64,000 nt of DNA from Gemmatimonadota bacterium (lineage in GTDB: Bacteria > Gemmatimonadota > Gemmatimonadetes > Palauibacterales > Palauibacteraceae). The translations under genes were made by a program, and so were the position numbers. Of the stretch, positions 1 to 64,000 are shown piece by piece. A model generated the notes under the pieces. That model was given only the letters and a program-made list of their open reading frames with translations, did not search any database and was not told the origin of the DNA. Position 1 is the first letter of the stretch; the number at the start of each line of letters is the position of its first letter. Where the stretch lies: positions 71,677 through 135,676 of the forward strand of contig JAJEEM010000059.1 in NCBI GenBank assembly GCA_022820995.1, written 5' to 3'.

Positions 1-478
1 CCGTTGACGGCCGCGACCACGGGCTGCGGCAACGTCTGGAGGGCCCGGTACACCCGCTGTCCCCTGTCGATGTAATCGCGGCGCCTTCGCTGCGAGCCCG
101 CGGGCGCGGCTCGTACTCCTCGGGACACCCGCTCCGCGGAATCGACATGGACGCGGCGCCCGTCCACGGGGGGCGTTTCGTCGCGGTGCGCCTTGAGGTC
201 CGCCCCGGAGCAGAATCCGCGGCCCGTGCCCGTCAGGATGACGACGCGGGTCTCCAGGTCGGCCGCGATGCGCGCGAGTTCGGCCTCCAGCATCTCGTAC
301 ATGGGGAGGCTGACGGCGTTGAGGCGATGGGGGCGGTTGAGGCGGAGGATCCGGACGGGACCCTCCGCCTCGACCAGAAGCGGGACTTCGGCTGCGGCGC
401 TCAGCTTCCCGCGTCGTCCGTCGTCGTGACGGGCTTCGCCGGCTTCACGTGCAGCTCGAGCCAGCGATCGGTCTCCCA
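1..478 (-). CDS. enoyl-CoA hydratase/isomerase (crotonase) family, partial: C-terminus lies beyond window start; start codon uncertain
   Basis: Reverse-complement translation of ~220-330 gives ...LETRVVILTGTGRGFCSGADLKAHRDE..., the classic crotonase oxyanion-hole motif; upstream reads ...EVPLLVEAEGPVRILRLNRP. Frame runs off position 1. Not in ORF track because incomplete. Start (GTG ~478?) is a guess. Confidence 0.55.
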
Positions 479-2872
479 CAGGACGTGCAGGACCGACTCG
501 CGCGCGGCGTACCCGTGGCTCTCGGCCGGCAGAAACACGAGCCGAGCCGTCGCGCCCAGCCCCTTCAGCGCCGCGTAGAAGCGCCGCGACTGGATGGGGA
601 AGGTGCCCGAGTTGTTGTCGTCCTCGCCGTGGATGATGAGGATCGGCTCGTTCACCTTGTCCGCGTGCATGAAGGGCGACATGTACAGGTAGAGGTCCGG
701 GTCCTCCCAGAAGAGCCGCTGCTCTCGCTGGAAGCCGAACGGCGTCAGCGTCCGGTTATAGGCGCCGCTCCGCGCCACGCCGGCCCGGAAGATGTCCGAG
801 TGGGCGAGCAGGTTGCCGGTCATGAAGGCGCCGTAGGAGTGTCCGCCGACGCCGACCCGATCCGGATCCACGACCCCGCGCCGCACGCCCTCGTCGACCG
901 CCGCCCGGGCGTTCGCCACCAACTGCTCGCGGAAGGAGTCGTTGGGCTCCGCGTCGCCCTCGCCGATGACCGGCATCGACGCATTGTCGAGCACCGCATA
1001 ACCCCGGGTCACGTACGGGACGGCGCCGCCGTAGGGGATCCGCGTGAACTGGTACGGCGAGTCGCGTCGCTGGCCGGCCGCCGCCGCGCTCTTGAACTCG
1101 GTCGGATACGCCCACACGAAGGTCGGGAGCGGACCATCGCGCTCCTGGTCGTAGTCCGCCGGCAGGTAGAGCGTCGCGGAGAGCGGGATGCCGTCCCCGC
1201 GCTCGTACTGGATCGCCTCCTTGCGGATGCCGGCAAACTGCGGATACGGGTGCGGGAACTCGGTCACCGCGCTGGTCGTCCCCCGCTCGAGGTCGCGCAG
1301 GAAGTAGTTCGGGGGCTCGTCCACGGACTCCCGGCGCGTCATCAGCCGCCCGTCTTCGAGGAGCGTGACCACGCCCTCGTAGTACGGCGCCTCGGAGCGG
1401 AACAACTCCTCTTCCTCTCCCGTCTCGAGGTTCCGCTTCCTGAGGAAGGGGCGGTTGCCTTCGGGCGACGCGCCCTGCCCCGCCAGGTAGATCGAGGATC
1501 CCCCGTCGGCGGTCATGAGGACGCCCTGGCCGCGCTCATTCGTCCTGAACATCGGGAAGCCGGGGTCGTTGTACCGGTCCTCCGTCTGCAGATCGAAGAT
1601 CAGCTCCATCTCGCCCGGGGCGTCCGGATCGATTCGGTAGGTGCGCTGCTGGCGGGTGGAGAACCAGTTCTCGTTCACGAAGGCGAACCCCTCCTCCGCC
1701 CACATCACGCCGCCGTAGCGGAGCGGGAGCGAGGCGATCGCCGCGGGTTCGCCGGAGAAGGGCGCCGCGTGCATGAACACCCGGTCGCGGATGTCCGCCT
1801 CGGCGAGGGCATCGCCGCCGTCCTGCGCCTCCGTCCAATACAGCGTCGCGTCCGCGTCGGCGCGCCACGAGATCGACCGCACGCCCGTCGGGACCGACCC
1901 GAACGACGTGGGGACGCCATCCTGGAGCGGGAGTTCGGCCACCCGGTGAACCACGTTCCCCTGCGTGTCCCACACCTCGATCGTGCTCGGGAAGCGGGAC
2001 GCCGGCACCTGGTACGAGTACGGCCGGTGAGTCGTCTGCACGAGCAGATGCTCGCCATCCGGCGAAGGCGAGGCGCCCGAGAAGATCGACGGATCTCCGA
2101 CCATGGCCACGGATCCGTCGAGGTCGACGCGGGCCAGCTGCGACGTCGAGTAGTACTCGTAGAGCGCCTCATCGTGCTGGTCCTGCAGCAGGTCCTGGTA
2201 GGTGCGGGCGGGGGCGGCTTCCCCCGAGGTCTCCTCGATCATGGGCGCCGTCGGAACGATCGGCTCGGCGGGCGCGGGGCCGCGGCCGGGCGGCACCGCC
2301 CTGGCGTAGAGGAAGTCTCCTTCCGGCGACCAGTTGAAGGGAGCCCCGAAGCCCACGTTCACGAGATCGAGGTCCGACAGCCGCCGCGCCGCCGCGGACG
2401 CGACGTCGAGGACCCAGAGCTGTACGGCCGAGTCGGTGTCGTGCGTGAACGCCACCGCGCTCCCGTTCGGCGACCAGCGCGTGTTGCGAATGCGCGGATT
2501 CTCCGGCAGGCCGGTCACGGCGCGCTCTTCCCCGTCGAAGGTGCGAAGCGCGAGGCCGTTCGAGGGCCGCGCGCGGCTGGGACCGTTCGTGCGCGGGTTG
2601 ATGCGCAGTCCGGCGATCCGCAGTTCGGGCGCGGCGACCTCGGCGATCGACGGCAGGCTCGGCCGCATCGTAAGCAGCATCACCGACTCGTCGGGACTCA
2701 GGCTGATCCCCGGGGTCGCCGGGGCGTCGACGAGCGCGGCGAGTTCGGCGGCCGGCGTCTGATAGCCGTCCGCACCCTCCTGCGCGGCGACATCCGCCGT
2801 GCCCGCGGCGAGAAGGAACGCGATGGAGAGGGAGAATCGAAGGATTCCGGGACTGCTGTGATCGTGTCGCAT
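401..2872 (-). CDS. S9 family serine peptidase (prolyl oligopeptidase/dipeptidyl aminopeptidase type) with N-terminal TolB-like beta-propeller; secreted
   Basis: Track ORF 401..3397 trimmed to ATG at 2872 (MRHDHSSPGILRFSLSIAFLLAAGTADVAAQEG = signal peptide). C-terminal GGHSYGAFMTGN (GxSxG nucleophile), DKVNEPILIIHGEDDNNSGT (Asp), ESHGY (His). N-terminal half has WSPDGS/TolB-like repeats. Confidence 0.85.
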   Translation of the reverse strand: MRHDHSSPGILRFSLSIAFLLAAGTADVAAQEGADGYQTPAAELAALVDAPATPGISLSPDESVMLLTMRPSLPSIAEVAAPELRIAGLRINPRTNGPSRARPSNGLALRTFDGEERAVTGLPENPRIRNTRWSPNGSAVAFTHDTDSAVQLWVLDVASAAARRLSDLDLVNVGFGAPFNWSPEGDFLYARAVPPGRGPAPAEPIVPTAPMIEETSGEAAPARTYQDLLQDQHDEALYEYYSTSQLARVDLDGSVAMVGDPSIFSGASPSPDGEHLLVQTTHRPYSYQVPASRFPSTIEVWDTQGNVVHRVAELPLQDGVPTSFGSVPTGVRSISWRADADATLYWTEAQDGGDALAEADIRDRVFMHAAPFSGEPAAIASLPLRYGGVMWAEEGFAFVNENWFSTRQQRTYRIDPDAPGEMELIFDLQTEDRYNDPGFPMFRTNERGQGVLMTADGGSSIYLAGQGASPEGNRPFLRKRNLETGEEEELFRSEAPYYEGVVTLLEDGRLMTRRESVDEPPNYFLRDLERGTTSAVTEFPHPYPQFAGIRKEAIQYERGDGIPLSATLYLPADYDQERDGPLPTFVWAYPTEFKSAAAAGQRRDSPYQFTRIPYGGAVPYVTRGYAVLDNASMPVIGEGDAEPNDSFREQLVANARAAVDEGVRRGVVDPDRVGVGGHSYGAFMTGNLLAHSDIFRAGVARSGAYNRTLTPFGFQREQRLFWEDPDLYLYMSPFMHADKVNEPILIIHGEDDNNSGTFPIQSRRFYAALKGLGATARLVFLPAESHGYAARESVLHVLWETDRWLELHVKPAKPVTTTDDAGS

Positions 2873-3064
2873 GGTACAGGCTCCAGCTGATGACCGACGT
2901 CGCGTGGTTCGTGATCGTGGCAACGGTGGCATAGTCCGAACCACCCGTAGCGCACGCAAGACGCGCCGCTGTCGCGCGCGCGACCCCGGTGCGATAGCGT
3001 TTCCGGGCCCGCGGGCGGCAGCGGCGTTCGCAGGCGCACACAAAAGGGAAAGGACGACAGGGAG

Positions 3065-3769
3065 ATGCGGATGATGGACGCACGTTACCTCCGGCTGTTT
3101 GCGGCGGGCGCCCTGGTGGCGGCGGGGTCGGCCGGCTGCGCACCCGGGGGAGATACCGAAGATGCCGACGCCTCCGCCGCGGCGGCCGAGGAGGCGGCTC
3201 AGGTGACGTCCCAAGGGGCGGCCCAGGTGGCGCTCGGGCCCGTGGATGGGCACGACCTGCCTCCGGCGGACCTCGAGCGGGTGCTCGCCGGCAGCCCCGC
3301 GCCCGACTTCACCGCCCTTTCGAGCACGGGCGAGCCGATCACCCTCTCGGACTACCGCGGAGAGAAGGACGTCATCCTCTTCTTCTACCGCGGCCACTGG
3401 TGACCGTACTGCGCAAAGCAGCTCGGAGAGCTGCGAGACTTCATGACGCCCGAACAGCGCGAACGGACCCAGCTCCTGGCGATCGCCCCGGACAGCCCCG
3501 AAGACATCGGACTAATGGTCGACCGCGTCCTCGAGGACTACGACTACGCCCTCGACTTCCCGCTGCTGTCGGATGACGGATCCGCGATCACCTACCGCTA
3601 CGGACTCCTGAACGAGGAGGACGGGCGCGGGCGCCAGATCCCGCACCCCACGACCTACGTCATCGACATGGACGGGACGGTGCGCTGGAGCTTCACCGAG
3701 GTGGACTACCGCGTCCGCCCCGAGCACGCCGACATCCTGGCCGCGCTCGAAGCCCTGGAGCAGCCGTAG
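3065..3769 (+). CDS. lipoprotein thioredoxin-fold redoxin (AhpC/TSA, PRX-like2 type) with in-frame TGA at 3401..3403 replacing first Cys of CxxC: candidate selenoprotein (U-P-Y-C); alternatively pseudogene/sequencing error
   Basis: Track ORFs 3065..3403 and 3443..3769 are in the same frame (both coordinate mod 3 = 2), separated only by TGA. Continuous translation ...APDFTALSSTGEPITLSDYRGEKDVILFFYRGHW[TGA]PYCAKQLGELRDF...FPLLSD...TYVIDMDGTVRW reads as a complete redoxin fold. N-term MRMMDARYLRLFAAGALVAAGSAGC = lipobox. Confidence 0.6.
3404..3434 (+). promoter_or_regulatory. candidate bacterial SECIS-like stem-loop immediately 3' of in-frame UGA
   Basis: gcagctc-gga-gagctgc perfect 7-bp stem at 3418..3434, 15 nt after UGA, G-containing apical loop; small cugc-gcaaa-gcag hairpin precedes it. 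Confidence 0.35.
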
Positions 3770-3783
3770 CGGGCCGTGGCAGA

Positions 3784-3811
3784 AGCCCCGCTGCGCTCGA
3801 GCGGCGGGGCT
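3784..3811. terminator. GC-rich inverted repeat between convergent genes (bidirectional terminator candidate, no T-tract)
   Basis: a-gccccgc-tgcgctcgagcg-gcggggc-t, palindromic around ctcgag; sits between redoxin stop (3769) and SDR stop (3810). Confidence 0.4.
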
Positions 3812-4751
3812 ACCGCGAGGCGGCGTCCTCCAGCCGGCAGCGGCCCATGCGGCAGGTGAGGCCGGTGAGTTCCTGACTCAGCTCCCGGAGGCGGGCGCGC
3901 GCCTCCGGGTCGTACGCCTGGGCGTTGGCCTCGGCGGGCCTGAGCCCGCTGAAGTACTGCCCGCTCTCGAAGTCATCGGAGTCGACGACCTGCATCGTCG
4001 CGTCGGCGCCCTCGGCGATGGTGGCGCGCGGGGTCGCGCCCAGCCGCCGCACCATGCCGGTCGGCATGTACGTCGCCGGATGGAGTGAGCCCACCACGAT
4101 GCCCGTCCCGGCCAGGTCCTCCGCGAGGTCGTGCGTGAACATGATCTGGGCGAGCTTGCTCTGTGCGTAGGCGCGGCGCCCGCTGAAATCGTTCTCGATC
4201 ATCACGTCGTCGAAGTCGATCGGCGCCTGTGCGCCGGACGACACGTTCACGATGCGCGACGGCGTGCTCTCGAGCAGCCGCGGCATCAGCAGGTGCGTCA
4301 GGAGGAAGGTGGAGAGGTAGTTCACCTGGAAGCGGTACTCGTGCCCGTCCTCTGTGACCCACCGCTCGTCCGGCGCCGACCCGAACCCCGCGTTGTTGAT
4401 CAGGATGTCCATCCGGTCGTAGTCGGCCAGCAGCGTCTCGGCGAAGGTCCGGACCTCCGCGAGCGACGCGAAGTCCGCGCGGTAGAAGCGGGCGCTCCCC
4501 GGCCCCGCCGCGTTGATGGCGTCCACCACCTCCGCTCCGCGCTCCTCGCTGCGCCCGTGGACGATGACGTGATCGCCCCGCGCGCCCAGCCGCAGGGCGA
4601 GTTCCCGGCCGAGGCCGGAAGTGGATCCGGTGACCAGGACCACCTTCTGTCCGGCGGCCGGCGCAGGGGTCGCCTGGGCCATGACTTCCGCGACGGAAGC
4701 GGACCAGGCGGACACGAGGACGGCAGCGGCCATCGCGATTTTTGTTGTCAT
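3810..4751 (-). CDS. short-chain dehydrogenase/reductase (SDR) with signal peptide
   Basis: Track ORF 3810..5219 trimmed to ATG 4751 (MTTKIAMAAAVLVSAWSASVA...), GGAGGA SD 8 nt upstream. VVLVTGSTSGLGRELA (TGxxxGxG), NNAG, YAQSKLA (YxxxK). Confidence 0.85.
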   Translation of the reverse strand: MTTKIAMAAAVLVSAWSASVAEVMAQATPAPAAGQKVVLVTGSTSGLGRELALRLGARGDHVIVHGRSEERGAEVVDAINAAGPGSARFYRADFASLAEVRTFAETLLADYDRMDILINNAGFGSAPDERWVTEDGHEYRFQVNYLSTFLLTHLLMPRLLESTPSRIVNVSSGAQAPIDFDDVMIENDFSGRRAYAQSKLAQIMFTHDLAEDLAGTGIVVGSLHPATYMPTGMVRRLGATPRATIAEGADATMQVVDSDDFESGQYFSGLRPAEANAQAYDPEARARLRELSQELTGLTCRMGRCRLEDAASR

Positions 4752-6718
4752 GGTACGAGTTCCTCCTCGACGAGGCGGGCGATCCACAGCCCGGAGTGGA
4801 GGTCGGAGGTGTAGATCCGGCCCTTGAACAGCTGGGCGCCCCACGTCATCGACCAGTTCGGCACCGCGGCGTTCGGCGATGACGTCTTGATGGCTCCGAT
4901 CTCGCGGCCCTGGCGATAAAGGTCGCCGCGCAGTTCCCCCGAAATATCCAGCACCCGCAGCCCCGCCTGATAGTAGCCGACGTAGAGCCGGTCGCGGTCG
5001 TCGCTCCACAGGTTGTGGGCTCCGGCCTCGGGCACGGTGTAGTGGGCGACCTTCACCGGGTCGTCCATGTTCGTCATGTCCAGGACCTCGACGAAGCCCC
5101 GCGCCTCGATGGGACCGAACGCGTTCGGATCCCAGTCGGACGGGTAGATCTCGGCCGCCACGAACAGGTACTTGCCGTGACGCCAGGCGACGTGCGTGTT
5201 CCCCTGCCCGGACACCCACCGCGAGACGAGCTTCGGGTCGCGGGCCGTGCCCCCGTGCGTGCCCGCCCCCGCGTCTAGGATATAAATGCCCTCGTTCCAG
5301 AACGATGCGTAGGCGTACCCGTCCTGGACGATGACGTCGTGCAGGCTGCGGACCGGTTCGTCGTGCACCCAGCGGTTGATCTCGCGCGGGTTCGCCGGAT
5401 CGGAGATGTCGATGATGACGATCTCGCTCGTGCCGTTATGGCAGGCGTAGACGAGATCCTCGTCCCCCAGGATCCAGACGTTGTGCACGCCCCCCGTCAC
5501 CGTGTCCGTGTACTCGGAGAGGATCTCCGGATGGGCGGGATTCGAGAGGTCGAGGAGGACGATCCCGTTCCTCCGGCTCGAGGCCCCCTCGCGGGTGACG
5601 ATCCCGAGGCGGTTGTCGGGGTGGATCTTCACGTCGTTGATGCGGCGGGCGTCGAGCTGGATGGAGTCGGTGAGGACCGGCTGCGCGGGGTCCGTCACGT
5701 CCCACACCTTCATCCAGTCGTGGTAGAAGGTCCCGAGGTAGGCGTAGTCGCGTCCGTCCACCCCCTCGAACACCCACGTGTCGCCGGCCCGGTGCGTGGA
5801 CGTGATCCCGCTGCCCACGAGTTCGAGCCGGGCCGTGTGGCGGCGGGGGCCGACGCGCACGGAGACCGTCCGGGCGATGGCCGGGCCCGCGATCGCGGTC
5901 ACGTGATAGGTGCCCGGCTCCTCCGCCACGAAGAGTCCGCGTCCGTCGACGGGTTCGACGCTCGCCCCGCTCGGCGTGACGCTCCACAGCGGCGCGAGGG
6001 CGATCTCCTCCCCGCTTCCGTCGCGGCCGAGCAGCCGAAACGCCGCGACATCTCCCGTCGAGAGCGAGGTCACATCACCGGAAGCCACCAGTTCGTAATC
6101 CTCGGCCGGGTTCGGCCGCACCGTGACCTCGACCTCCGTCGCGGCGGCGCCGGCGGAGACGGTCAGGACGGTCCGCCCGGGCACGTGGCCGAGGACGCGC
6201 CCCGCGTTGTCCACCGTCGCGATGGCGGGATCGGCCGAGGCGAACTCGAACTCGACGTCCTCCACGGCGCCGCCCATCGCCGTCCAGGCGCCGACATCGA
6301 GGGCGGCCGTCGCGCCCGCGTAGACGGGGCCGGCGACGCGGGCCTCGATCCGGTCGGCTTCGAGGCGGGGGACGACGATCCGGACCCAGCTCGGCTGGCC
6401 GCGGAACATCGCCGCCACGCGGGACTCGCCCGGCCGCACCGCGGTCACCAGCCCCTCGGCCGTCACCGTCACCCCATCGTCGGCCGCGAACCAGCGCACT
6501 TCCGAGGCGGCGCCCTCTTCCGCGGTCCCCTGGATCTCCGCGCTGAGCTGGAAGGACACGCCGACCTCGAGTTCGAGTTCAGCGGGCGAAGCGACCGCGT
6601 ACACCCGCTCCTGCGCCGAAAGAGGAGCCGCCAGGCCGACGGCGATCACGGTCGCCGCTGCCATGGCGGCCGCTCCGGCGACGGGAAGGGACAGGAACTG
6701 CGGGCGTGTCACTATCAT
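4748..6718 (-). CDS. secreted LVIVD-repeat beta-propeller protein with N-terminal Ig-like (Big_2-type) domains
   Basis: Trimmed to ATG 6718 (MIVTRPQFLSLPVAGAAAMAAATVIAVGLAAPLSAQE). Repeats IVLLDLSNPAHP, IVIIDISDPANP, IYILDAGAG, VEVLDMTNMDDP, LRVLDISGE = LVIVD repeat pattern. 4-bp ATGA overlap with upstream gene. Confidence 0.7.
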   Translation of the reverse strand: MIVTRPQFLSLPVAGAAAMAAATVIAVGLAAPLSAQERVYAVASPAELELEVGVSFQLSAEIQGTAEEGAASEVRWFAADDGVTVTAEGLVTAVRPGESRVAAMFRGQPSWVRIVVPRLEADRIEARVAGPVYAGATAALDVGAWTAMGGAVEDVEFEFASADPAIATVDNAGRVLGHVPGRTVLTVSAGAAATEVEVTVRPNPAEDYELVASGDVTSLSTGDVAAFRLLGRDGSGEEIALAPLWSVTPSGASVEPVDGRGLFVAEEPGTYHVTAIAGPAIARTVSVRVGPRRHTARLELVGSGITSTHRAGDTWVFEGVDGRDYAYLGTFYHDWMKVWDVTDPAQPVLTDSIQLDARRINDVKIHPDNRLGIVTREGASSRRNGIVLLDLSNPAHPEILSEYTDTVTGGVHNVWILGDEDLVYACHNGTSEIVIIDISDPANPREINRWVHDEPVRSLHDVIVQDGYAYASFWNEGIYILDAGAGTHGGTARDPKLVSRWVSGQGNTHVAWRHGKYLFVAAEIYPSDWDPNAFGPIEARGFVEVLDMTNMDDPVKVAHYTVPEAGAHNLWSDDRDRLYVGYYQAGLRVLDISGELRGDLYRQGREIGAIKTSSPNAAVPNWSMTWGAQLFKGRIYTSDLHSGLWIARLVEEELVP

Positions 6719-8379
6719 TCGCCCCCCGACACTGTGAAGGAGTTCGTTCGATACCAGCCGCGGAGCGGGTCGATGTGCGGGTCTACGAGGATGCTCGCCT
6801 CGTAGACCTGACGGTATTCGCCAGCCGCTTGCGCGGTGTAGGGGCATAGCATGCCGGTCGTCCGTCCCGTGCCCTCGATGTCGGCCCATTCCGAGGACGA
6901 GTCCGCCCTGCCCTGCCACCTGGACGCGTGTACGGTGTACACTCTCCCGTCGGGGGCGCGCGTGTTGATGATCGGCGGCGCGCAGACCGCGAGGTTCCGG
7001 CCGCGCAGGATGATCACGCCGTTGGCAACGGAGATGAGCGGGAACGGAGTGAAGCCCGAATCGTCCACCGCGAGCGTGATGTTCAAGTCGGCCGTGAGAT
7101 CTTCGGGATCCCTGGCGACCACGTTCACCTCGGTGGTTCCCACCCCTTCTCCCCTCACGATCACGACCGTGTGACCCGCCGTGTCCACCACCACCTCCGC
7201 GGAGGCCACTGATGTGTCTTCCATTGCGACGGAGAACTCGAGTTCATCGCCATCGGGGTCCGAGAAGATGGCCGCAGGCAGGAAGGGCTTGGGTCCGCCG
7301 CCGACCGAGAGGGAGATGATATCCGGAGCGCCGCCACCCACCTCGGGCGGCTGATTCTCGCCGCCCCCGCCGTCCGTAACCGTGAAGGCATTCTCGCTCC
7401 GGTAGTCTCCGATGAGTGGTTCCTGGTGCTCATCGGCCCGCAAGGTCAGGTTGAAGACAAGCCGATACTCGCCGGGGGTGGTCGTTTGGAACGTACAGAG
7501 GACACCCGTCGTCCGTTCGGTACCCTCGATATCCACCCACTCGCCGGCAGCGTCGCTTCGCGTCTGCCACTTCGAACTCGACACTGTGATGAGGGCGCCG
7601 AACCGAGTAGTCAGATTCACGACCGGGATGGTGCAGCCGCCGACGATGATGAGGCCGGTGAAGCTGAGCCGGTTCGGCTCCACGCTCGTCCGCCGCAACG
7701 GAGTGTAATCGGAATCCTCGACCGTCAGAGTCACGACCTGGCTCGCGGAGAGACCGGGTGCATCCGTGGCCGTGATCGTGAGTTCGGTCGTCCCGGCCGC
7801 CACGCCCATCATGACGATGCTGGAGTGCCCCTCTTCGTCGATCCGCAAGTCCGCGGAGGCGACGGCGGGATCGTCGACCTCGACCGCGAACACGAGGTCG
7901 GCGTCGTCACCGTCGGGATCGGTGAAGTACGCGGCCGGAAGAAAAAGCCCGGGCCCGCCGCCGGTACCCAGCGTCACGTCCGGAAACTCGATCCTCGCTT
8001 CGGGCGCCGCGCCGGCATCGACGGCCACCGAGGCCGTCGCACTGAGGGACTCGAACGACGCCTGCACACTGCCCGACCCGTTGCCGACGGCCGTCACCAC
8101 GCCGTTCGCATCGACCGTGAACACCGTGGGAGCGCCGCTCGACCAGGAGATCGCACCCTGGAAGGGCGCGCCGAACTGGTCGTTGATGGTGGCCGTGAAC
8201 TGGGCCGTCGCGCCGATCGACGCGAGATCGGCCGACTCCGGAGAGATGGAGATCGCCGCGGCCCGCGGCGGATCGGGTGGCGGCTCCGGTTCGACTGGGT
8301 CGTCACCGCCGCAACCCGGCAGGAGGGATGTGGCAACGATCGTCCCCGCGAGGGGGATCCTCAAACGCCTTGGGTCCAT
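6715..8379 (-). CDS. lipoprotein with Big_2-like Ig domain and two tandem ~190-aa duplicated modules
   Basis: MDPRRLRIPLAGTIVATSLLPGC lipobox; internal duplication FLPAAYFTDPDGDDADLVFAVEVDD... / FLPAAIFSDPDGDELEFSVAMEDT..., both ending ...TTG(V/M)LC...GEYR... Confidence 0.7.
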   Translation of the reverse strand: MDPRRLRIPLAGTIVATSLLPGCGGDDPVEPEPPPDPPRAAAISISPESADLASIGATAQFTATINDQFGAPFQGAISWSSGAPTVFTVDANGVVTAVGNGSGSVQASFESLSATASVAVDAGAAPEARIEFPDVTLGTGGGPGLFLPAAYFTDPDGDDADLVFAVEVDDPAVASADLRIDEEGHSSIVMMGVAAGTTELTITATDAPGLSASQVVTLTVEDSDYTPLRRTSVEPNRLSFTGLIIVGGCTIPVVNLTTRFGALITVSSSKWQTRSDAAGEWVDIEGTERTTGVLCTFQTTTPGEYRLVFNLTLRADEHQEPLIGDYRSENAFTVTDGGGGENQPPEVGGGAPDIISLSVGGGPKPFLPAAIFSDPDGDELEFSVAMEDTSVASAEVVVDTAGHTVVIVRGEGVGTTEVNVVARDPEDLTADLNITLAVDDSGFTPFPLISVANGVIILRGRNLAVCAPPIINTRAPDGRVYTVHASRWQGRADSSSEWADIEGTGRTTGMLCPYTAQAAGEYRQVYEASILVDPHIDPLRGWYRTNSFTVSGGE

Positions 8380-8585
8380 TCTCTACAGCCCGGAAAAAAG
8401 ATGAAGCTGTGCACGGTGTTGCGCGTGTGCGAGGTGTTTCGAACTGCCTTCTACTTGAACAACCGCTGCCGTGAAGATCAAGGTTCGCCGGCCAGGGCGG
8501 TTGACCCTCGTCGAACCGTGTCGGAGCTTCGCCGGAACCGAAGACCACGTGTGGGCGATGTCGGAGAGAAGCGGGTAAGTCGCGA

Positions 8586-18165: not shown

Positions 18166-19857
18166 CTACAATTCGCCGCGGTTCTTCGCCCAGAGGGCGT
18201 AGTGGCAGGCGCGGGCGGTGAGGGCCATGTAGGTGAGAGAGGGGTTCTGGCAGGCGGATGAGGGCATCGCCGCGCCATCGATCACGAACAGGTTCGGCGC
18301 GTCCCACGCCTGGTTGTAGCCGTTGAGGACGGAGGTCGCCGGATCCCGCCCCATCCGCGCCGTCCCCATCTCGTGGATCGTGAGGCCCGGCGCCGTGAGG
18401 TCCGTGAGCAACTCGACGTCGGCGCCGCCGCCGGCTTCCAGCATCTCCGCGGCGCGGTCCGCGCTGTCCCGCATCATCAGGCGCTCGTTGTCGCTCCACT
18501 CGCAGTGGATGCGGAGGGCGGGGATCCCCCATGCGTCGACGCGCTCCGGGTCGAGTTCGATGTAGTTCTCCTCGCGCGGGAGACACTCCCCGAAGGCGCC
18601 GAGTTCGAACTCCCACACCCCGGGTTCCGTGAGCCGGCGCTTGTATTCCGCCCCGAAGCCCGGCATGTCGAGGCCGCGGCTCCAGCCCTGCCGCGTGGAC
18701 CAGCCCTGGTAGCCGTAACCCCGGATGAAGTCGGGCGAGGGTTCCGTCACGTTGCGGAAGCGCGGGATGTAGATCCCGTTCGGACGCTCGCCGGTATAGC
18801 CGTGGTTCTCCCAGCCCGGGAACTTCGCCTTCGCCCCCGTGCTCATGGTGTGATCCATGAGATAGCGGCCGAGGACCCCGCTCGAGTTCGCGAGTCCATC
18901 CGGGAAGTCGGCGGACGTCGAGTGGAGGAGAATCCGCGTCGACTCGAGCGCGGAGGCGCCCAGCATGACCATCTCCCCGAAGAACTCCAGATCCTCCCCC
19001 GTCCGGCGGTCGATGACGCGCACGCCCGCGACGCGGCCGCGGGCGGGGTCCCAGATCACGCTGTGCACGACGCTGTCCGGGCGCAGCGTCATCCGGCCCG
19101 TGGCCTCGGCGGCGGGGAGGGTGGCGTTGAGCGAACTGAAGTAGCTCTTCGTGATGCAGCCGCGGTGGCAGGGACCGCAGTAGTGGCAGGCGCTCCGTCC
19201 CTTGTGGTCGCGGGTGAGGACGGCCGTGCGCCCGATCGTCATCATCCGGGTGTCGCCGAAGTCGCGCGCGATCGCCTCCTTCACAGCGTTCTCGACGCAG
19301 GTCATCTGCATGGGAGGCAGGAGGACGCCGTCGGGCAGTTGGGGAAGTCCCTCCGGCTGGCCGCTGATGCCCACGAACTCCTCGACGTGCGCGTACCACG
19401 GGGCGAGGTCCGAGTAGCGGATCGGCCAGTCGACCCCGATGCCGTCGCGCGCGTTGGCCTCGAAGTCGAGGTCGCTGAGGCGGTACGACTGCCGCGCCCA
19501 CATGATCGAGCGCCCGCCGACCTGGCGCCCCCGGATCCACAGGAACGGCTTCTCGTCGGGCGTCGTGTAGGGGTTCTCGATGTCGTTGACGAAGAACTTC
19601 CGGCCCATCTCGTCGCAGGCGTAGCACTCGCGCTGCACGGGCTGCTCGGTGGCGAGCGCCTTGCGGTCGTTCCAGCCGCGGTACGGCATCCGGTACGGGG
19701 GCACGTGCTCGACGTAGTCCCGTTCGGGGACGATCATGGGGCCCGCCTCGAGCACCAGCGTGCGGAGGCCCAGTTCGGTGAGTTCCTTCGCGGCCCAGCC
19801 GCCCGTGATCCCCGAGCCGACGACGATCGCGTCCCAGATCTCCTGCCGGCGGTTCAC
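18166..19857 (-). CDS. GMC-family FAD oxidoreductase, large flavoprotein subunit (gluconate-2-dehydrogenase/glycoside-3-dehydrogenase-like)
   Basis: Trimmed to GTG 19857 (VNRRQEIWDAIVVGSGITGGWAAKEL = FAD GxGxxG); C-terminal ...FVIDGAAMPSSACQNPSLTYMALTAR (GMC C-term). GTGA overlap with small subunit stop. Confidence 0.8.
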   Translation of the reverse strand: MNRRQEIWDAIVVGSGITGGWAAKELTELGLRTLVLEAGPMIVPERDYVEHVPPYRMPYRGWNDRKALATEQPVQRECYACDEMGRKFFVNDIENPYTTPDEKPFLWIRGRQVGGRSIMWARQSYRLSDLDFEANARDGIGVDWPIRYSDLAPWYAHVEEFVGISGQPEGLPQLPDGVLLPPMQMTCVENAVKEAIARDFGDTRMMTIGRTAVLTRDHKGRSACHYCGPCHRGCITKSYFSSLNATLPAAEATGRMTLRPDSVVHSVIWDPARGRVAGVRVIDRRTGEDLEFFGEMVMLGASALESTRILLHSTSADFPDGLANSSGVLGRYLMDHTMSTGAKAKFPGWENHGYTGERPNGIYIPRFRNVTEPSPDFIRGYGYQGWSTRQGWSRGLDMPGFGAEYKRRLTEPGVWEFELGAFGECLPREENYIELDPERVDAWGIPALRIHCEWSDNERLMMRDSADRAAEMLEAGGGADVELLTDLTAPGLTIHEMGTARMGRDPATSVLNGYNQAWDAPNLFVIDGAAMPSSACQNPSLTYMALTARACHYALWAKNRGEL

Positions 19858-20465
19858 GGCTGTCCCCCGGGGCGGCCCTCGCCGGTCCCGTACTGGTCGA
19901 GGAGAACGCACCCCTCGAAGGCGCCCGGGATGATCCGGTAGCCCAGCGAGCGCAGGCCGGGCTCCGACGTGAAGTAGCCGGCGAGCGTGAAGCGCTTCAT
20001 GTCGTAGAAGAAGGTCTGCTTCTCGTCGATCGCGGGATCCCGGCGACGGCTGTCGAGGTCCTCGTCCATCCGCCCGACGAGGTCCGCCTGCTGGGCGGAC
20101 GTGCAGTCGGCGAAGGCGGCGCCGTGGGCCGACAGGGCGAGGGGATCCACCTCGTCCAGGCCGGCGAGGAAACGGTCGCGGTCCGACGCGTCCAGCCACC
20201 CGGTCAGGAGGGCATCGACGAATGCGGTAACGCCCGCCTCGCTCGCGCCGGGCGTGTCCGTCCGGGGGATGATGGTCTCGGCGAGCGCCGTCACCGTCCG
20301 CGCCTGCGCGGGCGTGAGCGTCGCGGGCGGCGCGCCGCCGACCGGGCCGGCCACCGACCGGATGCGCTGCCCCAGCGCCAGGGCCTCCGCCACCGCGCTC
20401 CCCGGAGCCAGCAGCGGCGCGCCCGCGGCCACACCGATGATCTCGATAGCCCTGCGCCGTTTCAC
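19854..20465 (-). CDS. gluconate 2-dehydrogenase subunit-3-family small subunit with TAT signal
   Basis: GTG 20465 with GGGAGGA SD; VKRRRAIEIIGVAAGAPLLAPGSAVA (TAT); LTPAQARTVTALAETIIPRTDTPGASEAGVTAFVD typical of this family. Confidence 0.75.
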   Translation of the reverse strand: MKRRRAIEIIGVAAGAPLLAPGSAVAEALALGQRIRSVAGPVGGAPPATLTPAQARTVTALAETIIPRTDTPGASEAGVTAFVDALLTGWLDASDRDRFLAGLDEVDPLALSAHGAAFADCTSAQQADLVGRMDEDLDSRRRDPAIDEKQTFFYDMKRFTLAGYFTSEPGLRSLGYRIIPGAFEGCVLLDQYGTGEGRPGGQP

Positions 20466-20575
20466 AGTCGGTCCTCCCGGCCGGCATCGACGCGCGCGGG
20501 CGGCGGGGGCGCCGCCGCGCTCCGCCAACATAGCACGGTTCGACGCCGACCGTGGCGCGCGACATATTGCGACGC

Positions 20576-21454
20576 ATGGACAGACGGAGATTCGTACGGA
20601 ACTCGCTCGGAGCCGGGCTCCTCCTCACGCACGCCGGGCGCTCGGCGGCCGCGGACGCCCGATCGCTCCCCGAGGCCCGATCGCTGCCGGACGCGTGGGG
20701 GCTCCAACTCTACACGGTGCGGTCGCTGATGGCGCGCGATGTCGAGCGCACCCTCGCCGCCGTCGCCCGCATCGGTTACGGCGAGGTGGAGTTCGCCGGC
20801 TACTTCGGCCGCTCGCCGGCCCAGATCCGAACCGCGCTGGAGGCGGAAGGCCTCACGGCCCCCGCGGTCCACCTGTCGCTCGAGGAACTCCGGTCGAACT
20901 TCGACGAGGCCGCCGACGCGGCGGCGGAGATCGGACACAGGTATCTCGTCCTCCCCTACCTGGCGGGTCCCGAGCGGCCCGGAGGCGACGGCGCCGCCGG
21001 ATCGGCCCTCGTGGACGGATACCGGCGGCTCGCGGACGAATTCAACCAGCTCGGGGCACGGTGCCGCGAGGCCGGGCTCGTCTTCGCCTATCACAACCAC
21101 GACTTCGAACTGGAAGAGGTGAACGGCCTCCGTCTCCTCGACGTGATGATCGAGAACACCGACCCCGAACTCGTCCGCTACGAGGTCGACTTCTACTGGC
21201 TCGTACACGGCGGCGGCGACCCCTTCGACTACATCAGCCGCTTCCCCGGCCGCTTCGACCTCTGTCACGTGAAGGACCGGACGGCGGACGGCGAGATGGT
21301 GGATGTGGGCGCGGGCGAGATCGACTTCGAGGCGATCTTCGAGCGCTCCGATGAGGCGGGACTCATCCACTACTTCGTCGAGCACGATGCGCCCGGCGAT
21401 CCGATCGGGTCGGTGCGCGCGAGCTACGAGCACCTCGCCTCGTTCGATGGCTGA
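20576..21454 (+). CDS. sugar phosphate isomerase/epimerase (xylose-isomerase-like TIM barrel) with TAT signal
   Basis: MDRRRFVRNSLGAGLLLTHAGRSAAA TAT signal; ...GYGEVEF...HNHDFELEE...DLCHVKD TIM-barrel family pattern. Confidence 0.7.
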   Translation: MDRRRFVRNSLGAGLLLTHAGRSAAADARSLPEARSLPDAWGLQLYTVRSLMARDVERTLAAVARIGYGEVEFAGYFGRSPAQIRTALEAEGLTAPAVHLSLEELRSNFDEAADAAAEIGHRYLVLPYLAGPERPGGDGAAGSALVDGYRRLADEFNQLGARCREAGLVFAYHNHDFELEEVNGLRLLDVMIENTDPELVRYEVDFYWLVHGGGDPFDYISRFPGRFDLCHVKDRTADGEMVDVGAGEIDFEAIFERSDEAGLIHYFVEHDAPGDPIGSVRASYEHLASFDG

Positions 21455-22385
21455 CGGGTCCGGGCCCGGCAACGAAAGGCGGGTCACCCGCCGCGACGCC
21501 CTGCGCGCGACGGGCGCCGCCTCCCTCGGCCTCCTCGTCGGCGGCGGCGCGAACCCCGCATCCGCGCTCGCCGCCGGGGCGGGAGGGCCGGGTCGGGACG
21601 CGCCCTCCGCCCGCCGGTCCGCCAACGCCATCACGCAGTCCGTGGCGCGCTGGTGCTTCGAGGATATCCCGCTCGTCCCCTTCTGCGAGGGCGTGGCCGA
21701 CATGGGTCTCACCGCGATGGACCTGCTCACGGTCGAGGAATGGCCCGTCGCGCACGACCACGGCCTCACCGTCTCGTGCGGCGACGTGGCCGCCGGGACG
21801 ATCGAGGACGGCCTCAACGTGACTGAAAACCATGCGGGCATCATCGAGGCCTTCGAACGCCGCATCCCGCACGCGGCCCGCGTCGATGTCCCCAACGTGA
21901 TCTGCTTCTTCGGCAACCGCCGAGGGATGGAAAACGGCGTCGGCATCGAAAACTCCATCCGCTGCCTCGAGGCGTGCGCCCCGATCGCCGAGTCCGAGGG
22001 CGTCACGATCCTCGTCGAGGTCCTCAACTCGAAACCCGGCGGACACGTCGACTACATCGGCGACCGCATGGAGTACGCGCTCGAGATCATCCGGGCCGTC
22101 GACTCGCCCCGCGTGAAGATCCTCTACGACATCTACCACATGCAGATCATGGAAGGGGACATCATCCGCACGCTGACGGACGCGAGCCCCTGGATCGGCC
22201 ACTACCACACCGGCGGCGTCCCGGGGCGGGCCGAGATCGATGACACGCAGGAACTGAACTATCCCCCGATCGTCCGGGCGATCGCGGACACGGGTTTCGA
22301 GGGCTTCATGGCCCACGAGTTCATCCCTCGGAGCGGCGACCCCCTGCGCTCGCTGCGCGAAGCCGTGGAGCTGTGCGCCGTCTGA
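21447..22385 (+). CDS. hydroxypyruvate-isomerase-like (Hyi) xylose-isomerase-like TIM barrel protein with TAT signal
   Basis: RRVTRRDALRATGAASLGLLVGGGANPASALA TAT signal; ILVEVLNSKPGGHVDYIGD...KILYDIYHMQIMEGD...GHYHTGG Hyi-like. Confidence 0.7.
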   Translation: MADGSGPGNERRVTRRDALRATGAASLGLLVGGGANPASALAAGAGGPGRDAPSARRSANAITQSVARWCFEDIPLVPFCEGVADMGLTAMDLLTVEEWPVAHDHGLTVSCGDVAAGTIEDGLNVTENHAGIIEAFERRIPHAARVDVPNVICFFGNRRGMENGVGIENSIRCLEACAPIAESEGVTILVEVLNSKPGGHVDYIGDRMEYALEIIRAVDSPRVKILYDIYHMQIMEGDIIRTLTDASPWIGHYHTGGVPGRAEIDDTQELNYPPIVRAIADTGFEGFMAHEFIPRSGDPLRSLREAVELCAV

Positions 22386-22394
22386 ACCGCACCG

Positions 22395-23783
22395 TCAGGG
22401 ACCGCGACTCCCGTCGCCCCGAGCCAGTTCCGACTGCCTCTTCCCCAACCACAGCGCGATCATCAGCCACAGTCCCGCCAGCGGGACCATGGTGAACGCC
22501 AGCGCGGAGCTTCCCATCCCGAGGGCGCGCAGGCCGGCGAAGGACCACACGCCGATCTGGTCGCCCGCCCGGTAGACGAAGAGGTCGTTGAAGTTCTTCG
22601 CCTTGTACTTGTCCCGGCGCGGAAGGACGGTGTAGAGGACCTCCCGCGTCGGCACCGCCAGCGCGAAGTTCCCGGCCCTGCGGAGCACCTGGAAGACCAC
22701 GAACATGGCGAAGACGGGCGCCATGCCCAGTACGAGAAAGCCGAGGATGCTGATGACCGGCAATATCCCGAGCGCCAGGCGCACGCCGAGCCACTTCAGG
22801 ATGCGGCCCGTCAGAAAGAGCTGGGTGCACAGCGTGAGAATGAGCACCGCGCGGTCGATGTTCGCAAAAACCGAGATCCGTTCCGCACCCGCCGCGAAGG
22901 TGCGGGAGATGATGTCCGCCTGGATGTTGTAGAGGAAGGTGGAACCGATCGTGAACAGCAGCATGAAGGCGCCGATCCCGAGCAGGTAGGGCGACGCCAG
23001 GACCCGCCGGATCCCTTCCAGCGCCGAACCCCCGATCACCGCCTCCGACGGTTCGGCGCGCGAAGCGTCCCGACCGCCGTCCGCCACGCCGTCCGCAACG
23101 ACGCCGGAGCCCTCGTCCCCGGCGTCCGGGCCCCCGCCCGCCGCCGGGAGCGTCGCGCAGCGCGAATCGAGCGCCCTGAGGCAGACCACCGCGCCCTCGA
23201 GCAGCAGCACGGAGAACAGGAGGAGCGTGGCGGGCGACAGGAATCCCACCAGGACGGCCGTGATCGAGGAGCCGACGATCCCCCCCACGGTCCCGCCGAC
23301 GCCGATGAGGCCGAAGAGCCGACGGCTCTGGCGCTCGCGGAAGATGTCGGTCATGAACGACCAGAAGACGGAGACCACGAACAGGTTGAAGACGCTGATC
23401 CAGACGAAGAAGGTGCGGCCGACCCACACCGAGGCGGCGCCGTCGGACACGGCGCTCAGCAGCACGAAGTAGACCAGCAGGTTCAGCATGAAGAAGCGGT
23501 ACGTGACGGTCACGAACCGCCGGCGGGTCCACCGCGACACGACCGCGGCGAAGATCGGGTGCACGAGAAGCATGGCGGTCAGCGTTCCCGTGAAGAGCCA
23601 GGGGATGTTCTCGACCCCGCCCGCCACGGCCATCTCCTCGCGGATGGGCCGGATCACGTAGTACGCGGAGAGGATGAAGAAGAAGTAGAGGGCCGACAGA
23701 AGCACGAGCCGGCCCTCTTCCGGACGGGTGCCCGTCAGCCACGCGACGAGTGTGCGCGGCTCGCTTTCCGGGGGTGGGGTCAT
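22395..23783 (-). CDS. TLC-type (ATP/ADP translocase family, PF03219-like) 12-TM transporter
   Basis: LSALYFFFILSAYYVIRPIREEM N-terminal signature; multiple TM segments; ERQSRRLFGLIGVGGTVGG. Confidence 0.55.
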   Translation of the reverse strand: MTPPPESEPRTLVAWLTGTRPEEGRLVLLSALYFFFILSAYYVIRPIREEMAVAGGVENIPWLFTGTLTAMLLVHPIFAAVVSRWTRRRFVTVTYRFFMLNLLVYFVLLSAVSDGAASVWVGRTFFVWISVFNLFVVSVFWSFMTDIFRERQSRRLFGLIGVGGTVGGIVGSSITAVLVGFLSPATLLLFSVLLLEGAVVCLRALDSRCATLPAAGGGPDAGDEGSGVVADGVADGGRDASRAEPSEAVIGGSALEGIRRVLASPYLLGIGAFMLLFTIGSTFLYNIQADIISRTFAAGAERISVFANIDRAVLILTLCTQLFLTGRILKWLGVRLALGILPVISILGFLVLGMAPVFAMFVVFQVLRRAGNFALAVPTREVLYTVLPRRDKYKAKNFNDLFVYRAGDQIGVWSFAGLRALGMGSSALAFTMVPLAGLWLMIALWLGKRQSELARGDGSRGP

Positions 23784-23938
23784 GCGAAGGAAGCTCCGGG
23801 GTGGCGCTTCATTGTGGCTCTGCTTGCCGGTCGATGGAAAAAGGGATTCTCTTCAGAGAACCTCGGAACCTAACGGCGGGAGCGAACGTGGCCAGCTTGC
23901 AGGAAGTGAACGGCAATCTCGCGAGGCGCGTCCTCAAC

Positions 23939-25291
23939 ATGAGGCGGGGCGAATTCGGTCTCGCGATGATGTCCGCGCTCTTCTTCTTCCTCGTCCTCTG
24001 CGGCTACTTCTTCCTCCGTCCCGTGCGCGAGGCGATGGGCGTCGCCCGCGGGATGGACGAACTGCGCTGGCTCTTCGCCGTGACGTCGCTCGGCTCCCTG
24101 TTCGCGGTCCTCGTCTTCGGGGGCGTCGTCGCGCGGACGAACCGGCGGCGCTTCATCCCGATCGCGTACCTGTTCGTCATCGCCTGCCTGATCGGTTTCG
24201 CGACGCTGCTGATCCAGGACGTGCGGGCGGGCGGCGGACTCATCGGCACGGATGCGGAGACCGGTCTCGCGCGCGGTGTCGGGTACACGTTCTACGTGTG
24301 GCTGAGCGTCATCAACCTCTTCTCGACGAGCGTGTTCTGGGCCTTCATGGTCGATGTGTTCGACGTCGACCAGGGGAAGAGAATGTTCCCCTTCATCGGG
24401 ATCGGCGGCACGCTGGGGGCGCTCGCCGGTGGGCGCGGCGCGAGCCTCGTCAGCGGCCTCACCGAGAGTCCGTACCTGCCCGCCGGTCTCATGCTCATCG
24501 GCGCCGGCTGCTTCGCGCTGGCGATCGCCGTCATGCTGATCCTCGACCGGAGGGCCGGGGCCTCGAACCTCTCACGGCTCGGATCGGGCCCGGCGGGCGG
24601 ACCGGCGGCGGCGGACGGCGAGGCGGCGGGAACCGAAGGCGGGCGGCGCGGCGATGGGGGCACGCGGATCGGAGGCGGGGCGCTCGAAGGGCTGCGGGCC
24701 GTGTTCACCTCGCCCTACCTGCTCGGCGTCGGCCTCTGGGTCGTGTTCATGGCGATCTCGAACACCCTGATCTACTTCACGCAGGCGAACGTCATCCTCG
24801 AGGCCACGGACACGTTCAGCCAACGCGTGGGAAGCTTCGCCGACTTCGACTCGCTGGCGCAGTTCGGCACCCTGCTGACGCAGATCTTCATCACGACGCA
24901 CCTGATCCGGAAGCTCGGGGTCGGGTGGACGCTGGCCATCCTGCCCCTCGTGACCGTCCTCGGGTTCGTCGTGCTGGCGGTGTGGCCGGTCTACGGCGTG
25001 ATGATGATCTTCCAGGCCGTCCACCGCGCGACGCGCTACGCCGTGTCCCGGCCCTCCCGCGAGACGCTGTTCTCGGTCGTGCCGCCGGCCGAGAAGTACA
25101 AGGGGAAGCCGATCGTCGACGTCTTCCTGTACCGGGGCGGCGACCTGGCGGGCGCCGGCATCGACAGTCTGTTCGCGGTGCTCGGGCTGACGCTCGCGTG
25201 GGTGGCCATGTCGACGGCGCCGCTGGCCGGCATGTGGATCGCGCTCTCCATCGGGCTCGGACAGGCGCAGGCCCGACGCATCTCTTCCTGA
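23939..25291 (+). CDS. TLC-type transporter, paralog of 22395..23783, divergently transcribed
   Basis: MMSALFFFLVLCGYFFLRPVREAM..., KRMFPFIGIGGTLGALAG; same architecture; start could also be GTG 23888. Confidence 0.55.
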   Translation: MRRGEFGLAMMSALFFFLVLCGYFFLRPVREAMGVARGMDELRWLFAVTSLGSLFAVLVFGGVVARTNRRRFIPIAYLFVIACLIGFATLLIQDVRAGGGLIGTDAETGLARGVGYTFYVWLSVINLFSTSVFWAFMVDVFDVDQGKRMFPFIGIGGTLGALAGGRGASLVSGLTESPYLPAGLMLIGAGCFALAIAVMLILDRRAGASNLSRLGSGPAGGPAAADGEAAGTEGGRRGDGGTRIGGGALEGLRAVFTSPYLLGVGLWVVFMAISNTLIYFTQANVILEATDTFSQRVGSFADFDSLAQFGTLLTQIFITTHLIRKLGVGWTLAILPLVTVLGFVVLAVWPVYGVMMIFQAVHRATRYAVSRPSRETLFSVVPPAEKYKGKPIVDVFLYRGGDLAGAGIDSLFAVLGLTLAWVAMSTAPLAGMWIALSIGLGQAQARRISS

Positions 25292-25298
25292 GCCGCCC

Positions 25299-26123
25299 GT
25301 GCTGCCCGACGATCTCTTCGGCCCCGGCTCTCCGCTGCGCGTCATCGGCCACCGGGGGGCGGCGGCGTTCGCGCCCGAGAACACGCTCCCGTCCTTCGAG
25401 CACGCGGTGCGCGTGGGGGCCGACGCGGTGGAACTCGACCTCCACCGGAGCGCTGACGGCCGACTCATGGTCATCCACGATCCTGGCCTCGACCGCCTCA
25501 CCGAGGGGACGGGCCCCGTGGAGGAGCGGACGCTCGACGAGTTGCGCGCCTTCGACGCCGGATACCGCTTCACGACGGACCGCGGGAAGACGTTCCCCTT
25601 TCGGGGGACGGGCGTCGGCATTCCCACCCTCGAAGAAGTGCTGGAGTTGCTCGGGGATCTGCCCGTGATCGCGGAGATCAAGTCGGCGGCCGCGGGGCAC
25701 GAACTCGGCGCGTGGCTGCAGCGGAGCCGGAATCGCGCGGACCGCGAGCGGATCCTCGTCGGCGGCTTCGAGCGCGGGGAAGTGGAGCCCGCGAGCCGGC
25801 ACGCGCGCTGGCACTGCGCCTACCAGGACGAACTCCGCACGTACGTCCTTCTCGGCAAGGTCGGCCTCGGCCGCCGGTTCGCCCCCGCCGGTTGCGCGGC
25901 CGCCATGCTGCCGGAGCGGCAGGGCGCGCTGCGCATCGTCACGCCGCGCTTCGTTCGCCGCGCTCACGCCGACGGCATGGGAGTGTTCGTCTGGACCGTG
26001 AACGACCCCGACGACATGCGGCGCCTCCTCGACTGGGGCGTGGACGGGCTCGTGAGCGACGCCCCGGGCCGGGCCCGCCGGATCCTGGACGAGCGGGAGA
26101 TGGGGGGAGATGCCGGAGCTTGA
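25299..26123 (+). CDS. glycerophosphodiester phosphodiesterase (GDPD) family
   Basis: VIGHRGAAAFAPENTLPSFEHAVRVGADAVELDLHRSADGRLMVIHD = GDPD catalytic His/Glu/Asp pattern. Confidence 0.8.
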   Translation: MLPDDLFGPGSPLRVIGHRGAAAFAPENTLPSFEHAVRVGADAVELDLHRSADGRLMVIHDPGLDRLTEGTGPVEERTLDELRAFDAGYRFTTDRGKTFPFRGTGVGIPTLEEVLELLGDLPVIAEIKSAAAGHELGAWLQRSRNRADRERILVGGFERGEVEPASRHARWHCAYQDELRTYVLLGKVGLGRRFAPAGCAAAMLPERQGALRIVTPRFVRRAHADGMGVFVWTVNDPDDMRRLLDWGVDGLVSDAPGRARRILDEREMGGDAGA

Positions 26124-27342
26124 AGCGCGGCCGCGCACGATCCTCCACGTGGACATGGATGCATTTTATGCAGCCGTCGAGATCCGGGAGGACCCGTCGC
26201 TGCGCGGGAAGCCGGTCATCATCGGATCCGCCCCGCGCAAGGGCCGGGGCCGCGGCGTCGTCTCGACGGCGAACTACGAGGCCCGGCGCTACGGGATCCA
26301 CTCCGCGATGCCGATCTCGCAGGCGTGGCGGCGCTGCCCCGACGGCGTCTACGTGCGCCCGCGCATCGGCTTCTACGCGGAGATCTCCGGGCGGATCTTC
26401 GACATCTTCCGCTCCTTCACGGACCAGGTGGAGACGCTCTCGCTGGATGAGGCCTTCCTCGACGTGACCGCGAGCCGGCGCCTGTTCGGCACGGGACCGG
26501 AGATCGCGACCCGGATCCGGCAGCGGATCGCCGAGGAGGAACGGCTCACGGCCTCCGTCGGCGTCGCCTCCAACAAATACTTGGCGAAGGTGGCGAGCGA
26601 CCTCCGGAAGCCGGACGCGCTCGTCGTCGTGCCGCCGGGAACCGAACGGGAGTTCCTGGCGCCGCTCTCGGTATCGCGACTCTGGGGGGCGGGGCCGAAG
26701 GTGCAGGCCCGCCTGGCCCGGCTCGGTCTCCGGACGATCGGGGATGTGGCGCGCAACGAACCCGGGTTCCTCGAGGCTTCCCTGGGCGGGAAGCTGGGGA
26801 GGCGTCTGCATGAACTCGCGAACGGCCTCGACGTGCGGAGGGTCGACCCGCGGCCGGGGCGAAAGTCGCTCGGCAAGGAAGTGACCTTCCCGGAGGATGT
26901 CGAAGACCGCGCCCAGGTCGAGCGGACGCTGCTCGCCCTCTGCGAGGGGGTCGCGCGGGCGCTGCGCAGGAAGGGGATCGCGGGGCGCACCGTGCAGCTG
27001 AAGCTGCGCTGGGACGGCTTCGAGACGCACACGCGCCAGCGGACGCTCGGGCGGCCGGCGGACATGACCGAAACCATCTGGTCCGTCGCCCGGGAGCTGT
27101 TCCGGGAGGCCGACGATCCCCGCCGCCGCGTCCGGCTCATCGGCGTCAGCCTCTCCGGCTTCGACCATCCGGAGGGCCAGCAACTCGGGCTCCTGGACGA
27201 CCTCGACGGCGCGGATCCCGCCGCGGGCGACGGCGCCGCCCGGCGCGAGCTGGCGAAGACGATGGACGCCGTGGCGGACCGGTTCGGCCGGGACGCGCTG
27301 AAGCGGGCCGCCCTTCTCGACTCGAACGAGCGAGGCACATAG
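26110..27342 (+). CDS. dinB: DNA polymerase IV (Y-family)
   Basis: ILHVDMDAFYAAVEIREDPSLRGKPVIIG...SLDEAFLDVT...; overlaps GDPD gene by 14 nt. Confidence 0.9.
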   Translation: MPELEARPRTILHVDMDAFYAAVEIREDPSLRGKPVIIGSAPRKGRGRGVVSTANYEARRYGIHSAMPISQAWRRCPDGVYVRPRIGFYAEISGRIFDIFRSFTDQVETLSLDEAFLDVTASRRLFGTGPEIATRIRQRIAEEERLTASVGVASNKYLAKVASDLRKPDALVVVPPGTEREFLAPLSVSRLWGAGPKVQARLARLGLRTIGDVARNEPGFLEASLGGKLGRRLHELANGLDVRRVDPRPGRKSLGKEVTFPEDVEDRAQVERTLLALCEGVARALRRKGIAGRTVQLKLRWDGFETHTRQRTLGRPADMTETIWSVARELFREADDPRRRVRLIGVSLSGFDHPEGQQLGLLDDLDGADPAAGDGAARRELAKTMDAVADRFGRDALKRAALLDSNERGT

Positions 27343-27344
27343 CG

Positions 27345-27860
27345 ATGCAGGTATTCCCGATTCCGCCGGCCTCCGGGCGCGGCATCCTCTGGTTCTTCAT
27401 CATCATGATGGTCGTGCTCGGCGCCGTGACGCTGATGATGGGCTGGGCGGCCTGGTCCACCCGGAACAGCCGGGCCGAAATCTCGCCCGCGGGGCTGAAG
27501 CTCGTGGGAGACCTCTGGGGGCGAACGATCCCCCTCGACCGGCTCGAACTCGACGGGGCGCGCGTCGTCGACCTCCGCGGCGAACCGGACCTCGTGCCGC
27601 GCCGGCGCACCATGGGGACGGCGCTCGGCAACTACTCCGCGGGATGGTTCCGGCTCCGCAGCGGCGAGAAGGCGCTCCTCTACCTCACGGACCGGCGACG
27701 GGTGGTGTACATTCCCACGCACGACGGGTACTCGCTCCTCCTGAGCCAGAGCGAACCCCGACGCTTTCTGGACGCCCTGCACGACGCGGCCGGCGGCACG
27801 GCCGGCGACGCGACCGACAGCACGGCCGGCAACGCCGACGAAGCCTCCGAAGGAGAGTAA
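27345..27860 (+). CDS. membrane protein with bacterial PH-like (DUF304/bPH_2-type) domain
   Basis: N-terminal TM (ILWFFIIMMVVLGAVTLMMGWAAW) then YSAGWFRLRSGEKALLYLTDRRRVVYIPT. Confidence 0.45.
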   Translation: MQVFPIPPASGRGILWFFIIMMVVLGAVTLMMGWAAWSTRNSRAEISPAGLKLVGDLWGRTIPLDRLELDGARVVDLRGEPDLVPRRRTMGTALGNYSAGWFRLRSGEKALLYLTDRRRVVYIPTHDGYSLLLSQSEPRRFLDALHDAAGGTAGDATDSTAGNADEASEGE

Positions 27861-27866
27861 CGACGG

Positions 27867-28454
27867 ATGCTCCCCACACGGGATGAAGCGCTCGCGATCG
27901 TCCACGAATACACCGAGAGCCCCGGGCTCCGGCGCCACATGCTGGCGGTGGAGGCCGCCATGCGCGCCTACGCGAGAAAGTACGGCGAGGACGAGGATCG
28001 CTGGGGCGTGGCGGGACTGCTGCACGACTTCGACTACGAGCGCTGGCCCAACCACGACCACGCGCCCGATTCGGAGCACCCCTCGACCGGGGTCGCCATC
28101 CTCCGCGAGAAGGGGGTGGACGAGGACATCCTCGAGACGATCATGGCCCACGCGGACTACACGGATGTCGAGGCGACGACGCTGATGTCGAAGACGCTCC
28201 GGGCCGTGGACGAACTCACCGGCTTCATCACCGCCTGTGCCCTCGTGCGGCCGACGCGGCTCGCCGGCATGAAGACCAGGTCCGTGAGAAAGAAGATGAA
28301 GGACAAGGCGTTCGCCGCCGCCGTGAGCCGCGACGAAATGACCGAGAATTGCGCGGAACTCGGCGAGGACATGGGCGAGCACATCGCCTTCGTCATCGCC
28401 GCCATGCAGCTTGCGGCGGAAGATCTCGGCCTGAACGGCCCCGCCGCGGGCTGA
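27867..28454 (+). CDS. HD-domain phosphohydrolase
   Basis: HMLAVEAAMRAYA...GLLHDFDYE = H...HD motif. Confidence 0.7.
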   Translation: MLPTRDEALAIVHEYTESPGLRRHMLAVEAAMRAYARKYGEDEDRWGVAGLLHDFDYERWPNHDHAPDSEHPSTGVAILREKGVDEDILETIMAHADYTDVEATTLMSKTLRAVDELTGFITACALVRPTRLAGMKTRSVRKKMKDKAFAAAVSRDEMTENCAELGEDMGEHIAFVIAAMQLAAEDLGLNGPAAG

Positions 28455-28495
28455 ACCGGCGTGAAGACCGCCGCCCGATTCGGAGGGACTCGAGC

Positions 28496-28615
28496 ATGAC
28501 CACGACGACGATCGTCATGATGATCCTCATCCTCGGATTCGTCTGGGGAGGACTCGCCGTCCTGGCGTCGGTCGCCTGGCGCAAGGAAGGCGCCAAGCGA
28601 GGCGGAGGGAGCTAG
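28496..28615 (+). CDS. small (39-aa) single-TM hydrophobic protein
   Basis: MTTTTIVMMILILGFVWGGLAVLASVAWRKEGAKRGGGS; GGAGGG SD 9-14 nt upstream of ATG. Confidence 0.35.
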   Translation: MTTTTIVMMILILGFVWGGLAVLASVAWRKEGAKRGGGS

Positions 28616-28633
28616 GCGAATGGGCCGCCCGCA

Positions 28634-29404
28634 ATGAGGGAGAGGCGCCACGGGGGACGGATCCTCCTGGTGACGCTGGCCGCGCTGGCGGTCGGGTCGT
28701 GCTTCCTCCCCATCCCGCGCGCGATGCGCCCGCCCGAGGCGGTCGTCTCCGACTCGGCGGCCGCGGAGGCCGCGCGACAGGATTCGACCGCGAGGGCCGA
28801 GCAGGCCGCAGCCGCCCGACGCGACTCCATCCTCGCCGCGGAGCGGGAGGCCGCGCGGCAGGATTCGATCGCGAGGGCAGAGCGGGAGGCCGCACGACAG
28901 GACTCGATCGCGAGGGCCGCCGCGCGCCGGGACTCCATCCTCGCCGCGGAGCGGGAAGCCGCGCGACAGGACTCGCTGGAGGCGGCCCGGCGCGACTCGC
29001 TGGTCGCGGCCGCGCGACGCGACTCGATCGCCAGCATCGAGGCGGCCCGGGCCGCGGCCGCGGCGGAGCTGGCGCAGCTCCGCGAATCGGGCCCCGTGTT
29101 CGTCGCCCACGATGAGGCGCCCCGCCTCGTGTGGGACACCGAGGCCGAGGCCGCACTCGCCACGACGCTGCTACCCGTGATCCGGGGCGAGGGGCTCGAC
29201 CCGAACATCGCGGCCTCCATCTGGCTTCTCGTTCGGACCGATGGAAGGGTCGAGGCGACCGCGATCCAAACCTCGTCCGGCGACGCGGCCTTCGACGCGG
29301 CGGCCGTGCGGGCGGCCCGCGGACTGCTCTTTGCCCCCGCCCTCCGCGGCGGGCGCGTGGCGCCCGTCTGGGTCCTGCGCCAAATCTCGCTCCTCATGCG
29401 GTAG
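28634..29404 (+). CDS. TonB C-terminal-domain family protein with imperfect 13-aa tandem repeats; lipoprotein-like signal
   Basis: LAALAVGSC; repeats (E/A)REAARQDSIARA x~6 (DNA 28790..29050); C-terminal ...RGGRVAPVWVLRQISL TonB_C-like. Confidence 0.55.
   Translation: MRERRHGGRILLVTLAALAVGSCFLPIPRAMRPPEAVVSDSAAAEAARQDSTARAEQAAAARRDSILAAEREAARQDSIARAEREAARQDSIARAAARRDSILAAEREAARQDSLEAARRDSLVAAARRDSIASIEAARAAAAAELAQLRESGPVFVAHDEAPRLVWDTEAEAALATTLLPVIRGEGLDPNIAASIWLLVRTDGRVEATAIQTSSGDAAFDAAAVRAARGLLFAPALRGGRVAPVWVLRQISLLMR
28790..29050 (+). repeat. imperfect 39-nt tandem repeats inside TonB-like gene
   Basis: gagcgggaggccgcgcggcaggattcgatcgcgagggca-like units repeated ~6 times. Confidence 0.6.
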
Positions 29405-29470
29405 CCGCGATCTCTCCCCCCACCGCCGGGGGCTGCGATCCGCCGTCCGACCGAATAGCTTGCGCGCCCG

Positions 29471-32400
29471 ATGCCACGCCGCGACGACATCTCCTCGATT
29501 CTTCTCATAGGCTCCGGCCCGATCGTGATCGGCCAGGCCTGCGAGTTCGACTACTCCGGGACGCAGGCCTGCCGGGCGCTCCGCGAGGAGGGATATCGAG
29601 TCATCCTCGTGAACTCGAATCCCGCCACCATCATGACGGACCCGGACATTGCCGACGCGACCTACATCGAGCCGCTGACGGCCGACTGGGTCGCGCGGGT
29701 CATCGAGGTCGAGAAACCCGACGCGCTCATCCCGACGATGGGCGGCCAGACGGCGCTCAACGTCGCGCTCGAACTCGCGGAACGCGGGGTCCTCGACGAG
29801 CACGGCGTGGAGCTGATCGGCGCCGACGTCCGGGCGATTCAACTCGCCGAGGACCGCGAGCAGTTCGCCGAAGCCATGGAGCGGATCGGCCTCGCGCTGC
29901 CCCCCGGCGGCTTCGCCCGCTCGCTCGACGAGGCCCTCGCGCTCGTCGAGAACACGGGATTCCCCGCCATCATCCGGCCGTCCTTCACCCTCGGCGGCAC
30001 CGGCGGCAGCACCGCCTACAACCGCGAGGAGTTCGAGGACCTCGTCCGCTCCGGCATCCGCTCCTCGCCGATCGGAGAGGTGCTCATAGACAAGAGCATC
30101 ATCGGCTGGAAGGAGTTCGAACTCGAGGTGATGCGGGACCGGGCGGACAACGTCGTCATCGTCTGCTCGATCGAGAATTTCGACGCGATGGGCGTCCACA
30201 CGGGCGATTCGATCACCGTCGCGCCGGCGCTCACGCTCTCGGACCGCGAGTACCAGGCGATGCGCGACGCGGCGATCGCCTGCATCCGCGAGATCGGCGT
30301 GGACGCCGGCGGCTGCAACATCCAGTTCGCCGTGCATCCGACGACGGGCGAGATGCTCGTCATCGAGATGAACCCGAGGGTGTCCCGGAGTTCGGCGCTC
30401 GCGTCCAAGGCGACCGGCTTCCCGATCGCCCGCATCGGCGCCAAGCTCGCCGTCGGGTACCGCCTCGACGAGATCCCGAACGCGATCACGCAGGTGACGC
30501 CCTCCTGCTTCGAGCCGGTGCTCGACTACATGGTCGTGAAGATCCCGCGCTTCGCGTTCGAGAAGTTCCCGAAGGCCGACGCGACGCTCGGCGTGCAGAT
30601 GAAGGCCGTGGGCGAGGTGATGGCGATCGGCCGCACCTTCCAGCAGGCGTGGCTGAAGGGCTTCCGCGCGCTCGAGAACGGCCGGTCGGGGTGGCTGCCG
30701 GACCCGGACCCGGACGCGGACCGCCTCGAGGACGATGCCGTCGACACGGTGCGGGCCGCGATCCGCACCGCGACGCCGGAACGCCCCTTCCAGCTTTATC
30801 GCGCCTTCCAGGCGGGTCTCTCCGTGGACGAGATCAACCGGATCACCGGAATCGACCCCTGGTTCCTCTCCCAGCTCGAGGAACTCGTGCGCGAGGGCCA
30901 GGCCTTCGCGGCGGCCGCGGAGGTCACGCCCGGCGACGTCGAACGGTTGAAGCGCATCGGCTTCGGCGACGCGGAGCTGGGACAGTTGCGCGGGATTCCG
31001 GAGGCCGAGGTGCGCGAGGTGCGCCAGGCCGCCGGTCTCCGGCCCGTCTACAAGACGGTCGACACCTGCGCGGGCGAATTTCCCGCCGCCACCCCGTACC
31101 TCTACTCGACCTGGGAGGACGAGAACGAATCCGAGCGCTCGGACCGGCGAAAGATCATCATCCTCGGCAGCGGCCCGAACCGCATCGGACAGGGCATCGA
31201 ATTCGACTACTGCTGCGTTTCGGCCTCGCTCGCGCTGCGCGACGAGGGGTTCGAGACGATCATGATCAACTCGAATCCCGAGACCGTCTCCACCGACTTC
31301 GACATCTCGAACAAGCTCTACTTCGAGCCGCTCACGGTGGAGGACGTGCTCGCGATCGTGGAGCAGGAGGAGCCGGAGGGCGTCATCGTCCAGTTCGGGG
31401 GACAGACGCCGCTGACGATCGCGCGCAAACTCGAGCAACTCGGCGTCCCCATCCTCGGGACGAGCGTGGAGTCGATCGACCGCACCGAGGACCGCCGCCG
31501 CTTCGACGAACTCTGCCGTGAGCTCGGGGTTCCGATGCCGCCGGGCGGAACCGCGACGAGCATCGAGGAGGCGCTGGCGATCGCGGAGGAGATCGGGTAT
31601 CCCGTCCTCGTCCGGCCCAGCTACGTGCTCGGCGGCCGCGCCATGGAGATCGTCTACGACCCGGTCTCGCTGCGGGAGTACTTCGCGCGCGCGGTACAGG
31701 CCTCGCCGGAACACCCCGTGCTCCTGGACCGGTTCCTCGAGGACGCGTGGGAAGCGGATGTCGACGCGGTGTGCGACGGGGAGACAGTCCTGATCGGCGG
31801 GATCATGGAGCACATCGAGGAGGCGGGCATCCACTCGGGCGACTCGGCCTGCGTCCTGCCGCCCTACCTCCTGCGAGACGTCGACATGGAGGCGATGCGC
31901 CGCTTCACGCGGGACTTCGCGCGGGCGCTGGACGTCCGGGGGCTCATCAACGTGCAGTTCGCCGTGCACGACAAGACGGTCTACGTGCTCGAGGTGAATC
32001 CGCGGGCGAGCCGCACGGTGCCGTTCGTCAGCAAGGCGACGGGGGTCCCGCTCGCGCGGGTCGCGGCGCGCGTGCTCGCCGGCGTGAAGCTCGCCGACCT
32101 CGGACTCGGGGACGAACTCGTCCCGCACCAGGTCTCCGTGAAGGAAGCCGTGCTCCCCTTCGACAAGATCCCGGATGCGGACACCGTGCTCGGGCCGGAG
32201 ATGCGTTCGACCGGCGAGGTCATGGGATACGCGGACAGCTTCGGGCTCGCGTTCGCGAAGTCGCAGATCTCCGTCTACCAGGGGCTGCCGACGGAGGGGG
32301 CCGTCGCGATCACCGTGCACGACCAGGACAAGCCGAACATGGTGCCGGTCGCGCGCCGCTTCCACGAACTCGGCTTCACGGTCCTCGCCACGGAAGGGAC

Positions 32401-32734
32401 GGCGAGGTACCTGCGCGGCCGCGGCGTTCCGTGCGAGCGCATCCTCAAGGTGCACGAGGGGCGTCCGAACCTCCTCGACCGCATCGTCTCGGGCGAGGTG
32501 CAACTTCTCCTGAACACCCCGCTCGGCAAGCACGCCCAGTACGACGACTACATGATCCGCCGCGCCGCGGTCTCCCGCCGCGTGCCGTACACGACGACGC
32601 TCTCCGCGGCATCGGCGGCCGCCGATGCGATCATCGCCCTCCGCCACCGCCGGCACACGGTCCACAGCCTCCAGGCGCGGGATGTCGTCGAGGTCGAAGC
32701 GGACCGGCTCACGAGGACCGCCGGCTCCGTCTGA
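29471..32734 (+). CDS. carB: carbamoyl-phosphate synthase large subunit
   Basis: [49 protein letters not shown]... and duplicated ATP-grasp halves; 1087 aa. Confidence 0.95.
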
Positions 32735-32861
32735 CGTTTCCGCGGGAACGTCTCTTCGGGCGGACGTCCCACTTTCCCGCGGGGGTCGCCCCCGCTTATC
32801 CTGCGAGGCTCTTTCGCCGTCCGGTCCCCTTCGTTCCGGCGTCTCAAAAGGCAAGATTTCA

Positions 32862-34475
32862 ATGGGTAAAATGGAAAAGCGAACACTGGCCGCCGCGCTC
32901 GTCGCCCTTCTCGCCGCCCCAACGGCCCTCGCGGCCGCACAGGGCCTCTCCGACGATGAACTCGCGCCCCTCGTGGCCCGCGTGGAAGAGGGCGTACTCG
33001 AGCGCGCCAAGCTCGCCCAGGTCATGGTCGACAAGATCTTCTCCTTCTCCGAACTGGGGCAGCAGGAGATCGAGACCTCGGCCTACATCACCGGGATCCT
33101 GGAGGAGAACGGCTTCACCGTCGAGTACGCGCCCTCGGGCATCCCGACCGCCTGGTTCGCGCGCTGGGGCAGCGGCTCGCCGGTCATCTCCTTCGGCTCC
33201 GACATCGATGGAATCCCGAAGGCCAACCAGAAGCCCGGCGTCGCCTATCACGATCCCCTGATTCCGGGCGCGCCCGGCCACGGCGAGGGTCACAACTCCG
33301 GGCAGGCCGTGAACGTCGTGGCCGCGCTCGCGCTGAAGGACGTCATGGAGGCCGAGGGCATCGGGGGCACGCTCGTGCTCTGGCCCGGGGTCGCCGAGGA
33401 GCAGCTGGGCTCCAAGGCCTGGTACGTGCGGGACGGCTATCTGGAGGACATCGACATCACCCTCTTCACGCACGTGAGCAGCAACCTGTCGGTGAGTTGG
33501 GGCCAGGGCAGCGGCACCGGGCTCGTATCCGTGGAGTTCACTTTCGAGGGCGAGGCCGCCCACGGCGCGGGCGCTCCGTGGCGGGGCCGCAGCGCGCTCG
33601 ACGCGGTCGAATTGATGAACGTCGCCTGGAACTTCCGGCGCGAGCACCTGCGGCCCGACCAGCGCTCCCACTACGTGATCAGCGACGGCGGCGACCAGCC
33701 GAACGTCGTGCCGCCGAGCGCTTCGGTATGGTACTTCATCCGCGAAATGGACTACGAGGACATCAAGCGCAACTTCGACACGGCCATCCGCATCGCGGAG
33801 GGCGCGGCCCTGATGACCGACACCGAGATGTCGTACCGGATCATCGGCGCCGCCTGGCCGCGACACTTCAACAAGGTCGTGGCCGAGACGATGCACGGAC
33901 ACATCGAGGATGTCGGGCTTCCGGAGTGGACCGACGACGACCACGACTTCGCGAGCGCCGTGCAGGAATCGGTGGGGAGCGTCCCATCGGGGATGCCCAT
34001 CGCGCTCTCGCCCCTGGGGGAGCCGGGCCCGCGCCGGAGCGGCGGATCCGACGACATCGGCGACATCTCGTGGAACGTGCCCACGGTGACGCTGCGCTTC
34101 CCGTCGAACGTGCCGGGACTTCCGGGTCACCACTGGTCGAGCGCCATGGCGATGGCGACCCCCATCGCGCACAAGGGCGCGGTCGCCGGCGCGCGCGTCA
34201 TGGCGCGCACGGCGCTCCAGCTCTTCGCGCAGCCGGAACTCGTCGACGACGCGTGGACCTACTTCCGGGAGGAACAGACCTCCGCCATGGAGTATGTCCC
34301 CTTCATCGGCCCGGACGACCCGCCCCCGATCGATCTCAACCGGGCGATCATGGACACCTTCCGTCCGCTCCTCGAACCGTTTTATTATGACGAGACGCGC
34401 TTCGACACGTATCTTGACCAGTTGGGGATCAAGTACCCGACGCTCTCGCGTCCAGCTTCCGAGGATGACCGATGA
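32862..34475 (+). CDS. M20D-family amidohydrolase (AbgB-like) with signal peptide
   Basis: MGKMEKRTLAAALVALLAAPTALAAAQG; GHGEGHNSG, ...; AT-rich start region. Confidence 0.7.
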   Translation: MGKMEKRTLAAALVALLAAPTALAAAQGLSDDELAPLVARVEEGVLERAKLAQVMVDKIFSFSELGQQEIETSAYITGILEENGFTVEYAPSGIPTAWFARWGSGSPVISFGSDIDGIPKANQKPGVAYHDPLIPGAPGHGEGHNSGQAVNVVAALALKDVMEAEGIGGTLVLWPGVAEEQLGSKAWYVRDGYLEDIDITLFTHVSSNLSVSWGQGSGTGLVSVEFTFEGEAAHGAGAPWRGRSALDAVELMNVAWNFRREHLRPDQRSHYVISDGGDQPNVVPPSASVWYFIREMDYEDIKRNFDTAIRIAEGAALMTDTEMSYRIIGAAWPRHFNKVVAETMHGHIEDVGLPEWTDDDHDFASAVQESVGSVPSGMPIALSPLGEPGPRRSGGSDDIGDISWNVPTVTLRFPSNVPGLPGHHWSSAMAMATPIAHKGAVAGARVMARTALQLFAQPELVDDAWTYFREEQTSAMEYVPFIGPDDPPPIDLNRAIMDTFRPLLEPFYYDETRFDTYLDQLGIKYPTLSRPASEDDR

Positions 34476-34972
34476 TCGACGCCAGCCGCAGGCTTCTCAC
34501 CGCAGCCGCCGCCATGGTGCTCGTGGTGACCCTCACCGGCGCGGGCGGCCTCCCCGAGATGGCCGCCGAGCCCCCGGTCGACGCGCCGCCGGCCGCATCG
34601 GCCGACGATGCCACCGAAGTGGGATGGCGCCTCCTGGCCAGCCTCGACTACAGGACCGGCGAGCCGAGCGAGGAGCTGGCGGCTCTGGCGGGCAAGCTCG
34701 TCAAGATCCCCGGATTTACGGTGCCGCTCGAAGACTGGGCGACCTCGGCAACCGAATTCCTCCTCGTGCCCTACGTCGGCGCCTGCATCCACACGCCGCC
34801 TCCCCCGCCCAACCAGCTCGTCTACATCGAGATGGATGAGGGCAAGCGGGCGAAGCTGGACGGGTGGAACGCGGTTTGGGTCGAGGGCGTGCTCGAGATC
34901 GAGATGACCGAGAGCGTGTACGGCTACGTCGGTTTCACCCTCTCCGGCCAGCGGGTCTATCCGTACGAGTAG
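34472..34972 (+). CDS. DUF3299-family periplasmic protein
   Basis: EFLLVPYVGACIHTPPPPPNQLVYIEMDEG = DUF3299 hallmark; overlaps upstream gene by 4 nt. Confidence 0.65.
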   Translation: MIDASRRLLTAAAAMVLVVTLTGAGGLPEMAAEPPVDAPPAASADDATEVGWRLLASLDYRTGEPSEELAALAGKLVKIPGFTVPLEDWATSATEFLLVPYVGACIHTPPPPPNQLVYIEMDEGKRAKLDGWNAVWVEGVLEIEMTESVYGYVGFTLSGQRVYPYE

Positions 34973-35100
34973 TCCCGTTCCGCGATGCGGCCACTCGCAT
35001 GCACCGAGCGCGCCCTGGCAGCCCGTGGAAAAACCCTGCTGCGTTCGAGCGGCGGTGCATTTCGCCTGAATCGCTGCGCTCTGCCGGGAGATGCCGATAG

Positions 35101-35784
35101 GTGAGCCTCGCCATCGACCTCCGACGCCTGCGCTTCCGCTACGGCGGGGGCCCCTGGGTGCTCGACATCCCCGAACTCACCCTCGAGCGGAGGGCGCGCG
35201 CCTTCCTCTTCGGTCCGAGCGGGAGCGGCAAGACCACGCTGCTCGGCGTGCTCGCGGGGGTCCTGGAAGCGGAGGAAGGCGAAGTCAGGGTGCTCGGCAA
35301 GGACCTCGCGTCGCTCTCGGGGGCGCAGCGGGACGCCTTCCGGGCCGAGCACATCGGCTACGTCTTCCAGATGTTCAACCTCATCCCCTACCTGTCGGTG
35401 CTCGACAACATCGCGCTCCCCGCGCGCATGCACGCGGGGCGCCGGGCCCGGCTGGACGGGGCGGGCGTGAAGGAGACCGCCGCGCTGCTCGCCGACCACC
35501 TCCACATCGGCGATCTGCTGAAGAAGCCGGTGACGGAACTCTCGGTGGGCCAGCAGCAGCGCGTGGCCGCCTGCCGGGCCCTGATCGGGGCTCCGGAACT
35601 CATCGTCGCCGATGAACCGACGTCCTCCCTCGACTTCGACCGCCGCGAGGCCTTCCTCGAACTGCTCTTCCAGGAGTGCGAGCGCGCCGGGGCCACGCTG
35701 GTGTTCGTGAGCCACGACCGCACCCTGGAGGGCATGTTCTCCCGCACCATCTCGCTCCCCGACGTGAACAAGGCGGTGCTGTGA
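35101..35784 (+). CDS. ABC transporter ATP-binding protein (LolD/MacB-type)
   Basis: GPSGSGKTT (Walker A), LSVGQQQRVAACRAL (signature), LIVADEPTSSLD (Walker B). Confidence 0.9.
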   Translation: MSLAIDLRRLRFRYGGGPWVLDIPELTLERRARAFLFGPSGSGKTTLLGVLAGVLEAEEGEVRVLGKDLASLSGAQRDAFRAEHIGYVFQMFNLIPYLSVLDNIALPARMHAGRRARLDGAGVKETAALLADHLHIGDLLKKPVTELSVGQQQRVAACRALIGAPELIVADEPTSSLDFDRREAFLELLFQECERAGATLVFVSHDRTLEGMFSRTISLPDVNKAVL

Positions 35785-37049
35785 TGCTGGTTCTGGACCT
35801 CGCACTCAAGTCGCTCCGCAATCGCGCCTTCAGCACCTCGCTCACGGTGGGCTCCATCGCCCTGAGCGTCGCCCTCCTGATCGGCGTCGAGAACGTGCGC
35901 GTGGGCACGCGCGACAGCTTCTCCAACACCATCAGCCAGACCGATCTCATCGTGGGCGCCAAGGGGGGCACGATCCAGCTGCTCCTGTACTCCGTCTTCG
36001 GCATGGGAGCGCCGACGAACAATCTGTCCTGGGATACCTACCGCGAATGGGCCGAACACCCGGCCATCGAGTGGACCATTCCCTACGGCCTCGGCGACAG
36101 CCACAGAGGATTCCGGGTCATCGGCACCAACGAGGACTTCTATCGCCACTACAGGTATCGGGGGGGACAGGAGATCGCCCTGGCGGAGGGCCGTGCCGGC
36201 TCCGGGGTGTTCGATGTCACGCTGGGCGCGGATGTCGCGAGCGAACTGGGTTACGGGATCGGCGACGAGGTCGAGGTCACGCACGGGATCGGCGAAGTCG
36301 GCTTTCTGAACCACGATCACATGCACTTCGAGGTCGTGGGCATCCTCGACAAGACCTTCACGCCGGTCGACCGCGCGGTCTACGTCACCCTCGAGGGCAT
36401 CGAGGCCATCCACTTCGGATGGGAGGACGGCGCGCCCCCCATGCCCGGCGAAGAGCACACGCACGAGGAAGTGCTCGCGATGGATGAGATAGAGATCACC
36501 CAGGTGACGTCGTTCTTCGCGGGCGCGACGAACCGGAGGGACGTGCTCCGCCTGCAGCGCGAGATCAACGACTACGAAGACGAGCCCATGATGGCGGTCA
36601 TCCCCGGGGTGGCCCTGAACGAGATGTGGCAGGGGATCGGCTACGCCGAGACGGGGCTCCGGCTGGTGACCATCTTCGTCGTCCTGGTGGGATTGCTCGG
36701 CATGCTGGTCTCGCTCTACACCTCGCTCAACGAGCGCCGGCGGGAGATGGCGATCCTGCGCGCCGTCGGAGCCGGACCCAACCGGATCGTCGCCCTGCTC
36801 GTGCTCGAGTCGGTGTGCCTGGCCGCGGCGGGTGCGCTCTCGGGCCTCGCGCTCGTGTATGCGCTGCTCTCGGTCGGACAGCCCCTTGTCGAGGCGCAGG
36901 TCGGCCTTTTCATCCCGATCCGGCCGCCGGGCGTGATCGAACTGCTCCTCCTCTGCGCAGTCGTCACGGCCGGATTCCTGATGGGCTTTGTGCCCGCGCT
37001 CAAGGCCTACCGCACCGCCCTCCACGACGGGCTCGCCGTGCGCGTGTAG
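35784..37049 (+). CDS. FtsX-like ABC transporter permease (MacB/LolE-type)
   Basis: TGATG overlap with ATPase; N-terminal TM, periplasmic domain, C-terminal 3 TM (LVTIFVVLVGLLGMLVSLYTSLNERRREMAILRAVGA). Confidence 0.85.
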   Translation: MLVLDLALKSLRNRAFSTSLTVGSIALSVALLIGVENVRVGTRDSFSNTISQTDLIVGAKGGTIQLLLYSVFGMGAPTNNLSWDTYREWAEHPAIEWTIPYGLGDSHRGFRVIGTNEDFYRHYRYRGGQEIALAEGRAGSGVFDVTLGADVASELGYGIGDEVEVTHGIGEVGFLNHDHMHFEVVGILDKTFTPVDRAVYVTLEGIEAIHFGWEDGAPPMPGEEHTHEEVLAMDEIEITQVTSFFAGATNRRDVLRLQREINDYEDEPMMAVIPGVALNEMWQGIGYAETGLRLVTIFVVLVGLLGMLVSLYTSLNERRREMAILRAVGAGPNRIVALLVLESVCLAAAGALSGLALVYALLSVGQPLVEAQVGLFIPIRPPGVIELLLLCAVVTAGFLMGFVPALKAYRTALHDGLAVRV

Positions 37050-37086
37050 CCCGCGTCCCGGGCGTAGCAGGCGGCGTCCCGGGCGT

Positions 37087-37115
37087 TGCATATTTATTCA
37101 CCGCTGGGTATAATC
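37087..37115 (+). promoter_or_regulatory. near-consensus sigma70 promoter (TTGCAT-N17-TATAAT) overlapping ARG-box-like site (TGCATATTTATTCA) upstream of argG
   Basis: ttgcat 37087..37092, 17-nt spacer, tataat 37110..37115; ~48 nt upstream of argG ATG; AT-rich island in GC-rich DNA. Confidence 0.5.
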
Positions 37116-37162
37116 TCCCGCCTCTTGAGCGGTTTTCCCCCTGCCATTCTCAGGATCGACGC

Positions 37163-38488
37163 ATGAATAAACGCACGACGAAGGACGTGAAGCGGGTCGC
37201 CCTGGCGTATTCCGGCGGCCTCGACACATCGGTGATGGTCACCTGGCTGAAAGAGAACTACGGCTGCGAAGTCGTCGCGGCCGTCGTGGACGTCGGACAG
37301 CGGGAAGACTTCGACGAGATCCGCGACAAGGCGCTGGCGACGGGGGCCGTCGCCTGCCGGGTCGTCGATCTCCGCGAGCGGTTCCTCACCGAGTGCGCCT
37401 TCCCGGCGCTCAGGGCCGGGGCCGTGTACGAGGGCCGCTACCTGCTCGGGACCTCCCTCGCCCGGCCCGTGATCGCGGCCGCCCAGGTCGAGGTCGCGCG
37501 CGAGTTCGACTGCGACGCCGTCGCGCACGGCTGCACCGGCAAGGGCAACGACCAGGTCCGCTTCGAACTCGCCTACCAGGCGCTCGCTCCGGATCTCACC
37601 GTCATCGCCCCCTGGCGCGAATGGGAGATCGCGTCGCGCGAGGACGCCTTCGCCTATGCCGCGGAGCGGGACATCCGCGTGCCGGGCAGCCCCCGGAAGC
37701 TCTACAGCATCGACCGTAATCTGTGGCACACCTCGTTCGAGGGCGGCATCCTCGAGGACCCGACGGCGGCGACGCCGGACGAGTTGCGCGAACTCACGGT
37801 GGACCCGGCCGAGGCGCCGGACACGCCGGAGGATGTCGTGATCTCGTTCGAGCACGGGGTTCCGGTCGCGCTCGACGGCGAGGCGCTCGATCCGGTGACG
37901 CTCGTGCAGAGGCTGAACGAGACGGCGGGCGCCCACGGCGTGGGGCGGGTCGACCTCGTGGAGAACCGGCTTGTGGGCATGAAGAGCCGCGGAGTCTACG
38001 AGACGCCGGCCGGGACCGTCCTCCTCGCCGCGCTCGCGGACCTGGAGGCGCTCACGCTCGACCGCGACACGGCGGGCTTCAAGCGCGGCATCGCGGACCG
38101 GTACGGGGAACTCGTCTACCAGGGTCTCTGGTTCTCGCCGCTGCGGGCGGCGTTCGACGCGTTCCTCGACGAGGCGCACGCCATGTCGACCGGAGACGTG
38201 ACCGTGCGGCTGTTCAAGGGTTCCGCGATGCCCGTCGCGCGGACGTCCCGCTACTCGCTGTACCGGGAGGACCTCGCCACGTTCGAGGAGGACTCGGTCT
38301 ACGACCAGGCCGACGCGGGCGGGTTCGTCCGCCTGTGGGGCCTCCCCTCGAGTCTCGCCGCGCGGGTGCGGGCGAGGGCGGCGGAAGGCGACCGGGGCTG
38401 GGCCGCGTCCGCTTCCGTCGAGACCGTCCGAAGCTCGGCGAAGCCGATGCAGCGGCCCGGGCGGGCGGTAGCATCCGGGTCGCGCTGA
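37163..38488 (+). CDS. argG: argininosuccinate synthase
   Basis: MNKRTTKDVKRVALAYSGGLDTSVMVTWLKE (PP-loop SGGxDTS); full-length homology. Confidence 0.95.
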   Translation: MNKRTTKDVKRVALAYSGGLDTSVMVTWLKENYGCEVVAAVVDVGQREDFDEIRDKALATGAVACRVVDLRERFLTECAFPALRAGAVYEGRYLLGTSLARPVIAAAQVEVAREFDCDAVAHGCTGKGNDQVRFELAYQALAPDLTVIAPWREWEIASREDAFAYAAERDIRVPGSPRKLYSIDRNLWHTSFEGGILEDPTAATPDELRELTVDPAEAPDTPEDVVISFEHGVPVALDGEALDPVTLVQRLNETAGAHGVGRVDLVENRLVGMKSRGVYETPAGTVLLAALADLEALTLDRDTAGFKRGIADRYGELVYQGLWFSPLRAAFDAFLDEAHAMSTGDVTVRLFKGSAMPVARTSRYSLYREDLATFEEDSVYDQADAGGFVRLWGLPSSLAARVRARAAEGDRGWAASASVETVRSSAKPMQRPGRAVASGSR

Positions 38489-38496
38489 ACCGCCCG

Positions 38497-39963
38497 ATGC
38501 CGGATGAAGCTCTCTGGGGAGGGCGCTTCGCGGCGCCCGTCCATCCGGCGATCCAGGAGTTCACGAACTCACTGCCGTTCGACCGCCGGCTGGTTCGGCA
38601 CGACCTCCTCGCGAGCCTCGCGCACGCCCGCATGCTGCGCGAGACGGAGATCCTCCCCGGGAGCGACAGCGACCTGATCCTGTCCGGCCTGTCGGAGATC
38701 CTGCGGGAGGTGGAGACGGGGGAACTCGAGGTCGAAGGCCCGGACGAGGACGTGCACACGTGGATCGAACGCACGCTCGTCGAGCGCGTGGGAGACGCCG
38801 GCAAGCGCCTCCACACGGCGAGGAGCCGGAACGATCAGACGGCGGTCGCGCTCAGGCTCTACGTGCGCGAGCGCCTCGAGGACATCCTCTCCGGGGTCGC
38901 GGGGCTGCAGCGCGTGCTGACCCGCGAGGCGGCCTCGTTCCGCGAGACCTTTCTTCCCGGCTACACGCACCTCCAGCCGGGGCAGCCGGTGAGCCTCGCG
39001 CACCACCTTCTCGCCCACGTGGCCTCGCTCGGCGCGGACGCGGAACGGCTCCGGGCCGCGCACCGGCTGGCCGGCGTGTCGCCGCTCGGCGCGGGGGCGC
39101 TCGCGGGCACGTCGTTTCCCGTCGACCCGGCCCGCAGCGCCGCGCTGCTCGGGCTCGACCGCACCTTCGCCAACAGCATGCACATCGTGGGCGACCGCGA
39201 CTACGTGCTCGACGCGGCCTACGCGTGCGCCATGCTCTCCGTGCATCTGTCGCGCTGGGCGGATGAGATCGTGCTCTGGTCGACGCGGGAGTTCGGGTTC
39301 ATCGAACTCGACGACTCGGTGGCGCAGGGCAGCAGCATCATGCCGCAGAAGAAGAACCCCGAGGCGGCCGAGATCCTGCGCGGGAAGTCGGCCCGGGCGA
39401 TCGGGAACGTGACGGCGCTGCTCGCGCTGATGAAGGGTCTTCCGCTCACGTTCCACAGCGACTTTCAGGAAGACAAGGAACGCCTGTTCGACACGCTCGA
39501 CACGGCGGACTGGTCCCTCGCCGCAGCGATTGCGGTGGCGCGGGGTGTTAACTACCGCACGGATGTGATGGAGGCCGCGCTCGCGGGCGGGATGCTGACC
39601 GCCACCGAACTCGCCGACCATCTCGTCCGCCGCGGCGTCCCGTTCCGGCGGGCGCACCACCAGGTCGGCGAGGCGGTGCGCCTGGCCGAGGAAGGCGGAG
39701 TGGAATTATGGGAGTTGGACTTCGAGACGCTGCGGACGTGCTGTCCTTCCGTGGGAGACGACGTACACGAAGTGCTGCGGCCGCATGCCGCCGTCGCGGC
39801 GCACGATTCGCCCGGCGGGCCGGCGCCGGGGCGCGTGCTGGAGCAGTTGCAGGAAGTCGATCGCGAGCTGGCGGCGCTCGAAGCCTGGCTGGACGGGCGC
39901 AGCGATCCGCCGATCCGGCGCGCCCACCTCGAGGAGCGGCTCCTGGACGCGGAGATCGCATGA
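38497..39963 (+). CDS. argH: argininosuccinate lyase
   Basis: LWGGRFAAPVHPAIQEF..., GSSIMPQKKNPEAAEILRGK (fumarate lyase signature). Confidence 0.95.
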   Translation: MPDEALWGGRFAAPVHPAIQEFTNSLPFDRRLVRHDLLASLAHARMLRETEILPGSDSDLILSGLSEILREVETGELEVEGPDEDVHTWIERTLVERVGDAGKRLHTARSRNDQTAVALRLYVRERLEDILSGVAGLQRVLTREAASFRETFLPGYTHLQPGQPVSLAHHLLAHVASLGADAERLRAAHRLAGVSPLGAGALAGTSFPVDPARSAALLGLDRTFANSMHIVGDRDYVLDAAYACAMLSVHLSRWADEIVLWSTREFGFIELDDSVAQGSSIMPQKKNPEAAEILRGKSARAIGNVTALLALMKGLPLTFHSDFQEDKERLFDTLDTADWSLAAAIAVARGVNYRTDVMEAALAGGMLTATELADHLVRRGVPFRRAHHQVGEAVRLAEEGGVELWELDFETLRTCCPSVGDDVHEVLRPHAAVAAHDSPGGPAPGRVLEQLQEVDRELAALEAWLDGRSDPPIRRAHLEERLLDAEIA

Positions 39964-39979
39964 ACCGCCAGAGGCTCTC

Positions 39980-40447
39980 ATGACCCCCGACCGTCGCAGG
40001 ACCCGCGAGCGGGCGATCCTTCATATCATCGACACGCAGGAGATCCGGAGCCAGATCGAACTCGTGGCGGCGCTCGCGCGAGAGGGGATCTCGACCACGC
40101 AGACGACGCTGTCGCGGGACTTCCGGCGCCTCGGCATCGTGAAGCGGGCCGACGCCGGCGGACCCAGGTATCACCGGCCCGGACGAGACACGACGACGCC
40201 CTCGCCGCGGCGCATGCTGGCGGCGACGCTGAGCGAACTGGCGCTGGACGTCGGTCCGGGCAACGCGCTGTTCGCGATCCGCACGCTGAGCGGCTGCGCC
40301 AACGCCGTCGCGATCTCCATCGACCAGGCGGATCTGGAGGGAGTCCTCGCGACGGTGGCGGGAGATGACACGATCCTCGTGCTGTGCAGCGACGCGGAGA
40401 CCCGTTCCCGCCTCGTGGGCGAGTTCAGGTCGCTCGCCAAACTCTGA
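39980..40447 (+). CDS. argR: arginine repressor
   Basis: IRSQIELVAALAREGISTTQTTLSRDFRRLGIVK (wHTH) ... GDDTILVLCSD (C-terminal oligomerisation/Arg-binding). Confidence 0.85.
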   Translation: MTPDRRRTRERAILHIIDTQEIRSQIELVAALAREGISTTQTTLSRDFRRLGIVKRADAGGPRYHRPGRDTTTPSPRRMLAATLSELALDVGPGNALFAIRTLSGCANAVAISIDQADLEGVLATVAGDDTILVLCSDAETRSRLVGEFRSLAKL

Positions 40448-40458
40448 ACCCGCGCCGC

Positions 40459-40484
40459 GCGCAGCCGCGACGACGCGGCTGCGC
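40459..40484. terminator. perfect 11-bp-stem hairpin (gcgcagccgcg-acga-cgcggctgcgc) between convergent argR and amidohydrolase
   Basis: Read directly; 12 nt after argR stop, 6 nt before opposite-strand stop; no T-tract. Confidence 0.5.
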
Positions 40485-40489
40485 ACCGG

Positions 40490-42022
40490 CTAGCGCGTGC
40501 CGCTCGTGATCGCCTGGCCCGGGTAGGCGCCGGGCACGAGTTCTCCGTCCCGGACCACGGCCGTCCCCTCGACGAGCAGGTGCATCACGCCCTCCGAGGG
40601 CGCCGCCGGCTCCGCGTACGTCGCGCGGTCGATGATCGTCTCCGGATCGAACACGACGATGTCCGCGTCCGCGCCGACCTGGACCCTTCCCTTCCGCGCC
40701 ATGACCGGGGCGAACCCCTCGACCCGCTGCGCCGGCAAAATCGTCATCTTCGCGAGGGCGTCCATCAGGCTCAGCGCCCCGCGCTCGCGCACGTAGTATC
40801 CGAGCACCCGTGAATAGGTGCCGGCGCCGCGCGGGTGGATCGCCTGGTACAGATAGGGGATCCCGTCGCTCGCCACGATCACGTCGGGCTGCGCGACGAT
40901 CCACTCGTTCGTCTCCTCGTCCCTCCCGTGGATCACGACCCAGCCGCCCTGCTCCCGGTAGCGCCGGAAGCTCTCCGCGTTCAGCCGTTCCGGCGTCCCC
41001 GACCACTGCAGCCGGCCGTATTCCTCGTCGGAGAGGCCCTCCCACGAGTCGAACAGCGCCGATTCGATCCGCGTCGAACCCGCCGTGTAGGGGTAGGACT
41101 CCGTCGTGATGTCGATCCCGCGCGCCTGCGCCCCGCGGATCATCTCCAGCGTCGTGCGCGCCATCTCGTCGGCGCTCGAGTTCATGTGGACGATGTGGAG
41201 CGAGGCCCCCGTCGCGAGCGCGTTCGCGATCACCTCCTGGAACGCCCCCAGCGTCCCGCCCGAATTCTCGCCCCGGATGTGCACGTAGGCCGGCGCTCCC
41301 TGCGCGGCCGCGAGCTGGAAGACGCGGTAGATCTCAGTCCGCGAGGCGCCGGGCGTGTACGTGATGCCGAACCCGATCCCGAGCCCGCCTTCCTCCAGGC
41401 CGGAGGCGATAAGGCCGTTCAGTTCGAGAATCTGGTCGTCGTCCAAATTGCTGTACACCGCTTCCGACTCGAACGGGCTGGGCTCTCCGGGCGGCGTCAT
41501 CGTCGAGTGCCCCGCGTCCACGCCCGTGACGAGCTTGACGCGCGCGCCGGGGTGGCTCACCGTCGCCCCGAAGTGGATGGGGGCCGTCCCTTCGCGGGAG
41601 GCGACCCACTCGGCCACCGGGTACACGCCGATCTCCATCTCGAGGGCCGTCGTCACGCCGTCGAGCGCCTGGAGCTTCGCGCTCACCGTGTCCTGCCCGT
41701 GCGCGTGCAGGTCGACGAAGCCGGGCGCGACGACCAGGCCGGTGGCGTCGATCGTGTCCCGTCCCGCGACGCCCCCCTCCGCGACCGCCGTGATGCGCCC
41801 ATCCGCGACCGCGACATCGCGTACGGCATCGAGGCGCGTCTCCGGGTCCATGACCCGGCCGCCGAGTATGACGAGATCCGCGACGCCTTCCGCTCCGGCC
41901 GCCGGGTCCCCGCTTCCGGGGTCACTCTCGGGGGAAGCGCACGCCGCGAACGCGAGGGCCACCAGCCACGCCGCCCGCCGTCCGCGACCGCCCGTGCGGC
42001 CCGCGGTGCGCTGAATCGTCAT
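40490..42022 (-). CDS. amidohydrolase family (N-acyl-D-amino-acid deacylase-like), lipoprotein
   Basis: LVALAFAACASP lipobox; VAPGFVDLHAHGQ metal-binding motif. Confidence 0.75.
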   Translation of the reverse strand: MTIQRTAGRTGGRGRRAAWLVALAFAACASPESDPGSGDPAAGAEGVADLVILGGRVMDPETRLDAVRDVAVADGRITAVAEGGVAGRDTIDATGLVVAPGFVDLHAHGQDTVSAKLQALDGVTTALEMEIGVYPVAEWVASREGTAPIHFGATVSHPGARVKLVTGVDAGHSTMTPPGEPSPFESEAVYSNLDDDQILELNGLIASGLEEGGLGIGFGITYTPGASRTEIYRVFQLAAAQGAPAYVHIRGENSGGTLGAFQEVIANALATGASLHIVHMNSSADEMARTTLEMIRGAQARGIDITTESYPYTAGSTRIESALFDSWEGLSDEEYGRLQWSGTPERLNAESFRRYREQGGWVVIHGRDEETNEWIVAQPDVIVASDGIPYLYQAIHPRGAGTYSRVLGYYVRERGALSLMDALAKMTILPAQRVEGFAPVMARKGRVQVGADADIVVFDPETIIDRATYAEPAAPSEGVMHLLVEGTAVVRDGELVPGAYPGQAITSGTR

Positions 42023-43416
42023 GCGACCACCTTTCCGGGGTTCATGAGGCCCTTCGGGTCGAGCGCGTCCTTGATCGAGCGCATGGCGTCGACCGCGTCT
42101 CCGTGCTGCGCCCGCATGTAGGGGACCTTCCCGTAGCCGACCCCGTGCTCGCCGGTGCAGGTGCCCCCGACCGAGATCGCCTGCTCGATCATGCGCGCGT
42201 TCACCCGCTTCGCGCGCGCCATCTCCTCCTCATCGTCCGGATCGATGATGAAGAGGACGTGGAAGTTGCCGTCTCCGGCGTGGGCGACGATCGGGGCGAG
42301 GAGGCCCTCCGCGTCGATGTCCTCGCGGGTCTTGAGGAGACAGTCGGCGAGCGAGGAGATCGGGACGCAGACATCCGTCGCCCAGCCCCGGGCGCCCGGG
42401 CGGAGGGCGAGCGACGCGTAGTAGGCCTCGTGCCGGGCGGCCCACAGCCGCGACCGTTCCTCGGCCCGCGTGGCCCACTCGAAGTCCGTCCCGCCGAGTT
42501 CCTTCGCGATGAGACCCACCTCGGCCGACTGTTCCTCGACGCCGGCGGCCGACCCGTGGAACTCGAAGAAGAGCGTGGGCCGCACCGGGTAGTCGAAGTC
42601 GGAAAACCGGTTCACCGCATCCATCTGCACGTCGTCGAGGAGTTCGACCCGCGCGACGGGCACCCCGCTCTGAATCGTGTAGATCACCGCGTCCACCGCG
42701 TCGGCCAACGTCGGGAAGAAGCACACCGCCGAGGCGATCGCTTCCGGGATCCCGTGCAGCCGGAGGAGGACCTCCGTGATGATGCCGATCGTGCCCTCGG
42801 AGCCGAGGAAGAGCCGCGTGAGATCGTAGCCCGCGGATGATTTTCTCGCGCGCCCGCCCGTCCGGATCACCGTCCCGTCCGGGAGCACGACGGTGAGCCC
42901 GAGCACGTTCTCGCGCATCGTGCCGTAGCGGACCGTGGTCGTCCCGGAAGCGCCGGTCGCGGCCATCCCGCCCAGGCTCGCGTCGGCGCCCGGGTCGATG
43001 GGGAAGAAGAGGCCCGTCCCCTTCAGGTGCTGCTCCAGCGCCTTGCGCGTCATCCCCGCCTCGACGCGGCAGTCCATGTCCTCGGGGTTGAGGTCGACGA
43101 GGCGCGTGAGGCCGCTCGTGGCGATCGTCACCCCGCCGCGGAGGGCGGCGACGTGCCCTTCGAGCGAGGTCCCGGCCCCGAACCCGATCATCGGGACGCC
43201 GTGCCGGTGGCAGGCGCGCACGGCCGCGGACACCTCCGCCGTGGACTCGGGGAAGACGACCGCGTCGGGCGGCTCGTTGGCGTGGAACGACTCGCCTTCG
43301 CCGTGCTGCCGACGCATCGCTTCGGCCGTCGTGAACCGGTCGCCGAACACCTCTTCGAGTTCGGTCTCGAGCGCCGCCGGGAGCGGGGTCCGTTGCGTCG
43401 GTGCGGTCGTGCTCAT
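42019..43416 (-). CDS. FAD-linked oxidase (D-lactate dehydrogenase/GlcD family)
   Basis: FAD-binding PCMH region VVFPESTAEVSAAVRACHRHGVPMIGFGAGTSLEG...; C-terminal GTCTGEHGVGYGK. Confidence 0.8.
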   Translation of the reverse strand: MSTTAPTQRTPLPAALETELEEVFGDRFTTAEAMRRQHGEGESFHANEPPDAVVFPESTAEVSAAVRACHRHGVPMIGFGAGTSLEGHVAALRGGVTIATSGLTRLVDLNPEDMDCRVEAGMTRKALEQHLKGTGLFFPIDPGADASLGGMAATGASGTTTVRYGTMRENVLGLTVVLPDGTVIRTGGRARKSSAGYDLTRLFLGSEGTIGIITEVLLRLHGIPEAIASAVCFFPTLADAVDAVIYTIQSGVPVARVELLDDVQMDAVNRFSDFDYPVRPTLFFEFHGSAAGVEEQSAEVGLIAKELGGTDFEWATRAEERSRLWAARHEAYYASLALRPGARGWATDVCVPISSLADCLLKTREDIDAEGLLAPIVAHAGDGNFHVLFIIDPDDEEEMARAKRVNARMIEQAISVGGTCTGEHGVGYGKVPYMRAQHGDAVDAMRSIKDALDPKGLMNPGKVVA

Positions 43417-43523
43417 GCCGGACGTTGCCGCCGGGCCCCGCCGTTCGTCAAACGCGCCCCGAAGGACGGCGATCCCGCGGGCGGTCTCTTGACCCGTCCC
43501 GTCGCCACCCGGACTTTGCGCGC

Positions 43524-44000
43524 ATGGACATGCGTGGAGTGATGCTCTTTCTGCATCTGGTCGGGCTGGCGCTGTGGTTCGGCGTCACCTTTTCGCTCGC
43601 GATCCTCGGCGTCCGGGCCAACAAGACGGGCGACCGGAACGTGATCGCGTTCACCTACCGCGCCGGCCACCGGCTGCTCCGGGGCCCCGGGCTCCTCGGC
43701 ATGCTGCTGACCACGATCGCCGGCTTCGGCCTCGCCGGACTCGGCGGCTACGGCGTCTTCCGTCTCACGCCGCACTGGCAGTTTCAGATGCAGGTGCTGG
43801 GGCTCATCGCCTTCGTGCTCGCGGTCGCGGTCCAGATCCCCAACTCGGGCCGGCTCGCGCGCGCCGCGGAGGCTTCCGCCAACGCCGACGAGGACAGCGC
43901 CTCGTTCGTCCGCTTCCGGAAGACGAACGCGATCGTCGCCTCGATCAACGGCGCCCTGATCCTCATCGTCACGCTCCTGGGCACCATCCGCCCCATGTAA
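43524..44000 (+). CDS. hypothetical 4-TM membrane protein
   Basis: MDMRGVMLFLHLVGLALWFGVTFSLAILGV..., hydrophobic segments; no recognisable motif. Confidence 0.4.
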   Translation: MDMRGVMLFLHLVGLALWFGVTFSLAILGVRANKTGDRNVIAFTYRAGHRLLRGPGLLGMLLTTIAGFGLAGLGGYGVFRLTPHWQFQMQVLGLIAFVLAVAVQIPNSGRLARAAEASANADEDSASFVRFRKTNAIVASINGALILIVTLLGTIRPM

Positions 44001-44007
44001 GACGGGT

Positions 44008-46299
44008 TCAGTCGGAGGGCGAGGCGAAACTGCCGAGTTGCGCGAAGTGGTTTGCGCGCCTGTAGGCCCATTCCGCAGCCTCCAAGTTCCCGTGCAACTC
44101 CTCGGAAGCTCCCTGGAAGATGTGCGCCGTGTAGTAGGCGCCGGGGATGTTCGACCTGGTGGAAGGATCCGGCCACTCGTCCCATGCCAGGACGTCATCC
44201 ACGAGGAACACGCCTTCCAGCAGTTGTCCGGTGCGGATCCGGTCGTTCCACGCCGGCAGCCCCGAACCCCGGAAGTACTCGCCCAGGTCGACGAGCGCCT
44301 CGGATGCCTGGAGCGGACCGTCCACGAGTTTGAAGGCGAGGCCCTGCCGGACGAGGTGCGGCTGCAGCTGCCAACGGTCCCACAGGGGCCTCGCCGTGGA
44401 CGCGAAGTACACCGGCCGGTCCCCCAGAGACTGCCGCGCGATCTGGAACACGCGGATATCGGCTGGCGATAGAACGTCGCCTTCCCTCAGCGGACCCGTG
44501 ATCCAGTCGGAAAGCCGATAGGTCGAGTCCTCGGATATGGACTGCCCCCGCGAGAGGGCATCGATCCCCGTACCGGATGGAGGGATGGCCGAGCGCGTCG
44601 GCGGGGTCGCGGCCATCTCCGCGTACAGGTCCGCCGCCGTCGCCGGGTCGAACGGCCGCTGGCACACGATCGTCGTGGGGGCGTCCTCGGGCGACTCTCC
44701 CGGCCCGCACGGCTTCGTCAGCCGCCGCAGTTGCCGGTGGTACCAGTCCGTCCCCAGGTACGACTGCACGATCACGGTCACGTCGCGCCGGATCCCCTCG
44801 ACTTCCTGCAGATACCAGAGCGGGAAGGTGTCGTTGTCGCCGTAGGTGAAGAGCACGGCGTAGGGTTCGACGGACTGCAGCATGTTGTAGGCGAGGTTGC
44901 GGGCGGCGCGGTCCCCGCTCCGGTCGGCCCGGGCGAAGTTGAAGAAGAAGGGGATGAGGCCGAGCGCGAGGAGCGCCGCCGCCTTCCGGTGCCGGGGGCC
45001 GAACCCCGCCGGCACCCACTCAGGATCGCGCGCCGGGGCAGATGCCGTCCAGCGTCCCCACAGGGCGGCGAGTCCCAGCCCGGCGTAGATCCCCCACATC
45101 TGGAAGCCGATGATGAAGAAGTAGTCGCGTTCGCGGACCTCGTGGGCGTCGAGGAGCGGCGCCTCCTCCCAGTACATCGAGTAGCCGTATTTGAAGTTCA
45201 GGTAGTAGACGAGCAGCAGCGTGACGGTGAAGAAGAGCGTGCCCGCGTAGACGAACGTCTTCCGGTCGCGCCGGAGATGGGTCCACATCCCGACCAGCGC
45301 GAGGAACAGGAAGAGGATGCTCGCGGCGACCCGCGCGCCCGGCGGCAGCGAGCGCGCCCACTGCCAGTCGAAGTACTGCCAGTAGTTCGCGTACTGGGCC
45401 GAGAGCGGCGCCTGGCGCAGCGTGACCGGGGTCGGCGCGTACTGGGCGCGGATCAGTGAGAGGGCGAGCGGCTCGCACGCCACGGCGAGCTTGCTCTGCC
45501 CGTAGGGGTCGTCGATCCGCCGCGGCGTGACGGCCGAGAGGAGCGTCGGACACTCGGGGTCCGCCTCGTCGATGACCGGGTTCTGCGCCGAGCGGATGGG
45601 GACGAAGAGGAACTGCAGCGAGTACCCCACCGCGAGCAGCGCGACGGCGGGCCCCAGGACGCGCGGGTTCAGGGCGGCCCGCCAGCGGTGCACCAGCACG
45701 AACGCGGCCAGCGCCAGCGCCGGGAGCATCGACATCGTGTGGTTCGCCCACCCCAGCCCGAGCACGAGCGCGATGAGCAGGAGGAGGCGGTTGCCGCGCA
45801 CCGTGTCCGCTCGGTCCATCCAGACCATGGCGAGGTAGCTCACGAGGGCCACGACGAACATCGAGAGAGGATAGACCTTCTCGTTCAGGTTCGACTGCGT
45901 CCACACGGTGAAGGCGGTGGCCCCGATCCACACGGCGGCGACCGCGGCGACGAGCACCTCGTGCCGGTTCTCGCGGAAGCGCCCGACGATGCGGACCACA
46001 GCCAGGAACCAGAAGAAGCTCGCCCCCGCGGAGAGGGTGGCGCCGAGCGCGTTGATCCGCAGCGCGACGGGGAGGCCCGTGAACCCGGTCAGGAGGTCCC
46101 ACGCGCGGCCGACGACGACGAAGAGCGGATTCCCCGGCGGGTGGGGGAGCCCGAGGATGTGCGCCGTGGTCACGTACTCCGACGCATCCCAGAACCCGAC
46201 CGTCGGAGCCAGCGTCAGGAGATAGAGGACCCAGATCGTCGCCGCGGTCAGCAGCCCCCAGGCCCGCAGCGTCAGCCGGCCGACCTTCTCCCGCTCCAC
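44008..46299 (-). CDS. DUF2723-family (GT-C-fold, protein O-mannosyltransferase-like) membrane protein with C-terminal TPR-like region
   Basis: GFWDASEYVTTAHILGLPHPPGNPLFVVVGR = DUF2723 N-terminal hallmark; start GTG 46299 immediately after paralog stop (track's 46329 is TTG). Confidence 0.7.
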   Translation of the reverse strand: MEREKVGRLTLRAWGLLTAATIWVLYLLTLAPTVGFWDASEYVTTAHILGLPHPPGNPLFVVVGRAWDLLTGFTGLPVALRINALGATLSAGASFFWFLAVVRIVGRFRENRHEVLVAAVAAVWIGATAFTVWTQSNLNEKVYPLSMFVVALVSYLAMVWMDRADTVRGNRLLLLIALVLGLGWANHTMSMLPALALAAFVLVHRWRAALNPRVLGPAVALLAVGYSLQFLFVPIRSAQNPVIDEADPECPTLLSAVTPRRIDDPYGQSKLAVACEPLALSLIRAQYAPTPVTLRQAPLSAQYANYWQYFDWQWARSLPPGARVAASILFLFLALVGMWTHLRRDRKTFVYAGTLFFTVTLLLVYYLNFKYGYSMYWEEAPLLDAHEVRERDYFFIIGFQMWGIYAGLGLAALWGRWTASAPARDPEWVPAGFGPRHRKAAALLALGLIPFFFNFARADRSGDRAARNLAYNMLQSVEPYAVLFTYGDNDTFPLWYLQEVEGIRRDVTVIVQSYLGTDWYHRQLRRLTKPCGPGESPEDAPTTIVCQRPFDPATAADLYAEMAATPPTRSAIPPSGTGIDALSRGQSISEDSTYRLSDWITGPLREGDVLSPADIRVFQIARQSLGDRPVYFASTARPLWDRWQLQPHLVRQGLAFKLVDGPLQASEALVDLGEYFRGSGLPAWNDRIRTGQLLEGVFLVDDVLAWDEWPDPSTRSNIPGAYYTAHIFQGASEELHGNLEAAEWAYRRANHFAQLGSFASPSD

Positions 46300-46300
46300 G

Positions 46301-48628
46301 TCAGTTGGCGGGCGCGCCGAGACCCGCAAGGAACCCGAAACGGTCCGCGCGCTGGTACGCCCGCTCGGCGGCTTCCACGTCGCCCAAGTGTTCCTCCGTC
46401 ATCCCCTGCAGGTAGTACGCGAGGTAGTACTGGGCCGGGATGCTCGACTGCGTGGACGGCTCGGGCCACTCCTCCCACCCCAGCACGTCCTCGACCTCGA
46501 ACACCTCCCACAGCAGTTCCGCCGTGCGCGCCCGGTCGTTCCACGTCGGCGATATCGTGCCCGGCATGTACTCGCGCAGGTCCACGAGGTCGTCCGTCGC
46601 CTCGAGCGGCGCGTCCACGAGCTTGAAGGCGAGCCCGTGCCGGACGAGGTGCGGTTGCAGCCCCCACTTCCCGTACACGGGCGGGGCGGTCGCCGCGAAG
46701 TAGACCGGCCGGTCCCCCAGCGACTGCTGCATGATGTGGAAGACGAGGATGTCGGGGTACAGAATCGAGTCCCCGCCGCGCACCGTCGCCGTCACCGCGC
46801 TCGAGACCTGGAACGCCGTGTCCCGGGCGACCGCGATCCCCGGCGTGAGCCCGTCGATCTGCGCGTCGTTCAGTGCGATGATCGAGCGCGTCGGAGACGG
46901 TGCCGCCGCGTCGGCATACGGGCTCGCCGCATTCGCTTCATCGAAGGGACGCTGACACACAATGGTCGTCGGGGAGTCCGCCGCGGACACCCCCGGCTCG
47001 CACGGCGTCGTCAGCGACCGCAACTGCTTCGGATACCAGTCCGTGCCGAGGTAGGAGTGGACGATGACGGTCACGTCGCGCCGAATCCCCTCCACCTCCT
47101 GCAGGTACCAGAGCGGGAAGGTGTCGTTGTCCCCGTTCGTGAACAGCACGGCGTACGGCTCGACCGACTGCAGGATGTTGTACGCCCAGTCGCGGGCCGC
47201 GCTGTCCTCCGTCCGGTCCGCGCGCGCGAAGTTGAAGAGGAAGGGGACGAGCGCGACGGCGAGGATCGGCGCCGCCCTCCGGTGCCGCGCGCTGAACCCG
47301 GCCGGGCGGTCCTCCGGCAGACTCGTCCGGTCCGGTGGCACCGCGCTCCTCCGTCGATCCGGGACGGACCAGTTGCCCCACAGCGCGACGAGCCCCAGCC
47401 CGGCGTAGATCCCCCACAGCTGGAAGCCGATGATGTAGAAGTAGTCCCGCTCCCGGACCTCGTGCTGGAGGATGTTCGGCACCTCCTCCAGGTAGAGGGA
47501 GTAGCCGTGCTTGAAATTCAGGTAGTAGACGAGGAGCAGCGTGACCGTGAAGAAGAGCGTGCCCGCGTAGACGAAGGTCTTCCGGTCGCTCCGGAAGTGG
47601 GTCCACAGACCGAGGAGCGCGAGGAAGAGGAAGAGCATGCTGACGGCGACCCGGCCGCCCGGCGGCAGCGAGCGCGCCCACTGCCAGTCGAAGTACTGCC
47701 AGTAGTTGGCGTACTGGCGGTGAAGCGGAGCCTGGCGCTGCGTGACCGGCCCCGGGCCGTACTGGTCGCGGATGAGCGAGAGCGCAAGCGGCTCGCAGGC
47801 CACCGAGAGCTTGCTGTTCCCGAACCGGTCGTCGATCACGCTCGGCGTGACGGCCGAGAGGAGCGTCGGACACTCCGGGTCCGCCTCGTCGATGATCGGG
47901 TTCTGCGCCGACCGGATGGGGACGAAGAGGAGCTGCACCGAGTAGCCGACCGCGAAGAGCGCGATGCCCAGCCCGAGGACGCGCGGGTTCAGGGCGGCCC
48001 GCCAGCGGTGGAGGAGGACGAAGAGCGCGAGCGCCGGGCCCGGCAGCAGCGACATGGTGTGGTTCGACCAGCCCAGTCCGAGCAGGAGCGCGATGAGCAC
48101 GAGCAGCCGGTTCCCGCGGGCCGTGTCCGCCTCGTCCACCCACACCATCGTCAGGTAGCTCACGAGCGAGACGATGAAGAGGGAGAGCGTGTAGACCTTT
48201 TCGTTCAGATTCGACTGGGTCCAGACGGTGAAGGCGGTCGCCCCGATCCAGACCGCGACCATCGAGGCCACGAGGATCTCGTGCCGGTTCTCGCGGAAGT
48301 GCGCGACCATGCGCGCCACGGCGAGGAAGGAGAAGAAGCTCGCCCCGGCGGAGAGCGTCGCGCTGAGCACGTTGATGCGGAGCGCGACCGGGAGGCCGGT
48401 GAAGCCGAGCAGGAGATCCCACACGCGGCCCACGAGGACGAAGAACGGGTTCCCCGGCGGGTGCGGGAGCCCGAGGATGTGCGCCGTGGTCACGTACTCC
48501 GACGTGTCCCAGAAGCCGGTGGTCGGCGCGATCGTGAGCAGATAGAGCGACCACACGGCGAGGGCCGTCACCAGCCCCCACAGACGCAGCGTCAGCGGAC
48601 CGATCTTCTCGCGCTCGATACCGTTCAT
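46301..48628 (-). CDS. DUF2723-family membrane protein, tandem paralog of 44008..46299
   Basis: GFWDTSEYVTTAHILGLPHPPGNPFFVLVGR; collinear with downstream copy. Confidence 0.7.
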   Translation of the reverse strand: MNGIEREKIGPLTLRLWGLVTALAVWSLYLLTIAPTTGFWDTSEYVTTAHILGLPHPPGNPFFVLVGRVWDLLLGFTGLPVALRINVLSATLSAGASFFSFLAVARMVAHFRENRHEILVASMVAVWIGATAFTVWTQSNLNEKVYTLSLFIVSLVSYLTMVWVDEADTARGNRLLVLIALLLGLGWSNHTMSLLPGPALALFVLLHRWRAALNPRVLGLGIALFAVGYSVQLLFVPIRSAQNPIIDEADPECPTLLSAVTPSVIDDRFGNSKLSVACEPLALSLIRDQYGPGPVTQRQAPLHRQYANYWQYFDWQWARSLPPGGRVAVSMLFLFLALLGLWTHFRSDRKTFVYAGTLFFTVTLLLVYYLNFKHGYSLYLEEVPNILQHEVRERDYFYIIGFQLWGIYAGLGLVALWGNWSVPDRRRSAVPPDRTSLPEDRPAGFSARHRRAAPILAVALVPFLFNFARADRTEDSAARDWAYNILQSVEPYAVLFTNGDNDTFPLWYLQEVEGIRRDVTVIVHSYLGTDWYPKQLRSLTTPCEPGVSAADSPTTIVCQRPFDEANAASPYADAAAPSPTRSIIALNDAQIDGLTPGIAVARDTAFQVSSAVTATVRGGDSILYPDILVFHIMQQSLGDRPVYFAATAPPVYGKWGLQPHLVRHGLAFKLVDAPLEATDDLVDLREYMPGTISPTWNDRARTAELLWEVFEVEDVLGWEEWPEPSTQSSIPAQYYLAYYLQGMTEEHLGDVEAAERAYQRADRFGFLAGLGAPAN

Positions 48629-48788
48629 TACGCCCCTGCTACGCTCTCCCGGTCGGGAAGTTCGTTGGGAAGATACCGCCTCGGGCCTGTCGGGTCCCGC
48701 GCCGGCCCGGCTCGGCGATTCCGACTGGCCGACGCGGCGAGCCGAAACTAGCCGGCGGCCCGAATGCGAGCGAGCGGCTGCCGGACCC

Positions 48789-50003
48789 TCAGGGGTCGGA
48801 TCGGTCGAGCGGCCACAGTTGGACGTATTCGATTCCGAGTTCGTCGTATGCGCCGCCCAGGAGGTAGTCGGGGCCGATCTCGAAGATGCGCAGGCCCGGC
48901 GGGGTCTCCAGGAAACCGAGGACCCGGCCCTCGGGGTCGAAGACCGTCCAGACCCGGTCCGTCTCGCCCGGCTGGCGGTATTCCTCGACCCAGAGATGCT
49001 CCAGTTCGTCCACCCGGATGCTGTTGAAGGCGGGGAAGGCGTCCGTCAGCGGCATGTCGGCGACTTCGGCCAGCGCGGCGGACCGATCCGCGCCGGACAT
49101 GCTCTCGTACCGCCGGGCGAAGTAGGCGTTGAGATCCGCGCGGGTCGGGCGCCGAGCCTCGTGGCCGCGCCGCACGATCCGAGTCAGATTGCCGTCCACG
49201 GCGTGGGCCCGGAACTCGTAGCGGTCGTTCGTGCCGATCAGGACGAGGTCCCCCCACGCGGCGTAGATGGGGTCGCGGCCGAAGGGGTGCGGCCGGACGG
49301 ACATGTCTTCGGCATTGGCGGACCATTCGCTGCCCGGATGCGTGCCGAGCGTCGAATGCAGGCCGCCATCCGGCTCGACGATGCCGTACTCCACGGTTCG
49401 GCGCGACAATCCGTCCGGGAACTCGCCGCCGGCGAAGCGAAAACCGGAGGAGGACACGACGAACAGCTTCCCGTCCGGCAGGACTCCGGCCAGGCGCTGG
49501 TAGGGATCGGGCAGCCGGGACGTGCGGCCGTGCTCTCCGTTCGCGTCGAAGACGGAGAACCTCCGCGCGCCCGTGTCCGATGCCGAGATGGAATCGCCGG
49601 GCCAGCCCCCGACGCCGGAGGGGCCCCCCAGGCTGAACTCCCCCGGCCCGTCCCCCTGCCCTCCCCAGGATTGCAGGTGAGTCCCGGACGCGTCGAACGC
49701 CCTCAGTTCACCGGAACCCGCGTTCGCGACCAGGATCCTTCCGTCCGGCAGCCGGGTCGCGTCCGCGACCCGAAACAGCTCGTACGCAGGATCGGCCTCG
49801 ACGGCGCCGATGGAGAGGGTGGGCTCCGCACCGACCCGCCAGCCGAGCCGCGAATCCGCCGCGGGCTCCTCGTTCTCCACGATCGTCACGCCCGCGCTGT
49901 CCCGCACCACCGATTGAAGGCCCGAGTCCATGGCCAGGGCGCTCCCGCCGGCGGCGAGGAAACCCGCCGCCGCAAACAAGCCGCCGAGAAGGAAGTTCCG
50001 CAT
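48789..50003 (-). CDS. 6-bladed beta-propeller lipoprotein, paralog type A (A1)
   Basis: MRNFLLGGLFAAAGFLAAGGSALA; SVVRDSAGVTIVENEEP...ELRAFDASG...WPLDRSDP. Confidence 0.65.
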   Translation of the reverse strand: MRNFLLGGLFAAAGFLAAGGSALAMDSGLQSVVRDSAGVTIVENEEPAADSRLGWRVGAEPTLSIGAVEADPAYELFRVADATRLPDGRILVANAGSGELRAFDASGTHLQSWGGQGDGPGEFSLGGPSGVGGWPGDSISASDTGARRFSVFDANGEHGRTSRLPDPYQRLAGVLPDGKLFVVSSSGFRFAGGEFPDGLSRRTVEYGIVEPDGGLHSTLGTHPGSEWSANAEDMSVRPHPFGRDPIYAAWGDLVLIGTNDRYEFRAHAVDGNLTRIVRRGHEARRPTRADLNAYFARRYESMSGADRSAALAEVADMPLTDAFPAFNSIRVDELEHLWVEEYRQPGETDRVWTVFDPEGRVLGFLETPPGLRIFEIGPDYLLGGAYDELGIEYVQLWPLDRSDP

Positions 50004-50035
50004 GGTCCTACGCTCCGACCCCCGGGGGTCGCACG

Positions 50036-51163
50036 TCAACCTTTCCGGGTGAAGCGGACGCGTGCGGCGCGCCACACGTCGAGCGAGTCGCGCGTCGTGC
50101 CGTAGAGCGTCGTCTCGGTGACCCAGGGAGAGCCGAGATGGCTGACGCGGCGCGGCCAGCGGTATCGCGCCACCAGCGTGCCCTCGAGGTAGACATCGGC
50201 CTCGCGCATCTCCCGTCCGTCGACCCCCGTCTTCTCCACCCACAGCCGGCCGCCGCGATCGAAGAAAAGTTCGGCAAGAACCGGTTTGCGGTCCGGGATC
50301 CCGTGCGGGTGGTCCCGCAGGTCGAATCGCTCCTTCTCCTGGTCGATCCGGGCCTGCGCGCCCTGGCGTTCGTCCGGGCTCAACTCCGGTCCCTGCAGCG
50401 GGGCTTCGATCGATGACGTGCTTCCGTCGGGATGGTGAAGCGTGATCGCATACGCGGAGCTGACTGCCGTGGCCCACCATCCTCCCGGCCCATGTCCGTG
50501 AATCCACAGGGGACCGAAGGGCTGGTAGAGGAAGAACTGCGCCGCCTGATCCCCCACCATGATGTCGACCGGGCTGAAGCCGGTGGCCTGCTCCTCGGCC
50601 GTCGCCATGGGGACCGTGTCCACGGCCGTGCCCGGACCCAAGTGGAAGCGCGTGAACCGGGTCTCACCGGCTGGCGTCCCCAGATCGACGAGCCGGCCCT
50701 CCGCGTCGAAGGTGACCGGAGCGATCAGGTTGAAGGAGGCGTTGACGCTCCTGAGCCCGCGCACGTACTCCGCGCCCCCGTCGTCGAGCTGGAACGCGCT
50801 GTAGCGGACGCTCTCCCGCACCCACAGGAGGCCATCGGGCCCGAAGGTCATGCAGCAGGGATTCGTCAGCTCGCCGGGCCCCTCCCCCTGGCCGCCGAAG
50901 CGGAAGGCGAAGCGCCCGTCCGGCTCGAACACCCGCACTTCGTGCGTCTGGTAGTCCGCGACGATCATCCGCCCGCCGTCGTCCTCCACGATGGAGCCGA
51001 TGGTCGTAAACAGGTAGGGATCCTCCCCCTCGACTTCGCCGATCTCGAGGTCGATCGCCCCCTCGAAGACCGGTATCTCGGGAGGCGGAGCCGGGGCGCC
51101 GCGATCGACACACGCGGCGGCTCCCAGCAGCAGCCCGAGCGCGACCGGGATGCCGAGCTTCAC
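50036..51163 (-). CDS. beta-propeller lipoprotein, paralog type B (B1)
   Basis: MKLGIPVALGLLLGAAAC lipobox; RMIVADYQTHEVRVFEPDGRFAFRFGGQGEGPGEL. Confidence 0.6.
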   Translation of the reverse strand: MKLGIPVALGLLLGAAACVDRGAPAPPPEIPVFEGAIDLEIGEVEGEDPYLFTTIGSIVEDDGGRMIVADYQTHEVRVFEPDGRFAFRFGGQGEGPGELTNPCCMTFGPDGLLWVRESVRYSAFQLDDGGAEYVRGLRSVNASFNLIAPVTFDAEGRLVDLGTPAGETRFTRFHLGPGTAVDTVPMATAEEQATGFSPVDIMVGDQAAQFFLYQPFGPLWIHGHGPGGWWATAVSSAYAITLHHPDGSTSSIEAPLQGPELSPDERQGAQARIDQEKERFDLRDHPHGIPDRKPVLAELFFDRGGRLWVEKTGVDGREMREADVYLEGTLVARYRWPRRVSHLGSPWVTETTLYGTTRDSLDVWRAARVRFTRKG

Positions 51164-52371
51164 GAGCCGGAACGGTCGAGGGGCCAGAACTCTACGTACT
51201 CGATGTCGAGTTCGTCCTCCCGCGTGCCCAGGATGTAGCCCTCTCCGATTTCCGCAATTCGGCTGATTTCCGGCATGTCCACGAGGCCGAGGACGCGGCC
51301 CTCCGGATCGAACACCGTCCAGAGCCGGTGATCCTCGCCGGGGAGGCGGAACTCCTCGACCCAGAGGTGTCCCAGTCGATCGACCAGCGCCCTGTCAAAG
51401 GCGGGAAACGCTTCCACGAGCGGCATGTCCCCGACCGCCTCGAGCGCCTCCGGATCGTCGGGGTTCTGGCCGGCGACGTAGTCGCGGAGGTCGGCTCGCG
51501 TCGGCGGGCGGGCTTCGTGGTCGCGGCGAACGATCCGCGCGAGCGACCCGTCCGTCCGGTAGGCACGGATCTCATAGCGGTCGTTGGTACTGATCACGAT
51601 CAGGTCGCCCCACGTGAGGGCGAACGCGTCGCGACGGAACGGGTATGCGCGCGGCCGCGCGCCGGCGGGCGTGTTGACGACGTACAGTTCCGATCCCGGG
51701 TACGTCCCGAGATCCCGATGGACGCTGCCGTCCGGCTCCAGAATCCCGTACTCCAGATCCGGGCGCGCGAGTTCCGACGGGCCCTGCGGGCTGCCGGCGT
51801 AGGTGGTGAGCGTGGCCGCCAGCACCCTCCCGTCCGGGAGCGGCCCGACGACGCTCGGGTATACACCCGCCGGCCTGAGAGCGCGCCCGAACGTCCCATC
51901 GATCCCGAATATCGAAGCGCGGCCGCTGAACGGATCCCTCGCCATCAGCGAATCGCCGGGCCAGGGCATCACGCGACTCGGTGCCATGGGGCCGAACTCG
52001 CCGGGCCCGTCGCCCTGGCCGCCCCACGATTCGAGGTGGATTCCGTCCGGATCGAAGACGCGGAGTTCGCCGGAGCCCGCGTTGGCGACCACGATCCGCC
52101 CGTCGGAGAGCCTCGTGGCGCCCCCGACACGGAAGAGTTCGTACGCCGGATCGCCCGCCGGGGACCCGATCGTCACGGCCGGCGCCTCCCCGACCCGCCA
52201 TCCCAGCCGCGAATCGATCGGGGGGCGCTCGTTCTCGACGATCGTGACCCCGGCGCTGTCCCTGACGACACTTCTCAGGCTTCCACTGCCATCCCCACCG
52301 TTGTCACCGCCACCCGCGCACGCCGACCCCGCGATAACCGCGACGAGGACGGTCAGAGTTCTCCCGCCCAT
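51160..52371 (-). CDS. 6-bladed beta-propeller lipoprotein, paralog type A (A2)
   Basis: VLVAVIAGSAC; SVVRDSAGVTIVENERP...WPLDRSGS. Confidence 0.65.
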   Translation of the reverse strand: MGGRTLTVLVAVIAGSACAGGGDNGGDGSGSLRSVVRDSAGVTIVENERPPIDSRLGWRVGEAPAVTIGSPAGDPAYELFRVGGATRLSDGRIVVANAGSGELRVFDPDGIHLESWGGQGDGPGEFGPMAPSRVMPWPGDSLMARDPFSGRASIFGIDGTFGRALRPAGVYPSVVGPLPDGRVLAATLTTYAGSPQGPSELARPDLEYGILEPDGSVHRDLGTYPGSELYVVNTPAGARPRAYPFRRDAFALTWGDLIVISTNDRYEIRAYRTDGSLARIVRRDHEARPPTRADLRDYVAGQNPDDPEALEAVGDMPLVEAFPAFDRALVDRLGHLWVEEFRLPGEDHRLWTVFDPEGRVLGLVDMPEISRIAEIGEGYILGTREDELDIEYVEFWPLDRSGS

Positions 52372-52455
52372 AACTCTCCCCCATTGGCTCGGTTCAATCG
52401 CACCGAACCGGGGACACGATCAGCGGCGGGTTGGTTGTGCGGAGGTCGAGCGGCC
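52372..52455 (-). promoter_or_regulatory. conserved 5' leader element (hairpin cggttc-N9-gaaccg + GGGGGAGAG SD) shared with 55721..55802
   Basis: ctctccccc..cggttcaatcgcaccgaaccggggacacgatca...ttggttgtgcggaggtcgagcgg aligns with 55721-55802. Confidence 0.45.
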
Positions 52456-52645
52456 CTGCGAGGTCGGCACTCGGGACAGCGCCCCCCCTTGCTGGAAACC
52501 AAGAGCCCCGAGGACGGAAAACGCCCCCGGGGCCCTTACCCCAGCGTCTTGCTGCACCCGAAGGCCTTTTGCAGTAGAGGACGGCCTGAGGCGTACACTT
52601 GAAGGATCGTCAACTCTCATCCCAACCGCAACCTGCGGAGTTTCT

Positions 52646-53359
52646 ATGCTACCCATCGAAGGCCTTCGGAGTGCGCTTTCAGCGGAGCGACTGAGTGCCT
52701 ATGCCCTGCCTGAGGACACCGACGAGGTCGACTGCGTGGCCCGGTATCTGTGGAACCTGGCGCTCTGTAGCGCCCTCCACCCGGCGCTTCATACCCTTGA
52801 GATTACCGTCCGGAACCGCCTCTTCGACATCTCCAGAAGGATCGTCAATGAGACAAATCTCAGTTTTGACAAGGTTCCGTGTTGGCTCGATGCTCGACCT
52901 TCCCTGCTTGCCGACCCCGAGCGTGACGCCGTCGAGAAGGCGAAAGCAACGATTCTGAGGCGAAGGAGTTCGATGACCGAGGGCCGGCTTGTCTCGGTCC
53001 TGGGGTTTGGTTTCTGGGTGAGCTTGTGCAAGCGGTCATATGAACAAGGGCGCGCCGGCGGGCCGCGCCTCTGGCCCGAACTGGCGACGAGGGGATTCCC
53101 GCATTTACCAAGAGCCCAAGGCACACGCAGCCAGATCTTCCACGCCCTGGATCCGCTTCGCGACCTGCGTAACCGCGTGTCTCACCATGAGGCCGTTTGG
53201 GACCGGAAGCTTGACCAAAGCCATCAGGAAATCCTCAGAACGATAGCCTGGATCAACCCCGAATTGGCGGCGACCCTGGAGAAACACTCCCCGCTGCCGG
53301 CAGTACTCGACCGGGGCGTAGCCGGGTACCGCGCCCAGGCCGAGGCAATCATCGGGTGA
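52646..53359 (+). CDS. HEPN-type Abi-like (Abi_2/AbiD-AbiF family-like) protein; lower-GC insertion
   Basis: 237 aa; ...FHALDPLRDLRNRVSHHEAVWD (R-x4-H HEPN motif); GC visibly lower than flanks; opposite strand to flanking paralogs. Confidence 0.45.
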   Translation: MLPIEGLRSALSAERLSAYALPEDTDEVDCVARYLWNLALCSALHPALHTLEITVRNRLFDISRRIVNETNLSFDKVPCWLDARPSLLADPERDAVEKAKATILRRRSSMTEGRLVSVLGFGFWVSLCKRSYEQGRAGGPRLWPELATRGFPHLPRAQGTRSQIFHALDPLRDLRNRVSHHEAVWDRKLDQSHQEILRTIAWINPELAATLEKHSPLPAVLDRGVAGYRAQAEAIIG

Positions 53360-53375
53360 CAGCCGCCGGCTTTGC

Positions 53376-54587
53376 CTACTGGCGAGGTCTCTCTGCCAGT
53401 TCGTACACGACGACGTTCATCACGTCTAGTTCGTCGCGGAGTACGCCGAGGACGAGGTCTCCGGTCACGTCAAGGATACGGAACCTGGGTGGCGTCTCGA
53501 CCTGTCCCAGCCACTCGCCGTCCGGGGAAATGACGGTGTAGGGAGATCCCTCTTCCGGGTAGGCGGGCCGGTAGGAGGGCAGCCACAGGTTACCGTCGGC
53601 GTCGGCGAAGGGGGTACCGAAGAAGGGAATCGGCTGTCCGATCATGGCGCGATACCGGGCCATGTCTTCCTCGATGATCTCCTCGAGCCGGGCTTCGGAC
53701 ACTCCGTAGTGCCGTCGGCCCAACGTTCGATTATAGGCCTCGCCGTGCTCCAGGAGTTCCTCGGCCAGCAGGTTGGGCCCGGGTCGCCAGCGCGCAATCT
53801 GCTCTACCCTGCCGTCCGGCAGACGCCAGGTGATCTCGGCCCTGTCGGACCTCGTGTAGACGAAGCGCCCGGCCGCGACCGTGACCTCGCCCATCGGCAG
53901 GATGATCGGGCCCGTCTGCCCCGACTGCTGCCGCGGGTAGTGGTCGTACGACGCGACCGTGTCGAGGGCGCCGGTTTCGATATCGAACAGTGTCATGTGC
54001 CCGGCGAGCCACTCCTCCTCGATGTCGATCCAGAGACGGTGGGGGTATCGGTCCATCATCATCAGCTCACCGGATGGACCGATCCCCGCCACGCCGTAGT
54101 GCGCGGCCCGGGGGAGGCTCGCGATGTGCGCGACCGAATCGCCGACGAAGAGCGTGAGGCGAGACTGGCGATCGTCAGGCACAAGGACGCTGTCCCGGCC
54201 CAGGACGAACACCGAGTAGGGGGAGATGACTTCGCCCGGTCCCTCTCCAGCCCTCGCGAGCACCTCGTGCGTCGTGCCGTCCGGACTCAGGACGATGACT
54301 TCGCTGTACCAGGCAACGACCGCGCTCCCATCCGGCAAGAGCCCGCCGGCGTCAACGAACTGGAATTCGTAGTCGCCGGGGTTCGCTCCGTGCCGGTACA
54401 GCGGCTCGGCCGCGAGGGTGAAGGGGGTCTCGACCTCCGGCACACCTGCGTATTCGACGATCCGCACCCCGGCGCTGTCCCGGACCTGGACTCGGACCTC
54501 GTCGGTGGTCCCGGCGTCGCCCCCGCAGGCGGCGAGGACCGCCGCCAGGATCAGTACGCGGCTCGGCGTGAGTACGCGGCGCGTCAC
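53376..54587 (-). CDS. 6-bladed beta-propeller lipoprotein, paralog type A (A3)
   Basis: VTRRVLTPSRVLILAAVLAACGG; VRVQVRDSAGVRIVEY; GTGA overlap with upstream gene. Confidence 0.6.
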   Translation of the reverse strand: MTRRVLTPSRVLILAAVLAACGGDAGTTDEVRVQVRDSAGVRIVEYAGVPEVETPFTLAAEPLYRHGANPGDYEFQFVDAGGLLPDGSAVVAWYSEVIVLSPDGTTHEVLARAGEGPGEVISPYSVFVLGRDSVLVPDDRQSRLTLFVGDSVAHIASLPRAAHYGVAGIGPSGELMMMDRYPHRLWIDIEEEWLAGHMTLFDIETGALDTVASYDHYPRQQSGQTGPIILPMGEVTVAAGRFVYTRSDRAEITWRLPDGRVEQIARWRPGPNLLAEELLEHGEAYNRTLGRRHYGVSEARLEEIIEEDMARYRAMIGQPIPFFGTPFADADGNLWLPSYRPAYPEEGSPYTVISPDGEWLGQVETPPRFRILDVTGDLVLGVLRDELDVMNVVVYELAERPRQ

Positions 54588-55720
54588 CGGGCGAAGGGGA
54601 GGTCCGCGATGTCGTACCAGTCGAGGGCCCGGTCCGGAATCCCGTCCCAATCGTCCGGCCCCACCTGCCGGTCGACGAGCACGACCAGGGTCGACTCCAG
54701 AAGGTCGAAGGCCCTGAGCCGGTCCCGGACCCGCACCGACCCGACGTATTCGGCATTGTCGTACACGTCCAGCCAGGACCATTCGTGCTGGTCGCGGCCC
54801 GTGGCGACCCAGTAGCGGTTGGCGGCGTCGAACAAATGCTCGCCCGCGGACAGATAGTAGTGCTTCGGAGTGGCGCGATAGCCATCCAACGCGTCGTCGA
54901 TGGCGGGCGTACGCGGGAGACCCTGAGACCTGTTGAGGGCCAGGAGCTCCTCTTCCCGCCGGGCCACATCCCGCTCGTTCGGGAGTTCCGGGACGTAAGT
55001 CGGTGCGCGGAGCACCGTGCCGTCGCCGGCGTCTCCGACGAAGATCAGATGCCCTTCACAGGCCACGAACGCCCAGCCCCCGGCCGGGTCCGGGATACCA
55101 TGGATGACCTGCCCGCACTCGACGTCCCACGGGCCGGGGGGCGACCCTTCCTGCCGCACGACATCCCCGGAGGCGAGGTCCACCTCGTACCGGGGCATCA
55201 GCGATCCGGACATCCGGCCGAGCATCACCATGTAGTCCAGCGACACGCCCGAGACCGCGGCGCCGAACGATGGGAAGGGCTGGAATACATCCGGCAGCGG
55301 CACATCCGACACGTAGGCGCCCGATGGCTCGAAGACCGTGAAGCGGCCCAGGTCGGAATCCACCACGCCGACCGTTCCCGCCTCTCCGCGGGCGAGATGC
55401 GCGGGATCGCCGAACTCGCCGGGGCCTTCGCCCTCGCGCCCGAAGACTCCCACCACGCTGCCTTCCCCGGCCACGCAACGGACCTGCCCTTCGTAGGAGT
55501 CGATGACGCAGGCGGTCCGCTCGTCCGCGAGCAGCGCAACTTCCTCGCTCTCGCTCAGCGGCACGGCGGCCGTGCCGATCAATTCGGGCGTGAAGACGGC
55601 CTCGTCGGCGGCTTCACCCGGACCGCACGCCACGCTCGCGGCGGCGACGGCCAGGAGCGGAAGCTGCACACCGGCGTGGACCCACTGAATGCGGAGACGA
55701 CCTCGGCACGTGTGACGCAT
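54584..55720 (-). CDS. beta-propeller lipoprotein, paralog type B (B2)
   Basis: LLAVAAASVAC lipobox; GREGEGPGEF. Confidence 0.6.
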   Translation of the reverse strand: MRHTCRGRLRIQWVHAGVQLPLLAVAAASVACGPGEAADEAVFTPELIGTAAVPLSESEEVALLADERTACVIDSYEGQVRCVAGEGSVVGVFGREGEGPGEFGDPAHLARGEAGTVGVVDSDLGRFTVFEPSGAYVSDVPLPDVFQPFPSFGAAVSGVSLDYMVMLGRMSGSLMPRYEVDLASGDVVRQEGSPPGPWDVECGQVIHGIPDPAGGWAFVACEGHLIFVGDAGDGTVLRAPTYVPELPNERDVARREEELLALNRSQGLPRTPAIDDALDGYRATPKHYYLSAGEHLFDAANRYWVATGRDQHEWSWLDVYDNAEYVGSVRVRDRLRAFDLLESTLVVLVDRQVGPDDWDGIPDRALDWYDIADLPFAR

Positions 55721-55802
55721 GACTCTCTCCCCCGGATCGGTTCAGTCTTTGCCGAACCGGGGACACGGTCACCTACAGATTTGGTTGCGCGGGATCGAGC
55801 GG
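55721..55802 (-). promoter_or_regulatory. conserved 5' leader element, copy 2 (see 52372..52455)
   Basis: ctctccccc..cggttcagtctttgccgaaccggggacacggtca...ttggttgcgcgggatcgagcgg. Confidence 0.45.
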
Positions 55803-55815
55803 AGCGGGCGCCGTG

Positions 55816-56829
55816 TCAGTCGGGCTGGCCGTGGATCCACGTGGCCCAGGCGTCGACATCGGTGCCGAAGTCCTCGCCGCTGATGGCCTGGAGGAAGGCG
55901 ATGGCCGGCGCCCGGGTCCCGCGGTGCTCGGCGCCCGCGTACGCGAGCAGGAGGTCGGGCCGTTCGCGGGCCAGCCGCCGGCCGAACTCGGGCGTGATGC
56001 CCGTCGCGACGAGAACCCGGAGCGTCGTGCCGAACTGCGACGGGTGCGTCCCACCGAAGAGCGCGAGCAGAGGCTCTGCCGCGGGCGTCCAGTCCACCGT
56101 GCGCGCCGGGTCGCCCGAGGCGGTCAGCCCCCGGAGCACACCGCCGGCCATGTGGGCGACCCGGTCCACGGGATCCGTCGAGGAAAGGACGAGCGCGTGC
56201 CACGACGCGTCGTGATCCACGAAATTGCTGAGCACGAGCGTGGCGACTTCGCGCGTCTGCCACGAGACATCCCTCGCCAGAAGTTCGTGGGCGAGGCGGT
56301 CGTCGCGTCTCCGGTCCGCGCGGTCGAGCAGGCCCCAGACCTCAGCGAGCGTTTCGGCGTCGATTCCCATCCATCCGGCCACCTCGCCGGTGCGGTCGGC
56401 ATCGCCCCGCACGTAGAGCACCTGGGCCGCCATATTCAGCAGCCCGGGGTTCTCCTCCCCGATCGCCTTCAGGCTCTCCAGGGCCTCCGGCAGGACGAGG
56501 GTCTCGCTGCCGATCGTGCGAGCACGGACGTGTGTGGCGTCTTCCACGCCGACGACGATCGTGTAAACCTCGTCGGACCCCATGGTCCGGTACGACGTGG
56601 CGGCCGCGTCGGCAAATCCGAGTTCGCGCTCCATGACGGCCGCACAGGCGTGGAACGGCTGGTCGGGAGCCAGTTCCTGGATGGCGTTGAAGAGGTCCTG
56701 CGCGTTCCACTCCTTCAACCCGACGAACTCGACCGGTCCGTCGGGTCCTTCAATGACCTGCCCGCCGCTCGGGGCGGCCGTCACCGCAAGGAGCACGACC
56801 ATTCCGGGCACCACACGCGGGAGCGTCAT
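55816..56829 (-). CDS. hypothetical secreted protein
   Basis: MTLPRVVPGMVVLLAVTAAPSGGQ signal; no recognisable domain. Confidence 0.4.
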   Translation of the reverse strand: MTLPRVVPGMVVLLAVTAAPSGGQVIEGPDGPVEFVGLKEWNAQDLFNAIQELAPDQPFHACAAVMERELGFADAAATSYRTMGSDEVYTIVVGVEDATHVRARTIGSETLVLPEALESLKAIGEENPGLLNMAAQVLYVRGDADRTGEVAGWMGIDAETLAEVWGLLDRADRRRDDRLAHELLARDVSWQTREVATLVLSNFVDHDASWHALVLSSTDPVDRVAHMAGGVLRGLTASGDPARTVDWTPAAEPLLALFGGTHPSQFGTTLRVLVATGITPEFGRRLARERPDLLLAYAGAEHRGTRAPAIAFLQAISGEDFGTDVDAWATWIHGQPD

Positions 56830-56854
56830 CGCGACTCCTGTTGCTGCGTCTATC

Positions 56855-58708
56855 TCATCCGGGACTCTTCGGAACCGTATCGGTCGCCGGGGGACGCAGC
56901 AACGGCACGGTGTCGGTCGCCGGGGGGCGCAGCAGTTCGAGGAGGAAGTCGACGGCCTCTTCGGATTCGGTGCGGCCGAGCCAGTAGATGCCGCGCTCCC
57001 GCACTTCCTGATCCGGTTCGTTGCGGATCAGCTCCATCAGTACCCTCGGAGCGGCGGGGTCGGATCCGGCCCGCTGATAGATCGCGTAGATGGCCTGCCG
57101 CTTCAGGAAGGCCTCGGGCAGTTCCCCGTACAGGTCGGCGAGATACGCCACCGTCAACGTCGGGTGGGCCGCCCACGCGCTGAAGGCCGCGCCGCGCACG
57201 TTGCTGGCCACCTCCGGGTCGTACGCGACCAGTCGCGCCCATTCGGCGGTCTGCATGTCCTCCTTCTCCCTCACCTTGCGCGCCAGCGTGCGGAGCAGCG
57301 TCTCCTTGCGATCGTCCGAATCGAGCTGATCGTAGAGTCGAACGAGGACTCCGCCTTCCACGTGATCGAGGTCGCCCAGCGCAACGATCGCCTGGTAACG
57401 AATACGGTCCGACTTCGAGCGGTTGGCGGCCGCGCCGACGAGGGCGTTCTGGATCGCGGTCGGCGCCGACGCGTCCACCGCATACCGGCTGCTGCGGAGC
57501 CCGCCGATCGCGTCGCTCTGCTCGGCGTCGTCATCCGAATCCCGGAGGGTTATCGCGAGCACCCGGAACGCGGCCCGGGAGTTGAAACGCCACATTTCCT
57601 GAAGCGCGCTTCTGCGAACCGACTGCTCCGGATGGTTCGCGATGACGCCCAGGAGGACGCGCTCGGCTTCCTCGGTTTCCTCCCTCGCGATGAGCTCAAC
57701 CGCCTCATCGTGAAGCCGCATCGAGCACTCATCCTCGCGGGTCAGGACATCGCGCAGCACCTGCACCCGGTTGACGTCATCGAAGCGCATCACGGCCTCG
57801 AGCGCCGCCAGCTGCACCGACACGTCTTCGCACGCTTCCTGTTCCTGCGACGCGGCCCGCCGGGCCTCCTGGTACTCCGCCCACTGCCAATCGAGGTTCG
57901 AAGCCTCGCGCGCGTAGTCCGCAACCTGCTGCTCATAAGCCTGCCGCTCGTAGTCGGCCAGGGGATCCGCCTGATCCGCCAACCGCCGGACGTAGTCGGC
58001 CACGGGATCCGCCTGATCCGCCAACCGCCGGACATAGTCGGCCAGGGTCTGTCCCTCCGGCTCGCCCTGTACTTCGGCCAGCAACTCTGCGGCCACGGAG
58101 TCCGGCAGATCCGTCAGGTCGGCCGTCGACACTGGAAGCGAGAGGGTGCGGCCCCCCACCTCCATGGGCATCACGCGAAAGCCCGGCATCGGGGCGGCGA
58201 CGTCGAGCGTCTCCTCGGCCTCGCGCAGCAGCTGCTCCGCATCGCCGGCGTCGCCGCTCGACGCGAGCTGGCTTTTGATCTCGAAGTCCAGGGCCCGCGC
58301 GTCGTGGTACAGCCGTCCGGCGTCCCTGCCCATGCGGGGCACGGCCGGTCGCGCTTCGTCAAACCCGACCATCAGTATTTCCAGCAGCAACCGCGCTTCG
58401 GCCAGGTCGCCGAGGCGATAGCGGGCAAACGCTTCCCAGTAGTAGGAGTCGGGCTCGAACCGGGGTGTAACGAGCGGGGACTCGGTTCGTACGGCCTGGA
58501 AGAGCGCCACGGCGCGCTCGAACTCCTCCGCGTTGATGGCGCGACGCGCCTCGAGGAAACGCGCCACCTCCTCCTGCTGGACCGTCTGCGCGGCAAGGCC
58601 GTCCGCCCCGAACGCCCGCAGCGCATCGGGCGCGGGCGCGGCGTCCACGATGGCGAGACCGGCGAGCAGCAGCCCGGTCCAGGTCAAGTGTCTCACGCGG
58701 TCACTCAT
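56855..58708 (-). CDS. secreted HEAT/PBS-lyase-type repeat protein with C-terminal 11-aa tandem duplication
   Basis: MSDRVRHLTWTGLLLAGLAIVDA; ...QSVRRSALQEM / RYQAIVALGDL / VRERGIYWLGR HEAT-like units; C-terminus LLRPPATDTVPLLRPPATDTVP. Confidence 0.55.
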   Translation of the reverse strand: MSDRVRHLTWTGLLLAGLAIVDAAPAPDALRAFGADGLAAQTVQQEEVARFLEARRAINAEEFERAVALFQAVRTESPLVTPRFEPDSYYWEAFARYRLGDLAEARLLLEILMVGFDEARPAVPRMGRDAGRLYHDARALDFEIKSQLASSGDAGDAEQLLREAEETLDVAAPMPGFRVMPMEVGGRTLSLPVSTADLTDLPDSVAAELLAEVQGEPEGQTLADYVRRLADQADPVADYVRRLADQADPLADYERQAYEQQVADYAREASNLDWQWAEYQEARRAASQEQEACEDVSVQLAALEAVMRFDDVNRVQVLRDVLTREDECSMRLHDEAVELIAREETEEAERVLLGVIANHPEQSVRRSALQEMWRFNSRAAFRVLAITLRDSDDDAEQSDAIGGLRSSRYAVDASAPTAIQNALVGAAANRSKSDRIRYQAIVALGDLDHVEGGVLVRLYDQLDSDDRKETLLRTLARKVREKEDMQTAEWARLVAYDPEVASNVRGAAFSAWAAHPTLTVAYLADLYGELPEAFLKRQAIYAIYQRAGSDPAAPRVLMELIRNEPDQEVRERGIYWLGRTESEEAVDFLLELLRPPATDTVPLLRPPATDTVPKSPG

Positions 58709-58779
58709 GGTATGCCTCCGTACTCTCTGGTCGACTCCAAGATCGCTCTCCATCGTCCTGTATTGCGCTCGCATCCGGA

Positions 58780-59877
58780 TCACGTGCCGCTCGCGGACCG
58801 AAGCCGCATCAGCGTCCCCTGCCGTTCCATGCTCTCACGGGCCAGTTCGCGCTCGAAGTCCGGGGCGTCCGGGCCCAGGCGCGCGATCTGCACGAGGATG
58901 AGTTCGAGATCCTGAAGCAGCGTCCGCGCCTGCTGTCCGTCGGCGGCGGGCGTGGCGAGCCGTGAACGGGTCTCCACCAGCAGTTCGCGCGCCCACCGGG
59001 CAAGATCCTGCTGGGACTCGTCGGTGCCGATATCCGTGCGGAAGGCGACGAGCAGGGTGCGGGCGCGGTCGAGGTGTCCCGCCATGTCGTATTCGTCGGC
59101 TGCGGAGCGCAGCGCGGCGCCGGCGGGCCGTTGCGCCGTCGAACTGACCGCGGCGCCGACCGGCGGGTCCGCCTCGGGCCGGGCCGCCGCCGGGGCCGGA
59201 TCGGCTGCAGGCGGGGACCCGGCCGCCGCGAACTGCCGGTTCGTCTCCAGGGGCTCCTCGACGACGGAGAGCGCCAGCGCCTCCTCGGCGGCCGTCGGCG
59301 CGAGAGGTCCGGAGTCGGTCGCCGCGATCAACGGCGCGGCCGACGCAGCCGCTCCGACCGACGCCGGCGCCGCCGACGCCACCGTCTCGGGCTCGGCGGG
59401 CACCGGCAGCTGCGGGCCGCCGTCGAGCGCCACGGCGAGCGCGACCGAAGCGGCGGCGGCTCCCGTCAGCCATGCCGCTGTCCGGCCGGGTCGCCGCCCG
59501 AGCGTCCGGGCCACGACGAGCCGGAGCGGGCCGCGAGTCGCCTTGCGGTCGCCAGCGGTCTCCGGCTGCCTCGCGACCCATTCGGCCTCGATCCGTTCCC
59601 ACATCGCCTCGCGCGGCGCGGGCGGCGGGTCGTGGTAACCCAGCACATCGAACGGACGATCGACGTCGTCTCCGATGCAGTCCACGGCGTCCGCCATGCC
59701 CGCCAGGTCCGTCGACTCCGGCTCGTCGGACACCGGCGGCGCGCCGAGCCGCGTCTCGATCCCGGCCCACATCGCCTCGACCGGAGGCTCCGGCGGGTCG
59801 TGGTAGTCCGCCGCCTCCCGGCGGAGGAACCGGGCAAAGCGGCTCGCGTCGTCCATGCGATCCTTCAGCATGCCCAT
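58780..59877 (-). CDS. putative anti-sigma factor (single TM) with duplicated N-terminal YHDPPxxPxEAMWxxIE motif
   Basis: Overlaps ECF sigma gene by 13 nt; ADYHDPPEPPVEAMWAGIETRL ... LGYHDPPPAPREAMWERIEAEW; TM AAWLTGAAAASVALAVAL; no zinc-finger HxxxCxxC. Confidence 0.5.
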   Translation of the reverse strand: MGMLKDRMDDASRFARFLRREAADYHDPPEPPVEAMWAGIETRLGAPPVSDEPESTDLAGMADAVDCIGDDVDRPFDVLGYHDPPPAPREAMWERIEAEWVARQPETAGDRKATRGPLRLVVARTLGRRPGRTAAWLTGAAAASVALAVALDGGPQLPVPAEPETVASAAPASVGAAASAAPLIAATDSGPLAPTAAEEALALSVVEEPLETNRQFAAAGSPPAADPAPAAARPEADPPVGAAVSSTAQRPAGAALRSAADEYDMAGHLDRARTLLVAFRTDIGTDESQQDLARWARELLVETRSRLATPAADGQQARTLLQDLELILVQIARLGPDAPDFERELARESMERQGTLMRLRSASGT

Positions 59878-60404
59878 TCTCCCGCGAAGTCCGCGAGCTT
59901 CTCCCGCAGGCGGCTACGGGCCCGGAAGAGCTGCGACTTGGAGGTCCCGGCCTTGATCCCGAGCATCGCCCCGATCTCCTCGTGCGTGTAGCCCTCGAGG
60001 TCGTGCAGCAGGAAGACGGTTCGATAGCCCGCGGGAAGCTCGTCGATCGCGCGGTGCAGCCGATCCTTGACGTCGGGCTCGAGGCGGTTCGGGCCGCCGG
60101 TCGAGCGGAGGTCGTCGTGCAGCGCGGTCTCGCGGCTGCGGAAGTGCTTCACCTTGCGGAGTCCGTTCAGCGACACCGTCGTGGCGATCGATCCCAGCCA
60201 CGTCCCGAACGCGGCCTCGCCGCGAAACGTGTCGATCTTCGTGAACGCCCGCACGAACGTCTCCTGCGTGAAATCCTGGGCGAGATGATCCTCGCCCGCG
60301 AACCGGTAGCATATCCGGAATACGCGGTCCACGTGCGCGTCGTACAACGCACGCGCCGCGTCCTCGTCTCCGTCCCTGAGCCGCTGAATGAGTTGCGGTT
60401 CCGT
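59865..60404 (-). CDS. ECF-type sigma-70 family RNA polymerase sigma factor
   Basis: GTG 60404 (VTEPQLIQRLRDGDEDAARALYDAHVDRVFRICYRF...): region 2 FTQETFVRAF, region 4 AIDELPAGYRTVFLLHDLEGYTHEEIGAMLGIKAGTSKSQLFRAR. Confidence 0.8.
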   Translation of the reverse strand, partial: TEPQLIQRLRDGDEDAARALYDAHVDRVFRICYRFAGEDHLAQDFTQETFVRAFTKIDTFRGEAAFGTWLGSIATTVSLNGLRKVKHFRSRETALHDDLRSTGGPNRLEPDVKDRLHRAIDELPAGYRTVFLLHDLEGYTHEEIGAMLGIKAGTSKSQLFRARSRLREKLADFAGEWAC

Positions 60405-60637
60405 CACCGTGCCGGGATCTCCGGGTACACGTCGGTTCTTCCGCTTCCAGAACGGTGACACAGCCAAGGCGGGATTAGTTGCGCGGGGGTCTGGCGGATC
60501 GCCGGAGGGGGAATCGATGGGCGGACCCGCGGGGCGACCGGGCCGCGGCGAGGGTGCGCCGCGGCCGGTCGATCGGGGGCGGGGTTCCGGGAGGGGCCGA
60601 GACTCCCGGTCGGACGCCGGGCGCCCGGGCCCGCTAC

Positions 60638-61855
60638 TCAGGCGACGGCGACCGCCGCCCCCTGAATCACCTCGGCGATGTGTTCCAGCGCCCATTCGAG
60701 GCTGGCCTTTTCGATCGTGAGCGGAGGCGCGAAGCGGATCACCTGCTCGTGCGTCTCCTTGGCGAGGATCCCGCGCGCCTGCAGTTCCTCGCAGAACGGA
60801 CGCGCGTCCCCGGACTCGTCCCGGATCACGACGCCGATGAACAGGCCGCGTCCACGCACGTGATCCACGTGGGGAGAATCGATGGATTCCAGCTCCCGCT
60901 TGAACCAGGAGCCCAGTTCGTTCGACCGCTCGGCGAGCTCCTCATCCCGGATCACGTCCAGCGCCGCCATACCGACCGCCGCGGCGAGCGGATTCCCGCC
61001 GAACGTCGAGCCGTGGTCTCCCGGATGGAAGACGTCCATGATCTCGGAGTTCGCGAGGATCCCGGAGACGGGGAACACGCCCCCGCCGAGGGCCTTTCCG
61101 ACGATCATGATGTCGCCGCGGTCCCCCTCCCAGTCGGCGCAGAACAGCTTGCCGGTCCGCCCCAGACCCGTCTGGATCTCGTCGTTGATCATCAGGACGC
61201 CGTTCGCCCGGCAGATCTCGAGCGCCCGCGCATAGAAACCATCCGGCGGTACGACCACGCCCGCCTCGCCCTGGATCGGCTCGACGAGGAAGCCGACGGT
61301 GTTCTCCGTGATCGCCGCCTCGAGCGCGTCCGCGTCGCCGTAGGGGATCGGCACGAAGCCCGGCGTGAAGGGACCGAACCCGAAGGTCGACCCTTCGTCC
61401 GAGGAGAAGCCGACGATGGTCGTCGTCCGGCCGTGGAAATTCTGCTCGCAGACGATGATCTCCGCCCGGTCCTCCGCCACGCCCTTCACGGTGTAGCCCC
61501 ACTTGCGGGCCGCCTTGATCGCCGTCTCCACGCCCTCGGCGCCGGTGTTCATCGGCAGCGCGCGCTCGAACCCCGTCATCTCGCACAGCTGCTGGAGGAA
61601 CGGACCCATCCGGTCGTTGTGGAAGGCGCGCGACGTGAGCGTGAGCTTCTCCGCCTGCGCGCGCAGCGCCTCGATGATGCGGGGGTGACGGTGTCCCTGG
61701 TTCACGGCGGAATAGGCGCTCAGCATGTCGAGGTACTTCCTGCCCTCGACGTCCCACACCCACTCGCCTTCGCCGCGCTCGAGCACGACGGGAAGCGGGT
61801 GGTAGTTGTGGGCGCTCCACTTGTCGACCTGAGAGATGTAATCGCTGGTGTTCAT
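60638..61855 (-). CDS. rocD: ornithine--oxo-acid aminotransferase
   Basis: ATG 61855 (MNTSDYISQVDKWSAHNYHPLPVVLERGEGEWVWDVEGRKYLDMLSAYSAVNQGH...), DEIQTGLGRTGK (AT-III PLP Lys). Confidence 0.85.
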   Translation of the reverse strand: MNTSDYISQVDKWSAHNYHPLPVVLERGEGEWVWDVEGRKYLDMLSAYSAVNQGHRHPRIIEALRAQAEKLTLTSRAFHNDRMGPFLQQLCEMTGFERALPMNTGAEGVETAIKAARKWGYTVKGVAEDRAEIIVCEQNFHGRTTTIVGFSSDEGSTFGFGPFTPGFVPIPYGDADALEAAITENTVGFLVEPIQGEAGVVVPPDGFYARALEICRANGVLMINDEIQTGLGRTGKLFCADWEGDRGDIMIVGKALGGGVFPVSGILANSEIMDVFHPGDHGSTFGGNPLAAAVGMAALDVIRDEELAERSNELGSWFKRELESIDSPHVDHVRGRGLFIGVVIRDESGDARPFCEELQARGILAKETHEQVIRFAPPLTIEKASLEWALEHIAEVIQGAAVAVA

Positions 61856-62067
61856 CGCTTCCTCATTGGGCTGCCGAGCAATCCTCGGCCCGCGGTTGGA
61901 GCTGAACCCCGTCGGGGGACGGGAACCGTTCTCGCCGGATCGCACCCGATTGAACCCCGGATCGAACCGGACCTGAAAGGGTAGGCATCGATCCGACCCC
62001 CGACAAGGTGGGCGGCCGCGCCGCCGCCGGGCGCCCGTCGCGGGCGGCGGGCTGCTACCTTGGGCGC

Positions 62068-63555
62068 ATGAGCGACGCCTCCGCCATCCCCGACTTTACC
62101 GAATTCTCCCGCCTTGCCGAGCCCGGGCGGATGGTTCCCGTGGCCATCGAAATCCCGTTCGATCTGGACACTCCGGTCACGGCGTTCTCGAAGCTGCGAC
62201 GCGGCCCGTTCTCCTTCCTGCTCGAGTCGGTCGAGGGAGGGGAGCGCTGGGCGCGATTCAGCTTCGTCGGCTCCGAACCCCGGGAAGCGTGGCGACTCGA
62301 CGGTTCGGAGATCCGGCTGTGGACGGCCGCGGGGGGCTGGGGCGAGCCCGAGACCACGAATGATCCCTTCGGCGCCTTCGAGGCCTGGATCACCCGCTAC
62401 GAACCGGTCGAACTCTCCTCCCTGCCGCCGTTCTGGGGCGGGGCCGTCGGTTTCTTCGGTTACGACACGGTGCGCTGGATCGAGCGGCTGCCCGACGCGC
62501 CGCCGGACGACCTCGGCGTGCCGGACGCCTGCTTCATGGCGACGGAGCGCATGCTCATCGTCGACAACCTGTATTCCCGCGCCTTCGCCGTCGCGGCCGT
62601 GCCGGTCACGCCCAACGACGACCCGGCCGAGCTGTACGGGGACGCCGTGGACCGACTCGCCGACTGGGTGCGCGGCCTGGAGAGACCGCACGGGCTGGGG
62701 CCGCTCGGCAACGGCGGGGAGACGAGCACGCCGGAGGTGGTCGGAAACCGCTCGCGGGACGACTACGAGGCGGCCGTCGAGCGCATCCGCGAGTACATCG
62801 TGGCGGGCGACGCGTACCAGGTCGTGGTCTCGCAGCGCGCCGGCGCCCGTTACGCGGGCGATCCCCTGGAACTCTACCGCGCCCTCCGCCGCAGCAATCC
62901 ATCCCCCTATCTCTTCTTCATCGAACTGGACGGCATGCGCCTCATCGGCTCGTCCCCCGAGACACTCGTCCGGGTGGAAGACGGGATCGTGACCGTCCGC
63001 CCGATCGCCGGGACGCGTCCGCGCGGAGCCACGCCGCGCGAGGACGAACGGCACGCGCGCGAGTTGCTCGCCGACGAGAAGGAGCGGGCGGAACACCTCA
63101 TGCTCGTGGATCTCGGCCGCAACGATGTGAGCCGGGTCGCCCGTCCCGGCTCAGTCGAGGTGTCGCGCTTCATGGAGATCGAGCGCTACAGCCACGTCAT
63201 GCACCTCGTGAGCGAGGTGGCCGGGTCGCTGAAGGTCGGAGCCGACGCCGTCGATGCCTTCAAGGCCTGCTTCCCCGCCGGCACGCTCACCGGCGCCCCG
63301 AAGGTGCGCGCGATGGAGATCGTCGATGAACTCGAACCGACGCGGCGCGGGCCCTACGGGGGGGCGGCGGGCTACGTCGGTTACGGCGCGACGAGCCTCG
63401 ACATGGCCATCGTGATCCGCACGCTGCTCTCCGTCGGGGACCGCGTGTACGCGCAGGCCGGAGCCGGGATCGTCTACGACTCGGAACCGGCGCGCGAGTG
63501 GGAAGAGACCCGCCACAAGGCCCGCGTCCTCCTGGAGGCCCTGACCAAGGTCTAG
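62068..63555 (+). CDS. trpE: anthranilate synthase component I
   Basis: ...LLESVEGGERWARFSFVG..., PETLVRVEDGIVTVRPIAGTRPRG, GAAGYVGYGATSLDMAIVIRT (chorismate-binding). Confidence 0.9.
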   Translation: MSDASAIPDFTEFSRLAEPGRMVPVAIEIPFDLDTPVTAFSKLRRGPFSFLLESVEGGERWARFSFVGSEPREAWRLDGSEIRLWTAAGGWGEPETTNDPFGAFEAWITRYEPVELSSLPPFWGGAVGFFGYDTVRWIERLPDAPPDDLGVPDACFMATERMLIVDNLYSRAFAVAAVPVTPNDDPAELYGDAVDRLADWVRGLERPHGLGPLGNGGETSTPEVVGNRSRDDYEAAVERIREYIVAGDAYQVVVSQRAGARYAGDPLELYRALRRSNPSPYLFFIELDGMRLIGSSPETLVRVEDGIVTVRPIAGTRPRGATPREDERHARELLADEKERAEHLMLVDLGRNDVSRVARPGSVEVSRFMEIERYSHVMHLVSEVAGSLKVGADAVDAFKACFPAGTLTGAPKVRAMEIVDELEPTRRGPYGGAAGYVGYGATSLDMAIVIRTLLSVGDRVYAQAGAGIVYDSEPAREWEETRHKARVLLEALTKV

Positions 63556-63607
63556 CGGGTTGGGTCGCGCGGTTCCGTAGCTACGGGAGCATGGCGCGGG
63601 AATGCGG

Positions 63608-64000
63608 CTACCGTACGTTTCCGGTTCTCCGGCTCAGACAGGCAATGCAAGTGCAATGCGGATTGCCCAGTTCCTTGTGGGCAAGCCCGTGAACGACCCC
63701 GTCTTCGGCGTCGAACTTGTGCCCGATTCGATCCAGATACTGTGTGTCCCCCGCCTGGTATCGCCGGAATACGGCATAGGCAACGTGATCGGCGAGCTGG
63801 ATGACGCGCGAGGCACGAGAATCCACGAACAATGGCGTGTCCGCCAAGAGCCTAATGACGCCCCAGCGGGTCCCGAGCGTCCGAAACCCGACCGCCATCT
63901 GCTGAAGCGTCGTCTCGTGGGCACTCTTGTCGAGGATCACGAGGCCGCGTTGCGTGTCCCCGCCAGCCCTCAGCCGCTGGAGGTAACGATCGAATCTGCT
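63608..64000 (-). CDS. DUF3800-like protein, partial (N-terminus beyond window end); lower GC
   Basis: Frame open to position 64000: ...SRASRVIQLADHVAYAVFRRYQAGD... resembles DUF3800 C-terminal S..s.iQlADl motif; Cys/His cluster HCTCIAC. Confidence 0.35.
   Translation of the reverse strand, partial: SRFDRYLQRLRAGGDTQRGLVILDKSAHETTLQQMAVGFRTLGTRWGVIRLLADTPLFVDSRASRVIQLADHVAYAVFRRYQAGDTQYLDRIGHKFDAEDGVVHGLAHKELGNPHCTCIACLSRRTGNVR

What the first reader, a model, noticed from the sequence alone, without database searches (positions are those of the whole stretch)
3065..3769. Candidate selenocysteine-containing lipoprotein redoxin (W-U-P-Y-C in place of CxxC)
Two track ORFs (3065..3403, 3443..3769) share a frame and are separated only by TGA 3401..3403. 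Read-through translation gives one intact thioredoxin-fold redoxin: ...DYRGEKDVILFFYRGHW-[UGA]-PYCAKQLGEL...FPLLSD...TYVIDMDGTVRW. The TGA sits exactly where the resolving-motif first Cys belongs (FYRGHWCPYC in PRX-like2/AhpC-TSA proteins), and Sec-for-Cys in UxxC redox motifs is the standard pattern for bacterial selenoproteins (Prx-like/thiol-disulfide oxidoreductase families). The N-terminal lipobox suggests periplasmic localisation. The alternative is a single A/C sequencing error or a pseudogene (TGA vs TGC).
Basis: partly seen in the sequence, partly recalled or inferred. Interest (0 to 1): 0.72.

Follow-up and report, generated by a model that had tools for sequence, protein, structure and literature searches.

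The report
Unannotated exported selenocysteine redoxin gene
The apparent stop codon that splits this gene is almost certainly read as selenocysteine, giving an intact, exported, lipid-anchored thioredoxin-fold redox protein of an already known selenoprotein type that gene-callers miss throughout the phylum Gemmatimonadota.

Summary
Window 3065 (more likely 3071) to 3769 (+) is one AhpC/TSA-fold gene with a single in-frame TGA (3401-3403) in the motif FFYRGHW-U-PYC. The same column is TGA in all 23 orthologues from Palauibacter/Longimicrobiales genomes and in 78 of 80 metagenomic relatives. It is Cys (WCPYC) in a large Gemmatimonas-type clade. Purifying selection is equal on both sides of the TGA, and the downstream ATG is not conserved. 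A hairpin (3418-3434, loop GGA, 21 nt from UGA to loop) meets the published bacterial SECIS model. Its stem codons are frozen in 86 distinct TGA forms (CAG 86/86; CTG 83/84), its loop is G[G/U]N in 84/86, and its terminal pairs covary. Cys forms encoding the same QLGEL peptide use different codons. A published KEGG table scores selA, selB and selD present in the same Palauibacter species. The protein is exported, as a lipoprotein in this branch and with a cleavable signal peptide in most relatives. It lacks the peroxiredoxin Thr and Arg, so it is most likely a thiol/selenol-disulfide oxidoreductase. Cys orthologues sit next to DsbD, but the donor in Palauibacter is unknown. It is a new member of the known 'Prx-like (PF00578, UxxC)' selenoprotein family.

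The parts
3060..3064 (+). Shine-Dalgarno-like GGGAG
   Evidence: It lies 6 nt before ATG 3071 and directly abuts ATG 3065, which favours 3071 as the start. This is an inference.
3065..3769 (+). Complete coding sequence of the selenoprotein: 234 codons from ATG 3065 or 232 from ATG 3071. Sec is codon 113 counted from 3065, and the true stop is TAG 3767-3769.
   Evidence: One AhpC/TSA domain spans the TGA, and dN/dS is equal upstream and downstream of it.
3065..3139 (+). Lipoprotein signal peptide: basic n-region, hydrophobic LFAAGALVAAG, and lipobox S-A-G-C with Cys25 at 3137-3139.
   Evidence: The Cys is conserved in all 23 genome orthologues; a lipobox is also present in the marine metagenomic branch, while other relatives have a type-I signal peptide ending at LGPxDG.
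3140..3232 (+). Acidic/Ala-rich low-complexity tether between the lipidated Cys and the folded domain.
   Evidence: its length and sequence vary among orthologues; low pLDDT at the domain's N-terminus.
3233..3766 (+). Thioredoxin/peroxiredoxin-fold domain, starting at the family-invariant LGPxDG motif.
   Evidence: Pfam. AlphaFold2 model with pLDDT 87.5. Foldseek best match is M. tuberculosis AhpE, E 1e-12, TM 0.72-0.85.
3401..3403 (+). In-frame UGA read as selenocysteine (Sec113), the first position of W-U-P-Y-C.
   Evidence: TGA in 24/24 genome sequences and 78/80 metagenomic relatives. Cys in the Gemmatimonas-type clade.
3410..3412 (+). Cys116, the second residue of the UxxC motif. It is the only invariant Cys and sits at the column of the peroxiredoxin peroxidatic Cys.
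   Evidence: In the model it lies in the first turn of helix 59-70.
3418..3434 (+). Bacterial SECIS-type hairpin GCAGCUC-GGA-GAGCUGC: stem 3418-3424/3428-3434, loop 3425-3427. It is embedded in codons K-Q-L-G-E-L-R.
   Evidence: 7-bp stem, loop GGA, 21 nt from UGA to loop, -10.1 to -11.5 kcal/mol. It meets all four criteria quoted in PMC13188914; synonymous-site freezing, covariation, and loss in Cys forms.
3638..3667 (+). I-P-H-P-T-T-Y-V-I-D motif. Pro195 (3647-3649) occupies the column of the catalytic Arg of peroxiredoxins, as the cis-Pro does in thioredoxin-like oxidoreductases.
   Evidence: One search aligns it to AhpE (IANRGTFVVD). It is invariant in the family. The cis-Pro role is inferred from general knowledge of the fold.
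3784..3811 (.). 11-bp GC-rich hairpin after the stop codon, between the convergent redoxin and SDR genes. It may be a bidirectional terminator, but it has no U tract.
   Evidence: -38.5 kcal/mol for the 62-nt context, z -1.9; no canonical intrinsic terminator called.

Best explanation
This is an intact selenoprotein gene. Ribosomes reaching UGA 3401-3403 insert selenocysteine, directed by the hairpin 3418-3434, which would recruit SelB carrying Sec-tRNA(Sec).

The product is exported through the Sec translocon and lipid-modified on Cys25. It is held on a flexible acidic tether in the cell envelope.

Its thioredoxin-fold domain carries a W-U-P-Y-C redox centre. The selenolate sits at the exposed N-terminal position and attacks an oxidised substrate (a disulfide, a sulfenic acid or possibly a peroxide). 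Cys116 then resolves the intermediate into an intramolecular selenenylsulfide, which has to be re-reduced by an envelope reductant.

Shown here: conservation of the TGA, continued coding constraint after it, a conserved and RNA-constrained hairpin, Sec/Cys pairing with orthologues, export signals, the fold, and absence of the peroxiredoxin Thr and Arg.

Taken from a published table: selA, selB and selD in the same species.

Inferred: SelB binding, the chemistry, the substrate and the electron donor. The donor inference (DsbD-type transporter) rests on gene neighbourhood of the Cys orthologues.
For: (a) TGA occupies the identical column in window plus 23 genome orthologues at 58-99% identity, whereas the true terminators are TAG or TAA, with TGA once. 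It is TGA in 78/80 metagenomic relatives at 43-66% identity.

(b) dN/dS is 0.09-0.36 upstream and 0.10-0.39 downstream of the TGA, with no other stops or frameshifts. The downstream ATG 3443 is Leu in L015-L023, so the 3' part has no start codon of its own.

(c) The Sec column aligns with the first Cys of CxxC in homologues and orthologues.

(d) The hairpin meets the published bSECIS criteria: loop 3-9 nt, stem 4-16 bp, G in the first two loop positions, 16-37 nt spacing, MFE <= -7.5 (PMC13188914).

(e) In 86 distinct TGA sequences, Gln+6 is CAG 86/86 (neighbouring Gln positions are about 34% CAA) and Leu+10 is CTG 83/84 (neighbouring Leu positions are about 29% CTG). The loop starts GG in 81 and GU in 3.

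(f) On 82 distinct rows, 88.3% of cells pair against 83.3% in shuffles. There are 27 double-change cells against 14, and the covariation score is 0.097 against 0.046. Each was reached by 0 of 500 shuffles. Both terminal pairs switch to U-A, from G-C at the outer pair and from C-G at the inner pair.

(g) Cys forms lose the signal. Their loop codon becomes K/R/S/T/A/Q, and those that keep the QLGEL peptide use TTG, GAA or CTC codons. None of 4 distant Cys homologues has a compliant hairpin.

(h) selD, selA and selB are scored present in 43, 41 and 38 of 48 Palauibacterales MAGs, including the type genomes of the species of L002, L006, L007, L010 and L011 (PMC10469786 Table S3).

(i) Export: the lipobox is conserved and signal peptides are family-wide.

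(j) The AF2 model places Sec just before, and Cys116 within, the first turn of helix alpha-1. The Prx Thr is replaced by Sec and the Arg by Pro.

(k) DsbD is the divergent neighbour of 5 of 6 Cys-form orthologues. DsbD-family transporters are known to feed envelope Trx-fold reductases and a peroxiredoxin (PMC3322552).
Against: There is no direct evidence of selenium incorporation.

tRNA-Sec was not searched for, and none lies in the window. The sel genes are known only from a published KO table, not from my own search.

The hairpin is thermodynamically unremarkable for this GC content: z = -0.87 in its 40-nt context, and about 5% of all UGA trinucleotides in the window have one as good. Its five core pairs are nearly invariant, which gives no covariation information, and they overlap a conserved peptide. 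Among the genome orthologues alone there is only one compensatory change. Only 32 of 74 metagenomic TGA forms pass my strict perfect-stem version of the model.

On function: genus Palauibacter has no dsbD (K04084) and no ccdA (K06196) in the KO table, and no DsbD lies near any Sec-form locus. The reductive cycle therefore lacks an identified donor in this organism.

The closest solved structures and the best (sub-threshold) NCBIfam hits are peroxidases.
Confidence: 0.9

Rival explanations
1. The same selenoprotein, but working as a peroxidase. The selenol reduces H2O2 or organic hydroperoxides directly (as in glutathione peroxidase, whose Sec occupies the same structural position of the fold) and Cys116 resolves the selenenic acid. 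On this reading it is an envelope peroxide scavenger rather than a protein-disulfide reductase.
For: The best structural and sequence neighbours are peroxiredoxins: AhpE, BCP and PrxQ. The top NCBIfam hit is thiol peroxidase, though well below its cut-off. Cys116 sits at the peroxidatic-Cys column. A DsbD-family-dependent envelope peroxiredoxin (PprX) is documented (PMC3322552). GPx-type selenoproteins are listed with a UxxT motif (PMC1088965).
Against: The two other residues of the peroxiredoxin catalytic triad are missing: Thr is replaced by Sec and Arg by Pro195. The W-C/U-x-x-C plus P-T-T-[YF]-V-I-D pattern is that of thioredoxin-like thiol-disulfide oxidoreductases; the ResA model scores 7.6e-12, also sub-threshold. 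The literature files the UxxC PF00578 selenoproteins as thiol:disulfide oxidoreductases, though only by prediction.
Confidence: 0.3
2. The UGA is read through without selenocysteine, for example by near-cognate tRNA-Trp or tRNA-Cys suppression, or by Cys-tRNA(Sec). The conserved hairpin would act only as a read-through stimulator.
For: Nothing tested here identifies the inserted residue chemically. tRNA-Sec was not searched for.
Against: The codon sits exactly at a redox Cys column with Cys orthologues, which is the signature of Sec/Cys pairs. The hairpin has the position and the G[G/U] loop of SelB-dependent SECIS elements. selA, selB and selD are retained in these genomes although the commonest selenoprotein, FdhA, is absent from genus Palauibacter. 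Trp at the nucleophilic position of a CxxC centre would inactivate it.
Confidence: 0.04
3. The gene is broken or split. Either it is a pseudogene or assembly error (TGA in place of TGC), or it yields two separate polypeptides (112 aa and 108 aa).
For: Automatic gene calls treat it this way. A Logan contig carries only the 112-aa 5' fragment as a gene, and no full-length protein was returned from 5.8 billion sequences.
Against: The TGA is identical in 24 independent genome assemblies, several of them complete chromosomes, and in 78 metagenomic contigs. Purifying selection is equal on both sides. The 13 codons between the TGA and ATG 3443 are conserved and include the essential P-Y-C. The ATG itself is Leu in many orthologues. 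Half a thioredoxin fold would not fold.
Confidence: 0.01

Closest known systems
Prx-like thiol:disulfide oxidoreductase selenoproteins (PF00578, UxxC/UxxU). These are 'Prx-like protein' in the Sargasso Sea survey and 'Prx-like 1' in GOS; the example cited in the reviews is WP_010940744.1.
   Same: AhpC/TSA (PF00578) domain. Thioredoxin-like UxxC in place of the TxxU of Sec-peroxiredoxins. Sec/Cys pairs with many Cys homologues. A bSECIS hairpin directly downstream. Common in marine metagenomes (PMC1088965, PMC2398784, PMC9312934, PMC13188914).
   Different: I could not retrieve and align the reference sequences, so identity of the subfamily is untested. This clade is defined by an export signal, the LGPxDG start of the mature domain, W-U-P-[YF]-C, QLG[EK]L and PHPTT[YF]VID. 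It belongs to Gemmatimonadota, a phylum not mentioned in the four selenoproteome papers I searched for it (search 32). Those papers do not discuss export or lipidation.
Cys-form orthologues: 'peroxiredoxin family protein' of Gemmatimonas phototrophica (P0200) and other Gemmatimonadaceae.
   Same: 43-53% identical over the whole mature domain. Same LGPxDG, FYRGxW-x-P-x-C and IPHP[AT]TYVID motifs, and same export signal.
   Different: Cys instead of Sec. The hairpin is degraded and the loop codon is free to vary. They have a cleavable signal peptide rather than a lipobox. DsbD is encoded next door in 5 of 6 loci, which is not the case for any Sec form examined.
Mycobacterium tuberculosis AhpE (PDB 1xvw, a 1-Cys peroxiredoxin) and the BCP/PrxQ peroxiredoxins.
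   Same: They are the best sequence (E 4e-13) and fold (Foldseek E 1e-12, TM 0.72-0.85) matches among solved structures. Cys116 aligns with the peroxidatic Cys.
   Different: AhpE has T-G-I-C and the catalytic Arg116, whereas this protein has U-P-Y-C and Pro at the Arg column. AhpE is cytoplasmic and contains no Sec.
Extracytoplasmic thioredoxin-like reductases fed by DsbD/CcdA/ScsB (ResA, TlpA, CcmG/DsbE) and the envelope peroxiredoxin PprX.
   Same: Exported or membrane-anchored thioredoxin fold. A W-C-x-x-C type centre and a Pro-Thr-Thr-aromatic-hydrophobic motif at the cis-Pro position. Genetic linkage to DsbD in the Cys orthologues (PMC3322552).
   Different: All NCBIfam scores are far below the cut-offs: ResA 45 against 170, TlpA 17 against 230, DsbE 16 against 123. 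The overall fold is closer to peroxiredoxins. Sec replaces the nucleophilic Cys. No DsbD or CcdA is annotated in genus Palauibacter.
PrxU, the Sec-containing peroxiredoxin (NCBIfam NF040737), and SelL-related redox proteins (NF040769).
   Same: They are selenoproteins of the same superfamily and give weak hits of 36-37 bits.
   Different: In PrxU the Sec is at the peroxidatic position (TxxU), whereas here it is three residues earlier. Both scores are far below the cut-offs of 270 and 120.

Membership tests
Prx-like thiol:disulfide oxidoreductase selenoprotein family (as defined in PMC9312934 / PMC1088965) | AhpC/TSA domain (pfam00578) | tested here: met
   PF00578, E 9.3e-30, 103.6 bits against a cut-off of 26. 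The match is one stretch (residues 76-208) spanning the TGA.
Prx-like thiol:disulfide oxidoreductase selenoprotein family | Thioredoxin-like UxxC motif (Sec first, Cys fourth) in place of TxxU | tested here: met
   the motif is W-[UGA]-P-Y-C. The UGA column is the first Cys of CxxC in homologues and the Thr of TxxC in a canonical Prx (P0086). The second Cys is invariant.
Bacterial selenoprotein gene (general) | In-frame UGA conserved among orthologues, with coding constraint continuing downstream and Cys-containing homologues at the same column | tested here: met
   TGA in 24/24 genome sequences and 78/80 metagenomic relatives. dN/dS is equal on both sides. The Gemmatimonas-type clade has Cys.
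Bacterial selenoprotein gene (general) | bSECIS stem-loop directly downstream: loop 3-9 nt, stem 4-16 bp, G in the first two loop positions, 16-37 nt from UGA, MFE <= -7.5 (PMC13188914) | tested here: met
   stem 7 bp, loop GGA, spacing 21 nt, -10.1 to -11.5 kcal/mol, present in 23/24 genome sequences; the constraint is at the RNA level. Caveats: about 5% of random UGAs in the window do as well, and only 32 of 74 metagenomic forms pass my strict scan.
Bacterial selenoprotein gene (general) | Sec-decoding genes selA, selB and selD in the same genome | tested here: met
It rests on the KEGG table of PMC10469786 (Table S3). K01008, K01042 and K03833 are all scored 1 in GCA_009836005.1, GCA_009841015.1, GCA_009845855.1, GCA_012270965.1 and RHO1_bin_50. 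These are the type genomes of the species of L002, L011, L007, L010 and L006. None of the three genes lies in the window.
Bacterial selenoprotein gene (general) | tRNA-Sec (selC) in the genome | not tested
   There is no tRNA in the window. Whole genomes could not be scanned with the remaining caps.
Bacterial selenoprotein gene (general) | Selenium actually incorporated at the UGA | not testable with these tools
   This needs 75Se labelling or mass spectrometry.
Canonical peroxiredoxin (Prx: PxxxTxxC plus catalytic Arg) | Thr three residues before the peroxidatic Cys | tested here: not met
   that column is Sec (UGA) here, and it is Thr in P0086 and AhpE.
Canonical peroxiredoxin (Prx) | Conserved catalytic Arg before the beta-strand (R-x-T-F-V-I-D) | tested here: not met
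   One search aligns IPHPTTYVID with AhpE IANRGTFVVD, so the Arg column is Pro195. This Pro is invariant in the family.
Canonical peroxiredoxin (Prx) | Score above the cut-off of a curated peroxiredoxin model | tested here: not met
   the best is NF006960 at 56.7 bits against a cut-off of 140. PrxU scores 36 against 270 and PrxQ 34 against 260.
Bacterial lipoprotein | Signal peptide ending in a lipobox with an invariant Cys | tested here: met
   MRMMDARYLRLFAAGALVAAGSAG-C25, with the Cys conserved in 23/23 genome orthologues; the marine metagenomic branch has it too. Processing by Lgt and LspA is not testable here.
DsbD/CcdA-dependent envelope reductases (ResA/TlpA/CcmG type) | A DsbD-family or CcdA electron donor in the genome or next to the gene | tested here: inconclusive
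   DsbD is adjacent to 5 of 6 Cys-form orthologues. None lies in the window or in any Sec-form flank. K04084 and K06196 are absent from genus Palauibacter in the published KO table.
DsbD/CcdA-dependent envelope reductases (ResA/TlpA/CcmG type) | Score above the cut-off of the curated ResA, TlpA or DsbE models | tested here: not met
   ResA 45.5 against 170, TlpA 17 against 230, DsbE 15.8 against 123.

The most novel reading that the evidence does not exclude
This exported UxxC redoxin would be one of the few selenoproteins, possibly the principal one, that keeps the Sec machinery alive in sponge-symbiotic Palauibacter, which retain selA, selB and selD but have no formate dehydrogenase. It would define a phylum-wide Gemmatimonadota envelope selenoprotein family in which Sec is the ancestral state and the SECIS hairpin dictates part of the protein sequence (QLG[EK]L). 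In Palauibacter it would be recycled by an as yet unknown envelope electron pathway, since neither DsbD nor CcdA is annotated there.
Probability: 0.25. Interest if true: 0.55.

Novelty: new member of a known kind. Interest (0 to 1): 0.4.

Why it matters
(1) Annotation. The gene is invisible to current pipelines. Prodigal-type callers emit a 112-aa fragment. No full-length protein closer than 34% identity was returned from 5.8 billion sequences. The protein falls below every NCBIfam cut-off, including the selenoprotein-aware models. At least 100 loci in genomes and metagenomes are affected.

(2) Biology of a poorly known phylum. The paper that described Palauibacterales lists selA, selB and selD in a supplementary table but never discusses selenium. 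This gene gives that machinery a concrete client in a lineage lacking FdhA.

(3) It is a clean natural example of an RNA signal constraining protein sequence. The loop residue is Gly (GGN) or Val (GUN) in Sec forms and free to vary in Cys forms. This makes it a good system for SECIS and SelB specificity studies.

(4) It places a selenol in the oxidising cell envelope of aerobic marine symbionts, which raises the question of how it is kept reduced.

Tried and rejected
- Rfam, at gathering thresholds on the whole window and at permissive E-values on 3300-3560, has no model that recognises this hairpin.
- ARAGORN finds no tRNA in the window.
- Pfam annotation of about 45 ORFs across the window found no selA, selB, selD or DsbD.
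- A window-wide screen for other TGA-joined coding ORF pairs found only the target.
- The thermodynamic significance of the hairpin alone is weak, so I did not rely on it.
- Covariation in the 24 genome sequences alone was insufficient: one compensatory change, 34 of 500 shuffles as high. That motivated the metagenome scan.
- Synteny gave no conserved partner for the Sec forms. The S9 peptidase and SDR neighbours are Palauibacter-specific, and a Pyr_redox_3 gene is upstream only in L019 and L023.
- The first protein search missed the Cys-form orthologues, so a second search with a Cys-form query was needed.
- No sigma-70 promoter or intrinsic terminator was called around the gene.
- I did not build a covariance model or use the 1.84-billion-protein representative search, because the questions they could answer were already settled.
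- I could not fetch the literature's reference sequence (WP_010940744.1) to test subfamily identity.
Full report
**Observation.** Window 3065-3769 (+) reads as one open frame with a single interruption, TGA at 3401-3403. With Cys substituted for the stop, the 234-residue product matches Pfam AhpC-TSA (E 9e-30) and Redoxin (E 3e-21) in one stretch that spans the TGA. It is the only pair of coding-like ORFs joined by a TGA in the 64-kb window. TGA terminates most long ORFs there, so the genetic code is standard. The window has 69% G+C and contains no tRNA and no Rfam family.

**Is the TGA real and is it translated?** One scan of species-representative genomes returned 23 orthologous loci. Eighteen are from Candidatus Palauibacter and close relatives (83-99% identity), and five are from other Longimicrobiales/Gemmatimonadota MAGs (58-63%). 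Several of these records are complete chromosomes.

All 23 have TGA at the same column, whereas the real terminator is TAG in most, TAA in two and TGA in one. Pairwise dN/dS is 0.09-0.36 upstream and 0.10-0.39 downstream of the TGA, with no other stop or frameshift.

The ATG at 3443 that begins the 3' 'track ORF' is Leu in L015-L023. The thirteen codons before it, including P-Y-C, are conserved. Sequencing error, pseudogene and split gene are thereby excluded.

One metagenome scan used two peptide patterns that flank the codon without including it. It found at least 568 relatives. Of the best 80 (43-66% identity), 78 have TGA and 2 have TGC. One of the two patterns includes the QLGE peptide and may enrich for Sec forms, so the 78:2 ratio should not be read as a population frequency.

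**The Sec/Cys column.** In alignments with Cys homologues, the UGA column is the first Cys of CxxC (for example FFRGHWCPYC in a Bradyrhizobium protein). It is the Thr of TxxC in a canonical peroxiredoxin. The second Cys is the only invariant Cys.

A search seeded with a Cys-form relative returned 296 proteins at E <= 1e-15, and the 120 listed are 65-100% identical to that query. The named ones are 'peroxiredoxin family protein' from Gemmatimonas phototrophica, Gemmatimonas sp., Gemmatimonadaceae and Gemmatimonadota. They are 43-53% identical to the window protein over the whole mature domain and read WCP[YF]C.

A rough neighbour-joining tree puts the 110 Gemmatimonas-type Cys forms in one clade. 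The Sec forms make up the rest of the family, and one further Cys form (L082) is nested among them. This suggests at least two Sec/Cys switches, but the direction is not settled.

**The RNA signal.** Fourteen nucleotides after the UGA lies GCAGCUC-GGA-GAGCUGC (3418-3434). It has a 7-bp stem, a GGA loop, 21 nt from UGA to loop, and -10.1 to -11.5 kcal/mol.

This satisfies the four criteria of the consensus bacterial SECIS model as quoted in a 2026 review: loop 3-9 nt, stem 4-16 bp, G within the first two loop positions (usually N1-G[G|U]-N-N2), 16-37 nt spacing, and MFE <= -7.5 (PMC13188914).

On its own this is weak evidence. About 11.5% of the 1168 UGA trinucleotides in the window have a compliant hairpin, and 5% have one as good. 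The 40-nt context folds no better than shuffles (z = -0.87).

The weight comes from comparison across 86 distinct TGA-form sequences:
- The Gln codon in the stem is CAG in 86/86, whereas neighbouring Gln positions are about 34% CAA.
- The second Leu is CTG in 83/84, whereas neighbouring Leu positions are about 29% CTG and use all six codons.
- The loop begins GG in 81, GU in 3 and GC in 2.
- The encoded loop residue is accordingly Gly or, rarely, Val.

A formal pair count on 82 distinct rows gives 88.3% paired cells against 83.3% in shuffles, 27 double-change cells against 14, and a covariation score of 0.097 against 0.046. Each observed value was reached by 0 of 500 shuffles. The outer pair switches G-C/U-A and the inner pair C-G/U-A, but these terminal pairs are open in 33-41% of sequences, and the five core pairs are almost invariant. 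The tool warns that such shuffles ignore phylogeny.

The most telling control is the Cys forms. Their loop residue is K, R, S, T, A, Q or G, and the last Leu may be Met. Those that still encode Q-L-G-E-L use other codons: L115 has CAG TTG GGC GAG TTG, and L116 has CAG CTG GGG GAA CTC. Four more distant Cys homologues have no compliant hairpin. The nucleotide constraint is therefore tied to the TGA rather than to the peptide.

Two caveats remain. Only 32 of 74 metagenomic TGA forms pass my strict perfect-stem version of the model. Two divergent members (L065, L068) carry a different hairpin.

Table S3 of the paper that described the order Palauibacterales is a KEGG presence matrix for 48 MAGs. 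It scores selD (K01008) in 43, selA (K01042) in 41 and selB (K03833) in 38. The gaps are concentrated in MAGs that are 50-61% complete.

All three genes are present in the type genomes of P. irciniicola, P. denitrificans, P. ramosifaciens, P. poriticola and P. rhopaloidicola. These are the species names carried by loci L002, L011, L007, L010 and L006, which all have the in-frame TGA. The paper's text never mentions selenium. tRNA-Sec remains untested.

**The protein.** The N-terminus is a lipoprotein signal (MRMMDARYLRLFAAGALVAAGSAG-C25), and its Cys is conserved in all 23 genome orthologues. An acidic/Ala-rich tether of variable length follows, and then the invariant LGPxDG motif.

In the wider family almost every member has an export signal ending at LGPxDG. 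Most soil and sediment relatives have an ordinary A-x-A signal peptide, while the marine branch has the lipobox. Export is thus a family trait, and lipid anchoring is specific to this branch.

An AlphaFold2 model (pLDDT 87.5, pTM 0.84) shows a thioredoxin/peroxiredoxin fold. Sec lies just before helix alpha-1 and Cys116 in its first turn. The best solved relatives are M. tuberculosis AhpE and the BCP/PrxQ peroxiredoxins.

Two of the three peroxiredoxin catalytic residues are missing, however. The Thr is the Sec itself, and the Arg column is Pro195 in the invariant I-P-H-P-T-T-Y-V-I-D. All NCBIfam hits, including the selenoprotein models PrxU and SelL-related, are far below their cut-offs.

**Mechanism.** The best-supported reading is a thioredoxin-like U-x-x-C centre. 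The selenolate attacks an oxidised substrate, Cys116 resolves the intermediate to a selenenylsulfide, and an envelope reductant regenerates the enzyme. This chemistry is inferred, not shown.

In the Cys-form clade the divergent neighbour is DsbD (DsbD_N, DsbD_TM and Thioredoxin_7 domains) in 5 of 6 loci. DsbD-family proteins are established electron donors for envelope thioredoxin-fold reductases and for the envelope peroxiredoxin PprX (PMC3322552). That supports a reductive role for the family.

For Palauibacter itself the donor is unknown. No DsbD lies in the window or in any Sec-form flank. The published KO table has no dsbD in any MAG and no ccdA in genus Palauibacter.

A peroxidase role remains a live alternative, which I put at about 0.3. 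In it the Sec would act as it does in glutathione peroxidase, which uses the same structural position.

**Comparison with what is known.** Bacterial 'Prx-like' selenoproteins with a PF00578 domain and a UxxC motif were described in 2005. They are among the more abundant selenoprotein families in marine metagenomes, with 22 sequences in the Sargasso Sea and 225 'Prx-like 1' in GOS. They remain 'predicted with high confidence' rather than experimentally verified (PMC1088965, PMC2398784, PMC1794560, PMC9312934, PMC13188914).

By the field's own definition (conserved domain plus Sec motif), this protein is a member. I could not align it with the published reference sequence, so whether it is the same subfamily is open. 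Gemmatimonadota is not mentioned in the four selenoproteome papers I searched for it, and a literature search pairing 'selenoproteome' with the phylum name found nothing.

**Verdict.** This is a real, conserved but unannotated selenoprotein gene of a known kind. What is new is modest:
- its occurrence across Gemmatimonadota;
- its exported, lipid-anchored form;
- the clear imprint of the SECIS element on the protein sequence;
- a concrete client for the Sec machinery of Palauibacter, which lacks FdhA.

Interest is moderate, and novelty is 'new member of a known kind'.

Noticed in passing
PMC10469786 Table S3 (KEGG sheet); genus Palauibacter columns 26-36, 38, 43-48: The sponge-associated genus Palauibacter keeps selA, selB and selD. 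It is scored 0 for formate dehydrogenase major subunit (K00123), 0 for ccdA (K06196), and has no dsbD (K04084) at all. This amounts to Sec machinery without the usual selenoprotein, and an envelope redoxin without the usual electron donors.
   Followed up: partly
L112 1-1357 (-), L113 1-1317 (-), L115 1-1331 (-), L116 1-1339 (-), L080 2-169 (-): DsbD (DsbD_N / DsbD_TM / Thioredoxin_7) is the divergent neighbour of the Cys-form orthologues in Gemmatimonas phototrophica and related MAGs. This linkage is absent from every Sec-form locus examined.
   Followed up: yes
L114 778-1344 (+); L115 2117-2731 (-): A second AhpC-TSA/Redoxin paralogue lies directly beside the Cys-form orthologue in two loci.
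   Followed up: no
L065 and L068, around 208-270: Two divergent TGA forms (IYRAHW-U-PYCKQQLAAF) lack the family hairpin. They have a different 5-bp hairpin, GCAGC-AGUUG/A-GCUGC, 16 nt after the UGA, and may represent a second SECIS solution in the same family.
   Followed up: partly
L023 1796-2797 (+); L019 408-1496 (+): A Pyr_redox_3 flavoprotein (pyridine nucleotide-disulphide oxidoreductase type) lies upstream of the Sec-form gene in two deep orthologues. In L023 it is immediately upstream on the same strand. A GCV_T-like gene is convergent downstream in L019 and L022.
   Followed up: no
window 15960-17396 (+): A class-V aminotransferase (Aminotran_5, E 1e-40), the fold of cysteine desulfurases and selenocysteine lyases. 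Its ORF overlaps the 3' part of the S9 peptidase ORF 13794-16469 (-), so the real start is probably further downstream.
   Followed up: no
window 8505-11753 (+): A single 1083-codon ORF combines a phosphotransferase (APH), a Peptidase_M23 and a class-III aminotransferase domain. This is an unusual fusion, if it is one gene.
   Followed up: no
window 44011-49045 (-): Two tandem large genes (796 and 914 codons), each with a TMEM260-like protein O-mannosyltransferase domain.
   Followed up: no
window 11796-12980 (-), 13039-13479 (-), 17688-18152 (+): A small cluster of defence or toxin-antitoxin-type genes: AAA_14/DUF4143 ATPase, a PIN-domain protein and a HEPN-domain protein.
   Followed up: no
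window 401-3397 (-) and 2169-3143 (-): Long antisense ORFs run across the 5' half of the redoxin gene. The 998-codon ORF is the S9 peptidase gene (real start about 2872) with a spurious upstream extension typical of 69% G+C DNA, not a second gene.
   Followed up: yes
window 3784-3811: An 11-bp GC-rich hairpin without a U tract lies between the convergent redoxin and SDR genes. The consensus scan calls no canonical promoter or terminator in 2800-3900.
   Followed up: partly
The word-indexed protein search with the full-length query returned nothing above 34% identity. Yet the exact 112-aa 5' fragment is on record in a Logan contig, and Cys orthologues at 43-53% identity exist. A negative result from that tool was misleading here.
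   Followed up: partly

Follow-up and report, generated by a model that had tools for sequence, protein, structure and literature searches.

The hairpin at positions 3418-3434 of the window, by which is meant the whole 64-kb stretch of DNA that was analysed (64,000 nucleotides), is very likely to be a bacterial SECIS element (bSECIS) belonging to the in-frame UGA at 3401-3403, where it would direct the SelB-dependent insertion of selenocysteine (Sec) into a Prx-like redoxin. The mechanism is a well-known one and no new one is revealed, the case being an ordinary example from a genome of the Gemmatimonadota (Candidatus Palauibacter). The gene in question has the following parts.

3065-3769, plus strand: gene for a Prx-like (AhpC/TSA-redoxin fold) thiol:disulfide oxidoreductase, 234 codons, with the motif W-U-P-Y-C
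3065-3139, plus strand: probable lipoprotein signal peptide, MRMMDARYLRLFAAGALVAAGSAGC, with a lipobox-like motif ending at Cys25, as read from the translation
3401-3403, plus strand: in-frame UGA, the predicted Sec codon, at residue 113, the N-terminal position of UxxC, which aligns with the Cys of CPYC homologues

Read through the UGA, the gene encodes a protein of 234 residues containing FYRGHW-U-PYC. The match of this protein to the Pfam family AhpC-TSA (PF00578) extends from residue 76 to residue 208, across residue 113, with an E-value of 9.3e-30 and a score of 103.6 bits (cut-off 26), and Redoxin (PF08534) is also matched, at E 3e-21. Public gene calls divide the gene into two open reading frames, 3065-3403 and 3443-3769, and the databases hold dozens of half-proteins that either stop exactly at ...FFYRGHW or start just downstream at MTPEQR. 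Two JGI calls (P0001 and P0024) read 'WWPYC', the TGA having been rendered as Trp.

Calls of this kind, which either split the gene or translate the codon as Trp, speak for a different fate of the UGA: the gene could be split, a pseudogene or the victim of a sequencing error, the codon could be reassigned throughout the genome (code 4/25, to Trp or Gly), or it could be read through by a near-cognate, SelB-independent event that the hairpin stimulates. The same side can point to the sel genes and tRNA-Sec not being seen in the window. A Pfam search of about 56 window ORFs yielded no selA, selB or selD in the 64 kb, and ARAGORN returned no tRNA over the same 64 kb; among the 80 genome-derived flanks, 60 were scanned and yielded no tRNA-Sec. 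All of these readings are nevertheless very unlikely.

Homologous loci were collected with tblastn from species-representative genomes (80 loci, whose matches span the UGA and take in query residues 1-176) and from metagenomes, which were scanned with Cys-type proteins as seeds. TGA is kept at the codon in 154 of 161 loci. In the genomes it was recognised in 79 of the 80 by motif search, and inspection showed it in the 80th too, which has the variant motif U-SFC; the metagenome scan, even from its Cys-type seeds, gave 73 TGA forms against 7 Cys forms, the latter having TGC or TGT at the UGA codon. The genome loci range from Ca. Palauibacter at 98% identity to MAGs of Binatia, Deltaproteobacteria and Blastocatellia at 47%, and the loci that keep the TGA come from Gemmatimonadota, Longimicrobiales, Binatia, Deltaproteobacteria and Acidobacteria MAGs as well as from metagenomes. 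Complete chromosomes with a near-identical copy of the gene are NZ_OZ253465.1, OZ220691.1, OZ242312.1 and NZ_OZ244907.1. Protein similarity continues past the TGA to the C-terminus in all TGA-form loci from both scans, and full-length Cys homologues obtained by protein search carry FYRG[HY]W-C-PYC at 43-53% identity. Because the TGA sits at the exact position of the catalytic Cys in 154 loci and the protein remains conserved downstream of it, error and pseudogene can be excluded as explanations, in agreement with the preliminary description, which had preferred recoding to a simple error.

Reassignment across the genome is excluded on other grounds. TGA is the stop codon of most of the well-supported ORFs in the window, and a scan of the 64 kb found the TGA at 3401 to be the sole one with coding signal on both sides. 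With TGA serving most genes here as their usual stop, a local signal is needed at 3401. As for SelB-independent read-through, SelB-dependent recoding is marked by just the combination seen here: a Sec/Cys pair in UxxC and, at the canonical distance, a small apical loop containing G. On these comparisons the UGA at 3401 is regarded as a case of local recoding at a redox-active Cys position.

By its PF00578 domain and UxxC motif the predicted protein is a member of the Prx-like (UxxC) selenoprotein family. This Prx-like thiol:disulfide oxidoreductase, or 'Prx-like 1' (PF00578, UxxC), is a long-known predicted selenoprotein family (Kryukov & Gladyshev 2004; Zhang et al. 2005, 2008; PMC1088965), which is graded as 'predicted with high confidence' in a review (PMC13188914). 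The family has a thioredoxin-like UxxC in place of the TxxU of Sec-Prx (PMC1088965). The protein resembles Prx-like 1 in its PF00578/PF08534 domain, in having UxxC with Sec at the first Cys of CxxC, and in the existence of both Sec and Cys forms. Unlike the published Prx-like 1 (reference WP_010940744.1), the clade described here is centred on Gemmatimonadota (Ca. Palauibacter, Longimicrobiales) and carries a signal or lipoprotein peptide; its Sec forms exceed its Cys forms among the retrieved DNA loci by 154 to 7. PrxU (TxxU) and SelL-related proteins share the thioredoxin/peroxiredoxin fold, and membership in either was considered and rejected. No NCBIfam family is reached above its curated cut-off; peroxi_PrxU (NF040737) scores 36.4 bits against a cut-off of 270 and SelL_rel_redox (NF040769) 37.1 bits against 120. 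Moreover, true Prx carries its Sec or Cys at the end of the TxxC/U motif, whereas alignment with AhpE of M. tuberculosis places the Sec at the Thr of TxxC and the second Cys at the peroxidatic Cys. With scores this far below the cut-offs and the Sec at the Thr position, the protein belongs to neither group.

The lipoprotein-like N-terminus, whose lipobox position reads L-A-G-C or A-A-G-C in close relatives, implies that the gene probably encodes an exported, periplasmic selenoprotein. Around the Sec-type loci, pyridine nucleotide-disulphide oxidoreductase genes are neighbours in three of the seven flanks scanned and the other genes are unrelated, so that the context, not being conserved, gives no clue at the level of an operon. 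Around the Cys-type homologues, a DsbD-domain gene adjoins four of the five for which DNA context could be retrieved. These DsbD-domain neighbours, taken with the lipoprotein-like N-terminus, suggest a periplasmic thiol:disulfide reductase role for the protein.

Downstream of the UGA the reading frame from 3401 onward runs TGA CCG TAC TGC GCA AAG CAG CTC GGA GAG CTG CGA, and within it the hairpin is made up as follows; the 17-nt hairpin RNA is GCAGCUCGGAGAGCUGC.

3418-3434, plus strand: putative bSECIS hairpin with a 7-bp stem GCAGCUC/GAGCUGC, all pairs Watson-Crick, inside the codons K-Q-L-G-E-L-R
3418-3424 and 3428-3434, plus strand: the hairpin arms gcagctc and gagctgc, as read from the window letters
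3419-3424 and 3428-3433, plus strand: near-invariant 6-bp core of the hairpin, outside which the outer pair 3418-3434 covaries
3425-3427, plus strand: apical loop GGA, flanked by the closing C-G pair, with the family consensus G-[G/U]-N

A perfect 7-bp stem with a GGA loop at these positions had been claimed in the preliminary description, and the letters bear this out; RNAfold recovers the stem in both the MFE and the centroid structure. The spacing that it gave, a stem some 15 nt and a loop some 22-24 nt after the UGA, is also exact: the gap from UGA to stem is 14 nt, the stem starts at the 15th nucleotide and the loop occupies nucleotides 22-24. The isolated 17-nt hairpin folds with -10.1 kcal/mol. 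The 66-nt region 3395-3460 has no extra stability over dinucleotide shuffles (z = +0.9), and single-sequence thermodynamics are uninformative in DNA of 69% GC. Among the window's 1168 TGA trinucleotides, 18 (1.5%) are followed by a hairpin that obeys the bSECIS rules and has 7 or more pairs without a mismatch. Judged from the single sequence, the hairpin is thus only weakly beyond chance; with the relatives it is far beyond chance.

A second, smaller hairpin, cugc-gcaaa-gcag, had been proposed just upstream. Its letters are present at 3409-3421, but it does not hold as a conserved feature: it shows no covariation, with 449 of 500 shuffles doing just as well, and 61 of 133 relatives lack its fourth pair. 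Nor can it coexist with the main stem, since gcag at 3418-3421 is common to both. RNAalifold also drew a mini-helix round the UGA (alignment columns 1-14, window 3392-3405), which was set aside for having no compensatory changes; as its pairs are set by Gly, His, Trp, UGA and Pro codons, the alignment neither supports nor excludes it. In the same RNAalifold analysis of the relatives' alignment no conserved lower stem was detected.

The main stem behaves quite differently from the small hairpin when the relatives are compared. In a gap-free alignment of 133 distinct 60-nt segments the hairpin is in register in all 151 aligned TGA loci (133 distinct sequences), and RNAalifold independently recovers a 6-bp helix. 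Paired cells amount to 95.0%; sliding the 3' partners by one to three columns lowers the figure to 23-53%, and none of 500 column shuffles reaches 95.0%. Over the 133 distinct relatives the inner five to six pairs are nearly invariant, and there are compensated changes, some of them purely synonymous. The outermost pair (alignment columns 27-43) is G-C in 62 and U-A in 35, a switch that includes Arg...Arg codon pairs CGG...CGA versus CGU...AGA; pair 33-37 goes from C-G to U-A six times (CUU...AAG); and pair 30-40 goes once from G-C to A-U by two synonymous changes (CAA...UUG, locus L018). Only one cell of the alignment is a G-U wobble. The loop is GGN in 118 of 125 distinct sequences and GUN in the remaining 7, with its first G invariant and its third base free.

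The scarcity of wobble pairs, and the fact that G-C to U-A and C-G to U-A exchanges are equally expected of an inverted repeat in DNA, would suit a reading in which CAGCTC-NNN-GAGCTG is a palindrome acting at the DNA level, as a protein-binding or other site unrelated to translation. This is extremely improbable, since the element is tied to the UGA, being found in the Sec forms and absent from Cys forms of the same gene, and lies at a fixed distance from the codon, inside a coding region, in several phyla and in unrelated neighbourhoods. A covariance model of the family, described below, also scores 39.5 bits on the plus strand and only 9.4 bits on the minus strand at the hairpin site.

Another rival to the bSECIS is that the hairpin is merely a by-product of the conserved codons for A-K-Q-L-G-E-L and has no function as RNA. 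It has points in its favour. The dipeptides Q-L (CAR-YUN) and E-L (GAR-YUN) are intrinsically near reverse-complementary, so that the amino acids by themselves already supply some of the pairing; this is why three to six of the seven in-register pairs occur even in Cys-type genes, and QL.E[LM] is kept in the Cys forms too. What it fails to account for is the choice of codons. In the stem, Gln+6 is CAG in 142 of 143 sequences (codon entropy 0.06 bit), Leu+7 is CTC in 131 of 143 (0.54 bit), Glu+9 is GAG in 125 of 126 (0.07 bit) and Leu+10 is CTG in 142 of 143 (0.06 bit). Outside the hairpin, Leu at -19, -8, +13 and +14, which is 76-100% conserved, uses mixed codons with entropies of 1.6-2.3 bits, and Gly+8, in the loop, also has mixed codons at 1.99 bits. 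The compensatory pairs that are synonymous (CAA...TTG, and CGT...AGA versus CGG...CGA) tell against a by-product as well. On this pattern of codon use the stem is judged to be under RNA-level selection, the freeze of its synonymous sites being the strongest signal for the hairpin.

The Cys-type genes provide the natural control. DNA was available for 12 Cys-type loci, which reduce to 11 distinct sequences, and the peptide was surveyed in 65 CxxC proteins. The preliminary description had predicted that the Cys homologues would be without the structure, and the hairpin is indeed found in none of the 11 distinct sequences, two QLGEL-encoding genes included. Six in-register Watson-Crick pairs are present in 0 of 11 Cys-type and 111 of 125 Sec-type sequences, and the mean MFE of the 17-nt segment is -2.3 kcal/mol for the former and -8.7 kcal/mol for the latter (Mann-Whitney p = 2e-8). 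The codon CTC at Leu+7 is used in 2 of 11 Cys-type against 113 of 125 Sec-type sequences (Fisher p = 4e-7), and CTG at +10 in 4 of 11 against 124 of 125 (Fisher p = 2e-8). The two Cys-type genes that encode the very same QLGEL choose other Leu codons, CAG TTG GGC GAG TTG in one (-3.0 kcal/mol) and CAG CTG GGC GAG TTG in the other (-4.3 kcal/mol).

The peptide itself is affected. Whilst the Sec forms have QLGEL almost always, 62 of the 65 CxxC proteins conform to the looser QL[KTSGAQRV][EGNDK][ML], with QLKEM the commonest, and the other three, from Streptomyces, have ALRSL instead. Constraint on Gly+8 and Leu+10 is much tighter in the Sec than in the Cys forms, and for this reason it appears that the RNA constrains the protein and not the reverse. 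These comparisons largely refute the by-product reading, which is now hardly credible as an account of the alignments. The putative SECIS looks like a pre-existing coding palindrome that has been sharpened, and which in return fixes Gly+8 and Leu+10.

The preliminary description had also proposed that a bSECIS covariance model be searched against the site, with a mixed outcome: there is no match in Rfam, but a model built from the family itself, and the four features of the published consensus, all point to a bSECIS. Over 3000-3900 no Rfam SECIS family appears at E <= 10, where the chance matches are to mir-3135, a snoRNA and others, and in the whole window there is no gathering-level match to such a family. 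As no Rfam model reaches its gathering threshold, the hairpin is filed under no Rfam family. Elements of the bSECIS type are gene-specific and poorly covered by Rfam. The family covariance model describes a 27-nt element and was built from 62 relatives of no more than 71% protein identity, with the window and its close kin excluded. Against the window it gives a single hit, at 3413-3439, of 39.5 bits (E 5.5e-9), and the next best scores 14.3 bits. None of the twelve Cys-type loci exceeds 13 bits with this model, and at the homologous position none exceeds 9.5 bits.

The bSECIS consensus model of Zhang & Gladyshev is summarised in a 2026 review, from which the following values are taken (PMC13188914). 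The apical loop has 3-9 nt and the upper stem 4-16 bp (PMC13188914, Fig. 2 legend); the window has a 3-nt loop on a 7-bp stem, and the relatives have a stem of 6-7 bp. At least one of loop positions 1 and 2 is a G, the usual pattern being N1-G-[G|U]-N-N2, in which N1 pairs with N2 (PMC13188914), and the window has C-GGA-G. The distance from the UGA to the loop is 16-37 nt (PMC13188914), compared with a spacer of 21 nt (3404-3424) in the window and an identical register in 133 distinct relatives. The MFE is -7.5 kcal/mol or lower (PMC13188914), a level that the -10.1 kcal/mol of the window hairpin passes and that 88% of Sec-type relatives also attain. In functional terms, the in-frame UGA that precedes the hairpin stands where homologues have Cys (W-U-P-Y-C versus W-C-P-Y-C); Sec orthologues conserve the structure, with covariation, and Cys orthologues lack it. 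The bacterial SECIS identity that had been claimed for the hairpin is supported, in that the consensus features, the covariation and the Cys-type controls agree.

In the archetypal bSECIS elements of E. coli fdhF and fdnG, as here, a hairpin within the coding sequence directly follows the Sec-UGA and bears a small G-[G/U] loop. Unlike those of the E. coli type, the present element has a very short triloop, GGN, a perfect stem of 6-7 bp and no bulged U. Its spacer is 14 nt, whereas that of the minimal element of E. coli fdhF is roughly 11 nt. The primary sequence is unrelated to the E. coli elements, as is usual among bSECIS elements.

By analogy with the E. coli system, a ribosome with the UGA in its A site would have the start of the hairpin, 14 nt further on, at the mRNA channel entrance. 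SelB, carrying GTP and Sec-tRNA(Sec), would then bind the G-[G/U]-N loop and the upper stem through its C-terminal domain, the GGA loop being the predicted SelB contact in the window. From this position SelB would compete with release factor 2 and deliver selenocysteine at the UGA. The resulting Prx-like redoxin would be full-length and probably exported, with U-P-Y-C as its active site. The binding of SelB, the incorporation of selenium, the presence of the sel machinery in the genome and the export of the protein are steps that we infer from the gene and its relatives.

A more far-reaching interpretation is that the hairpin represents a distinct, sequence-specific class of bSECIS. In its favour, the core CAGCUC-G[G/U]N-GAGCUG is near-invariant over more than 150 loci in several phyla, and bSECIS primary sequences normally drift. 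Such a class would consist of a minimal triloop stem with neither bulge nor lower stem, serving an exported and Sec-dominated clade, and would have been exapted from the codon complementarity of QL and EL so as now to constrain the protein. This is considered unlikely. If it were true, the recognition of the element by its cognate SelB in Gemmatimonadota could differ from the paradigm of E. coli and Moorella.

For the ordinary bSECIS that is favoured here, the consequences concern annotation and the distribution of selenocysteine. The gene is at present split into 'redoxin domain' fragments, or its UGA read as Trp, in well over 100 genomes and metagenomes, and this annotation is corrected. The 133 distinct sequences and their Cys-type controls also make up an unusually clean comparative set in which an RNA structure constrains a coding sequence. 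A literature search returned nothing specific on selenoproteins in Gemmatimonadota or Palauibacter, and the ecogenomic description of the Palauibacterales makes no mention of selenocysteine use. From the distribution of the UGA and its hairpin, selenocysteine is very probably used by Ca. Palauibacter and by many other Gemmatimonadota.

Gene calls in public databases are systematically wrong for the selenoprotein gene, whose reading frame in the window they cut into two pieces.

3065-3403, plus strand: first ORF piece of the selenoprotein gene
3443-3769, plus strand: second ORF piece of the selenoprotein gene

Among the database proteins examined (P0001, P0024, P0002 and P0089-P0120), the calls are split, with an N-terminal piece that ends in ...FFYRGHW and a C-terminal piece that begins at an internal methionine. 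An alternative miscall is found in two JGI calls, in which the TGA is rendered as tryptophan to give 'WWPYC'.

Around the UGA itself, RNAalifold proposed a 4-bp mini-helix (GG.CA....UG.CC, 3392-3405) enclosing that codon. The UGA and the codons for Gly, His, Trp and Pro dictate every one of its pairs, and conservation is therefore uninformative for or against this helix.

The Sec motif varies among the homologous loci, being U-P-Y-Y at L122, which is without the resolving cysteine, U-S-F-C at L053 and U-T-W-C at L101, and all three retain QLGEL or QLGKL on the 3' side. One MAG (isolate LejiaD_2_62_10) carries two paralogous TGA-containing copies of the gene, L057 and L059, on separate contigs, and in both the outer stem pair is the U-A variant.

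Elsewhere, the window holds a 1056-codon ORF that is either an unusual fusion or several genes joined by a mechanical ORF call, a defence or toxin-like cluster encoding an AAA_14/DUF4143 ATPase, a PIN-domain protein and a HEPN-domain protein, and a class-V aminotransferase gene 12 kb away from the selenoprotein gene.

8586-11753, plus strand: APH (phosphotransferase), Peptidase_M23 and class-III aminotransferase domains
11796-12980, minus strand: defence/toxin-like cluster member
13039-13479, minus strand: defence/toxin-like cluster member
15960-17396, plus strand: class-V aminotransferase (cysteine desulfurase / selenocysteine lyase-type fold)
17688-18152, plus strand: defence/toxin-like cluster member
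44011-46398 and 46304-49045, minus strand: two large tandem paralogues, TMEM260-like protein O-mannosyltransferase domain

Several long high-GC3 ORFs (377-419 aa; 51163-57027 and 58783-59913) gave no Pfam match at E <= 1e-5.

The flanks of the Sec-type gene in the window differ from those of the Cys-type loci, with a Peptidase_S9 gene on one side and a short-chain dehydrogenase gene on the other.

404-2890, minus strand: Peptidase_S9 gene
3813-5219, minus strand: short-chain dehydrogenase gene

A DsbD-domain gene instead adjoins the Cys-type homologue in four of the five cases with retrievable DNA context, with DsbD_N, DsbD_TM and Thioredoxin_7 domains at L161 and L162 and DsbD_N alone at L163 and L164, the last having an additional adjacent MsrA (PMSR) gene. 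These neighbours of the Cys-type homologues hint at a periplasmic reductive pathway.

What the first reader, a model, noticed from the sequence alone, without database searches (positions are those of the whole stretch)
52646..53359. Lower-GC HEPN/Abi_2-like gene inserted, on the opposite strand, in the middle of the propeller paralog cluster
The 237-aa protein carries ...LDPLRDLRNRVSHHEAVWD (Rx4H). Its composition is visibly less GC-rich than the neighbours. It splits an otherwise uniform minus-strand cluster and is preceded by a 274-nt leader. This profile fits a horizontally acquired single-gene abortive-infection/defence module (AbiD/AbiF-like HEPN RNase).
Basis: partly seen in the sequence, partly recalled or inferred. 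Interest (0 to 1): 0.5.

Follow-up and report, generated by a model that had tools for sequence, protein, structure and literature searches.

The report
Mobile Abi-like RNase with partner sRNA
The low-GC gene is a real, mobile AbiF/PD-T4-5-like HEPN RNase gene, and its supposed "leader" is a conserved, structured small-RNA gene on the opposite strand that travels with it and is probably its RNA antitoxin.

Summary
A 237-aa ORF (52646-53359, +) carries RNRVSHH (Rx4H). It lies in the lowest-GC stretch of the window (0.61 vs 0.69, z -3.6), on the opposite strand to a propeller-paralog cluster.

It is mobile. Orthologs at 75-90% identity sit in five unrelated contexts, with homology limited to 52494-53359. 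At this same locus, close relatives lack it, or keep only the RNA beside an internally deleted gene.

It is not a single-gene module. The proximal 150 nt of the "leader" is a roughly 100-nt sRNA gene on the minus strand. It has three helices with strong covariation, a sigma70-type promoter at a fixed offset in 74 of 92 loci, and a hairpin plus U-tract terminator. It was found beside 88-100 of 160 homologous loci across many phyla and in viral contigs. It matches no Rfam family, including abiF (RF03085).

The best reading is an AbiF-like type III toxin-antitoxin/abortive-infection module with a new, divergently encoded RNA partner. Function is inferred, not tested.

The parts
52494..53359 (.). 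Whole co-mobile unit (sRNA gene + abi-like ORF), 866 bp
   Evidence: blastn homology to copies in unrelated contexts (L002, L005, L006, L007) starts at 52494/52495 and ends at or within 10 nt of the stop codon at 53359 (alignment A1). Lowest-GC 866-bp stretch of the window.
52646..53359 (+). abi-like HEPN ORF, 237 aa (PD-T4-5-like branch of Abi_2/AbiD/F)
53168..53188 (+). RNRVSHH: HEPN Rx4H motif (R175, H180, H181 invariant)
   Evidence: Invariant columns in the 36-sequence family alignment A2. This segment is deleted in the decayed copy L177/L178.
52799..52816 (+). E52-x3-R56-N57, second invariant motif in the long N-terminal helix
   Evidence: Invariant columns in A2. Lies in helix 27-66 of the AF2 model.
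52492..52596 (-). Inferred sRNA transcript (~100-105 nt). The 5' end is inferred from the -10 box and the 3' end from the U-tract.
   Evidence: CM hit at 52496-52607 (R1 105 bits, R2 91.5 bits). Covariation. Promoter and terminator geometry. Transcript ends are inferred, not measured.
52501..52537 (-). P1: GC-rich terminal hairpin (core arms 52503-52513 / 52525-52535), the terminator stem on the minus strand
   Evidence: All 11 pairs show changes on both sides across 42 sequences. On the minus strand it is a perfect stem including G-U pairs. Listed as terminator-like on the minus strand.
52493..52500 (-). U-rich tail after P1 (minus strand ...CUCUUGGUUUCC); edge of the conserved block
   Evidence: The plus-strand A fraction at this edge is 0.45 against a background of 0.19 over 90 loci. 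Clear U-tracts are seen in AT-richer members.
52539..52591 (-). P2 long-range helix (52539-52548 with 52580-52591), which encloses P3
   Evidence: RNAalifold on a MAFFT alignment and CM alignment counts, e.g. one pair is GC:24/AU:17 and another UA:27/CG:11.
52552..52574 (-). P3 hairpin (52552-52558 with 52563-52574). The loop at 52559-52562 reads CGAA on the plus strand and UUCG on the minus strand.
   Evidence: The tetraloop reading comes from the sequence.
52603..52608 (-). -10 box of the sRNA promoter (GATCCT in this copy)
   Evidence: Same offset in 74 of 92 loci. Profile over 76 distant loci: T61 A74 T44 A36 T34 T71. This copy is weak (3/6).
52626..52631 (-). -35 box of the sRNA promoter (TTGCGG in this copy), 17-nt spacer
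   Evidence: It lies outside the CM, so it is independent of the RNA search. Profile T64 T52 G55 of 76.
52637..52640 (+). GGAG, a likely ribosome-binding site for the abi ORF, 5 nt before the ATG
   Evidence: Read from the sequence. Conserved only within the close clade. Inferred.
52372..52493 (.). Remainder of the 274-nt gap: host intergenic DNA, not part of the element
   Evidence: Not conserved in copies at other sites. Partly shared with relatives that lack the element; L179 aligns up to 52447.

Best explanation
The element is an 866-bp, two-component toxin-antitoxin/abortive-infection module of the AbiD/F (Abi_2) HEPN superfamily.

The plus-strand gene encodes a 237-aa AbiF-fold HEPN RNase, which is the toxin/effector. 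Its active site is predicted to be R175/H180, probably formed at a dimer interface as in PbAbiF.

Immediately upstream, and transcribed away from it, is a ~100-nt structured sRNA. It has its own sigma70-type promoter, whose -35 box lies 15 nt from the abi ATG. Its body has two conserved helices (P2, P3). It ends in a terminal hairpin (P1) followed by a U-tract that acts as its terminator.

I propose that the sRNA is made in excess, binds the RNase and blocks its active site, as a type III antitoxin does and as AbiFr/RCd22 do for AbiF. Loss or titration of the RNA during phage infection or after loss of the element would then free the RNase to arrest the cell. The tightly abutting divergent promoters may also keep abi transcription low.

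Shown here: the gene, fold, motifs, mobility, the RNA structure, the promoter/terminator anatomy and the gene-RNA linkage. Inferred: RNase activity, toxicity, RNA-protein binding, antitoxin role and phage defence.
For: Protein:
- PD-T4-5 HMM E 5.9e-16, and 36 of 36 family members match it.
- Abi_2 covers profile positions 28-184 of 184.
- E52/R56/N57 and R175/H180/H181 are invariant.
- dN/dS is 0.19-0.29.

RNA:
- 92.5% of cells are paired and 26 of 28 pairs change on both sides.
- The covariation score is 0.396, against 0.128 when shuffled (0 of 500 shuffles reach it) and at most 0.10 when slid.
- The same P2/P3 helices come from RNAalifold on an alignment not fitted to the model.

Strand and gene anatomy:
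- A minus-strand TTGaca-17-TAtaaT profile sits at a fixed offset in 74 of 92 loci. Its -35 box lies outside the model.
- A hairpin plus U-tract lies at the block edge.
- Plus-strand A-C mismatches (50) outnumber G-U pairs (25), so the minus strand pairs better.

Linkage:
- The RNA lies directly upstream in the same relative orientation in 88 of 160 loci at E<1e-3 and 100 of 160 at E<0.1, from many phyla. It is also in 9 of 39 viral loci.
- Two tandem genes in L063 each have their own RNA.
- Homology between copies at different sites covers exactly RNA plus ORF.

Precedent:
- AbiF is a type III TA whose upstream ncRNA blocks the HEPN site (PMC12737573, PMC12373285, PMC13064643).
- PD-T4-5 gives Abi-type defence against T4 (PMC9519451).

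Decay pattern: L177/L178 keep an intact RNA (105.5 bits) but have lost 474 bp of the toxin gene, including RNRVSHH.
Against: - Nothing was measured: no transcript data, toxicity, RNA binding or phage assay.
- The RNA is on the opposite strand to the gene, unlike every characterised AbiF/AbiD ncRNA. It has no detectable similarity to the abiF motif RF03085.
- No promoter for abi itself could be located, so the transcripts may overlap. That would favour an antisense mechanism.
- The RNA was not detected at about 40% of homologous loci, nor upstream of the longer (330-350 aa) plasmid proteins of Enterobacteria, Acinetobacter and Agrobacterium. The experimentally tested PD-T4-5 is itself plasmid-borne, but I did not locate it.
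- The window's own sRNA promoter is a weak match (6 of 12).
- The window copy sits among propeller paralogs, not in a defence island.
- The CM-fitted alignment leans towards the modelled structure.
Confidence: 0.5

Rival explanations
1. Type I-like or transcriptional control. The divergent sRNA does not bind the protein. It represses abi either by base-pairing with an overlapping abi 5' UTR (cis-antisense, as in hok/sok or symE/symR) or by promoter occlusion between the two abutting promoters.
For: The sRNA promoter lies 15 nt from the ATG here and 3-10 nt from it in some relatives. Any abi transcript with a 5' UTR must therefore cross it and may start inside the sRNA gene. No separate abi promoter was found. 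Divergent or antisense sRNA next to a toxin gene is the classical type I geometry (own knowledge).
Against: A pure antisense RNA needs no sequence conservation between lineages. Here, single-stranded stretches (minus strand GUAAUUCC and GUCCU) and a three-helix architecture are kept down to about 30% protein identity across phyla. That points to recognition by a conserved protein. The closest solved homologue is an RNA-bound HEPN dimer. A search by eye for trans complementarity to the abi start region was not conserved (L002 against the window). The toxin is a 237-aa enzyme, not a small membrane peptide.
Confidence: 0.22
2. Sense-strand reading. The conserved block is the 5' UTR or a co-directional ncRNA of the abi transcript, as in AbiFr/RCd22, and the minus-strand features are coincidental.
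For: This is the arrangement in all characterised AbiF systems (PMC12373285). The helices can form on either strand, and the plus-strand MFE reproduces P1-P3. One member (L104) has a UACG loop on the plus strand.
Against: Conservation stops abruptly at the 5' edge, with no plus-strand promoter there or anywhere at a consistent offset. A canonical -35/-10 profile with an unconserved 17-nt spacer points the other way in 74 of 92 loci. The U-tract follows the terminal hairpin only on the minus strand. Wobble statistics and fold z-score (-2.6 against -1.1) favour the minus strand.
Confidence: 0.1
3. A selfish addiction or genome-stabilising cassette, or a housekeeping RNase-sRNA pair, with no role in phage defence.
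For: The window copy is not in a defence island. The contexts are metabolic or paralog-rich regions. The family is abundant on plasmids: 998 records, 434 of them conjugative, where TA modules often serve in maintenance. Many copies are decayed.
Against: The only tested relatives (PD-T4-5, AbiD/D1/F) protect against phage (PMC9519451, PMC13064643). Relatives lie beside R-M, TA and AAA/helicase genes on plasmids and in viral contigs. Patchy presence or absence is typical of defence genes. This rival concerns the biological role and is compatible with the same molecular mechanism.
Confidence: 0.15

Closest known systems
PbAbiF-AbiFr (PDB 8VZ6) and C. difficile AbiFCd-RCd22: AbiF type III toxin-antitoxin systems
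   Different: About 16% sequence identity, with no sequence-level PDB match. The RNA is on the opposite strand with its own promoter and terminator. It has a three-helix body instead of one or two abiF-motif hairpins, and gives no RF03085 match at E<=10. There is no terminator between the RNA and the gene.
PD-T4-5 (Vassallo et al. 2022; PADLOC PDLC04038)
   Same: Best HMM match (E 5.9e-16; 36 of 36 family members). It was described as a plasmid-borne distant relative of AbiF/D that gives Abi-type defence (PMC9519451).
   Different: The PD-T4-5 profile is 309 positions long and only 13-220 are matched. The longer enterobacterial plasmid proteins show no R2 sRNA hit upstream. I did not locate the original PD-T4-5 locus, so whether it has an RNA partner is unknown.
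Lactococcal AbiD/AbiD1/AbiF/AbiD-like group
   Same: Abi_2 domain. The upstream non-coding sequence is conserved and required for function or cloning (PMC13064643).
   Different: Low-GC Firmicute plasmids. The AbiD HMM matches only weakly (E 0.015). Their RNAs are co-directional.
Type I TA loci with divergent or antisense sRNAs (symE/symR, tisB/istR-1, zorO/orzO; own knowledge)
   Same: The sRNA gene sits next to the toxin start and is transcribed the other way. It has a strong sRNA promoter and an intrinsic terminator.
   Different: Those toxins are mostly small peptides. Their sRNAs act by base-pairing and are not conserved in structure across phyla.
ToxIN/AbiQ type III TA
   Same: A protein endoRNase toxin is neutralised by a cognate RNA, and the system works as an Abi defence.
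   Different: Unrelated toxin fold. The antitoxin is a tandem repeat array processed by the toxin and is co-directional. No repeats are present here.

Membership tests
HEPN superfamily | Rx4-6H motif in an all-helical domain | tested here: met
Pfam Abi_2 (PF07751) | Score at or above Pfam's gathering cut-off (25.6 bits) | tested here: not met
   20.5 bits, E 6.3e-4, covering profile 28-184 of 184. 33 of 36 family members match at E<=0.01, best 3e-6, and some homologs carry a precomputed PF07751. It is therefore a divergent branch, not a formal Pfam member.
PD-T4-5 (PADLOC PDLC04038) | Significant match to the family HMM | tested here: met
   E 5.9e-16, 56.6 bits, residues 10-200 against profile 13-220 of 309. 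36 of 36 members match, best 7.6e-22. No curated cut-off is available, and the C-terminal third of the profile is unmatched.
AbiF fold (PbAbiF, 8VZ6) | Structural superposition over most of the protein | tested here: met
AbiF type III TA system | Cognate ncRNA carrying the abiF motif (Rfam RF03085), upstream on the same strand | tested here: not met
   No RF03085 hit at E<=10 in the window or in 35 related loci. The promoter and terminator place the RNA on the opposite strand.
AbiF type III TA system | A conserved structured ncRNA genetically linked to the HEPN gene | tested here: met
   Covariation. Found directly upstream in 88-100 of 160 loci. Co-mobile block.
AbiF type III TA system | The protein is toxic and the RNA neutralises it by direct binding | not testable with these tools
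   Needs expression, co-purification or EMSA. The only indirect hint is the orphan RNA beside a deleted toxin in L177/L178.
Type I toxin-antitoxin | The antisense RNA overlaps or base-pairs with the toxin mRNA | tested here: inconclusive
   The abi transcription start is unknown and no plus-strand promoter was found. The geometry allows overlap.
Type I toxin-antitoxin | Small hydrophobic peptide toxin | tested here: not met
   A 237-aa soluble helical enzyme-like protein.
Independent bacterial sRNA gene | Own sigma70-type promoter and intrinsic terminator bracketing a structured body | tested here: met
   -35/-10 profile at a fixed offset. GC hairpin plus U-tract. Expression itself was not measured.
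Any Rfam 15 family | Covariance-model match | tested here: not met
   Only chance-level hits.
Anti-phage defence / abortive infection system | Protects a population from phage through growth arrest or death of infected cells | not testable with these tools
   Homology to PD-T4-5 and AbiD/F only (PMC9519451, PMC13064643).
Horizontally mobile element | Presence/absence polymorphism and differing insertion contexts among close relatives | tested here: met
   Five contexts for 75-90% identical copies. At this locus the element is absent in L175/L176 and L179/L180, decayed in L177/L178 and intact in L001. No integrase, terminal repeats or target duplication were identified.

The most novel reading that the evidence does not exclude
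The block upstream of the gene defines a previously uncatalogued class of structured sRNA that spans many phyla. It would be the divergently encoded RNA antitoxin of a large branch (about 5,400 clusters at 50% identity) of PD-T4-5-like HEPN RNases. HEPN-ncRNA partnerships of the AbiF kind would then exist in at least two unrelated RNA architectures and gene orientations. That broadens the pool of RNA-bound HEPN ancestors relevant to the origin of Cas13.
Probability: 0.4. Interest if true: 0.7.

Novelty: new variant of a known kind. Interest (0 to 1): 0.6.

Why it matters
AbiF-type HEPN toxins with RNA antitoxins were recognised only in 2025 and are proposed ancestors of Cas13. This locus suggests that a large, mostly unannotated sister branch uses a different RNA. 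Its members are called 'hypothetical' or 'Abi family protein' and occur on about 1,000 plasmids and in many phyla. The RNA has a different fold, lies on the opposite strand and has its own promoter and terminator.

If the RNA is the antitoxin, three things follow:
- These genes should be annotated and cloned as two-part modules. The ORF alone may be toxic, and screens for single genes would miss or misjudge them.
- The covariance model built here gives a handle for finding such modules and orphan antitoxins.
- Comparing two independent RNA solutions for silencing the same HEPN fold would bear on how a protein-RNA toxin pair could become an RNA-guided nuclease.

For this genome, it marks the propeller-paralog cluster as a variable region that accepts foreign DNA.

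Tried and rejected
- Sense-strand ncRNA or 5' UTR like AbiFr. This was my first hypothesis after finding the conserved block. I dropped it after the wobble counts, the two-strand folds, the minus-strand promoter profile and the U-tract.
- Rfam. No abiF motif or any other family in the window or in 35 loci.
- Sequence search of the PDB with the protein and with the family profile. Nothing was found; only fold comparison found PbAbiF.
- NCBIfam gave no hit. PHROGs gave only weak partial hits.
- A promoter for abi. The tool scan found none on either strand in the window copy. My plus-strand scan found no consistent position; the best was 15 of 92 loci at the site of the sRNA -10 box.
- G-U against A-C as a strand test. 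It gave only a 2:1 lean and is partly confounded by one-column misregister of P1 in divergent sequences.
- Tetraloop identity as a strand test. The result is mixed: UUCG on the minus strand in most, but UACG on the plus strand in L104 and CUUG(+)/GCAA(-) in L027.
- Conserved leader peptide after the GAGG in P2. None was seen, because the following sequence is variable.
- Trans pairing of the sRNA 5' end with the abi ribosome-binding site. It is plausible in the window but not conserved in L002 (by eye).
- Terminal repeats, target duplications or a clean empty site. None was found. Relatives without the element have extra propeller paralogs in its place.
- RNA more conserved than the ORF, as reported for lactococcal AbiD/F. 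Not seen here: the identities are similar.
- The sRNA upstream of long plasmid-borne relatives was not detected.

Full report
**Observation.** The ORF at 52646-53359 (+) is real. It translates to 237 aa and contains ...LDPLRDLRNRVSHHEAVWD, with R175-x4-H180. All long ORFs around it are on the minus strand: beta-propeller paralogs of about 375-430 aa and a TMEM260-like gene.

The GC dip is real and strong. The ORF is 0.616 and the conserved unit 0.614, against 0.694 +/- 0.022 for all 866-bp windows (z = -3.6). It is the lowest such stretch in the 64 kb. GC3 is 0.71 against 0.84-0.95 in neighbours. The non-coding gap to the upstream gene is 274 nt, as stated.

**The protein.**
- Pfam Abi_2 matches across nearly the whole profile (positions 28-184 of 184), but below the curated cut-off: 20.5 against 25.6 bits, E 6e-4.
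- The PADLOC model for PD-T4-5 matches at E 5.9e-16.
- NCBIfam has nothing. PHROGs has only weak partial hits.
- Across 36 family members, 33 hit Abi_2 and all 36 hit PD-T4-5.
- Sequence searches of the PDB find nothing.
- Invariant residues are E52, R56, N57 and R175, H180, H181.
- dN/dS against orthologs is 0.19-0.29, so the gene is under purifying selection.
- A profile search of 1.84 billion representatives finds 5,379 clusters at E<=1e-3.
- tblastn finds relatives on 998 plasmids, usually annotated 'Abi family protein', and in a few phages.

PD-T4-5 was reported as a plasmid-borne distant relative of AbiF/D that gives abortive-infection defence against T4 (PMC9519451).

**Mobility.** The organism is a Candidatus Palauibacter-like member of the Gemmatimonadota (names). 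About 45 clusters at 75-91% identity exist in that clade, but their contexts differ completely:
- a propeller cluster (window and L001, which are syntenic);
- an LRR-protein cluster with integrases nearby (L002-L004);
- arginase on one side and HTH-M78/AAA/S8 peptidase on the other (L005);
- gamma-glutamyltranspeptidase on one side and a group II intron and IS21 on the other (L006);
- aminotransferase on one side and histidine phosphatase on the other (L007-L010).

blastn shows that homology between these copies begins sharply at window 52494/52495 and ends at or within 10 nt of the stop codon (alignment).

I then looked at orthologs of the left flanking propeller gene and found three states at this same locus:
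- L175/L176 (flanks 95% and 92% identical) and L179/L180 lack the element and carry extra propeller paralogs instead.
- L177/L178 keep the upstream block intact, but the ORF has lost window positions 52750-53223. That includes the RNRVSHH motif and leaves a 79-aa remnant.
- L001 is intact.

The low GC is shared by all clade members: gene 0.60-0.64 against locus 0.65-0.69. It is therefore a standing property of the element rather than a sign of very recent entry.

**The upstream block is a structured RNA.**
- Iterated nhmmer found the roughly 140-nt block directly upstream of homologs down to about 45% protein identity.
- A MAFFT alignment of 22 copies showed compensatory changes. RNAalifold recovered a long-range helix (P2) enclosing a hairpin (P3), after a first hairpin (P1).
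- I built a covariance model (R1), searched all fetched loci, and aligned 42 hits (A5).
- On A5, 92.5% of cells are paired and 26 of 28 pairs show changes on both sides. The covariation score is 0.396, against 0.128 +/- 0.009 in shuffles (0 of 500 reach it) and 0.03-0.10 when the partners are slid. That alignment is fitted to the model, so it leans towards the structure, but the MAFFT-based result agrees.
- A second model (R2) finds the RNA upstream of the gene in the same relative orientation in 88 of 160 genome and metagenome loci at E<1e-3, and in 100 of 160 at E<0.1.
- These loci come from Gemmatimonadota, Chloroflexota, Actinomycetota, Myxococcota, Pseudomonadota, Verrucomicrobiota and others. 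The RNA is also upstream in 9 of 39 viral contigs that encode a relative.
- Parafrankia (L063) has two tandem genes, each with its own RNA.
- No Rfam family matches, including the abiF motif RF03085.

**Which strand?** My first idea was a co-directional ncRNA, like AbiFr or RCd22 (PMC12373285, PMC12737573). The evidence points the other way.
1. On the plus-strand reading, A-C mismatches (50) outnumber G-U pairs (25). The minus strand therefore pairs better. In the window copy, every A-C becomes G-U on the minus strand.
2. The window sequence folds with z = -2.6 on the minus strand and -1.1 on the plus strand. On the minus strand P1 is a perfect GC-rich hairpin followed by CUCUUGGUUU, and the scan tool lists it as terminator-like.
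3. Across 90 loci, the plus-strand A fraction at the block's edge is 0.45 against a background of 0.19. AT-richer members show plain U-tracts after the terminal hairpin. Where P1 is absent, the U-tract follows P2.
4. This is the decisive point. The best sigma70-like site on the minus strand within a 100-nt search region falls at the same offset in 74 of 92 loci. Mean best scores are 8.30 on the minus strand, 5.90 on the plus strand and 6.38 when shuffled.
   - Over the 76 loci outside the close clade, the fixed-offset profile is T64 T52 G55 at the -35 box and T61 A74 T44 A36 T34 T71 at the -10 box. The 17-nt spacer is unconserved.
   - The -35 box lies outside the covariance model, so it is independent of how the loci were found.
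5. No plus-strand promoter appears at a consistent place, and conservation ends abruptly at the far edge.

The block is therefore an sRNA gene on the minus strand. In the window its parts are:
- -35 box TTGCGG at 52626-52631;
- -10 box GATCCT at 52603-52608;
- inferred start near 52596;
- P2 at 52539-52548 paired with 52580-52591;
- P3 at 52552-52574, with a UUCG loop on the minus strand;
- P1 terminator at about 52501-52537;
- tail ending near 52493.

The window's promoter is a weak match (6 of 12). Distant members have near-consensus ones, for example TTGACA-17-TAAACT and TTGACC-17-TATCAT.

**Mechanism.** Shown here:
- an AbiF-fold HEPN protein with intact catalytic motifs, under purifying selection;
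- a structured sRNA gene with its own promoter and terminator, abutting and diverging from it;
- strict co-mobility and wide co-occurrence of the two;
- a decayed copy that kept the RNA but lost the toxin's catalytic part.

Established for relatives: AbiF is a type III toxin-antitoxin in which the upstream ncRNA binds the HEPN dimer and blocks the active site (PMC12737573, PMC12373285, PMC13064643). The upstream regions of lactococcal AbiD/D1/F genes are conserved and needed (PMC13064643).

Inferred: the sRNA here is the antitoxin of the RNase. It is made in excess from a dedicated promoter, and release of the RNase causes growth arrest during infection or after loss of the element. I put this at about 0.5.

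The main rival (about 0.2) is antisense or promoter-occlusion control. The sRNA promoter sits 15 nt from the ATG and I could not find the abi promoter, so the transcripts may overlap. Against this, single-stranded sequence motifs and a three-helix fold are conserved across phyla, which suggests protein recognition.

The sense-strand reading (about 0.1) is disfavoured for the reasons above. Whether the module defends against phage or mainly acts as an addiction cassette is a separate, untested question.

**Comparison and novelty.** The module works like AbiF/AbiFr and is related in fold. It fails two membership tests for the canonical family: the Pfam cut-off, and the abiF-motif RNA on the same strand. 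It is best placed in the PD-T4-5-like branch.

The longer plasmid relatives in Enterobacteria, Acinetobacter and Agrobacterium show no hit to this RNA. Short plasmid versions (Picosynechococcus pAQ5, Acetobacter, Aeromonas) give weak hits at the right place.

I found no description of a divergently encoded sRNA partner for Abi_2 proteins in the searchable literature. The primary AbiF paper (Zilberzwige-Tal et al. 2025) is not in the library and may cover more clades than the reviews report.

My rating is a new variant of a known kind. The gene itself is a new member of a known family, and the RNA partner appears to be new.

**Limits.**
- There are no expression data, and the transcript ends are inferred from sequence motifs.
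- The covariation statistics include related sequences and a model-fitted alignment.
- About 40% of homologous loci have no detectable RNA with the current model.
- How an 866-bp unit without a recombinase moves is unexplained.

Noticed in passing
window ~48.8-55.7 kb (minus strand); L175, L177, L179: The 6-bladed beta-propeller (DUF5128/NHL-like) paralog cluster changes copy number between close relatives. Where the window has the abi unit, L175 has two extra paralogs (407 and 432 aa), L177 has one extra 432-aa gene, and L179 has one extra 407-aa gene. The cluster behaves as a recombination-prone variable region.
   Followed up: partly
L177:4180-4570 and L178:181-571: An orphan state at the same locus: the sRNA is intact (R2 105.5 bits) beside a 79-aa remnant of the abi ORF with a 474-bp internal deletion that removes the Rx4H motif.
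   Followed up: yes
L063 (Parafrankia sp. EUN1f) 2848-3609 and 4529-5286: Two tandem abi-like genes, each preceded by its own copy of the sRNA.
   Followed up: partly
L038:2665-2781 and 2882-2967; L011:4200-4292; L074:167-243: Extra sRNA copies: two tandem hits upstream of one gene (L038), a partial second copy downstream of the gene (L011), and an apparently orphan hit with no abi gene detected after it (L074).
   Followed up: no
L017, L018, L025, L028, L035; shortened proteins: Many relatives are truncated, matching only residues 1-140, 1-165, 86-236 and so on. This suggests frequent decay of the toxin gene.
   Followed up: no
window vs L001: abi, propeller genes and TMEM260-like gene: Synonymous divergence differs along the syntenic region: dS 0.10 for the TMEM260-like gene, 0.27-0.55 for propeller genes and 0.32 for abi. 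This hints at recombination or faster turnover in the variable cluster.
   Followed up: no
L181, L182, L184, L185 (Enterobacterial and Agrobacterium plasmids): The longer (330-350 aa) 'Abi family protein' relatives have a 140-300-nt upstream gap but no hit to the sRNA model or to the abiF motif. They may have a different, undescribed RNA partner. L183 (Acinetobacter) gives only an odd AT-rich hit downstream of the gene.
   Followed up: partly
L184:1831-1983: A near-threshold ryfA sRNA match (69.8 bits against a gathering score of 80) just downstream of the Yersinia ruckeri plasmid abi gene.
   Followed up: no
window 59000-59750: Local GC peak of 0.77-0.79, well above the window mean of 0.69.
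   Followed up: no
window 56855-58783 (minus strand): The 642-aa HEAT-like ORF contains short internal tandem duplications in its translation (ADYVRRLADQADP twice; LLRPPATDTVP twice).
   Followed up: no
window 52626-52638 (plus strand): A small hairpin, CCGCAACCTGCGG, overlaps both the sRNA -35 box and the first two bases of the GGAG before the abi ATG. It could affect abi translation if it is present in the mRNA. It is conserved only in the close clade.
   Followed up: no
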